Notes: generated by a model not told the origin, from the sequence alone. DNA of 64,000 nt from Raillietiella orientalis (GCA_036172245.1 JAYWIR010000011.1:1054001-1118000), one strand, 5' to 3'. Shown: positions 1 through 64,000, numbered from the stretch's first letter. Made by a program: numbers and translations.

Positions 1-11370: not shown

Positions 11371-11800
11371 TGATGGAAATCCTTCCTTTTCTGTCTTCGC
11401 AGTTCCTCAACACGGTTCCACGCCACCCGGGGGTGGGTAATTCTTCAATATAGGGGGTACCCCGGGAGGGGTCTGCCCTATGAATCCAGGAAAGGCTCGG
11501 AGTCCATTCCTCTCACGCCGGGGGAGGGATCCCTGGAAATGGAGATCGCCTCCACCCTGGTTGTCTCCGAAGGGGAATCCAGAAGGGAATCCTTCCTTAT
11601 CCTCTCCGGAGAACACCCGGGGGGTCCAGGGATTTATTCTTTCTTCTCTGAAGAGAACCTAGAACGGACGGCTTTTGAAATTCAGGACTCAGCTCTCCCG
11701 AAGGGATCGGTTCGCTTCTCTGCACTCCCTGGAAAGTGGTGGCGACACACCTACTCCATCAGTACGACGCGGAGGGTCTCCCCGGAATGGGAGGTCCGCT
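11370..11800 (-). mobile_element. Internal fragment of the tRNA-derived SINE family
   Basis: Near-identical to the reverse complement of 50560-50800 (CTATGAATCCAGGAAAGGCTCGGAGTCC, GGTTGTCTCCGAAGGGGAA). Confidence 0.8.
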
Positions 11801-12219
11801 CATTCACAACCCTATTAATTTAGCCAACATTCTGTTATGCTTACAATTATTCTTGAAAAATTCCCTATCTCTGCTGAACTTACATAGGAATTTCTTAATA
11901 TGTATTTCACTAATTAATCATCTACTTTAGGATTGACTCCTAACTTTATTCTTGAATATGCATTTCCTTCTCGTTTATACCTTGATCGGCACCTACTTAC
12001 CCTGCATACACTTATACAACAAACCATGATGGATAGTAATTAAGTATTTTCTTCTGTCAAAGACTTCATTATTTTTTCTCTTGAATCTTCACTATTGAGA
12101 CTTGTTCACATTTTTCCCTTTATTCATTTCTTATCCCATTTCGATTGTTCTCACTCTATTCTAGCTGTGACAATAGTTGCTAACTTCCAACATCACAACA
12201 AAATATCTTTATCTTGCAG

Positions 12220-15200
12220 GAGCAATCACATCAAGGTAAAGCTAACTTAAAGTTGGGTGGATTAAAAAATAAATTAGCTAATAATATGAGTTTGATAACT
12301 GAAATATCTTTCTTGTCATCAATAGGTGAGATATTTGCAATTTATGATTAGATTGCTCTAGGAGTGATCTCAGAAGTAACTATTTTATACAGTTCACCTG
12401 AGTTAGTTAATAGCGATAGTTCACTATAACATCAGCTATCCAAAGAAACAATATGTTAACCTGTGACTATACCACAAGCTAATCAAGTAGCTGATCATTT
12501 AGCTGAGTATTTAAAAGCTTTAGGTGGAATTACATGAAAGAGAAATGGAATTACATGCTTCCAAGTAGGGATCAAACAGATTGGAGAAATAGGTTAGTAG
12601 AACACTTAATGGTTAAAGACAAAAATTAGAACAGAGAAGTTGGAACACTTACTGCATGCAGGTAAAAAAAAAAATGGTATTCTGCTTAGGAAACTTTTGG
12701 AAAAGTTAAAGATATTCAAATAGAAGACTTGATAACTTTAGCCAATAAAAAAGAAATTTCTAAAGCAATGCTCTTAAAACCTTATATTAGATATAGCCAT
12801 GAAAAATGATATTTTTGGTGAGAAAGAACAAATCAGCAGGTCAGGAATACAATGGGCTTTATTAAACAGAATATGCGTAATAATTTTGGTATTTATCTAG
12901 ATCCAAATAACTCGCCTACTAGCTTTAAAACCCATACAAGCCATAAACCATTGATAAAAGCTGCTGTTATGAAAGAATTAAATGGTAGGCTATTAACAAA
13001 ATTTGTGAACAATATAGGGATTGAATCTGATTGGCTGGAAATATTAAGTTGGAGATTAAAAGCCATGACTAGTATCACACTGAAATATCTAAAAAATGGG
13101 CAAACAATTCATCAATCAATGAAGCTATGTTACTTGATGCCAATCAAGAATCCAATGATGACCTCTGAGAGTTTTCACTCACAAGAATATAGCCTCATCT
13201 TGTTAGTATGAATGCAACCATTAGGATTGTTCCAATTATTATTTTCATATTTACTAGTAACATAAAATGACTTCTCATATAATAGCAATCCTGCAAGCAT
13301 TGTTTGTTGCTCTAGTTAACTGCATAATTTCTGTGATGTTTATGATGAATATGCTATGTAGAGGTTATGTTATGCAAAACCTGGACTCATTGGTAACAAA
13401 GATGGTATTTTCTGTATTGTTAGACATGATTAGTTTAGCTGATCAGTCTAGTTCTAGTGGATTACCTAATTTAAATGTGAGTAGCAAGAAACTTTTTTAG
13501 AAATCGTCTTGCATAACTATGTGACCTGACAATGTTATTATGGGCAGTAAAAACGAACATACTCATTCAATTACTATTCTTGTTAATTAATGTCCTCCAG
13601 TATTAGTTGCAGCTCAGTATCACTGATAATACTATCATTATGGATCATTGCCATTGGAAATAGAACTATTGCTCAGCAAAATCTTTGCCTTTGCTCTGCA
13701 GATAGCAGGATACACAATTGATGATAGAGGAATTAGAGTAAAGGTAGTATACAGCGACTTACTCAAACAGTTGACTCCTGCAAATAATAAATACTCTCAC
13801 TCTTCTTAATGCTTCTAAATTATTTAGAAGACAGTTACCAGTCAATTTCTGACTTCCAAAAGTTATCTTGATTCATGAAATGATACATACAAGAACTTTA
13901 CCTTTACAGGCACATCTATAGCAATTGAGATTGGCATTTTTAGCTATGAAGAAGCAAGATCTTATAGGTATTACCAGTAATGAGTGCCAAGCTCTGAAAC
14001 AAATAAGTTCGAATAGTCAATTTGCTACTGAGCATGCTACTAATAGCAACAGAAAAATAGATGAAACTCATATGAATGTAGGTTTGATAGCACCTGTAGT
14101 ACAATTTGGTTTTAGAGTTACATCTAATAATCATCAGGAACAAGACAAAACCAAATCAGTAAACCAACAACTATCATATAATGAAGCATTATCTAAGATT
14201 GACAGTGCAACTCCAGATGGAGGATTTAATCATGCAAGAATTGTTACACAATCGCTTAGTAACAACCTAAATAGCAATTTTTCTGCACAACAGTCTGTGG
14301 AACAAGAAATAACAAGTAAACAAAGCATGGAGCATATTAGCAATAGTATAAATTAAGTTTCTCAAAACTCTGTTACTATTGATTGTAATTTACATGAGCT
14401 AGTACTTGATACAAGAGTGGCGAAAAATATTCCAGAGATTTCAGTAAACAGCAAGTAGTCTTGTGGACCAAGGGACACCAAAATAAGTAGAACAAATTGC
14501 TTCAGATACAGTTATGAAAAGCAATAGTGTTGCCACTTGTAATCCCAACATGCTCCATCTAAAGCAGAATTACAATCAACCTTTGAGGAAAATGCAAAAT
14601 AGTTGAATGGTCAAGGTGCTATCAATGATATTGATAAGCAAAATGAAATTTATGATAAAACTATAGAACAAGTGTTTACAAATGATGTTGCTACATGTCA
14701 AGGAAAAGTAAGAAATCATTACATTATTCACCAAAAGTAAGGATACGGGTCAAAAGATTCAATAAATTAACTCAGGTAATTATTAAATTTAATAAAATTC
14801 TTGAATCTACAAGTGGAAGAACTGCAGGGACAGTAGGTAATATTGAAATAAGTGAAGAGGCCACCAATACTTTTCTTGGTTATCAAATTAGTAGGCTATA
14901 GAAAAGATAATGAAAATAATTGAGGATGAATTATGTAAAACATAACATAATTAGTACTCTTAGGGTGTGTTATCATTAATGTTCTCTCATATTGTTGCAG
15001 CAGAAATCAAGACGATGCAAACAAATCGATTAGCAAAATGAACCAGATCAGCAAAGCAAAATGGATTACAGTATCTATGCTGAAAAATATTTTAGCATAA
15101 CATCTTTTTATAAAGCAGGTAAATACTGAAGAACATGTCAGAAATGATACTTTGGCTGCCAGATATGATTCTAGTCTTGAGGGGTACATAACTGATAACG

Positions 15201-15490
15201 GAAATACTTTGGGCACATGATAAAAGATCAGGAAACAATAAGGTTATATGATACAGAACTATGAAACATAAGTCCTATTTGCATATGTGCATCAGCATAT
15301 AAGAATGATTTATGGAAAGCATGTGTATTTCAAAAACTTTGACATGCATGAAAAACAATATGAAAAACCTGTTAATACCATTGTTTGATAGAATTATGTT
15401 TCTTGGAAGAACATTAGTTCAGAAAGTATTAGATAAATTGAAATTTCTTAAATAAACTTGAAAATACGATACACGGATTAATTACAAAAC
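12220..15490 (+). pseudogene. Unidentified decayed intronless coding region, candidate EVE
   Basis: About 3.2 kb AT-rich block with protein-like runs all on the plus strand (ORFs 12852-13211, 13925-14356, 14695-14901), broken by stops and frameshifts. No splice structure and no motif I can name. Confidence 0.35.
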
Positions 15491-17287
15491 CATTTGTACA
15501 CATGTTACCTTGTTTCATAAACTATCAGGTGCTAGAACCTTCAATTACATTTTTTTTTACCTTCATGGTACCTCTTACATCATAATTCTGTAACTCATGT
15601 ATACATTAGTAAGTTTTGTATCCCTTAGTTCTTGATTTTAACAAAATTTACATTGAGAGTTTACCGTCAATGTCACCATTCATCACAGAATCGAGTCCAT
15701 GTGGTGATAGGACGATCTTATGGCAATCACGAATGTTAACTGTAAAGTATCAGTAGACTTAGTAGAATTAACAGAATAAATTGTTGGTTGGTTCTCTTAT
15801 GTTTAGAAGTGGAACTAGAAATCCAATGTCTAAAGCTTGCTTTTTAGTCTTGTCAGCTGTGGTGTTGTGGATGTGGCAACACTGACATTTTCTTTTAGAA
15901 AATACAGAAAATACGCGAGTACAGTTCCCTTTTATTAAACCACTGGATTTGTATTGTGCTGTTTTTAGTTTTACTCAAAAGGTTGCCATCTTAGTAAATT
16001 TACAATTTCCTGGACACTATGAATTTCTGAGTGACTTTGATAAGATTTCATCCTTTTTTTTTTTTTTTTTTTTACTAGGCTCAAGCTGCTTATTATATGA
16101 AGTCATATTATACTTATTTAACATCCTATAAATTTACGAATATAATATCCCATGTTCTCATCTTTGTAAAAACTAATAAACTTTTGTCACCTCATACCAA
16201 AAGCATTATGTTTACTAGATAAACTATATAAGGTAAATGTATTATTGTATCTAAATGTATTATTCAAGTATACCTATGTCTTGACTCAAGGCATAAATAA
16301 TCAATTGAACTCAGTTCAAATAAATTGCATATGGTAAGGTCATTAATTAATTGGCATAATTTAGGATGATTTTTTCGACACGAGGGAATGTTTTGATTGA
16401 AATATATGATTGAAATGATAGTCATCGAATTTGACTTGATGAAAGTTTTACAAGCTGTTTATAATGTAGCACATCCAACATTTGAAGAAGTATTACAGGA
16501 AAATAAATAGCGGTAATATTTCTGTGGTTGGGAGTACATAGAAAAGGGTGTAGGTATATCAGAAGCAAGTACAAGTAGACTTCTCACAATACTAGGAGAA
16601 ACTGGGTATAGTGAAATATTAAAAGAACTAATTAGAGTGGGTGGTAAAATTGGCAGAATAAAAAAAATTTTTGGAAACAGTAATAATTGATAATGCGGTA
16701 CAAGTTCTTATATGAAAGACCCATGTAATATAGGTTACATGGATAAATCTAGACTTTCAGAAGCCATGCTGTAGTTCAGGAGTAAGTTTGAAAAAATACA
16801 TAAGCATATAAACGTAATGTGTTAAAATTGTATGTGTAAAAGTATTAACAGTATAGGAAAATCAAAAGCAGCAACAAAGGCAATCTAGCATTTTAAAAAA
16901 TTATCTGATCGTTTCGTTAGCATTATCTCCACAAATGTCTCTTTCTAGATTAGTATCTAGGTTTTTCTTGGTTTTGAATCCTTTCTTGAGGCTTAAACGA
17001 AAAATACATTCTAGTAGCATTCCAATTTGGAATAAGTACAGCTTGGTCATATAATCAATTCCCAATTACATAATCTTAAGTATTTTCTAAATCCTTGATT
17101 ACTCTTCTTAATCAAATGGTATTCAAATTATTCTTGATATATTTTACAAAAGTCGACTATACTTAATGTTGTAGTGCATTTGCACATGTTATAAGCCTAA
17201 TAGTGAAGTGCCGTAAATCACTATCTATAGAAGGTTCACTTACTCTTTCCTTCTCTTTCTCTAATTCTTATCCATAGTTCGCCTTCG

Positions 17288-17838
17288 AAAAATCATTAAA
17301 TTATCCTAATTTACCATGATTTATCGATTTGTGGGTACTGTTTTTTCTTTTTCTTTCGTCCATTCAGATTGAAAAGCCTCTAAAGAAGGATGGACTGCTT
17401 CCCCTGTCGTTGCTCTATACACGGGCTTCAAATCAGCAATTCCTATTTTTAAACGATACATATCTTGAACTACGTAATGTAGAATACACAATGGATGCTC
17501 AATCTTAGGCCAAACTACTTCTGTAGCTTCAGATGCACTAGTTCGATTATCATCACAAGCAATTTGTGTGTCTTTTCATCCTCTATCCCTCATCTCAGTA
17601 AAATTGCCGAACCAAAATTCATCTTCAGTCTCAGTAATCCATAATTCTTGAATATGTTCCCTTCCGGATAAATCAATACTAAACGCTACGTGAACTGCTT
17701 TATTGATAGTACCCTTCCCTCCTCTCTCTCTCTACTCACTTCTACTACTAAACAGTCGAAAAATACTATAGGATATTCATTTGGTCTACTATTTCAGGCC
17801 TCAACGTCATCTGACACATCACTGATAATTTGGGAAAT
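17288..17838 (-). pseudogene. Bacterial IS256-family transposase pseudogene (endosymbiont-derived)
   Basis: ISQIISDVSDDVEA*NSRPNEYPIVFFDCLVV / INKAVHVAFSIDLSGREHIQELWITE..FWFGNFTEMRDRG..IACDN..EATEVVWPKIEHPLCILH / ADLKPVYRA..EW / QYPQIDKSW: the canonical IS256 motif order. Confidence 0.9.
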
Positions 17839-17869
17839 TAACCTCGTTCATATGGAAACAAGACTGTAA

Positions 17870-18644
17870 ATACATTGTGAAAGTGCAGGATTCATTGGCA
17901 ATCTAGCCTTGATTATTAGTCAGGAAATAATGCTTTTCACTAATAATATGTTTTGGTAATGGTATGCACTGTAAGTACTCTTGCACTACTCCAAAAAATT
18001 AGCACTAAATATAATTACTGCTATCATTCTGTCAATCATTATTAAGCCAATATCTAAGAAATTTTCAATGGAATTTATGTAAACGCCACATTAGAATTTA
18101 TATCTAGTGTTTGATCTCTAATAAAGATTCCAGTAAAACAAATCACGATAAAAAAAAAAAAAAATACACAAAGCAGCAATCGTCCTCATGCAGTGATGCA
18201 GCCGCTTAGCATTCCTACTTGACAAGAGCCTTTGAATATCCGGACTTCTAGACTCTGGAAATAAACCAAAAAGTTGTAGAAATAAAAATGACCAAATATT
18301 GTTCTTACTGAGATCAAGGGTTAACATGCCGTTGGGCAAGGGATCCATTACATTTTCCTATCCACCAATGCTAAGGGTAAGAGAGATGGCAAGCGATAGA
18401 ACTGTAGATTGAAAGACATGAGTATAGGCAATATGACACACTCCTTCAAAAGCTGAATAGAATGTTGATGTCAATGTGCTAATTATTGTTCTGCGAGAAA
18501 TAGGTATTTGAAAGAAATAATGCAAGAAATATCCCATTCCTGTGGCTCACAAACGTTCAGCTCCTGAGCACACCATTATCGAGGCGTGAGTAGCCAACGT
18601 CTACCCTCTTTACTAAGTAATCTGTTTATAATGTCGTTTAGTAC
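17870..18644 (-). pseudogene. Bacterial sodium:solute symporter (SSS/PutP-PanF-like) pseudogene, central part
   Basis: ATGMGYFLHYFFQIP..STFYSAFEGVCHIAYTHVFQ..PDIQRLLSSRNAK..MIAVIIFSAN..SARVLTVH matches SSS motifs (YSAFGG..TD..Q, QRLL, A.IMSTADS). Confidence 0.8.
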
Positions 18645-20859
18645 GTGTTGCGAGGTGAGTGTACATAAAAGAAGTGGAGCCCCGCGTCGGAGGCTGTGTG
18701 GTTAAGGCTTCCGCGAGTGACAGCATGCGTCGCGGGCTCGAATACTCTGGCAGATACTGACTCAATGGCGTCGTTGGGTTCCGAGTTTCTCCTGCAACGG
18801 CGCTGGTTGGCCTAGACATTCGGGCGTGGCACCGGCGGTGGATTAAGCTGGAGACCCCCCGATGAAGGCCGGAACAATGGGAGTCGACCTTCGGGTCCTT
18901 CCAGGAATCAAGGAGTTGGGAGTTCCGCCTCCTGTCGTGCAACGGAGAGCGGACCCCCTACACTGGAGGGACCCCTCCGGTTTGTTTAAGATGGAGCAGG
19001 AGCCTTCATAGGCACCTCTCCAGTTGTTCAAAGGAGCGGACCCCCCCTGTTGTGGGAAGACCCTCCGAGTCGTCTCCTCTTCACAGAGTGCAAGGACACA
19101 AGGGAGAGCGATTCCCTGCGGGAAGCTGCAGCGCCCCTTTTGAGTTTCGGAAGCGTCCCTTCGGGGTTCTCTTCAGAGGAGTGAACAGGAGCGGTTCCCT
19201 TGGAGAAGAAATTCCTACTAGCGGATCCCTTCCGGGTTCCCTTCGGAGAAGTTGAAATGGAGAGGACCACCCTCATTAGGGGGTTTCCCTCCGGAGAGAA
19301 TGAGCAAGGAGATTCCCTTCGGGGTTCCCCTTCGGAGACAACCAGGTTGGGAGATGCGAGCCCCAAGCGTGAGAGGAACGGACTCCGAGCCCTTCCTGGA
19401 TTCATAGAGCGGACCCCCATCCCGGGGTGCCCCCTATCCTGAAGAATTACACTGAATATTACACGCCCCCCTGCGGGTTGCCGCGGGCAGAGGGGCGGGG
19501 AAACAAAACAGTGTGTTTAATGTTTAAAAAAAAAGAGCCATGTGCGCCGCGAGGCACGCGACCGGCTCTGAGGTACTTAGCGAACCAAAAAAAAGAAAAC
19601 TCTTAAAAAAAAAAAAAAGAGCTGAAAGAAAGCGAATAAGAACAGCAAAGTCAGAAGAAAAAAGAAGAACCCAAGGATTTCCATCGTCCTAGGCCAATAG
19701 TAACGATCTCCTCGTGCGGTCGCTACTGGCCTTTAGAAAAAAAAAAAAAAAAAAAGTGGAGATGGTTGAATTTGAAATGCGTTTGCGTTCTTAACTGACT
19801 TTCTCAAATCTAAAATCATTTTTTCCAGAAATTCTTTCCGACTGGCTGATCTTCCCTTTAAGTAGTAATCAGAGATACTTCTGCCTGTTTCTAAAACTAT
19901 GTCTTTTTAGATTAAAACAAATTTTGTAAATTCAGATATACTCTTTATTAAGTATTACTGGTATACTTCTTTTTGTAAATTCAGCAAATTACTTCTTTAT
20001 GATATAAGGATAAGGAAATTTTTTACTGTCTCAAAAGAAGCAGGAATAAAAAAAAATGCTATTTATGCAGATCAATTTTTTGGTATTTCAGATTATTCTC
20101 TTTGACTGCACAGAGGTGCACTTTAAAGTTTAAGCATGAAGACTTGTGGTAAATATTTGTCAGTATATCCACAGGCATGTCTTGGGTTTCAAAACCTTTA
20201 GCACAGGTAACATTATCTGCCACTTTGTGAATGAATACTGATTGCAGGTCTATGTAATATGCTCCTGACGCTGGCAACCTACCTCAGCTTGCATATCCTT
20301 AGTAACTTTTGCTAATATCTCATTATAAGGCTCCTCATAGTGTGGCTCCGAGCTCCACCGCTTTATTCCCATGCATTAGCTTTCTATATTACACGGATGA
20401 ATCTGTAGAAGTAAAGAATCGAATCACATATACCTATTGATAAGTAGCTGACCTCTAAATGTTGCAGATGTCTCTGACGACTTCTTTTTATCAATTTTCG
20501 CTCATTATTTACTAAATACACTATAGTCAGGTGCCTGCTCCGTCCCTGCAGAATCGCAGAACCACTTTGCAGAGTTGCTATCTTTTTGGATTCATCTCGA
20601 GTTCACTGTCCGAAAGATCCTCCGCTCATTGTAAAAAAGAGGCGCTCGAATGAATGTGAAATTCCACGGTCCTCGTAATCAGCCTTACTTCCTACCATTA
20701 GAGATGCCCTCTTTATTACTTTAAAATCAAGGTTTCGGATCTTGTACACCGATTCCTGCATCTCCTAATTCATCCAGATTTACCATTGGCTCAATCAATT
20801 ATATTTACGGAATCTCCCTTTAGGCACTTGTTAGCTTCAAATATCCCACCTCACAGCAC
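18645..20859 (-). mobile_element. Complete decayed bacterial IS5/IS1182-like insertion sequence (about 1.13 kb without the nested SINE)
   Basis: Transposase from ATG at 20786 down to ~19900: EDLSDSELE, SAKWFC..APDYSVFSK, YNEILAKV..VGC, IDLQS..HKVA, HLCAVKENN, KICFNLKR. Imperfect terminal inverted repeats GTGTTGCGAGGTGAG (18645-18659) and CCCACCTCACAGCAC (20845-20859), 12/15 matching. Confidence 0.8.
18680..19755 (+). mobile_element. Full-length tRNA-derived SINE (about 1.07 kb)
   Basis: tRNA-like head with A-box (GTGGTTAAGG) and B-box (GGCTCGAATAC), 3' stem-loop, poly(A) at 19737-19755, and target-site duplication AAGTGGAG (18672-18679 / 19754-19761). Confidence 0.9.
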
Positions 20860-20869
20860 TCTCCTAATC

Positions 20870-21170
20870 ATCACGCCATCCTAAAATTGCTCCAGATGTT
20901 AGTCCCCGTTTGAGCAGGAATTTACCAGAATAGTCGCATATTCATTAAAGTGATGGTGAAAAAGCCATTCCCGATACATAAACCTTTTCTTCTACGGTAA
21001 TGGTAGAGCCAGCTTCTATAGAGCTGACAAATATAGTTGTCCTTATCACTAGATTAGGAGACTCTCTGTAATATGATGCTTGATGCTGCAGAGTTTTCAT
21101 GGTATTGGATTTATGAAAACCGATCTTTATACAAATTAAAAAGTAAACAACCGTGCCGACATGAGTTTAA
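20870..21170 (-). pseudogene. Bacterial sodium:solute symporter pseudogene, N-terminal part
   Basis: TMKTLQH..LVIRTTIFVSSIEAGSTITVEEKVYVSGMAF..LEQF matches the SSS N-terminus and joins the central part once the IS is removed. Confidence 0.65.
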
Positions 21171-21289
21171 TTTTGCTGCAATTTACCAGATAGCTATCGG
21201 TTTAAACTTGATGGAACACTGATAAAGATGTCTATCAGTTTCCACTGTGTCGTTTTGTTTCCTTGATTTCTGCTATTCGACCTCACAGG

Positions 21290-21535
21290 GATAAAGCTCG
21301 CAGCCTTTTGCCTATCTCTGAATCTCGAACTTTCTTCCTTGATATAAGGCACGATAAGGTGATGCAAAAGACGATCCAGGGTAGCAGCTGTAAGAGCAGC
21401 ATTCTGCTCCAGAGCTGCATGCCAATGGTGCAACGGCCAAAAGACAGATTGTTTGTTAACACCCTCTCAGAGCGCCGGACAACAACCCTGGATAGCATGC
21501 TTCTGTTTGAATGGTAGGTATTCTGGCTCTCTCAT
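21290..21535 (-). pseudogene. istB: IS21-family helper ATPase (IstB) C-terminal pseudogene
   Basis: EYLPFKQ / RVVVRRSERVLTNNLSFG / WHAALEQNAALTAATLDRLLHHLIVPYIKEESSRFRDRQKA, matching IstB GYLP..LTSNL.F..W..LTAALLDRLLHH....GESYR. Confidence 0.85.
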
Positions 21536-21649
21536 TAATATTCTATAAGATTAGATGTGAAACTCGAAGTTCGAAGACCCCGTCCAGTTCTCCCTGCATT
21601 AAGCCGGCATGCAGTTGAGACTATGATACCTCTGACGTTACCGAAATTG

Positions 21650-22290
21650 ACAGATAAGGTGATAAAATTGTACGAATTTCATCACGTCAGGCTTCTAACT
21701 AGGGTTAGGGACGGTACATTGGAGCGAATGGCTGTCATTCTGCAAGAAACGGAAACCACAAAGAAAAACGCTGGATCGAAAACGAAGTCAACTGAGCCCA
21801 GGGGACAGATTATTGATGGTATGCCTTAGAATATATAGGGGAACATGGAAGCATACTTTCACCCCTCCCGGGATGCCCCCTATCCTGAAGAATTTACACT
21901 GAAGAATTACACGCACCCCCTGCGGGTGGCTGCAGGTGGGTGGCGTGGAACAACAGTGTTAAAGAGCCACGTGCGCCGCGAGGCACGCGACCGGCTCTTG
22001 AGGTACTTAGAGAACCAAAAGCAAAACTTGCTTTCAGCCTGATGGTGATGTTATTACCGACACCGCACATCGCGGACCGTAGAAGATTCGTGCTAGGTCC
22101 TTCTTGCCTGCGAGGAAAAGGAGGAAAAATCCCCTGGCAGAAGAATACGGGAAGAATAAATTACTGCTGGCTAGCAACAAGGCTATAACATCTCGAAAAC
22201 TTGTTGTTGGCAAGTAGGGAAAAATACACGGAAATGGTTTAGCTCGGTACTTGATTTACTAATTGCATTTCATAATCACGAATTACAAAA
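21650..22290 (+). pseudogene. Bacterial IS5-family (ISL2/IS1381-like) transposase pseudogene, split by a SINE fragment
   Basis: RLLTRVRDGTLERMAVILQE..ALEYI..YFH (HTH part, to 21862). After the insert: VITDTAHRG..KI..LPARKRRKNPLAEE..RKWF..LLIAFHNHEL. Confidence 0.75.
21865..22020 (+). mobile_element. 3' fragment of the tRNA-derived SINE family
   Basis: Matches 50737-50910 (CCCCCTATCCTGAAGAATT..GAGCCACGTGCGCCGCGAGGCACGCGACCGGCTC..GAACCAAAA). Confidence 0.85.
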
Positions 22291-22649
22291 TCAGGGTTAT
22301 GCGAGGGGTCTATTAAATCCGCTGCAGTGATGAGTTCAGTTCCGAGACCATCCCGGACCGATCGCTTTATGCATCTTTTCTGCTCCAGATCTCATTGCCA
22401 TAGTCTCTATAGATGAAGAATGAGAAACAATTTGGTCGTCCCTCTCTTGACGGAGTTTGGAGTTTTCTCTCTTTTTTGTGGCTCGCTGAGCACTCAAGAA
22501 CCGTTCGCCTAGCGGCTCACGAAGCTCTTTCACACACTGTGCACGCGGCCCGAGGGTGCGTGTGCCACTCTTCAAGTTATACGTTCATCGCCCGGTCACT
22601 CCGGGACATTTATTGTAAAAAAAATAAAATAAAAAGCATACATTTGTAG

Positions 22650-22960
22650 GACCCTACATCGTCCAAAACTGTTCGGAACCTGTTGAGTGACCGGCACGCA
22701 GGCCGGCGAGGTTCGCCTCGGCAGCGGAAAGGCAAACAAAAACAAAAATCAAGAATAAAAAAAACTCTGGGCGGCAAGGGAAAGGATCACCGGGGGCTAG
22801 AGGGCATCCTCTGCATTCTTTCCAGGATGCCGGCAAGTTTCATCCGAGTATGTCCCAGGTGGGGTCATCTTGCTGCCGTCCTCAGGAAGCGCAGGGCGTC
22901 CCTATCGCGCCGTCCTTCCCTCGCGTAGCTCCAGATCGCCACAATCCCAAGTAGGTAGCA
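22650..22960 (-). mobile_element. 3' end remnant of a Tx1/L1-like LINE
   Basis: Reverse complement of the family end (R..WPHLG....LAGIL.RMQR) plus the 3' UTR seen at 33180-33400. Confidence 0.6.
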
Positions 22961-22974
22961 AAGAGCTGCTGTGG

Positions 22975-23565
22975 ATGTTCCAGGTGAAAGGGCCTCCGGT
23001 AACCCGGAGGGATCACCCTATGATTTCTGGAAGACTCCAGGAGAAGGAGTCCGTTCCTCTTACGCTTGGAAGGGAACCTTGAAGAGATCTTCCTCATTCT
23101 CTCCGGAGGGATCCACCATAGGAGGAGCCACTCCTCCCTCGTTTCTTCTCCGTAGAGACCCCCCGGAAAGGATCCGATCCTTGTTGACTCTGAAGAGAGC
23201 TCCGAAGGAAGCGACACTCTTCTTGTTAACACTCTGGAGAGGCAACCCTCGAGGGGGGTATCAACTAGTTTTATGGCATGGCTCCATTTTCCCAACCAGA
23301 GTAGGGAACCTCGAAAGGCTTTCTGATTCCTGGCAGCATCCCAGAGGGTCATCTTACAATCCCATCCAGTCAACGGGGCTTTCGGTTTTCATCGGTGCCG
23401 CACCGAAGCCTACAGACCCAACCAGCGTCATCCTGCAGAGGGAACTCTAAACCCACGATGCACCCCCCCTTCTCGACATCGATCCCTTCCGGGGGGGGAG
23501 GGTTCGAACCCACGACTCTTGATACCACGAGCGGAGACCGCAGTCACGCGGCCGCCAATGCGGGT
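22975..23565 (-). mobile_element. tRNA-derived SINE family copy (divergent)
   Basis: B-box GGTTCGAACC at ~23501-23510, with head and body homologous to the other copies. Confidence 0.7.
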
Positions 23566-23569
23566 GTGT

Positions 23570-24450
23570 GGTCAGGCAAACGGAGTTTGGGTCACACACT
23601 CTTCCCGTACACGGAGTGCACGGCTCCCGCTGACCTGCAGACCTCGGTTTACAAAGGGGAAACCGCCTTATGCTGCCACTTAGGGAAGTGCACGGAAACG
23701 TCCAAACACAAGGGAGGGATCTCAAGCTCCTCAGAGAACACTTTCAAGAGTTCATCCCGCCAAAGCAGTCCTTGGTTTGAATACGGAGTACGGTTGCGGC
23801 GGCCATACCCCCTCTTCGAACAAGCTACCAGTTTTCTTCACCCCAGAGAACATGCAGGAGGATCTCCACCCTGCTGGCAGGCTACCGTTGTTCCGTTGCC
23901 CACGGGGCAGGCTCCACTGCTGCGGTGGGCGTGAGGTGTCTCGGTGCTGTTCCGCGTCACCGTCTCGTTCCGGAGACTGGGGCGCATGTTGCCCAGAATG
24001 ACCAAGTCCTCCTAAGCGTATAATTTCATGGGTTTCGCTCACATCTCGGAACAGCCCCTTTCCTCCAAGAGCCGTGAGGAGATAAGGGAGAGTGCTTCTC
24101 CAGCAGGAAAGCCACTTGCCGCCTCGTGGCAGCATCGAAGGCAAGTCTTTCACAGCCGCAGCATGGTGAAGAAACGGGACAGGTTGGACGCCACATGCCA
24201 GCTAGTGTTCTGCGGTCTGCTTGCAAAGGTTGCTCTCCAGAATTGCACTCGCAGTTCGACCTGGTTCCTCGTCGGAATGTCTGTTCCTTCTTCTCGATGC
24301 GGCACCAAACGTGCCCTGGACCTCACAGGTTGCCACAGGGCTTTCCTCAACGGATGATGGGCACGGAGCTTTGTTGTACTGACGTATGGACAAAAGAAAA
24401 AGCAGGAGCCGGAGGAGCAAGGCAACCAAAGTGTTCCAAATGACGACAGG
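23570..24450 (-). mobile_element. Decayed RLE-type (Utopia/NeSL-like) non-LTR element, 3' part
   Basis: Degenerate post-RT and CCHC-region peptides, heavily frameshifted. Confidence 0.4.
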
Positions 24451-24899
24451 CGAGAAGGTAAGCACGATTTCAGGAGGCGAATTTATTATAAAATTTTGTT
24501 CATAAAATTTTAATAATGAATGCCCCGGCAAATCCGGGTGATAAATTTCAATTTGCCATCAAGAAATGACAGAAGAGCCTTCCAACTCTTTGAAGTTAGA
24601 CAGCAAGTCGGGTCTACTGACACACTCCAAAGTACTTGAAGGACCTTCCTGAATAAATCCACAGTGGCTAGCGCTTCCTTGACGCTCCAACGGAGACGAC
24701 CACAGACTTCGTCCTCCAGAAGCACGTACCCGTCCTCCGACGGACCATCTCGAGGAAACGCATCAAGCGGCGACACTGGCCGTGAACGTGGGCGGCAAGA
24801 GAAGTAGGTTGTCCTTCTATGCCGCCACGGCAGGCGAGCAAAGGAGTGAGTTTGGTAGGTTAGCCAGAGTCAACCTACACGCCTTCAGCGCCAGACCCC

Positions 24900-27100
24900 A
24901 AAGAGGATTCTGAAGTGAATAGGGCTCGGCCTATGACCCTGCCTCATTCCCATGCCACAGAGGAGACTGCCAGTATCCTACACAGGACGCAGAGGACGCT
25001 AGAGACCTAACTGTGGTCCCGATCCTATCTCAAAACGAAGTTTCTGTTCTTGTGTTTTTTGGTTTCAGAACTGTTCCACTTTCTGCCGACTGCTGAAGCA
25101 GATTTTGGTGAACATGTTGAGACAGCTGGCGCGCAAATACACCAGTCGGCACCTCCAGCGCCCGAATCTTTTGAAAATCTGCGGAAGAAGCTTTTGGTGG
25201 ACGCAGTCGAACTCTTCGCGCAAATCGACTACGACTGTCCGATACCCCGATCGCTTGCACTTGCGTGCGATCTCGTGCGTCAGCCCTCATCAGAGCATCA
25301 GCTGCTTTGCCGCCCGCCCCATGGCAACTTCCTCTTGCGACCGAAGCCATATCGGGGATTCGGATAACCGAAACCCGATAACTACACCTCTGATGTGCAA
25401 AAGCATCCCCGCTGCTCGAGAGCGGGATGTGGGATGGAGTTTCCTAGCAGAAGAGCCCCCCATCATTAGCCCGCCAAAGAAGAAAGAAGGGAGGAGCAGT
25501 CTGAGTAGGCAATAAATATTGATGAAGTCATTGAGTTCCATCTAAAGAAGAAGAGGCAGAAATAGAGAAAGCTGCCCTTCGATGCTGCTCAACAACAGCA
25601 GAGGGATCCGTATGCAATCATCTAAATGAAATTGCAGATCTAAAACGATGGAAGCTAAAAGAAGAACATGAAGAAGAGAATCAAAAGGCCATCAATTTTG
25701 AAGATTCTTCGATTGCATTTGGGTCCCAACTGTGTGGCAGTTCCATCCCCGTCTTTCTCTCAACATTGCAGGAGTAACAGAAGAGCAGGCCGCTTTTCTC
25801 CGATCGAACTCTCCCGAGTCCATGTATCTGCAGCTGGATAAACTATTGAAACAGAACGTCGGCAGCAGAATCAAGAATCCTGCGAAGGTCGTCTGTCCAT
25901 CAAGTCTGCACGGGATTCCTCGACGGTTAAACTCCGTCTCGTCAGGGTCTTTGCCTATCCCTTGGGCATGGAGTGTGCCATGAGCTAAGAGCGTCCAAAA
26001 GCTTTGGCTGGTGTAACCAAAAAAGGCTGTTTGCAGATGAGCATCCTCTCAGCAAGCTGCAGCTGGTAATAAGATTCCCGATCTCCTGGCGCCCTACGAG
26101 GAGCCCGAGGAGGGGAAGATCAAATCAAAATGATGAAGGAAGCGCATGCAACGTCTATAACCTCTACAAAATCAAACTCGCCCACCAGCAGACCAATCGA
26201 GAGACATCCCGGGGAATCATGCAAAGGTGTCCGTTGAGCTCCCTACTGTTTGATACTTCGACCTAGCCGATTCACCGCGAGATGGGGACGAGATTCAAGC
26301 CGACTCGATGCCGGTATGCTCCAGAGACCTCGCCCTAATTGCCGACTCTGCACAGAAAACGGCAGAAGAGACCCGATCCTCTCCGATGCCACGTGATGAA
26401 GCTGACTTTCTCCCTCAGCCGCAAAGAAGGGTGTTCCATCGCAAGTGCCTCAGAAAGCGCGTCCAGCAACCTTTTCAGACGAAAAATCCGACTCCCGGCA
26501 TCTGACACAATGCCCACTTGCTGTTGCGAGCCGTTTATGGAACTGAACTATATTGGAAGGCCTAGCTCAGAAAGACGAGTTCGTGACCAAGCCGCAGACC
26601 CAGGTGGTCAGCGGATTCTTCTCCTCTCCCTCCCCCGGAAGAAAAAAAAAATTAACAGTTCATTTCGAAACTTTTGAGTTCTTTGGACTCCTTCGAAACC
26701 CAGGGTTTTGGCGTCCTGAAGGAGATTAGTCGGTCCAAGATCTGCAACGTGGTCAAGCAGTTCTAATCTGCCGGCAAGTCAGCACTTCCGTAGAGGGCGA
26801 ACGCCTGGAGGCTCAAGAAACCCGAACTCGATGCCAGCGTCTCCACCCACGGATAGCTGCTTCGAGATGGCCCTTCCTTCTCCGAGCCCTGCCACTTCAC
26901 TCCGAAAGAAGAGATCACGAAAAGGATCCTCACGCCACCCACCACGCGGACCCTCCCAGAGGTGGAAGGCTGCGGGGAAATCGGGATGCAGTGCTTCTGC
27001 ACAGGAAGCGCACCGAGCATTGGAGCAAGCGAAGATCCCGACCGAAGCGGAGGCGATGGGCTCCTCCGCTGACGGAAAGTCGCAGCTGGCAATAAAGTAA
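24900..27100 (+). mobile_element. Decayed Utopia/NeSL-like non-LTR retrotransposon reverse transcriptase
   Basis: RGIMQRCPLSSLLF..PI~GVKQGCPLSGLLF..PI; SRDLALIADS~ADDLVLLADS; EITKRILTPPT~post-RT KRI.R.PT motif. Confidence 0.7.
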
Positions 27101-27399
27101 GGATGGGAGGGTGGGGAGAAGCTGCCTACGACGGGAATGTGAGGTGGGAAATCGGTTCAGCAGGAATCACTGCGGCCAGTGCCATTCTCCGCACGTTCTC
27201 TCCTTTCTTGTTCACCTGCGAACTCCGATCGTAAATCCAAGCAAGCAGCTCTCCCGAGCCTACTGTTCGGCTGTCACCTGAGTAAGCCGGGGCGTTTCTT
27301 GAAGATCAGTAAACATACAACTGTTATGGTGGAGCATGGAGCCCTACCACGGCTGATCCTACAATTGGCCAGCCGGGTTTCCGGTGCGCAGACCGGCTG

Positions 27400-29640
27400 G
27401 GCTCATCTCAGCAGCGGAGGGGAATGAAAAAGATACAAAAAGAAAAATAAAATAAAAATAAATAGATAAAAACACTCTGGAGGTCCGGGGGCCACTTCAG
27501 ATGTTCCAATGGAACGTCCAGCCCCAAAAGTCCATGAGACGGGGTACTTGAGGTCCCAACATCCGTGAGCTGTCCTTTCCTCCACTCTCCCAGTTTTTTA
27601 CTCCTTACGGAGATGTCCGCACTCACCTCCCATCCGGTCTCCAGTGTGCTGCCCACATGTTCCCTGAAGGAGGGCAGAGCTGCGGCGAGGGAGGCTCGAA
27701 CCTGCTGCTTGAGGGACAAAAGGCAATGCACAAGATAGGAAGCGCTGCAGATGCGTGACGTGGGACGGGGGCACCGCCGCCCATGCATCATTAAACCATA
27801 ACGAGCGGACGGTTTCGCTTGTTCGTGCGGAGAATCGAGACCCCCTCGCGGACTGCACTGCCAAGGCAACACGCGGCAGATAGGCAACCGCACCTGGAGG
27901 ACGGGATGTTCCGGACTCCCAGCTGCAGGCACGCGCGCATCTCTTTCTTACAGAGGGAATCGCTGTTTCGGGGATGTCGCGAGGAGCATTTTGTCTGCTT
28001 CGAAAGCGGAAAAGATTGCAGGAGCGGAAGATGCTGAGGGATGATTGCTCGCTATGTGTCTCAGCAGCGCCAGCTCACGCCGTCGTCGGGGAACAACTAG
28101 AATCGCGAGTCGAACCGTTCTGGACTCTATCCCACAGGAACCGCAGAAGTAACTTCAGTTCCCAGGGTCGCCTAGCATTGGAGCACAGCAGAAATATCTA
28201 TTGGACGCATTCACCCTCCGGGAGACCCGAAAACCAGCTTTCGTTTCCATCCGTAAGAGGAGTTCCATGGAAACGGCGTTATGACTGTCTATAAAGTGGG
28301 AGGTTTAGCGTGCAGCCCCAGTGCATGGACGCGTAAACAAGACGCGGACTGGGAACCCGGACACCACAGACCAAGATTCGATTTTTACTCGGGTTCGCAC
28401 GGGCGTTTATTTTACACAAACTTAATACAGGATGCATTGTTGTTGGACTGGTGGTCCAACCACGCCCAATTTAGAGATCTGCTGGGTCGCCGGCACGCAG
28501 ACCAGAGCGGTCCACCACGGCAGCAGGGGGGGAAGAAAATAGAAGAAAACAAAAAATAAAAATAAATACAGTTTGTGGGGTACGGGTAGGGGTCACTGTC
28601 TGCTTGTGGCAGTCCGGTCCATCCTCTCCAGGATGTCGGCAAGGTCTAACTGCATGTTTACATCCAGGTGAGGCCATCGCGTCGCCATCCTAATGAATTG
28701 GATGGCGAAATGGATGGCATCCCTATCGCTGGGGTCCTACCATTGCTTTGCTCCAGGCTGAGACGATCCCGGTAGGCAGCACAAGGCTGCAAGGGAGACC
28801 GCTGGACGAAAGGCGTCTCGAACGGAGAGGGGTTTTAAAGCGTCCCTGGAGTTGCCTGCGGGGTCCCAAGGGCCGCGGCAAAGCGTTCCCAGAAGGGCCA
28901 CAGTCCACAAACCGGTGAAGGAGGGATTCGTGTACCCGCACCTGACACAGTTCGGGTCCACACCTCCCCGCGTCCAGTGATGACGGCGGATGTTGCGTGG
29001 GAAACCCCAATGCAGTACCAACAGCTCCGACTGCTGCTACTTCATGGGGAGGGTGCAGTTGTCCATGAGCACAGGGGGCCACTTCAGGTGTTCCACCGGA
29101 AAATCAGCAGCTCGCTCCAGCGCAAGAGTCCGTGGGGCGTGTACTCAGGGTCACAGCGTCGGTGAGCTGACCCATCTTCCACTCTCCCAGTCCTTTCTCT
29201 TCCGGAGATGTGGGCTTTAACTTCCCATTTCACAGTGCTGCTGCTCAGGTGTTCCCTAAGGGAGGGCATCGCTGAAGAGAAGGAAGTTCTTCCTGCCCAC
29301 GCTCTTTTTCCGGGATCCTCCAGGATCTCTCGGAGCGTGCAACGGTTGTTGCGCACGAACAGGAACCAGAGCACCTGTTCCGTGCTTTGCTCCTAAATCC
29401 TCGCCCACGTGCGAACGGTTTCCTGTAGCCAGGCGCTACCGTTCGCTGGGAGGCAGGAGATCCATCCCGAGTTCTTCCTCGTAATACCTTCCTCGTTCAC
29501 CTCGTCCCACCTTGAGCACCCTCCGAAGCTCCAGCCCTCTCCAGCGTCAGGTGGCCGAGGCCACCGTCCCGACGCGGAGCTCACAAGTCCTTCAAGCGGA
29601 CTCGGGAGCTCCCTTTTCCCCAAAGGTGATCCTCAGGAGG
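27400..29640 (-). mobile_element. Two related decayed N-terminal (zinc-finger) fragments of RLE non-LTR elements plus a Tx1-like 3' end
   Basis: 27485-27680 and 29075-29270 are similar direct copies (..VEHLKWPP..). CVRCGY zinc-finger-like peptide at ~28940. The LINE 3'-end motif is at 28600-28720. Confidence 0.45.
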
Positions 29641-29999
29641 TCCTTCGTCCTGTTCTTACTTCTCTGGTTTGGGGAGCAAGAAAAAAAGCAGTAGCGGAGG
29701 AGGGGGGGCACAAAAGTGTTCCACACCGCGGTCCGTTCCGGCAGGTAAAATCTGCCTCCTTGGAACGAGACGATCGCCAACTCTGCTCTCTGGGCAGGCC
29801 AAGATTCGACGAAGACCGGCAGCAGCGCCGACGTCCAGAACTCGGATATCGACTGCGATCTGCGAATATCCCTCTCGGGATATCCTCCGAATATTCCGGG
29901 ATTTTTTTTCTTTCTTAGATTCAGTATCATGGGATGATTTTCTCGTCGAAAAGGCTCGTGCTCGGACTTAGATAGCCCGAGCGGCAGGATTTTCGAAAA

Positions 30000-32900
30000 C
30001 TACGAGCAGCCTAGAACAGTCCATAGAGAGGAGACTGCGGAAAGAGTGGAAAACTCCCCCCCTCCTTTATTCCTGCCTTTGGATGAAGGAACATCCCGTC
30101 GACATGGGGAGCGTCCTCATCCACGGGCACCGCACTCGGAGAGGTGAGCGTCAAAAGAAAAGCGAACTCCCGCCCCCCCAGGAGCGCACGAACCCGCCCT
30201 ACCGCCGGCATCGACTCCTTTTCCGCTCCTCTTTCGACCTCCATGGCTTCCCGCTTGGGTGTTGCGCGTGACTTTCGGGAGGGATGTTCCCCGCCTTCCT
30301 GCAAGCTGGGAAGAGCGCAGGGCTTCCGCCAATGCGCGCCTCTCCTTGCCGTCGCGCGCAACCCGCCGATGGTTCCGGAAGGCGTTGGTGATGCAGGCGG
30401 GCAAGAAGGCGGGGAGCACGGCCGAGAACAAGAGAGACTGCGCTCCCGGCAACTTGAGGATTCCGTTTTCGCGGGCTACCCTCCGGTGCTGACGTCGAGC
30501 TAACCACTCCTGATAGGCGAAGCCTCCCGTTCCAGCCTCGTCGACAAGGGTCCAAACGAAGGGGGGGGGGGGGAAATATGGCGGATTCCTGTTCGCTCTC
30601 CCGGCGAAGGCGCTCCAGTCTCATTCCCTGCAGGTTTCAGGGCGTTCGCCAGCTGTCCCCAGGCGACAGGTCGAGTTTGCCGGAGTCCGAGGGCGGAGCA
30701 GGAGAGGCTCGCGGTCCGCTCACGCTCTGCTGTTCCGTTTTTCACCCGGTCACGCAAAGGTGGCGTCTCCCCTTGGCTCTCACCCTCCTGAAAAGCGCTG
30801 GAAGCTGCGAAGGATTCGCATCCGTCTCCTCTCACGCAACCTCAGGTGAGAGCAAAAAGGAAACGCGGAATCGCCCGACCGCGTTGCTGGCGGAGAAACA
30901 CGAGTGGCCATCCCGCCACCCACTGAACAGGAATGAGTGGTGGCGGCGGGAGGAATCACTGGAAACATGGAGCCAGGGAGAAAATTGGACCCTCCCGAAC
31001 AGCAGCAACAGCACTATCATTCGGGAACCTCTCCCCTCCCCCCTGCAGAGATACCGAACGACGCTCCCCAGAGTGTGACCTTCGAGGATGCCATGGATCC
31101 CTTGCTCCATCATCGGGATCGGGAGCAAGAGCATCCTCTTGCATCGTCGGAGGTGAACTGCCGTATCTCCGGGGACTCGCCAGACCCATTGGCCGGTGGG
31201 AAGCCTTCCGCCTGGCGATCGAGGTTACTCCCAAAGTCCCCAGCTCATGATCTCCAGAGACAGATGGGATTTCCTGGGAAAGTTTTTCGTGATTCCGTGC
31301 TTCCCGGCCCACTCCTTCTCCGGTACCGGCAGACCGCCATTTTGCTGGTGCCCTGGGCACTCCTCCGAAACGAAGCACGCCGCCGCCACGGCCTCACCGA
31401 GGAGAGCGCTGAGGGATAGCGGAGTCGCTCCCGCTCAGTGCTGCTGGAACGCGGAAGGCTGCCCACCGGAGCATGGATGGGAGCGCGCATCTCGGTGGGG
31501 ACGCTTCGGTTCCACCACGTCCGTCCCTTGATAGAGATGTCCACGTCGCAAGGGCTTGCCGGCCGCCTCTTCGCTGACGCTGCCACCTATAAGCAACGGT
31601 GGCTGACAAAATGGAGGGGGGGGGCAGGAGAAAGAGGAATGCGACCGGGAGGCCTCCCGCCATCGCAGCCGTTCACACGCGAAGGACCGTAAAATGACCC
31701 GGCCCGGGTCGCGCAGGGGTCGCAAGGGAGCCTTCGAGAGCTCCCGAGCAGCAGACTAACCCAAAACCGGTGAGAACTCAGGCCCTCGGCAATTAAGTGG
31801 AGTACTGTGAGACAGGACCAATCCACTGTTCCCTATTTATTTATTTATCCACTGTCCCCTTTCTTCACTCCCTCCCTCCTTTGCCTTCACTCCTTCCTAT
31901 TTCTGTGCCCTGAGAGGGCAGAACTTTCCCGTCCTCATGGCTACGCAGGCTGATTTATTTATTTTAAACAAATGGCCCCGGTCATTTGGGATGAGATCAC
32001 GCAGGAGTTTTTCACTTTCCGGAAAAAGGCGACATGCGAACGACCGGAAAACGAGTTTCCCGGGGAAGCGAAACGGAAGTCCGTGGGAAGGGTTCACCGG
32101 CACGCAGGTCGGTCGGTCTCGGGGGTAGTCCGGAGAGCAAGAAAAGGGGGACAATAAAAAAATAAATGAATGGGTGGAAAGGAGGGCAGCCACAGGGAGT
32201 CCTTTGGTGAGGAGCCCCCCCTTCCTGCTGCCGGTGCCGGACGCAAGCCGATCCCCCGCCGGCGACTTTCCGCTCGCCGGCGGCGGTACCTCCGGCAGAG
32301 TGACACGCGGATTCTCGGAGGAACCGGAGTCACTTGGAAAGTGGGCACCCAGGTTTTCCCACGGTCTGCCGCCGCCGTTGCCGCCTCGTCGTCGGCACGG
32401 GAAACTGCAAGAGGATGCCCCGCAGCAGCAAGCGGTTCCTTTTCTTTTTCTTTTCTTTTCTTTTTTTATAAACAAACGCCTCAGGACCCTGACACTGCGG
32501 GAGAATCTTCAAGAAGCCTTGAGTCTCTTCCAATCGCCCTCTTGGGATGATTCGCGCTGCGAATGTGGCACCTGCTCCCCCTCCTTACTTCTGGAAGGAT
32601 TCCCGGAGAACCCTCTGCTACTGCTGGGGTCGGGCGGAACACGTCAAGGCGCGGTACCACCACGCTCCTTCGCCCTCCCTCTCCAGTACCGGCAGACCGC
32701 TGCCATCTTGCTGGCGCAACGGGCACTCTCCCAAAACGAGGTACGCCGCCATCGCACCTCATCGGGAGAAGGGAGGGAGTGACCTTCGAGGATGCACGCC
32801 TTTCGCGCCCTGCTGCCAGGCCAGGGCACAACGACACGCTCGCCGCATTCCCTACGGGCGAGCTTTCGTCCCCCCCCCCCTTTTCCTCACCATTGGACCC

Positions 32901-34600
32901 GGGGAAGTGCGAGTTCAAACTGCAGCAAGCGCGTCGAAAGAGAGTCCTTCCCGCACCTGCTCATTGATTGTGTTGCCTTCCGTCCTTTGTTTTGCCCCGA
33001 GGGCAGCCCCAGAAACCTTCTGAAGCGCCGCTTCTTTTGCGACGCCCCCACTTTGGCCGCATCCCTAGCAGCACTGTGCTGCCCATGAGACGGAAACATG
33101 TGGCTGCACAGAGCAACGCAGGAAGCCAGGACGACAGGGACGTCATCTGTTTTGCCTTCCTCTTTATGAGGATCGCGTCAAGATGGCCTCATCTGGGAGT
33201 CCTAAAACAGGAACTTGCCGGCATCCTGGCAAGGATGCAGAGGGCGCCCCTCCAGCACCTGGGGATCCCTTCCCGAACCCTCTTGTATTTTTTCGTACAT
33301 ATTTCTTTCCCCCCCCCCCCCCCCTCCCTCCCTGCTGCCGAGCCGAACTTCGCCGGCCTGCGCGCCGGTCCTCGGCAGGTTCCCATGGTTACATTTGTAA
33401 CGTGGCGGGAAGAAGCGTCCTGCCACTTACTGACTTGTAGGTTCATTTTTTGCATAAATAAACGCCCCGGTTCAGGCAGGAGGCAATCCCCCGCTTTCCA
33501 GATGGGGTGCTTTCCGTCGCACGACCCTCCCCTCGCCTCCCCGGGGAAGCACGGACTTCTTTCTGGCGAGTGTTGCCCGGACGAACTGGTAGGTTCTTTG
33601 CCTTCCCTTCGCCTCTTCCTAGAAAGGACCTGGAAAGAGCGAGCCCGCCACCCCAGTAAGAGCACTCGTTCGGAGACCACGGCGTTTCCGACTCTCCCCT
33701 TTTTCTTTTTTTTTTTGCTTCTCTCTCCCTCTCTCTCTCTCTCCCCTTTCTGGCCTGCGCCGCAAGCGCGCCAACGCTTTCCGGCATGGCGCTTTTACGT
33801 GTTCCGCCCGACTCCAGCAACGGCAGCGGGATCTCCGGAAATCCTTCCGGAAGGAAGGGGGGGGGACGCAGGTGTCACATTCGTAGCGCAAATCACCCCA
33901 AGAGAGCGATCGGAAGACACTTAAGGCTTCTTGCAAGTTCTCCCGCCGTGTCAGACCCCCGAGGCGTTTGTTTATATAAAAGAAAAAAACAAAAAAAGGA
34001 AAGAAAACATCCAAAAAGAGGGAGCGGAGCTTCTCGTCAATCCAAAGGCAAAAAAAAGTCCAGCCGAGAGGACTGGCGAGACTCCCAGGTCAGCTCCAGG
34101 AATCGTCCGGAGCAATGGCGGGAAAGAATAAATAAATCCTTGAAAGAACCGGGACAGGAAACTCCAGGTTTGCTGCTCCAGCTCTGGAGCCTCTTCAAGA
34201 TGCTGGCGACCCCCGCGGCAACTTCCTATCTCAGCTGGGGTCACCCTGCGCGCCTTTTCAATGAAGGAGGCAGCGGCATAGGTGGCCTTCCGTTGCCCGG
34301 CTCCGGCGAGCGGCGGACCGGCCGGGAAACCGCAGACGCGGCCCGGTGCGTGCGATCACGTGGGACCCCCCTCGAGAGGGAGCAACCGATGCGGCAATTC
34401 AGCCGAACTTGTCCTCAGGATGCAAAGGCGCTGAAGCGCCAGCAGGTGCGGGAGAGGCTCGATCGGGGCTGGAGGCATTCCGATCGGACCCCTCCCCCTC
34501 GAAATCGAAGGCGGAAAGGTTTATCCCGAGGAAGACTCCAGTGGAAAAGGAGAGCCCACCTCGTGCTGTTACCTGAGGGAAAACGCGGAAGCGTCCACCA
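30000..34600. mobile_element. GC-rich cluster of decayed Tx1/L1-like LINE 3' fragments in both orientations
   Basis: Repeated YRQTA.ILL...AL..NE.RR motif (31320, 32685), YFWKDSRRTL, the family end FLFMRIASRWPHLGVLKQELAGILARMQR (33160-33260), and TTTATT..TGTCCCCT 3' UTR motifs. Confidence 0.55.
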
Positions 34601-34689
34601 CGAGGGGGAAGGAGTAGAAAGTTCTTCCGGAGGACAGGAAAGGGGGGGGGGGGAGAGGCACATCTCAAGCTCAGACCACACACGAATCA

Positions 34690-35450
34690 TTCAGTTCGTC
34701 TGGATGCGAGGAGCGGCTGCGTTGATCTTGACCAGCTCTCCCGACGGGCATCCGACGAGGAGTTTCTCCACTCCTGCAGCCGTGAAGTCGGTCTCCATCG
34801 AGCTCCCCGCGATCGCAGGATAAGAAGACCCGCCATAGTCCTTGAATGCTTCCAGTCCCCCAGCGTCTTCCTCATCTTCATTCAGATGTGAAGGATGGAA
34901 GCCGGTAACCCGGCAACCGGATCTGCAGACTTCTGCATGCAATGCTGTCATGTCCGGCGGAAGAGTTCTCTGTCCCGTTCATGAGGCGCGCGCTGCTTCT
35001 CCGACCTCATATGGCGAGAGATCGAAGAGAGAGAGAAGGGACCCACCATGCCTTTCGTCGCACTCCTGGAGCGGAGTGGGGCCTACCTGAGCCGCGGACC
35101 CAAAATTGTTCAGGAAAGCGTTCCCTCACAGTGGGAACCGGCACGTGATGTCGAGTCCCCATGCGTCCAAAAATAGATTCTTATCTCCTTTCTGCTCCGA
35201 CGCAAACTTGGAATTCCGGGGGCGTTTATCGGACCAACCTCTTTCCGTCGGGGCACCTGCCGAGGTGGTCTCACGCTGAGAGCGTCCTGGATTGGTTCCA
35301 TCATCTGGGGCAGTCGTCGTGCCCCAAGTAGGTCCCAGCGCGCAGGTTCGGATTCCGACTTTTCCTGAAGACCAGCCATCTCTTTCGCGAATTGGGAGGG
35401 GAGAGACGTGTCCCTTCTTTTCCTTTTCTGTGATGAATGGAGTTGCATGG
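34690..35450 (-). pseudogene. EVE: third orthomyxovirus NP-like fragment (N-terminal half)
   Basis: ORF 35110-35550: PIQDALSV~LIQNSLTI, RRKEVGPI~PKKTGGPI, RKEIRIYFWTHGDSTSRAG~[20 protein letters not shown]. Downstream LLILRS~ALILRG and DFTAAGVEKLLVG~DFEREGYSLVG. Confidence 0.55.
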
Positions 35451-35735
35451 GCTCCTTCGGAGAGCCCGCTTCAGGTGTTGGTTTTACTTGCGAGGTGACG
35501 CGGCTTCCATAGCTTTTCACGGCTGTCCTCGACGGAGATGAGAGGCGCATCCCTTATCTAGGAGTCTCGCTCCTCCTTCACTCACTTTTCCTGGAAGAGC
35601 ATCAGTACCGTTTGACTTGATTACGGGCAACCCGCAGAGCCTCCCTTGGACGGATGCTTGGGGTGCTCTCCGAGATCCACCGAGCTGCCGCGGTGGGCAG
35701 AACTCTGCTTCCAGATCACGCGATGCCTCAGAAAT
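35450..35735 (-). pseudogene. EVE: orthomyxovirus PA-like, part downstream of the MITE
   Basis: RDLEAEF~KDMTKEF and DLGEHPK~PIGESPK continue directly from WGWESRR once the MITE is removed. Confidence 0.6.
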
Positions 35736-36871
35736 GGTCCTCGGCTCGAAATCCCGAACGCCCAAAGTCCGAAAATCAAAATACCAAACGGACAAAATCC
35801 CCAAAGATAGTAAAAATGAATACATATGTTTATTATTAACATATTGACGTATAGATTGATATCTAAATTGATTAAAATATATCATAAAGTTTATAAAAAA
35901 TAAAAATATATATGTATTTATGTATACATTAATATGCAAAGTTCATTTTCACATATGTATTCATTAATGTTTATTAGCAGGCATTTTATTAATTGTGATG
36001 TTTGAAGATATGTATACATATCAACATGCGTATTAATGATATGTTTGTTATATATATATCAATACATAGATAGGTAGGTAGAATCATAAATGGATGGGAA
36101 TTTATTGTTAACATTACTAAAAAAATAAATATATAGGTATATTATGTACATTAATGCATATTTATTTATGTAATGAATATGTACATTGAACGAATATATG
36201 AGTAACGAACTAAAAAAATCAAGAAAGCAAAAAAGATATTTGGTATTTCGTTTTCCTGTCATTTTCAACACTCAATGAACGACATTTCCTCAGGGAATGG
36301 CGAATTTCATTTTCGGGATTTCGATCGTTCCTTAAATACATATGTGTACAATCCGACATGCACACGTTTCATTTCATGTATGTTTATTGCATGTATGTAT
36401 AAATTTATAGTATAAACACATACATTCTTGTAACCTCAAGCGTGCATTTTGATAGTATATATTCATACATATTATTAATTATATTAATAAATAGGTGTGT
36501 TAAAATGAATTTGTATATTCATCTAGATATAAACACACATATCAATATACATCAAAGGTATATTTATTCATTTTTCTTACTCTTTATAACATACATTGAT
36601 CTGCATATTAATCTATTTTTAAAAATATGCATTCAACATAGTATTAATTATATGAATATCTAAAATAAGCATTTATGAATATATTATCCTTTTAATAAAA
36701 CGTATTAATCTATGTATAACTATACATATATATATATATGTATATAATGAACATATGTATGCATTTTTTAAAATCTTTACACTGATAATCTATACACAAA
36801 TTTTCATATCAATATATGTAATGAACACGTGTATTTACTTTTAAGATCGTTCGGGATTTTGATCGGCACAG
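35736..36871. mobile_element. Mutator-like MITE (1136 bp, very AT-rich)
   Basis: Inverted termini GCTCGAAATCCCGAACG (35744-35760) and CGTTCGGGATTTTGATC (36848-36864). Perfect 9-bp target-site duplication CTCAGAAAT (35727-35735 / 36872-36880). Confidence 0.85.
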
Positions 36872-37560
36872 CTCAGAAATCTCTTCTGGACTCCCATCCC
36901 CAAGGGCCATATTCGAGGGCCATCTGTTTGATTTTCGAGAACACCCCCGTTCCAGTGATAGAAGAAATGAAAATGATAGAGGATGCAGGACTTCCAGGCA
37001 TGACGGCAGGAGTCTGTCGGCACCCGAGTGGCTACCCTTGGGAGGAAAACTTCGTGTCCTGTGACCACTCAGGACCCTTGAGAAGCTCATGGGGAAGTAT
37101 TGGAAGTCCAGTACCAGCCTTTAGCTTAAACAAAAATCCGTTCTCACCAGCTTACTGTCTAATTCACACCACCCACCTGGTGGTGTATTCGTGCTGGCCA
37201 CCCGTCTGGTGGCCAGCATGTCGAGCTACTCTTTTGGAATTGGACGGGGTGCCTGGAGTTTGGTCCTCTTCTGCAAGGCAGGTTGACCAGGCATTGCAGT
37301 GCCTCCGGAATCAGTCAGCTGCTCCCCTTCACGGGAGCACCACCGCGCAAATGCAAAGCGCGGTTCACACCCCGTCCTCTTCCCCAAAGCGGGATGAGTT
37401 GGCGTACCAGATAGCATGCCGACTGAGAACAGATTTCTATTGAAGCTACAGGATGATCCACGAAAATAAGGGCGTCAGGTTAGCCCTGCAGAATCTTCAG
37501 GTTTGTGACGTAGAAGTCCTGGAATCAGCAGATGACTCCTTGAAGACGTCCCCCAGTAAG
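36872..37560 (-). pseudogene. EVE: orthomyxovirus PA-like C-terminal domain
   Basis: LLKGPEWSQDT~IIKGRSHLRNDT; PTDSCRHAWKSCIL~TDPRLEPHKWEKYCVL; FFYHWNG / SKIKQ..WGWESRR (36882-36938)~[22 protein letters not shown]. Confidence 0.75.
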
Positions 37561-37569
37561 GACAGTTCG

Positions 37570-38850
37570 AGCCCCCGCCGAAGAAAGCATCGAAGATGTG
37601 TCAAAATATCATGAGCAACCAGCTGCAAGTAGGGAAGCAAAAAAAGGATGGAGGATTCCCATGCTCTCCCAGAAAAAGAAGAGGAAAGTTCTCGAAAACG
37701 GACGGGACGAAAGCGAAGTATGGGATGAAAGGGATCTCCTCACAATTTGAGGAGGGTAAGACGTGCTTTCCCCCTCCGGTGAATAACATCACCATATGGC
37801 GAGCAGATGACGAAGAGAAAGTCCGGGCGGTATTGCAGTTGAAATCCGCAACACCGCTTGGAGGAGACAAAGCGGGGGGAAAGGAAACCCGGGTCGATCT
37901 GAGAAAGGAAGCAGGAATCGAAAAACCCTGCAGATCACTCCAGGAGGAGGAAGATGGAAACGTCAGATGTCAGGTGCAAGACATCTGCTAGCAAGCGTCT
38001 TGGAGACGTTTCCGAGCAGCAAGGCCAAACAGGTTTGTCCCTGGCAACGGACACGTTCACAGACAAAGCAGCACCTTGCTTGTTGCTCTCGCTTCCCTTA
38101 CAACTGCGGAAGGATGTTGAGAAATTCGGCACCAAGAATGGGTATGGAGGATTCCCTACTCGGGGTGGAGAACGGAGGACCACCAATGGCAGTGTCCAAT
38201 GCACGTCTCAGGAGACGAAAGATTGGTTCACGGCGGAAGTGCTCCAGGCCCATTTTGATGCCGGAACCTTCCTCGCTATCCCGGGACGTTAAGGAGCGGA
38301 GACTGATCTCGGCAAAAGATGCACCGCCTACGTGCTAAGTGTCTCCCAGAGTCTGGAACCGTGGAATAGAGAATGGGATAGTCTGCTCCCAACAAAAGGG
38401 ATTTCTCTCCTTCGACAGGATTCTGGAAAGAAATGCCAGCCTCCAAACTTGCTTGGATGACTCCAGACGGACCCCTGTCTGGAGTCATCCAAGCGTTTGT
38501 GGACTTCGCGAATGTCCTTCCAGCCGTTTCACACCAAATCATCCGGGGCTGCACCGCTGTCGCTCCAAGCTGGTACAGAATTTTGGCCCTCCCTGCTGAA
38601 GATCCATGTGATAATGCAGCCTCATCCGTCCAGTCGGACGGGCAAGATACCGGGGACGTGGGGATGCCGCCTAAGTGCTGTACTCTTCATCACTGCCATG
38701 GAGCTAATTTTACGTACGATGCGAACCTCTCTCGGGGAGGAATTCCTTCCGTCCGGCATGAGCCGACGAACTGGTCTTGAGTGCATTCACCTGAAGAGCT
38801 ATCTGGAAGGTCGGCACTCTAAAGCAGTTCAGGACGCCGTGCTGGCGTCT
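37570..38850 (+). mobile_element. Decayed Utopia/NeSL-like reverse transcriptase
   Basis: SQQKGFLSFDRILERNASLQTCLDDSRR / AFVDFANVLPAVSH / GCRLSAVLFITAMELILR, RT subdomains of RLE-clade elements. Confidence 0.8.
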
Positions 38851-39079
38851 CTTGTTGCTGACCCTCCTTTGTGCTTGACTCTCCCTTGTTGTGTTCCACT
38901 CTGCATTTCTCTGCTGCCAGTCTTACGGGGTTCGTACCCAGCCACTCCGGGACGTCTCTTTTGCAAAAAAACAAACAAACAAACCACAACGAAAAGGGGA
39001 AGAAGGGGGTTCCCTCATAGAACAAGAAATGCCAAAAAAAAAAGAAGTTCATGTGGGATAATCACCAGCACGCAGGCCG

Positions 39080-40070
39080 GCTTTCAAAAGGTAGAGAACG
39101 GAGAAAGGGGACAATAAATAAAAAAATAAAAAGATGGGAGGGTGAGGACGGGGGTCTTTGGTATGGGGCGTTCCTTCCTCTCTAGAAGCGGCTGTGGATG
39201 GTGGCGATCTCTCTTGCAACTTATTCTGGCAGATGAGACCACCTTGCTGCTGTCTTCATGAGAGTTGCTGCCATAGTAGTGGCCTCTCTTCGCCGCGAAC
39301 TTGATTCTAGCACATGGCGGACTGTCACTATGCAACGGATGCAACCGTTCGTTGCTATCACGGTACCCTCCTGCGGTATGCTTTCTGTGAAAAATCGTAG
39401 CATCAAGTCCTTTCTAGTGTCCTGCGGTCGACGAAACGCCGAAGCGAGTCTCTGCCACAAGTCCTCCAGGGCACTGCACTCCAACAAAAGGTGCAGGAGC
39501 GATTCCATCGCCCCGAACCTTCAACAGTTTGGGGAGGCAACTTCCCTGGAAACCAGGTGTCTGAGTTGATTGCACTGGAATCTCCCAGTGCAGAAACAGC
39601 AGCACCTCCTGTTTCCAGGGTTGCAGAAACACAGAGGTGTCCACGCAAAGGAAAGGAACCACGAGTTCTTCGAAGGGCATACCAAGCAGGTCACTACACC
39701 GAAGCAGTCCCTTTGCCCGGAAACGAGGAGTGGCGGCGTCCACCAACTCGCTCGTCTTGCAGCCGTTCCGTAGTTTTTCGACTCTTGCAATGCTGCAGGA
39801 GAACTCCCACCCCGCCTGCTGGCTGCTGCCTTGAGGGCAGACAGCGCTGCGGCAAGGGGTGCGACGACTATCCGGGGCCACTGTGTCCAGTCCTGCAGGA
39901 GATCTCCCAGCGGTTAATGTAGGAGATTCTGCAGAGGTCGCAGTTCATCTGGACGCACCCAGGAATGTGAGCAACCAGAGCACCCAGAGTGGCAACCCAG
40001 GACTCCAGAGCCTCCTGACTCCAGGCATCCCAGTTTACGGGGCGGCAGGAGATCCACGGATAGGCTTGTA
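39080..40070 (-). mobile_element. Tx1/L1-like LINE ORF2 3' portion (decayed)
   Basis: ESLLHLLLECSALEDLWQRL (zf-RVT/CCHC), the family terminal peptide and the 3' UTR. Homologous to 48600-49660 (LLQAYPWISCRPVN vs LLEAHLWISCRPLN). Confidence 0.7.
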
Positions 40071-40379
40071 GTAAGGAGGACAAATGCCTCAGGGGTTATT
40101 TCAACCTCACGGGATGCAATGCAAGGCCGGCCCCCTTCTTCCGCATCGGAGGGCGAAAGATCCCACACGTGGAAACCATTCGTTCAGTCCCTACGGAGGG
40201 GATGAAGCAACACAACCAAGTCGGAGGTTCCTCCTGACGCTGAGCTATCCTCCTGGGAAAAACAGATGCCCGGTAATTTCTCTCTACTCCAGCCTGGTTT
40301 ATTTTCAGCGATCGGGGGCACTCCCTAAGTCCGGACGGATTCTAATAAACGACCATATGAAGAAAAATGAATAAAAGAT

Positions 40380-40870
40380 AAATGTGACCTATGCGATCAG
40401 ATGCGATAGCCAAGGAATATTTTCACTCGGAATGCCTCGGGCCTTCGGGGATTTCCCAGATGAATCAGATGCCTTCTCGCTTTTAAGTTCCCTCCCCTTC
40501 CTTGCATCCGCAGAGCTCACGCTCGCGCGCATGACCTCCCAACACCGCAATGGAAAAGAAGCCTGCTGCTGCCCCAGGATGCTTTTTTTTTTTCTTCCAG
40601 GATGCTTTCGTGAAAGTGAAAATCCAGAAAGGTGTCAGCACAAAGTCTTTGACCCATCGACCCGGACAAAAGGTCCTTCTGCATACAAGACATCCACCGA
40701 TACTTACCAGACTTCTACAGGGTGAGCGACGCGACCTCCGGAACGCGGCTCCACTTGGATTGATAAGATTTATTTCTCTAAAGAGGTACATAATCTTATA
40801 ATAATAACAAGGATGGCTCCTCACCATCTTCCAGTCTTCTTCTTCCATCTCTAGCCTGATGATATACTGC
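40380..40870 (+). mobile_element. Decayed LINE APE-endonuclease fragment
   Basis: FGDF..TWIDKIYFS..HHLPV resembles GDFN..SRIDRIY.S..SDHLPV. Confidence 0.45.
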
Positions 40871-40964
40871 TGTTTTATAATTAGGTCGTAGACATTCAAG
40901 TGCTGCTCCGGCCCTCTTCTTTTATTACATATTCTTGCACCCTGTCGTCCAGCCGTTGACTTAA

Positions 40965-42830
40965 TCAATGTGTCCAATATATGTCTCGGCTGTGGCCTAT
41001 GCAGTATGCGACCATTAGTTCCGACATCTTCCTAGAGTAGGCTCTGGGAATGCCAAGATTTCGATGGACTCCACCATTTTTAGGGTCCCATGCTCCAAGT
41101 GGATCCGCAACTATGGCATGAACTTTCACTTGGAGCAGCCTCGTGCCCAAAGGGCACCGTGATCTATGAGAACCGAAGTCTTTGCATCCACCGTGATCTG
41201 TGGATAGTAGGGACCTCAGGCTCCGAAACCCAGGAGGTGCGATTGCCGCAAGTACCGCGATGAACCTTTCGCATGGTTCCCGGGATGAAATTGTTCGTCG
41301 TGCCGTTTGCGAGTATCCCATCGTCTCATAGCCTCGAGACAGTACGCACGAGCTGCCTCCACATCCATCTTATGCAAGAGCGTTCCAGCGTTGCAGGGAA
41401 GAAATACACACATGCACACGCACACACACTGTGCTCTTCAATTCTTCCAGAGCTTCCTGCATCGTCTTTCTTGTTGGGCAGTGCAGTCGAACCTGAAGAC
41501 CAACACTTCCTGCTGCTTTCATTTCCTCCTTTGTTTTTTTTTTTTTGTGGGTTCCTCCACCAATAGCCGCCATTCCTCAGTGGCCGAAAAAGGTGCTCGG
41601 GAAGTCCATCGTACATTCTGGAATAGCAAGTGCTTTGTCAAGACTCCCTTGCCTCTGGAAGCGCCAAGAGAAATCGGCGCTCGGGAACCTCCCACGAAGA
41701 GGATCCAGACGGCCGACGGTACTCCGGGCAGCAGTTCACTCCCCTTCCATCAACCACTCCTCCCTCCTTTATTTATCGCCCATTTTTTCCATTCCTGTGA
41801 GCAATTCTGGAATGCGCATTTTGGCTGTGCGCGCCCATGGAGATGGTCAAAACGCCTTGCCACACCACGAGGCGGGGACTGCGGACAACTGGCAGCAACG
41901 TGGCAAAAGCCTACACCAGAATGCGGCTAAAATTGGACCTAACCGCCTCTAAAGATCACGCGAGCACGAAAGAGAGCAGCAGGGACGACGCATCAGAACC
42001 ACGAGGGAAACGAGAACTCCCATTCCCGGATAACGTCAGGAACAAATGCCCACATCTGGCTGCACTAATCCAGAACGTAATCGAGCGCATTCGCTCCTGA
42101 AGCACAAATCTTTCATGAGGGCAGGAGGACGTGATCCTGCTTTTGTTTTTGTTTTCTTTCCTTTGCGCAGCTGCACTTACACAAGTGGTGCCATTTCAGA
42201 TTGTATACAAAGAATTCTCCAAAAGAGAAAAGACCAGCAAAAAAAGCACCAGCAGCTCGGATGTGGATGCGATGCCAGATCTGCAGCACTCCGAGTATCG
42301 TCTGCAGCCATTGGGTGTGCGACTCCTCCACTTCATGAGGGCCACTCGCAGGCCTCCCCATCACTGGATGATGTTTCCGGCTCATTGAAGGACGGATCCG
42401 TAAATCGCCGCTTATCTGCGTGCGCTGCGTGGAATGCGCTTCGAGTGAGATGAACACAATTAACCAGAGACCGATACGGAGGAGGGAGTTTCCCTGCGTC
42501 TGTAACAGGCAGCTTGCTCGCGGGCGCGGCCAAACATTCCGGGGGAATCATCTACAGCTCCGTCTCGCTTCTCCATGGTGCAGCGGCGCGATAAAAAGGA
42601 GGAGAGGAAAAATCGCCGAGCCGGGCGTCAGAAGTCGAAAATTCCACCTTTCGTTCCTCGAGTGCGCTCCCCGAGGAGTGAGAATAATGTAATTCGGATT
42701 TCAGCATTCTGACAGGAAAAAGAAGATGCCGTTTTCCCCTTGAGCAGCAGTTGCATCCACTTGGCCAAAAACTTGACGCTCCTGCATCCGCTAACGCATT
42801 TTTTCGGGGTGTTTTTTTGTTTTTTGTTCA
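40965..42830 (-). mobile_element. Utopia-like non-LTR element 3' part with restriction-like endonuclease (decayed, rearranged)
   Basis: VHAIVADPLGAWDPKN..LGIPRAYSRKMSELMVAYCIGHSRDIYWTH* is the typical Utopia C-terminus (GALGSWDP.N..SRDIY.EH). Confidence 0.8.
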
Positions 42831-43540
42831 TTCCGTCTTGCCCATTTTAACTTGCATCCGAACCTGAACTCGTGACGTTCCAACTTGGTGCTCGGAGAGA
42901 GCACAGGGCAGCTCTGGGTTCCAAGAGCCATCCTCCGTTCATTGGACCGCACAGTTAGTGTTCCTTCAGGTGCCTCATGGACAATTCCGGCTATATCGCC
43001 TGAGGATCTGGCGCTTTATATCAAGTGGAATCACGAAAACAGCACATCCGTTTCCTTCCTAAATCACAGCCCTCTATTTTTCGAAGACAGGGTTTTCAGA
43101 AAAACTGTCTCCATTTGCACCATCTGGTGCACCTTTCTCATCCTCCGGGAAGCAAGATGCCATCGCTCCCATGGAGTTTCATTGCTTTATCTTCCTAACG
43201 TAATTCTTCACTCACGTGTGTGGGCGCATTTCTTTCTGTTTGTTTTTTCTCGAGGTAGTCGGCTGTAGAGAGCGCCGTGATCAAGTTCGAGCGGGAAATG
43301 TCCACCCGGCGTTGAAGCCCTCTACAAGCGGTACGTTTTGAAACCTTTCGGAAGGAAGTTGATGTTTGCTATAAGAGTCTCAACACTCAACGCCGACAAG
43401 GAGCGCCGCAGCAGCGAAAACCGATCTCTCTGCTTCAGCTAAAGATGCTGATCAGCATCAGTTTGTGAGAGTTTTTGCTGCATTTTTTTTCTGAAAAGGC
43501 ACCATGGACCTGTGAGAGCCGAAGTCTTGCCATCCACCAT

Positions 43541-44160
43541 GCCCGCGTCGGGAGCCGCGTGACTGCTGAGGTCTCCTCCGCGCGTGACACCACCGAGCTT
43601 CGCGGGTTCGAATACTTGGAAAGAATCAACGTCGAGAGATGGGGGTGCGTCGTGGGTTCGAGTTCCTCCCGCAAGATGATGCTGGTTGGCCTCTATTCGG
43701 GCGCGGCTCCGGTAGCTGTTCAAAGCGGATGCACCGATGAGCGGCCGGGATTGGGAGTCGACCTCCGGGTCCTTCCAAAAGTCAAGGAGTGGTGCAAGGG
43801 AGCGGACTCCCCAGCTTTCGGAAGGGACCGTCCGTCTCATTCCATGGAGTAGATGTGGTACCTCTCCAAAGAGTGCAGAGAAGCGTGCCGCTCCCTTCGG
43901 GGAAGTAGTGCCCTTCTGAGAAATTTCAGAAGCGTCCCTCCGGGGTTCTTCTCAGTGGAGGAGAGAGGAAAGAGAGGTTCCCTTGCGAAGGTCCCTACGG
44001 AGAGAAGAATGAAGAAGGTTCGATTCGGAGACAACCAGGACGGAGGTTCGCTTCGGGGATCTCTCCTCAGGCGTGAGAGGAACGGGACTCCCTTCTCTGG
44101 AGCCCTTCCTGGATTCATAGAGTGGTCCCCTCTCAGGGTACCCCCCATCTTGAAGAACGA
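43541..44160 (+). mobile_element. tRNA-derived SINE family copy, 3' truncated
   Basis: Head GCCCGCGTCGG..GGGTTCGAATAC, with a body collinear with 50031-50760. Confidence 0.8.
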
Positions 44161-44177
44161 CTTTCCATCCACAGCGA

Positions 44178-45060
44178 GGACCTCAGACCCCGAAACCCAG
44201 GAGGTGCGATTGCCGCAATTACCGCGATGAACCTTTCGCATGTTTCCCGGGATGAAATTGTTCGTCGTGCCGTTTGCGAGTATCCCATCGTCTCATAGCC
44301 TCGAGACAGTACGCACGAGCTGCTTCCACATCCATCTTATGCAAGAACGTTCCAGCGTTGCAGAGAAGAAATACACACATGCACACGCACACACACTGTG
44401 CTCTTCAATTCTTCCAGAGCTTCCTGCATCGTCTTTCTTGTTGGGCAGTGCAGTCGAACCTGAAGACCAACACTTCCTGCTGCTTTCATTTCCTCCTTTG
44501 TTTTTTTTTTTTGTGGGTTCCTCCACCAATAGCCGCCATTCCTCAGTGGCCGAAAAAGGTGCTCGGGAAGCCCATCGTACATTCTGGAATAGCAAGTGCT
44601 TTGTCAAGACTCCCTTGCCTCTGGAAGCGCCTAGAGAAATCGGCGCTCGGAAACCTCCCACGAAGAGGATCCAGACGGCCGACGGTACTCCTGGCGGCAG
44701 CTCTGATGGTGAAGTCGATGCATCAGGCTGGGTAGGTTTGGTTGAAACGGGGAAAGGCAAGGGGTTCGCCCTATGCGAGGAAGACTGTTCTTATAGTCGA
44801 GTGGCGTCATCGGCCCGACGTGATTCACCCGAGAGCTCCCGTGGGTGACGGGAAATCAGTGACGGGAATTCGTGGAAGACGCAAACGGGATGGAGTTTGT
44901 CTGCCGCATTTTCTGCTTCGGATCCTGCTGCATCAGATGCTGCAGAAGTTTCAAAGGATGGAATCTTCCCGTCCTTTGAAACTGGCAGAGGGAGATCCCG
45001 ATAGCTGTGGTAGGCTATCGACTGCTCAGGGTTGTCGAGGTTTGGATAAAATGGCTGTGT
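44178..45060 (-). mobile_element. Utopia-like fragment; 44178-44700 is a near-identical duplicate of 41210-41733
   Basis: Direct sequence comparison shows only scattered substitutions over about 520 bp. Confidence 0.85.
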
Positions 45061-45120
45061 AAAGTCAGACTGAAGAACTAAAGTAAAATTCGCAGGAAAA
45101 ATAAAATGCATGTATTTATA

Positions 45121-45930
45121 GCCCGCGTCGGAAAAATAAATAAAAAAACAAATATATTGATATCCTCCCCCCCCCCGCCTCCGCAGGAAGACGCTGGTTG
45201 GCCTCGGTTGGCTTCGGATGCTGTGCTGGATCGAAGCCGGAAACCCCACGGATACCCCCCGTTGACTGGCAGGGACTGGAAGATTACCCTCCGGGATCCT
45301 TCCAGGAATCAAGGACCTCCTTTCGGGGTTCCCTTCCAGCTGCGAAAATGGAGCTTTCCACTCCCCCCCTTCCTCCTCTCCTCGGGACTGCCTCGCCGGA
45401 GTGTCAAGAAGCGCGCTGCTCCTTTCGAGGAGCATTCTTTAGGGGCTCTCTTCGGAGGAGTAATAAGGAATGGTTCCCTTGCAGGTTTCTCCCCCGGAGA
45501 AGAAGCGAAGAGTGGTCGTCTCTGGGGGCTCCCTCCGGAGAGACGAAGAGAAAGAGGTTCTCTTGGGGTTCCCTTCCCCAAGTGTAAGATGCAAGGACTC
45601 CTTTCTTCTGGAGATCTCCTAGAATCATAGGGTAGTCCCTCCGGGATGACCCCCCATGACTCGAATAGTTACATGAAGCACCCTCATGTGACGTGGACAG
45701 TGCTTAAGGTGCTTTGCGAGCTCTCCTAGGGAGGTTCTTGAGTACTCAGCGAATCTTCCTCCCCTTCCCCCATCCCCATCCCCCCAAAAAAAAGAAAACT
45801 CGAAAAAACAGTTCTCTGGAGGGGTCTCTGCCTATGGTCCCACTCCTCTGACGAGAACCAGGCTCATAAAAAGACTTCTTTCTACCAGGAAACCGGTAAA
45901 AAGAAAAGAAAGGCAAGCGAAGTGCAGCTG
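45121..45930 (+). mobile_element. tRNA-derived SINE family copy (divergent, head damaged)
   Basis: Begins GCCCGCGTCGG; body motifs GGTCCTTCCAGGAATCAAGG-like, GGTTCCCTTGC and GGACTCC..GAATCATAGGG. Confidence 0.7.
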
Positions 45931-45949
45931 GAGATTTTCTCGATCCTCC

Positions 45950-47180
45950 CATCGCATTTACTCTGCGTATTCATCACTCTGCGTGTTCATCTTTTCCAGC
46001 ATCCATGTAGCCACGAGAAAGAATACTTGCAATTGAATCTTCCTATTCAAAGCTCCGTGCTCAAAGACTCGGCCGCAACCGACCGCGTCACTCTTGAGAC
46101 TGCTGTCTGTCCTAAAGGGACGACTCCAGTCTGCTTCAGGGCAGGGGTCACTCCGGAGTCCTGCGCTGCTCTGTATCCCGCTTCCGCAACTACATAAGTG
46201 TATGTTTTTCCTTCCCAGAAAGCAATCCCGTGAATTTTCCGTGCAGTTATCATGATCAGCTATTCAAGGGAACCGCTGCTGGATTCGATCTTTGCGGCAC
46301 GTACCGGAAATGTTGCCGGGAGATAGCTATTGATCTCCTCCCCGTCTACGCGAGGATAATAAAATGCATTCGATACGTGTTTTCAATTGGGATGTCTTTT
46401 CGTCGGCAATAACCAAAGCTGGGTGAAAAGGAGAAGTTGGAAAGGGCTCAGCGATCGGACGGAAATGGTTGCCATTGACGATCGTGCAAGGGAGCCACCA
46501 GATCTCATACCATTTTTTCCGCACACGGCCATGAATGCCACGCCGGTTGAACGCCTCAGGCACGTAAGAGTCCGACTCGCTGGCAACTGGGAATAACGCG
46601 AAAAGCGACCACAGAGTTCGTGATGGACGCCGGTGCCCGTGTGCGCTCAAGCCTCCAGGAAGACCACTGCTTTTCCCGTGAGCAGCCTGGACTCATTATG
46701 GAGCAGTACTTCTGACCTGGGGGATCGACCCCTGCCGAATATTTCATTGGTGCTCAGCTCTGCCGACATCGGTCCTCAGCTTCTTGTCGAGCACCGAGGC
46801 ACACAACCCATAGTTCCTCTTGATTGCTGATTCGTGGATTTGGAACGTGATAAAAGCGGGAAGAGGAGGGAACGATCCCGGAGCAGGAATCATGAATTCA
46901 GAAACGGTCATTTGGAAATGACAGTGCGCTCTCAGGTGCAGGAAGACGTGGTTCCGTCAGCGGGCAGGACTGTGAAATGGGTGATCAAAAAGATCCCATT
47001 TGAATTTCTGCATTGTCTGGAATGTGCGGACAGCATGCGTTGCCAAGGCGCGCGTCGTCGTGAATGAGAAGAACAATTCCTGATCCCAGCATTTCACGTC
47101 GTCGGTTCTGAATGGCATGCCGCAGTTTCGGACTTGCGGAGTGATGGTTGTTCCAGGCCCCACAAAGTCCACCAAAAACA
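45950..47180 (-). mobile_element. Decayed Ty3/gypsy pol fragment (RNase H - integrase)
   Basis: KFKWDLFDHPF~KFRPYLFGRPF (RNase H), then AHGHRRPSRTL (HHCC start) and PIAEPFPTSPFH (integrase core start), in gypsy domain order. Confidence 0.55.
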
Positions 47181-47199
47181 CACCCTTTTAGTCTTCTCG

Positions 47200-47510
47200 G
47201 TAGCAGAGAGGAAGGGAAACAAACGGAAAGAAAAATAAAAGAAAAAATAAATAAATACGAAGAAAATTGGGAGGGTTCGCTAAGGGATCATTGGGAGCTG
47301 GAGGGCGTCCTCTGCATCCTTGTAAGGATGCCGGCAAGTTCCTGTTTCACTGTTCCCAGATGGGGCCATCTTGACGCGATCCTCATGAAGAGGACGGCAA
47401 AGTAGATGGAGTCCCTATCATTTAAGCCTCCTCTTGCGTTGCTCCATGAAGCCACAATCCCGCGTAGGCAACACAGTGCTGCTAGGGATGCGGTCGGATG
47501 GGGGCGTCGC
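47200..47510 (-). mobile_element. 3' end remnant of a Tx1/L1-like LINE
   Basis: Reverse complement closely matches 33050-33290 (FMRIASRWPHLG..ELAGIL.RMQR). Confidence 0.7.
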
Positions 47511-47524
47511 GCAGGAAGAGGCTC

Positions 47525-47858
47525 TTTCAGAGGTCGTCCCTTGGAGGGAAGGAGACGGCTCCATTTTCACAACCGGAAGGAAACCCGAAGGGAACCGACT
47601 CCTTCATTCCTGGAAAGACCCCAGATGGTGCACTTCCGATCCTGGACAGTCCACGGGGGCACCTGGTTTCCGGCTGCTTCCACCATTGACGCACCCGAAG
47701 CCAGTAGACCAATAAGCGCCATTCTGAGGAGAGAACTCGAAACCCACGACGCATACTCCACTTCTCGGCATAGAGATCCTCCACGTGGCGTGGGGATTTG
47801 AATCTGCAACGCTTGGTGCCACGCACGGAGGTGGCAGCCACGCAACCGCCAACGCGGA
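47525..47858 (-). mobile_element. tRNA-derived SINE family, 5' fragment
   Basis: Minus-strand head CCGCGTTGGCGG..GTGGCACC..GATTCAAATCC plus the first body segment. Confidence 0.65.
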
Positions 47859-47899
47859 CCAAGTTATCGCAAAATCTCGGATTCCTTGGGAGCCACCAG

Positions 47900-48480
47900 C
47901 CGACGCATTCTGCGCCTACTCGCCCTCCATAGAAAAGCTGCTTTTCTTCTTAAAGGGCTCTGAGCGATGCGGCCAAGCCACGGAATAACATCCCTAGAAT
48001 CCCGGAAGCAGATTTGACTTTGGCCAGAGTGTATGCACCGTCGTGCACTCCGATAATTCCATCCGCAGCTTTGTTCCCGTTATATGGACCACCATCGAGC
48101 GGTCCGCCATGGCTGACAAAAGCTTCCTGCTCTAGATGCTTGCTGAGGTATCGAGGAGTTGCTGAGCAGGTACCTGCATCCTTGCAGGTGAACTTCACGA
48201 CTTGTCCCCCACTCATCACCTCGAAATCTTCCAGATCTGCCCTCTCCACGTCAAGGTGGTGCAGCCCTTCGGAAAAAGGGCGCCCAACCGGTGTGGACTT
48301 CGGTGGTCTTGCCCAACCGGCAAGACCAAGACGGCCTACCAACCACAGGTTTACCCGTTTGTTTTGGTGAGAAAGCAGTTACTCTCTTTCTTCGCCCTTC
48401 GCAGCCGATCCTCATTGCCACTTTACCCGGAACGGCATACATACAATCTCCAGGAATACACCTCATCGAGATTTTCATCC
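47900..48480 (-). mobile_element. Possible LINE ORF1 fragment
   Basis: ORF 47950-48342 is protein-like and lies among Tx1-like remnants; no decisive motif. Confidence 0.3.
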
Positions 48481-48599
48481 GGTCATGCCGAGGCGTTTAT
48501 TTTATACAAATAAACCAGACGAGAACGCAGTTCCCAACCAAGGACAAACGAAGTTCAAGGAGATAGTCATCCGACACTCAAGTCGGGACATTTGAAAAT

Positions 48600-49660
48600 A
48601 GGGGACAGAAGAGAGGGGACAATAAATAAATAAATAAACGGAGGGTGGGGAGAGGGGTAACCAGTTTCGTCGTTTTCCCTTTTCAGAACTGGCTCTGAAT
48701 GCCGGCCAGCTTGAAGCCATCCTCATGTAGGCGGCTGCCATCACGATGACCTCCCTTTGCTGCGTCTGCGTCTCCAGCACTCGGCGGGTCGGGTCGTGAT
48801 GATGGCGCGGGCACATTTCGTTTGGATTGCTGTGCCTGCCGAGAGTCCGCCACGCGCGAAGAACCGCAGCAGCAGGTCACAGGCAATGTCCTGATGCAGG
48901 AACGCTGAAGCCAGTTTCCGTCAGAGTACGGTAGAGACAATCCTCTGGATCGACTCCACCGACCCGCATTTCACATAGTTCGGGGATGCAACCCCCCCGA
49001 AAATGAGGATGCCGGCGCTCTTTGCACTTGAATCCCCAGTGCAGAGAGAGCAGCACAGCCTGTTTCCAGAAGTGCAGAAAACAGAAGCGTCCAGACGTTG
49101 AGTAGGGACCAAAAGTTCTTAGGGGGCTACACTCAAAAGTTCACCTCACCGAAGGATTCCCTTCTCCTGGTGAAGCGAGGTAGCGGCATCCATCAACTCG
49201 CGTGTCTTCCAGCCGCCAAGCAGTCTGAAATGGTGCAGAGCTCCCACCTCGCCAGTAGGCTACTGTCATCGCTTGCCCTTGAGGCATGCAGAGCTGCAGT
49301 AAACGTGGACCACTTTGTCGAGTCCTGCTTCCAAAGGATGGCTGAGGAAGGGGCGGAGAGGACAAAGTTCCTCCGGGTGAATTCCCTGGTAAGAAGTACA
49401 CAACCGCCTCCTGTCTCCAAGAAGTAAAGTTCAGAGGGCGGCAGGAGATCCACAGATGAGCTTCCAGAAGGGAGGCGAGTTGCCTCAGGGGGGAGCCAAA
49501 AATCACCAGATCCTGGACCGACCTCATCATGCCTGATTGCCAGAGGAGCGACTGTTTGGAAGGCAGATCCGTACGGCGGAAGTGCACTAGATCGCGCACG
49601 CACCCGCTCCGGAAATAACTCGAACAGTCTCCTCAGAGTTTGAACGAAAGAGCAGGTACA
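48600..49660 (-). mobile_element. Tx1/L1-like LINE ORF2 3' portion (decayed)
   Basis: Homologous to 39080-40070. Ends REVIVMAAAYMRMASSWPAF followed by the TTTATTTATTGTCCCCTC UTR. Confidence 0.7.
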
Positions 49661-49719
49661 GGGCACTAAATCGAGGGGAAAGGGAAGAGAAGGAGCAACT
49701 CGGGCTAAACCATGCAGTT

Positions 49720-50003
49720 TGGGATGGTGCGCTTTACATTCCAGTTATGCCAAACTACTCAGCAGTATAAATAAGATTTGCGCAGGTAGATGGATAGAGA
49801 GATGTACGTGTAAATTTGCATGCATTGCTGGAAAAGTGAGGTGCTCACATGAGCAGGTTTCTCACCCGGGTGCCGTTGGACGTCGATACGTTGCTACACG
49901 CCTCACAAACAAACGCAAAGGTACGAGAACTACAGTATCAGTACACTGATTAATTCTCAGAAAGTTCTCGATATAACGTAGAGGGGAGAGGATAGTAGGG
50001 TCG
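49720..50003 (+). pseudogene. EVE: bunyavirus-type L polymerase, pre-motif A region
   Basis: (NK)DLRR*MDREMYV (DREMYV at 49793-49810)~K.Q.T..DREI(F/Y), then EQVSHPG~EMISEPG. Confidence 0.65.
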
Positions 50004-50030
50004 AAAAAAAAAATAAGCCTTAACCACAAG

Positions 50031-51074
50031 GCCCGCGTCGGAGGCCTTGTGGTTAAGGCTTCCGCGTGTGGCACCATGCGTCGCGGGTTCGAATACTTCG
50101 GCAGAAACTCTGACGCCACTGCGTTGTCGAGTTCCGAGTTTCTCCTGCAATGGCGCTGGTTGGCCGAGACATTCGGGCGTGGCACCGGAGGTGGATTAAG
50201 CCGGAGGCCCCCGATGAAGGCCGGGACAATGGGAGTCGACCTTCGGGTCCTCTCAGGAATCAAGGAGTGGGGAGTTTCCCCTCCTGTCCTGCAACGGAGA
50301 GCGGACCCTTCCCCACCGGGGGACCCTCCGAGTCGTCGCCTCTTCACAGAGTGCACAAGGAAGCGAGAGCGATTTCCTGCGGGAAGCTGCAGCGCCCCTT
50401 CTGAATTTCGGAAGCGTCCCTTCGGGATTCTCTTCAGAGGAGTGAACAAGGAGCGGTTCCCTTGCGGGTTCCCTCCGGAGAAGAAATTCCTACAAGCGGA
50501 TCCTTTCCGGGTTCCCTTCGGAGAAGTTGAAATGAAGTTGAAATGGAGAGGACAGCCCCTCCCCATTGGTGGGGGGGTGTCCCTCCGGAGAGAATGAGGA
50601 AGGAGATTCCCTTCGGGGTTCCCCTTCGGAGACAACCAGGGTGGGAGATGCGATCCCCCCGTCCGGGGTGATCCCTCCCCAAGAGTGAGAGGAACGGACT
50701 CCGAGCCCTTCCTGGATTCATAGGGCGGACCCCCATCCCGGGGTGCCCCCTATCCTGAAGAATTACACTGAAGATTACACGCCCCCCTGCGGGTTGCCGC
50801 GGGCAGAGGGGCGGAGAAACAAAATAGTGTGTTTAATGTTTAAAAAAAAAGAGCCATGTGCGCCGCGAGGCACGCGACCGGCTCTTGAGGTACTTAGAGA
50901 ACCAAAAAAAAGAAAACTCTTGTAAAAAAAAAAAAAAAAAGCTGAAAGAAAGCGAATAAGAACAGCAAAGTCAGAAGAAAAAGAAGAACCCAAGGATTTC
51001 CATCGTCCTAAGCCAATAGTAACGATCTCCTCGTGGGAGTTGCTACGGGCGTTTTGAAAAAAAATAAAAATAAA
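50031..51074 (+). mobile_element. Full-length tRNA-derived SINE inserted in the L EVE
   Basis: A-box GTGGTTAAGG, B-box GGTTCGAATAC and an A-rich tail. Highly similar to 18680-19755. Degenerate target-site duplication ending TAGGGTCG (49996-50003 / 51085-51092). Confidence 0.9.
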
Positions 51075-51092
51075 GGAGGATGAATAGGGTCG

Positions 51093-53600
51093 GAGCATTC
51101 AAAGACCGGAGGGTATCGAGAGGAGCGTTTCGCAAGAGAACCGTAAGCTTCTCGGATCTTCTCCCACTCGTGGTTTCCACTGGCGCCACCTTGCTCCTCA
51201 ACATATTTAATGCAGCCTAAAGCAGCACTAAAGTATTCGTGCGTCGTCAAGGGTCGCCAGCCGCCTTCTCTCCGACGACTTTTGCTCTCAGAATTCAGAA
51301 CCACATTTCCAATTCTATGTTGAATTCATTATCGAAGTCTCGCGCGCTTGTTTTCCTTAGGAATGGAATTCTCATTTCTCGTGACGACAAGAGAATTTCG
51401 ATTTTGCAGCAACAGTCGAGCATATCGGCACGAAGGGTGTGAAGGTTATCAGTAGGTCGATGAGGATTCCTCTGTTTGGCATAGATGCTGATATGCTCGT
51501 CAGAGGTTTCTGGAGCATCTGATATTCGCCTCCTCCAAGATCTGTGCATATTATCGCAATACCCCCTCCCCTCAAAAAAGGAAGACAAAAATCTCCAGTA
51601 CATGCTTAACAGCTTCCAGCAAATGGTTTACGCGTTTAACACTCCGATCGTGTTCAACGGTAGTAGGTGAAGGAGATGAAAGCGTAACAGCAATCACGTC
51701 TGCCCAATGTGCTGTGACCATTCATGAACACTCGTACGGTTGTACGAGCACGTGACCGAGCAAGAGAACTGCATCCGAGATCTGCTGGAAATTGCCACAG
51801 CAGAGCAAAAAAAACTAAGGCAGCTGGGAGGACGCGTTAGTTTTGCTAGCACTAGTCTACCGAGGACACTTCGAGGATACTCGGTCACTCCAGACATAGA
51901 TGTCATCAAAGTACACCAGAACGCTCGCTTCAAAGGGTGTTATCCGGAAGCATCTGCGCTGACACCACTTGCTCGGCCTATACAATATTCGCCTGCCAGG
52001 CAGAGACGCGTATCGCCCACCATCACACCCCGAGAATTGCGAACAACACGATGTGAAGCTTCTACCCAGTGTGTCCTGATGTATCTCTTCTGAAGTCATG
52101 CGATGTATTCTTTCCGGAAAACAAAAATGGAGTACCCCCGAGTGCTTGGAGCTTGGCTACGGGCACCTTCCACACTGGTGAAATCGTTTGTCCACAAGCC
52201 CGTATGACAGGTAGGTGACGTCTTCTCACCGTCACGTCACTTCATCGACGAAGCGCCAACTTCGCAGATGGGACTCCCCACGAAACGCAAGAGAAAGGTG
52301 GGAACTGCGTGCATACGCAGCTCAGCTTTCGCTGGTCACCGACTGGAAGAGGGGGTTCATTCTTCATTCGTGCGCCATGTGTGTGCGTGCAGAAGTCCAC
52401 GTTCCTCAGTCGGCGGCGCCTCCGGTGTTCCGGGCACGTTTCCATGCAAACGAACACCTCGGCAGATCTGCATCTGACGAACGGGTTGGAAGATGCAGTT
52501 GTGGAACGAACTCTCGGCACGTCTCACTCGATAATGAGCAGCGAGGCGTGTACAATTAGCAAGGTAAACTAAAAGCTTCTGGGCTACGCTTGCACGATGT
52601 TTTCATTCACTTCCGTGGCGCTTACCGCGGGGGGAGGGGGGAACGTCGAAACACAAAAGTCCTTTCGTTCCACTCCAAAAACACAATCATACAAACGAAT
52701 GACGCAAAGCAGATGTCCGGTTCAGTGATGCAGCAAATGGGCTACACGACGGGACGAAAACTCCTTCTGGGCACGTTCCTTGGCTGTGGAAGCAAATGTG
52801 GCATCGGGTCCGCGAGGGATGAGGCTGCCTCTGCCGGACCCAAACAGCCGAGATGGAAATTCGCGGATGAATAATTCGGGAGTCAAAAGCCTCCTGCCGA
52901 AAGACAAATTGCTCGATTCGATGGGTTGATAAGGTCTTAACCAAGCGGCTATGTTCTCCCCAGCAGTATCTCACAGAGAAGAGTGGCTAAAAAATCGCGA
53001 CTGCAGGAAGTCACGCATTTCCACTCTTCCTAAACGAATGCAAACACTCAGAGAATGAATGCACGGAACTTGCATCAAATAATGGGAAAAGTAATCTGAT
53101 ATTCTTTAAAATACATTTTCTTTCATGAAGATTAGCAATGTAGCACCTTCTCGTCCTTGATGGTTCGTCTCCTCTGATCGAAATGACCAGCCAAATCAAT
53201 AAACCTTTAGGGGATGCTGTGCACTCATCTCCCGTTCTTTACTACGATATGTGGACAACTGTGCTTTACAATTCTACCGCAGCATCCCTAGACGAATGCA
53301 TCCGAAGAATTATTCTTTTCTGCAAAGTTTGTAAGAAGCCGTTTCGAAAACTGAAATCAGCAATCATCAGCGAGACAAAAGAAGCAAACATATGCCACGA
53401 GTTGGTTGAAATGATCAATCTTTTCAGACCGAATTGAAGGATAAGAAAAAACTGGTCGTTGGTCCAGAGTTTACTTGAAAGGCGGGCATGATCCAGCACT
53501 GCAGAGCGATCAATCCTGGAGGACGAGGAAACTGCAACTTTCTACCACTAACGCACGTTCAAAGTCACAGAAAACAGTGGTAGCATCTGCAATTGTACCT
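51093..53600 (+). pseudogene. EVE: bunyavirus-type L polymerase, motifs B-D and C-terminal region, frameshifted
   Basis: SQENRKLLGSS~QGNLN..SS (motif B); VASRLLSDDF (motif C SDD, ~51270); VFLRNGILISRDDK~ACLTFGCQANMKK (motif D); RIPLFG..GASDIRLL; VIKVHQNARFKGCY..IQYS~VIFRYNSKRFKESL..ILFS. Confidence 0.65.
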
Positions 53601-53965
53601 TAGGTAATGAAGAACACACATAAACATGAATAAAAAAAAAAAAAAAAAAACGTCGGCCTGACATTAAAAAAAATCGTGAAAAACTGTAAATAGTATTTTT
53701 ATAAAAGAAACTTTATGTTAAATAACATCTTGAGAAAATCCTCTTCCAAACTATTCTGGAGATGAATCAGTGGATGCATTATGTGTTCAAAATTTTTATT
53801 CAAATGTCCAATAAATATAAAATTGAAGAAAACTGATTTACAAATATATCGTGTTTTCGTTTAATAACAAACCTCAAATATTAATTTGCATAACGTAATG
53901 AGCCTTCTTTTGTAGAAAAAAAAAAAAAATTACAACTTTTTATCCTGCTTCAATAATCGATTTTC

Positions 53966-54059
53966 TCAAAATACTGGATGTATGAGAGTTAAGAAGATGA
54001 TTAGAATGGTGACCACAATTAAACAGAAGGGTAACCACGTCTTCACAATGGAAGATACA
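53966..54059 (-). CDS. TMEM222: TMEM222 coding exon 4
   Basis: tttcag acceptor; (S)VSSIVKTWLPFCLIVVTILIIFLTLIHPVF*. Confidence 0.93.
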
Positions 54060-57000
54060 CTGAAATAAAACACTCAGTAACTTACATTCTTTTAAACAGT
54101 AACATTTATTAATTTTCGGAAAACGCTAAACATGAAAGGAAATGTAAAATTACCTCACATATTTACCATGAATTGAAAGCAGTACTACTAATTTGCACAT
54201 GTTCCATGAGGTGCAGTGATCGTACTGCATTTTATTAAGGGCCATCGCAACATGTGAGTGGCAGTTGTCCCACAGAAGATAATGCTAAATAAAATAGGAC
54301 AGCCAGATCACTAACTGCATGATTTCCTCTCAAACTACTTCATACAAATGTGTGCTTGAATCTTTTGCTCAATGAATTATGCAAGATAATGCACTGCAAC
54401 ATCACAAATGCCATCCACAACATCACAAAATCATCTAACCAAAAAATCTCAAATACAAAAAATCTCAATCTTTGACAAGAATGCTGTGACAATGTGAATC
54501 TGCTCTGTATAACGGGGACAGCCACACATAAACCAACGAAATAACACCACCCTTATAAAGAACAGAATTAGAGTTTACATTCAATATTTACATCATCCAA
54601 ACTTCCATCTATAATGATGTACCATTTCAGTAGACACCACCATTACATAACACAACTCTGCTCAGCAAGAAAGTAGGCGAATAATTAAAAACGCGATAAA
54701 ATGCATATTTAAATATTTTACATTCATTCAAATTGCTTATTTCCATTTGTATGTACTAAAATATGGAAGATGTATAAGAAATTGAAATGCTTCTGAAATA
54801 CTGGAAAAAAAATTACATCTATTTTTTCCAAAACGGTTTCCAAATTGCAGAACAAAAGTTTCCCAAGAAAGGAAATTTACAGAAGAATAACATTTTGCCG
54901 AGACACATTTAATTAATATTAGGGTAAATGAGCTTTTAGCAAGCTAGAAAAAAAAGGCTTGAGAGATGAGGAATCCCAATGGGCCTGTATGGTGTTCAAA
55001 GAAAACTATTTCCTGATTACTTAATCCTGAATCGAAAATAGGAAAAAACACTCATTCCAAACATACCATATGATTAATACTGGTAACCTACATCACATTA
55101 TTATATAACCCACATCCTTTCTTATATCCTACATCAAGTGATTTCAAACTTCCCCACGAAAATGAATTCGAATTTAGGAACTGTTTGGAAGCAAATGCAC
55201 TGTTAAGTAGGCTAGAATAATTGAAGACATGTTTTTGCCAAATCAATACATGTGTAAACAAAAGACAGCATTTGTATTTATAAGTATAATTTTTAAATGA
55301 AATGACGCAAAACGAAACTAATATTGGTGCTAGTATATGAAAACACAAAGGAACTAACTGTATGAAATGCTGAAATAAGGAGATAATGGCAACAAGCCAT
55401 TTCAAAGTACACCAACTTCATTTTTTTTTTTAAAGTCACATTTTTAATACCATCTGCCATGAGGACTTAATTCACAACAATTGCAACTAAAATGATCTAT
55501 GAATTAATTAATTTAGTTGACAACTGGCAGAACTAGAATAATGTCCATGACAAAGAAATTTCTGAATCATGTGCTGCAATCCTTTATTTCCATCAAATGT
55601 ACCCAACTTGAACACATTTGAAATATTTTTTTATATAAAGCTTGATTACTGCAAGAATGTGCATCTCAGGCAAGCTTCTTGATCCTCTAGGAAAACAAAA
55701 AGCGATTGCATGGTGAACATCATGAAAATCTCACATGCAGACAAGAGCATGTATGCATGCAAACACAGGATGCATTTGCTACCATCAAAACATCTCAGGA
55801 ACATCTAATTTGATGCCAGGGGAACTTAAAGACTACACTTATGACATTACAAAATGACACTGCATCAAATTCAATTACAGAAACTAAAATACTACTAATG
55901 TACACTTTCACATTTAAAAAACTGATCAACAAATATGAAAATCTAAAGATCTTGCTATTTTTTGGAATGAATCATGCTTTGCAATCACAATGTTTAATTT
56001 CAGACTGAGTTTTTAAGAAATCCTATAAATAGATACATTAAATCTAAAACAACACATAATCTAACTTTTCATTGATAAGAACAGAGAATAAAGTAGATTC
56101 ATATGTGGCACTAATTACACCGAATTTTAATGATTTTTACTTTAAAATCACAAGTGTACAAAAGAATTAACAGTGATTACTCATGTAAATGTCGATTGTA
56201 TTTAACATTCCCCATTCAAAATCCATTTTGAGAATAATGACTGAGAAAAACATCATAGGTATAGCTACTGCAGAAACAAAGACACTGTGAAAAAGGCCCT
56301 TTCCTGGACTTGACAAGCAAATGCTATGAAAAACTCGGATATCAGCAAAAAATGATTGTAAATTACCTTCAACCCAGATAAAACAAAAAAATTAAATAGA
56401 GCACACTCATGGAATCAAATGGTTTGATACTGTGATCATGGGCTATGTTGAATGGGTTTGTTCTCTATATCTTTTATTAGCATTACTGGAAAGAAGAAAA
56501 TCGCTGAAAAAATGCCAAATAGGATCTGGATTCATCTAAAAATTCAACACCAATGTAGGGCTCATGAATCAAATTATTTGTGTGAAATGTAGAGGTTTTC
56601 TCTTTTTGGTCTTTTTCATCAATGGGCATTCAAGATTCATTTTTTAAAACAAAGATTTTTGTTCATTCAGATTCTGCAGAAAGTAAAAAAGTATAAATGC
56701 AATGTCCTTATTTCTAAATGATCTTATCTTGTCTTACCAATTGTATTTTAATAACTTTATAAAAAAACAACACAAAGTTTTTCTGAATTGTTACTTATAC
56801 AGTTTGCATGCCTGAATCAATTCTGCCAAATAACAAGGCAGTTTTCTGCTTTCTTTTCCTCATTTGAAAAAAATAAAACATAAAACCTTCAGTATCAAAA
56901 ATCTAATCCAAGTCTTAAATGGTTGCAGTAAAACCTTAACTTGATAATGCAAACAATAAAATAATCCAATAAAATTTCAAGTAGGGCTTAAAAATACGTT

Positions 57001-58177
57001 AAATTTACTTGGTCCAAGACATGAGTTATAAAAAATGCTTTTGAAGAATGAAAATGAAAAATCAAATGCACACAACCATCACAAAAAAGATAGTCTCAAC
57101 AAGCACAAACTATGTTGTTATAAAATTAATGCATGACTTTACATTAGGTAGATGAAACAAATGAACATGAACCATGTTTTATAATGAAACAAATGAAAAT
57201 CACCAAATGAAAAGTAAACAGTACTGTCAATCAAAGTATCCTTCAGATAATCTGACCAAAACTTGAAGGAACAAAACAAAATTTCCTAAGTTTGACAACT
57301 GATTTACTTAACTGCTGTAAAACCAGTCTAAAACATTCTCAGGAGTATGGGTCATGGTTTTTGGGTACTTTCTATCAAAAGCAAGAAAGTTATAAAAAGC
57401 TTTTGATGTTTCAAATGTATAGGGCAATCTTGGTTATATTTGCTTAAACATTTGTGAACCTGAACAAATACTAATTTCTCTCATTTGGAAAAACCTGTAT
57501 GGTCTATTCATGTGTATTAGCATATATACAAAACTCACACAATGTCCTTCATATACTTCTGAAGCATCAGCTATTGCTTTGTCCCATGCATCCATTCCTC
57601 CAACAACACGTTTCTCATCTAACTGCCAATATTTTGTTGGTTTACCAAAAGCCATATCATCTTCAGAAACAAAGTAGGAGCCAGCAAAGTCTCTAATCAC
57701 TCCAGTAGATGTGCCTATACCCATGTGTCCAATCCATGGTAGAAACCATCTACAAGCATAAAAAACGTGCGATGAGTTTTCTTCTTCCTAAAATATTTTT
57801 AAGTATTACTTTCAATAGAACAAAAATTTCACGCCTTCATAGCCACTTGTATGGCTATGTTATTTATCTTATTTGTTCTCTGCCTCTCAAATTGCCAATG
57901 CTCGATTATGCATCACAGAATTCTAGATTAATGCTTAAAGACGTGAAGCATGTGATACAATTTTCCATAAAATAATCATTTGTACATATGTCATCTAAGT
58001 GAACAAAAGCAACCAAGATTCTCCAGAGCCATTTCAGCAACAGTTTTTGTATTAACCCAAAATGCTAAATAAGCTTTTAAAGTAACCATTTAAAATTACC
58101 TACGTGATACAGGGTATTGGAGTCCAAACAATACAAAAGGGAAACCTAGAATTTTTGACATCTATGGAACTCGACAT
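53966..58177 (-). CDS. TMEM222: Transmembrane protein 222 (DUF778), 4 coding exons, 169 aa: join complement(58104-58177, 57539-57749, 54154-54284, 53966-54059)
   Basis: All introns are GT..AG with consistent phases (74+211+131+94=510 nt). Protein MSSSIDVKNSRFPFCIVWTPIPCITWFLPWIGHMGIGTSTGVIRDFAGSYFVSEDDMAFGKPTKYW..WDKA..DNCHSHVAMALN..WNM..GKYVS..KTWLPF is the TMEM222 signature. Confidence 0.96.
54154..54284 (-). CDS. TMEM222: TMEM222 coding exon 3
   Basis: atttag acceptor, gtaatt donor; HYLLWDNCHSHVAMALNKMQYDHCTSWNMCKLVVLLSIHGKYV. Confidence 0.95.
57539..57749 (-). CDS. TMEM222: TMEM222 coding exon 2
   Basis: ttgtag acceptor, gtgagt donor; WFLPWIGHMGIG..RDFAG..EVYEGHC. Confidence 0.96.
58104..58177 (-). 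CDS. TMEM222: TMEM222 coding exon 1
   Basis: ATG at 58177, gtaggt donor; MSSSIDVKNSRFPFCIVWTPIPCI. Confidence 0.92.
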
Positions 58178-60599
58178 TATCCTTATGTATACGCGTAGAA
58201 AATATTAATGAAATGTTTACATTAGGACATAATACTCCTGCTCCGTAATGAAATTACGAATTCATGTATGAGATTGAAGTCTTCACTTAGTTCTTCACTT
58301 ATAAATGCAAACGGATGATTTTAAAGTGATTTCATCGTGAGAGGAAAGTTTCGTGAGATCTGAACGACCTTTGGGCTTCAATGAGCTCAACGAAACTTTA
58401 CATGACGGCTCAACGCTGCCTTGATTTACGAATGCTCAACTTGCTCCTGATGAGCACATAGAAATAAGGCAATGGAAAAAGCCGATATGAAGGATTATAA
58501 CTTTCCACGCCGGCAACAACGATAAATGAAAATTCCCACTACTATTTCTGGTCTTCTTCATTTAGATCAATTCGTCTGCTAGTTGGTCAGTTCCCCACCG
58601 ACCACCAACTTTACCCGAGCTTACTGCATTCTCTAGTCGAAGCTGCAAAAGAAAACCGGCAAAATGGGATCGTTTTTTCCCCTTTCCTTTTCCTTTTTGG
58701 TTTTCGTTTGGCTACGGTTCGTTCTATATGACGGAAACGGGCATTAGGCTTGTAAAACAGCCCACCAGTTCTTGGCTTTCATAGACCTAAGGAAACTGCT
58801 CGTCACACCACTCAGGCATTTGTACAGAAAAGAGAAGGAAAAGAATGGACCCAAGAAGGGAGGAGCTTGTTTGACTGATGTGTAGAAACATTTCAGGGGG
58901 TCTCCTTTATGCCTCACCGATAAAACCAGCAGTTTCGAAAAGCTAACAGCAAGTGAAAAAGGTCCGTGTCGGAAATTTTTGAAATTTTTTTTAAAAATCT
59001 TTCAAATTGCTGCATGCTGAGAAGAGCCTTGGAAGATGTTCTTATTTCAAACAAAACTGGGACTGACTTTTTAATAGCACGAACAAAAATGGCGATCCAG
59101 TGCAGAAACCAGCATTGGTACAAAAGTATCCATTACCCAGAATAAATGGAATGGGAACAAAACGTCATGGAAAACCCATACTTCCGATTCCCGGACTGCA
59201 GGGAACGGAACCTTGCCCCCCACGATTTTTTTATATAAAACAAAATCTACCCTGAAATCTCTAGCTGTAGAAGACGAACGTACCCACGTCAGTCAAAGAC
59301 GAAAATTCCAGCATCTTACCCAGAAGTATGCCTTTCGAGAACGTAATCATCAAGAAGTCTCCTTATTATGTGAATTGCATAAAATCTGCATGTCGTCGAT
59401 ACACTTCCAATTTCTTGAAGAACCGCTAGCCTTAAAAATCGATCTTGTTGATGTAAAAAAAAGAAACTCAAGGACATGATGGAAAGCTGTCTAGTGGAAT
59501 CTTTGTGCCTTCTAGATGGAAGGAGTTACCGATTTGGTCTTAAAGAAAGCTGACCTTTTTCACAATACTATTGAGGCATTCTCTGAATGCATTTAAAGAC
59601 ATTTGATTTGTGAAATTTTAAAAAGTACAAGAAATAGATCCCGCTGTTTAGACCGACAAGGGAGCACTAGCAAGTGGGAATATTATATAGGTCTCGTATC
59701 AGTTAAAGATAGTCATTTGGATTCATAAAACATTTTAACATTGATTGATGGGCTATCTGAGGGAAAATTCATGACAGGATTCCCACACTCGAATTTCCAA
59801 TACAATCATGCGTTAGGATTGCCATTGGTTTTATCGATTCTAACGAAGTTAGCCGAATATCCGAATAGTCTGGCCTACTTGCTCCACAGGCTGAGCCATA
59901 GTGCTCGAACAAAGGTCTTATGAAGTGTATATGTAAGAGTAGTGCACTGCCGCTTTTATGAAGATCCCCTTACCTTTAGACAAACTGATTATCAAAAAAA
60001 TAAATTAGGATGCAGTGATTGCAAGGATCTCAGAAAGCACAGCGAAAGGACACCTTGATGTGCCGATGAAAGAAGTAAAAAAATAATAATAATAATTCAA
60101 TGCAGATTTTGTTTAAAAGCCATACTCATTTGTTTCCTTCTGAAGTGCCTCCAAATGAAACATCTTATGGTAACATATATTAACGATCATATATTGTCAT
60201 AGTATCGCCAACAAAAATATGTTTCCAAAACATGAAGGGTCCTTATCCTCGTTGCATCAAAACAAGCATCGCTTTTATTCTGAAGTCTTTGGAAGATATT
60301 TCACATATTGATCTCGAGTGTGCTGATTTATTTCCCCAGCTCCATAACTGTGTAAACAAGAATGAGCAAATAGCAACACATCAAGAATTATTTTGCACTT
60401 TTTAAGAATGAATATCCTACAACTCCTTTTTTTAGGTAGTAAGAAACGTCATACCTCACATGATTACATGATAATTCATGGATAATTTTCAATGCAAGCA
60501 TCAACTTTTCATGAAACTTTTCTTCTATTGTGGAACTTTTTCGAGAAATTTATTTTAACTTTTTTTTTTTGTGTATAGGTTATTACATGGTTTTCTCCT

Positions 60600-63500
60600 T
60601 CCACCGCCACCACTCGTGTTTTTTTATAAATTTTTCAAGTCTTTCGATAATATTGTTTTAGGTCAATGTGCTCTTAGGGGCATTTTCGTGCAGTTAAAGA
60701 ATTTGCACTACTGAAAGCATCGTTCAGATTTCGTAGATGAAAACAGCGACAAACACCAGTGTCCACCTGCTGGGGTTTATTTCTTTTGCGTAACACCCGA
60801 GGTTTGTCCATGATGCTCTCTTCGCCTCCCTTTTGCATTAAGAATTTCGAAGTCCTCTAGTGCCCAGGATCTAATTTTGAATTCTAAACGCCTTGTCTTT
60901 TTCTGGGTTTTTTTTTTTTCATCAAAAGTCATTCACCAGTAAATATGTAAAAATGGTGTGCGCGCGTGAGGATTCGAAGCTGTAAGCTTTGGAAATTCCA
61001 GAAGGGGCAAAATTTATGCCACAATAAAGTGTGGAATTACGCAACTTGCATAATGAGGAAATGCCAGAGCGCATCTTGCCTGAAAGCTCTAAAAATGAGA
61101 AGCCTCAAAGAGTACCTGGTTTTCATCCATCTTCCGTCGCCTGCAAGCTGGAAGGATCGCACTACAACTGGAATCTTGTGCAGAAAAATCCACGATTGGA
61201 TGCAAGGCACAGAAGCGGTGGGATTTCCTGTGCATTTGCTCTGTGGCAGAAAGTAATTTCAAAGGCAAACGGAAGAAACGACTTTGGACGAAACTTAACA
61301 GAGACTGAAGAGTGGGAAAATCCTTTCCGCGACTTTTATATTGCTTCCGGATGGGTGTCTGTGCAAATAAAGCTGCAGGTTCTCGGATAATCCACCCTTC
61401 TCTTGAACATAATTTTAGGGATCTACCGAAAAAACGAAGAAAACAAATTCGTATGAGGACTTCCTTCTCCTGCCAGGAAAGGGCCGACGCAAGGGATGTA
61501 TGGAATGTATGGAAAACCACGTACGTTACTCCTGGTCGAGATCCACTCGGTTCCCTTCCCTCCACGGGCATGCACTTCTCTCGTTTTTACCTCCTCCCCT
61601 TTCCTTTCTTGTTTCTAACATTTACGCTTGTGTTCCTGAGATTGCGTTTCAATGAGTTCAGTTCCTAGGGATGCTGGGAGCATTCGTTATCTCTGATGCC
61701 TTCCCGCCCCTCCCCCCCACCCCTTCCGATAGCATTTTTATAGCATTTTCCGCGGAAAAAGTGCCAGACGCGGTTCGCATTGATGAATGAATGACGACAC
61801 TTGACGATCGATGAATGTCATCTCTATCGGTATGGAGGTTGTTTTTTTTATCAAGAAACGTTGCTGCCACTTATTAGATGATGATGCGCTCTTCCCTGGA
61901 GAAAGGAACTTTTTTCTTGTTTCTTCTCCAGGGAAGCTGAGTTTCCTCTGTACCTTGAAGAGGGACGCGGTGTTCTCGTAGGTTCAAATGGGAAAACCTT
62001 TTGGAGACTCTTGGAGCAACTTTTGCAATCTGCGAAAACAAAGATCGGAGCTCTCATCGTGATTTCTTCGCCCAATTGGGAGAGGGGAGGGGAAGCTGAC
62101 ACCTCGGGTGCTCCGCGTTCGTCCGGAAAAGTCTTCAAGAAGCGGTAAGGGTGAATTTCATGTGGATCGCTTCTTGGAGTGAAAGTCCACTCCGATGCCC
62201 CCGGAAACGGTGAGCTGAGGTGGTGATTTTCCGGCAGCAGCAGCAGCAGCCGTGACCTCAGACCCCCTAAATCACACACATCGTCGTCCCCAGATTCGAG
62301 CGCGCGCTCAGCAATCATCCCGCGGCTCGAGCATCCAGGCCGAGCAATGCGAGAAGGTTCGTTGCTGGAAGTGCCCTTACCTCCGAAACATCAAAGCCAC
62401 GAGAATGTTGCGCCATTCAGGACATGACGTCATCTTCGGTTCACACGAGGCGTAGGGGAGGGAGAGGGGGGAGGTCGGAGGCTTCATTCCGATGGCAAGG
62501 GGGCGGCAGAAGGGTGCAATCAACCGGCCACCTCTGGATGGGGCCCCCGCGAACCTCGGAGGAAGCTGAGTCTGCAGGTTTCCGGTCAGAACGGGAGGCT
62601 GATCTCGCGGCCTCCAAGACCTCAATCCACTGATACTCTGGGACGAGTCTGCGCCATATCTCGGGCCATTCAGCGAATTCCCATCTCATCCCTTAAAGTT
62701 TCCATTCCCGTTTCTAGAGTGCAGAGCCTCCCTCCTCTCCCTTTCCCCTTCCCCGACATCCCCTGGTGCACCCAAGCGCTTGCACTCTCGATCTTCCTCC
62801 TCGCCACCGACTCCATAACACCCTCTCCTTCCCTCACTGCTCCAGGAGGGAGTCCGGAAGTCCCGTCGCATTCATCGCCCCGAGTGCTGTGCCTTTCGTC
62901 CCGGACCGCACGGCACGGTAGATCGACAGAACGGCGTTCCTGGAAGCAGCTCGCTAACGGCGTGGGATTCTGGGATCTGACTAGGGGGGGAAAGTTTTCA
63001 GAAACTCCGCCGCCGGAGGCTGGAGGTTGGGATGAGGCATGGCTCTCCGCCTCCAGATCGCTCGGGGAACTGCAGACGGGAGGGGCGCCTCGTTCGTGCG
63101 AGGCGAAACTCCGGAGCAAAGTCCGCCTGTCTGACCCTGCAAACGGAAGTCCAGTGAAAGGTAAACCGGTCTCGTTGCCCTGGGCAAGGATGGGTGACAC
63201 CTGCCAGTGCAGCGAACGGTGGCGTCCGCCACCCTCCAGGACGTTCCTGAAGAAGCGTGCGCCCTTCCCCGAGATTGGTCCCGTATTGGCGAACTCTGCT
63301 CTTTCTCCACAGCATCTGGGAGGCGCTGTCCGTCAAGGGTCAGACCCAGGAGTCCCATTCCTTCTCCCATGGCTGCCCGTTCCGGAGGAGCGTGCTCTCT
63401 GCCGCCATGTGATCGCCGCATTCCCTGCTGAGAGTGCAGTGGCGGAGAAGGGCAGTACCGCAGTAGGGGTTGGGGGGAAGTAGAAGGCAAGAGGAAAGGG

Positions 63501-64000
63501 GTGGATGTTGCTACTGTTGATGATGATGGTGATTTTCATCATCATCGGAGCTGGACCCAGAGAGACTCTGCGAGCGCAGAGCGAAGAGCATCCGCACGTG
63601 GGGATGGGGAGCTGGGCCGGGGGCAGCACCCGGAGCTTCCCCTCGCAAATTCGGGGGTGCAACGGCGACGAAGCGTTGGCTGGGATGTCGACGCCGCCTT
63701 AGGCTAGCCCGCGCGCGTGCGCCACTCGGCGGCGCCCCTCTGGAGCGGCAGCGGCGACTTCGCTGGGCTCGCTTCCGCGCCGGAAGCGGCGGTCGGCGTT
63801 TCGCGTGCGCAGCCCGTTCGCCGCATGCAAGGCGAGTCGCAGGGCAGGGGTGGGGATGGAAAAGTGGGAGGAGGGGGAACCAGGGCTCTCGTCAAATGGG
63901 AAAAAGAGAGTTCAGGTGGGATCCGGGGTGCTCCCGCCGGGCGTTCGGAGAAGGAGGGGGGAGTAGGGGACGCGAGGGAACAGAAGAGGCTCCTCTTCTC
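60600..64000 (-). mobile_element. Decayed Tx1/L1-like LINE (ORF1-like region at right, RT at 60.6-61.6 kb)
   Basis: GREPSGSRPGVTYVVFHTFHTSLASAL~GKSPGPDGL..EFYKTF...L; NLGCYAKEI~LAYADD; GC-rich 5' region running off the window. Confidence 0.5.

Follow-up and report, generated by a model that had tools for sequence, protein, structure and literature searches.

A short, decayed block of IS-rich Rickettsiales-type DNA in an animal contig: a probable fossil of symbiont-to-nucleus transfer

How does a series of broken bacterial genes come to lie in an animal contig, and what kind of bacterium did it come from? The question is raised by a stretch of 64 kb (referred to here as the window), in which bacterial remnants span ~15.3-22.3 kb, i.e. 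~7 kb in which every gene is broken. By homology, the remnants represent IS982, IS256, the IS21 helper IstB, a sodium:solute symporter, and two or three elements of IS5 type. An intact reading frame is found in none of them, and stops or frameshifts are present in each. They are short and truncated, with amino acid identities of 32-54% to the nearest known relatives, and the best nucleotide identity to any relative is 67%, observed for the IS256 piece. Sequence searches reveal that the nearest relatives of the island are bacterial, not eukaryotic. We consider it probable that 15.3-22.3 kb is a fossil of IS-rich intracellular Rickettsiales DNA, with closest relatives that are not Wolbachia-like, which entered an animal germ line and decayed to a functionless state. 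The features of the region are collected in Table 1.

Table 1. Bacterial remnants, host repeats and host gene located in the 64 kb window
Feature	Position	Strand	Basis
IS982-family transposase, C-terminal fragment (aa 210-286 of 286-aa relative)	15339-15564	+	PF13612, tblastn
IS5-family transposase, N-terminal (DUF772) fragment	16445-16666	+	blastx/tblastn to G151 ORF
Possible displaced IS256 C-terminal scrap (weak)	16977-17083	-	tblastn with RF_p31
IS256-family transposase pseudogene (aa 131-327 of 407)	17288-17877	-	Pfam, NCBIfam, tblastn, blastn
Sodium:solute symporter pseudogene, central part (aa ~123-279), in-frame stop	18157-18585	-	phmmer, identity to Rickettsiales proteins
Host dispersed repeat, 19-A tail	18680-19755	+	copies in window; ends read from sequence
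IS5/IS1182-like transposase pseudogene (aa 30-310 of 319), several frames	19902-20725	-	five colinear HSPs to 319-aa relative
Sodium:solute symporter pseudogene, N-terminal part (aa ~10-76)	20957-21151	-	48-49% identity, E = 4e-12 to 2e-14
IS21 helper ATPase IstB, C-terminal ~120 aa, two frames	21236-21614	-	PF01695, NF006616, tblastn
159-bp fragment of host poly(A) repeat family	21862-22020	+	79-80% identity to 19416-19590, 50732-50907
IS5-family (IS5_4-type) transposase, C-terminal fragment; weak	22035-22285	+	2 colinear HSPs
Second copy of host poly(A) repeat	50029-51080	+	87% identical, 31 kb from island copy
Host TMEM222 (RTE1-like) gene, four exons	53984-58177	-	PF05608, E = 1.3e-21

The six bacterial items which the initial annotation had placed within 17288-22290 were recovered at or near their positions, all of them broken and the last IS5 piece weak. 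The left limit of that span did not hold; the island starts at least 2 kb further left, where the IS982 (15339-15564) and N-terminal IS5 (16445-16666) fragments are situated. When the whole 64 kb window was compared by blastx with Rickettsiales ORFs at E ≤ 0.01, with G022 represented by 1.2 of its 1.88 Mb, all nine non-overlapping matches fell within 15339-21148, a clustering that exceeds chance. None of the 111 frames of at least 125 aa outside the island in the 64 kb window matched Pfam, and no tRNA or Rfam match was found anywhere in it.

The IS256 piece carries a single in-frame TGA and a frameshift. It matches PF00872 in Pfam with E = 8.3e-6 (one piece at 25.4 bits, cut-off 21) and NF033543 in NCBIfam on two pieces with E = 1.7e-5 and 3.3e-5, these two scoring 23-24 bits (cut-off 150). 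Homology is clear from local tblastn, in which a Tisiphia-type IS256 aligns over aa 131-327 of 407 (sum E = 2.5e-43), and blastn with a G022 copy gives 67.3% nucleotide identity over 511 nt; a word-index protein search with the piece as query returned no match. The amino acid identity is 52-54% to Rickettsia/Tisiphia copies as against 38% to a Cardinium copy. The possible C-terminal scrap at 16977-17083 produces two short HSPs (57-58% identity, E = 0.005 in the 64 kb window) with RF_p31, a transposase piece of R. felis pRF.

The symporter was identified by phmmer, with a best E of 1.1e-18 and 110 matches at E ≤ 1e-3 among 1.84 billion representatives, and PF00474 is present in 19 of the 20 top matches scanned. 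The read-through frame of the piece itself has no match to Pfam (SSF, PF00474) at E ≤ 1, and in NCBIfam it reaches TIGR03648 at E = 7.6e-4 only. Judged from its sequence, the piece is a decayed relative and not a scoring member of PF00474, its homology being shown indirectly through phmmer and the domains of its relatives. The central part is 42-44% identical to Lariskella-type, Midichloria-type and G246 proteins, and the N-terminal part 48-49% identical to Midichloria-type and G246 proteins; for the symporter and a Cytophagales MAG, the value is 24%. Among 20 matches looked up, the five named by organism are all Rickettsiales, namely Lariskella, Cyrtobacter, the Rickettsia endosymbiont of Argas persicus, a Rickettsiaceae bacterium, and a Rickettsiales endosymbiont of Peranema. 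We also note that 19736-19906(-), with the motif DYYLKGRS, was considered as the symporter N-terminus and rejected; this stretch forms part of the C-terminal region of the IS5/IS1182-like element, and the symporter N-terminus proper lies at 20957-21151. Two kinds of donor had been suggested at the outset, and the identities of IS256 and the symporter uphold the Rickettsiales while speaking against Cardinium/Amoebophilus.

The remaining insertion sequences were traced mainly through bacterial relatives. The IS982 fragment matches PF13612 in Pfam (E = 2.5e-4) and, by tblastn with a G022 ORF that itself matches NF033520 (5.4e-61), gives two HSPs at 43-45% identity (E = 3.7e-9). The N-terminal IS5 fragment is 46% identical over 74 aa (E = 1e-13 to 2e-16) to a G151 ORF with matches to NF033578 (IS5, 1.3e-28) and PF05598 (9e-15). 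The IS5/IS1182-like piece is recognized from five colinear HSPs (sum E = 2.65e-18) to a 319-aa relative present in ~48 copies in G022. This relative contains PF05598 and PF01609, and its best NCBIfam models are IS1182 and IS5_4, both with scores under the cut-offs (139.9 vs 270 and 120.3 vs 140, respectively). Inverted terminal repeats were searched for in the IS5/IS1182-like element and none was convincing, and neither Pfam nor NCBIfam matched the read-through frames of 19764-21200 and 22021-22420. IstB matches PF01695 in Pfam over its C-terminal 45 residues (E = 2.7e-8, 34 bits, cut-off 24.1) and NF006616 (E = 1.5e-9), and tblastn aligns aa 164-270 at 36% identity (E = 1.7e-14) together with aa 144-182 (E = 0.06); its N-terminal half, including the Walker A motif, was not recovered by tblastn of the window. 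The last IS5 piece consists of HSPs at 32% and 41% identity, with a sum E of 2e-4 when a single query of 143 aa was searched against the 64 kb window, the query being a multicopy IS5_4-type ORF of G151 that matches NF033581 (7.5e-38). The ISL2 affiliation suggested in the initial annotation would be putative. The piece was unmatched by Pfam, NCBIfam and the plasmid search. A protein search with 22021-22418(-) in five genomes found no match, the G151-type similarity being on the plus strand, and plasmid tblastn with 20606-20764, 20062-20283, 22242-22391 and the IstB piece likewise found none.

Within the Rickettsiales, the pieces lead to more than one lineage. The symporter was matched in 42 of 301 Rickettsiales genomes, IS256 in 31, and IstB in 4, and the names recorded for the exact best-matching proteins are Lariskella, Midichloria, Tisiphia, and Rickettsia endosymbionts of insects. 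No sampled genome holds all fragment types: the best symporter matches (G151, G210 and G246, which are without an IstB match) and the best IS256 and IstB matches (G057, G022, G275 and G268, whose symporter matches are weak, E = 1e-5 to 4e-4) sit in different genomes. The Rickettsiales family indicated by the symporter also differs from that indicated by the IS elements. That the best relatives of the symporter and those of IS256, IstB and the IS5/IS1182-like element belong to different genomes would be expected if several independent transfers had occurred, or if DNA from different Rickettsiales donors had landed side by side, Midichloriaceae-like for the symporter and Rickettsia/Tisiphia-like for the IS elements. 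We regard this as unlikely. All pieces are located within 7 kb and have decayed to a similar degree, and IS elements generally move between co-infecting symbionts, so that IS relatives would say little about the donor. Moreover, the Lariskella-type genome G151 combines a symporter, at least 13 IS256 copies at 47% identity, and both other IS5-type relatives, with one IS5_4 copy adjoining the symporter gene.

That the contig is animal DNA is shown by a spliced TMEM222 gene, situated 32 kb from the island, with exons at 58177-58103, 57748-57548, 54284-54156 and 54067-53984. The gene has 106 homologues, of which all named ones are metazoan or holozoan (best 75%). In a tree of 42 rows, it falls in an unresolved basal polytomy, outside the hymenopteran clade (98/98) and not within the mollusc or fish groups; the highest identity in the tree set is 64%, to a mayfly. 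From this gene, the host would be placed as metazoan only.

Host repeats are observed at 11437-11801, 18680-19755, 21862-22020 and from ~22300 onward. The copy inside the island is 1.08 kb in length, has a GC content of 54.7% compared with 33-39% in its flanks, and is bordered by an 8-bp direct repeat, AAGTGGAG, at 18672-18679 and 19754-19761, which represents a target duplication. With its dispersed copies (weaker ones occur at four further places besides the second copy listed in Table 1), 3' A-tail and target-site duplication, it has the properties of a SINE or non-autonomous poly(A) retroposon. A tRNA-like head considered for this repeat is unsupported, as ARAGORN found no tRNA, and Rfam at E ≤ 1 over 18600-19800 gave two chance-level matches, none of them to tRNA, 7SL or 5S. 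The fragment at 21862-22020 separates IstB from the last IS5 piece. Within the assembly, the bacterial pieces are therefore linked to host sequence on both sides as well as internally.

This arrangement bears on whether reads of a co-sequenced Rickettsiales symbiont were misjoined to host repeats, the island then being an assembly chimera or contamination. The join between bacterial and host DNA is known from the assembly only, a search of public sequencing runs having yielded a single run with 8% of the sampled words, and a repeat-rich region favours mis-joins. However, bacterial pieces are separated by a host repeat that carries an 8-bp duplication of its own, which is not expected of a contig from a live symbiont or of a simple chimera; together with the second repeat fragment, a chimera would require four or more mis-joins in the space of 4 kb. 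Every bacterial piece is, in addition, short, truncated, frameshifted and diverged (32-54%), and we judge a chimera to be very unlikely. Debris of eukaryotic transposons (MULE, PIF/Harbinger-like), suggested by a Pfam MULE match of E = 0.014 on one IS256 piece, is hardly credible as the source, as these pieces obtain higher scores with the bacterial models PF00872 and NF033543, 67% nucleotide identity to a Rickettsia-type IS256 is retained, the named relatives of the symporter are all Rickettsiales, and IstB and sodium:solute symporters are, to our knowledge, not components of eukaryotic transposons. The best matches to eukaryotic transposases that the initial annotation had named as evidence against its own reading were thus not observed. 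Its view of an old symbiont-to-nucleus transfer agrees with the bacterial pseudogenes, the four-exon TMEM222 gene on the contig, and the poly(A) repeat inserted between the pieces.

In the history that we propose for such a transfer, the symporter would have been split by the IS5/IS1182-like element while still in the bacterium. The block may then have entered the host in one event, by non-homologous integration, and the truncations, the frameshifts and the insertion of the poly(A) repeat would have come later, in the host. The island is without sign of function now.

Symbiont-to-nucleus transfer is an already known kind of event, for which donors other than Wolbachia are less often reported. 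The prevalence of Wolbachia-to-host nuclear insertions is stated in a preprint abstract (bioRxiv 10.64898/2026.09.16.751987). Like the Wolbachia insertions in arthropods and nematodes, the island consists of intracellular Rickettsiales DNA in an animal chromosome that has been pseudogenised and invaded by host repeats. In contrast to them, its closest relatives are Rickettsia, Tisiphia, Lariskella and Midichloria proteins, and, in contrast to recent Wolbachia insertions, it is ~7 kb of almost only IS debris and far more decayed (67% nucleotide identity at best). The same abstract reports a Rickettsia africae chromosome integrated in the genome of Amblyomma variegatum, and states that Rickettsia was previously not shown as a source of such transfers (bioRxiv 10.64898/2026.09.16.751987). 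Both cases combine the genome of an animal host with a Rickettsiales donor other than Wolbachia, but the R. africae insertion is a near-complete, recent chromosome copy, whereas the island is old, short and fragmentary.

The island also resembles the IS-rich Rickettsiales of arthropods (Rickettsia, Tisiphia and Lariskella endosymbionts) in its multicopy IS families. IS256 has at least 13 matches each in G057, G185, G207 and G151, and at least 34 identical IS5_4 ORFs are present in G151. Symporter genes are multiplied in arthropod Rickettsiales as well, with up to 8 scored matches per genome. Many IS copies are intact in those genomes, whereas none is intact in the island, which lies within animal sequence.

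A more tentative reading, which we hold to be slightly less likely than not, is that the island may be all that survives of a Rickettsiales symbiont that is extinct or has not been sampled. This symbiont would have joined a symporter of Midichloriaceae type with IS elements of Rickettsia/Tisiphia type, and its host lineage would, judging from TMEM222, lie outside Hymenoptera, molluscs and vertebrates.

Being without sign of function, the island is of use as a historical record and in genome annotation rather than for the study of a mechanism. Donors other than Wolbachia are less often documented, as the preprint abstract states for Rickettsia (bioRxiv 10.64898/2026.09.16.751987). Such remnants can give false positives in PCR or metagenomic screens of animals for Rickettsiales. 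As molecular fossils, they also document past infections and, if the sole-trace reading is true, the island could be used to date an ancient non-Wolbachia infection and to map it across the relatives of the host.

The broken bacterial genes of the island (see table) were mapped by comparing stop-to-stop frames with Pfam (42 frames within 17288..22290, the span of the initial annotation) and NCBIfam (131 frames over 14.4-22.6 kb), and by local blastx and tblastn against two Rickettsiales genomes, G151 (Lariskella-type; complete, 1,592,871 bp, 34.8% GC) and G022, of which 1.2 of 1.88 Mb was covered. The families of the relatives were assigned by NCBIfam and Pfam. Three pieces were seen directly by the two profile libraries, namely IS256, IstB and, as a weak signal, the symporter. 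Every piece is truncated and carries stops or frameshifts. When the full 64 kb was compared by blastx with the covered portion of G022 and further Rickettsiales loci, all nine non-overlapping hits (E<=0.01) lay in 15339-21148, and all four hits against G151 (E<=1e-3) fell in 16445-18585. The left border of the island lies between 11801 and 15339, and the right border near 22290-22340, at the onset of GC-rich repeats. The AT-rich island pieces are single-copy within the window. Among public sequencing runs, one alone contained any of the stretch (8% of sampled words).

Bacterial pieces, host repeat copies and host gene in the window
Feature	Position	Strand	Relation to relatives
IS982 C-terminus	15339-15564	+	aa 210-286 of 286, E=3.7e-9
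IS5 N-terminus	16445-16666	+	aa 80-153 of 158-aa open frame, 46%, E about 1e-13
IS256	17288-17877	-	aa 131-327 of 407, E=2.5e-43
Symporter, central part	18157-18585	-	aa ~123-279, 42-44%
Host repeat, full copy in island	18680-19755		GC-rich block, dispersed repeat
IS5/IS1182-like transposase	19902-20725	-	aa 30-310 of 319, five colinear HSPs, E=2.65e-18
Symporter, N-terminus	20957-21151	-	aa ~10-76, 48-49%
IstB	21236-21614	-	aa 144-270, E=1.7e-14
Host repeat, 159-bp fragment	21862-22020		between IstB and last IS5 piece
IS5_4-type end (weak)	22035-22285	+	aa 53-105 and 122-143 of 143, two HSPs, sum E=2e-4
Host repeat, second full copy	50029-51080		87% identical to island copy
Host repeat, weaker copies	43647-44157, 6975-7145, 11437-11611, 1251-1331		
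TMEM222 (RTE1-like) gene, 4 exons	58177-58103, 57748-57548, 54284-54156, 54067-53984	-	tblastn with the word-index homologues, colinear

The IS256 and istB pseudogenes named in the initial annotation are both picked up by family models: the former matches PF00872 (E=8.3e-6) and NF033543 (E=1.7e-5 and 3.3e-5), and the latter PF01695 (E=2.7e-8, 34 bits vs a cut-off of 24.1) and NF006616 (E=1.5e-9). The wording "IS5/IS1182-like" also fits, the 319-aa relative of that piece scoring best on IS1182 and IS5_4, under both cut-offs.

The symporter scored E=0.0018 against TIGR03648 over the 131 frames, which is not significant, and 7.6e-4 on the read-through frame, where Pfam SSF found nothing. Its homology to symporters is established by a phmmer search with the read-through frame 17880-18675(-) as query: 1.84 billion representatives yielded 110 hits at E<=1e-3, of which 11 reach E<=1e-10 (best, 1.1e-18); PF00474 was present in 19 of the 20 top hits scanned, many with a histidine kinase fusion. 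The same three best relatives are common to both symporter parts, so that the two parts would most simply derive from a single gene that the IS5/IS1182-like element has interrupted. At a locus of G151 (L025, G151:C1:894333-897962), an IS5_4-type ORF with at least 34 identical copies in that genome adjoins the symporter gene most closely related to the one in the window; genes of these two types lie near each other both there and in the island. Several symporter or symporter-histidine-kinase paralogues occur in many Rickettsiales genomes (as many as 8 scored matches in one genome; tandem sets occur, such as that at G031:C1:1390632-1394367), in agreement with the symporter expansion previously ascribed to symbionts.

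Among 20 looked-up symporter hits, the five named to organism are all Rickettsiales: Candidatus Lariskella arthropodorum (the best hit), Candidatus Cyrtobacter comes, a Rickettsia endosymbiont of Argas persicus, a Rickettsiaceae bacterium and a Rickettsiales endosymbiont of Peranema. The symporter piece has matches in 42 of 301 Rickettsiales genomes, with the best (G151, G210 and G246; E=1e-29 to 4e-28) holding proteins recorded under Lariskella-endosymbiont and Midichloria sp. names. IS256 is matched in 31 of the 301 at E<=1e-8, and the highest identities (54% in G057, 52% in G185 and G207, 47% in G151; at least 13 copies each) belong to proteins recorded as Rickettsia and Tisiphia endosymbiont transposases. 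IstB is matched in four of the 301 (G057, G022, G275 and G268), all with better IS256 matches, while the IS5/IS1182-like element matched ~48 copies in G022 and was faint in two of four other genomes tried. The initial annotation had also considered a Cardinium/Amoebophilus donor. Cardinium IS256 reaches 38% by local tblastn, vs 50% for R. felis (best plasmid matches: R. felis pRF 44%, Spiroplasma endosymbionts 41%, Cardinium pCher 37.5%), and the symporter of a Cytophagales MAG is only 24% identical. Judged from these sequence relationships, the donor was a Rickettsiales, the other alternative proposed. At family level the signals diverge, with the cargo gene favouring Midichloriaceae and the IS set favouring Rickettsia/Tisiphia; descent is poorly tracked by IS elements. 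At the nucleotide level, IS256 is 67.3% identical to a G022 copy over 511 nt, which fits a long-past transfer or a donor not yet sampled.

The main argument for long residence in the animal genome is the host repeat situated between the bacterial pieces. The island copy has a terminal run of 19 A's, and AAGTGGAG stands on either side of it (18672-18679 and 19754-19761); 12 of 13 flanking bases agree when the A-run is counted. The repeat contains no Pfam-detectable frame, and a tRNA-like head was looked for and not found; in behaviour the repeat resembles a non-autonomous poly(A) retroposon. The two full copies diverge by 13%. We also note that the second copy begins with a short palindrome (within 50010-50045), GCCTTAACCACAAGGCC / GGCCTTGTGGTTAAGGC, absent from the island copy, and has a ~14-bp imperfect direct repeat in its flanks (GGAT.A.TAGGGTCG).

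Blocks of 27-40% GC alternate with blocks of 50-65% across the window. Searches of the 64 kb found no tRNA genes, nothing at gathering score in Rfam, and no Pfam match (E<=0.001) among 111 open frames of at least 125 aa. The long 50-62% GC blocks at 22300-35800 and 37000-53000 contain numerous open frames (125-390 aa, in either orientation) together with several fragments from the poly(A) repeat family; they look like stop-free GC-rich repeats rather than genes. Between them, the lone 27% GC kilobase at 36000-37000 matches no protein family and no Rickettsiales ORF. The TMEM222 gene (53984-58177) is seemingly intact, with AT-rich introns of up to ~3.3 kb. PF05608 matches its exon at 57437-57787(-), inside an AT-rich block, with E=1.3e-21, and a word-index search with the exon found 106 proteins at E<=1e-5 (best, 75% identical), those named to organism being all animals except one holozoan. 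In a maximum-likelihood tree of 42 rows, the window protein joins the unresolved branches at the base of the animals; it lies outside the clade of Hymenoptera (98/98) and was not grouped within the molluscs or the fish. The host, as judged from this gene, is therefore a metazoan, be it an arthropod or another animal.

Decayed Rickettsiales-like pieces, with a host repeat between them, in an assembled animal contig support the old symbiont-to-nucleus transfer initially proposed. Insertion of bacterial DNA into the genomes of animals is a familiar phenomenon in the case of Wolbachia. For Rickettsia, a 2026 preprint describes a tick genome that contains a near-complete R. africae chromosome; according to its abstract, transfer of this kind had not previously been demonstrated for Rickettsia (10.64898/2026.09.16.751987). 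In contrast to that near-complete chromosome, the island is a small, old and non-functional case of bacterial insertion in an animal genome, from a less usual donor group.
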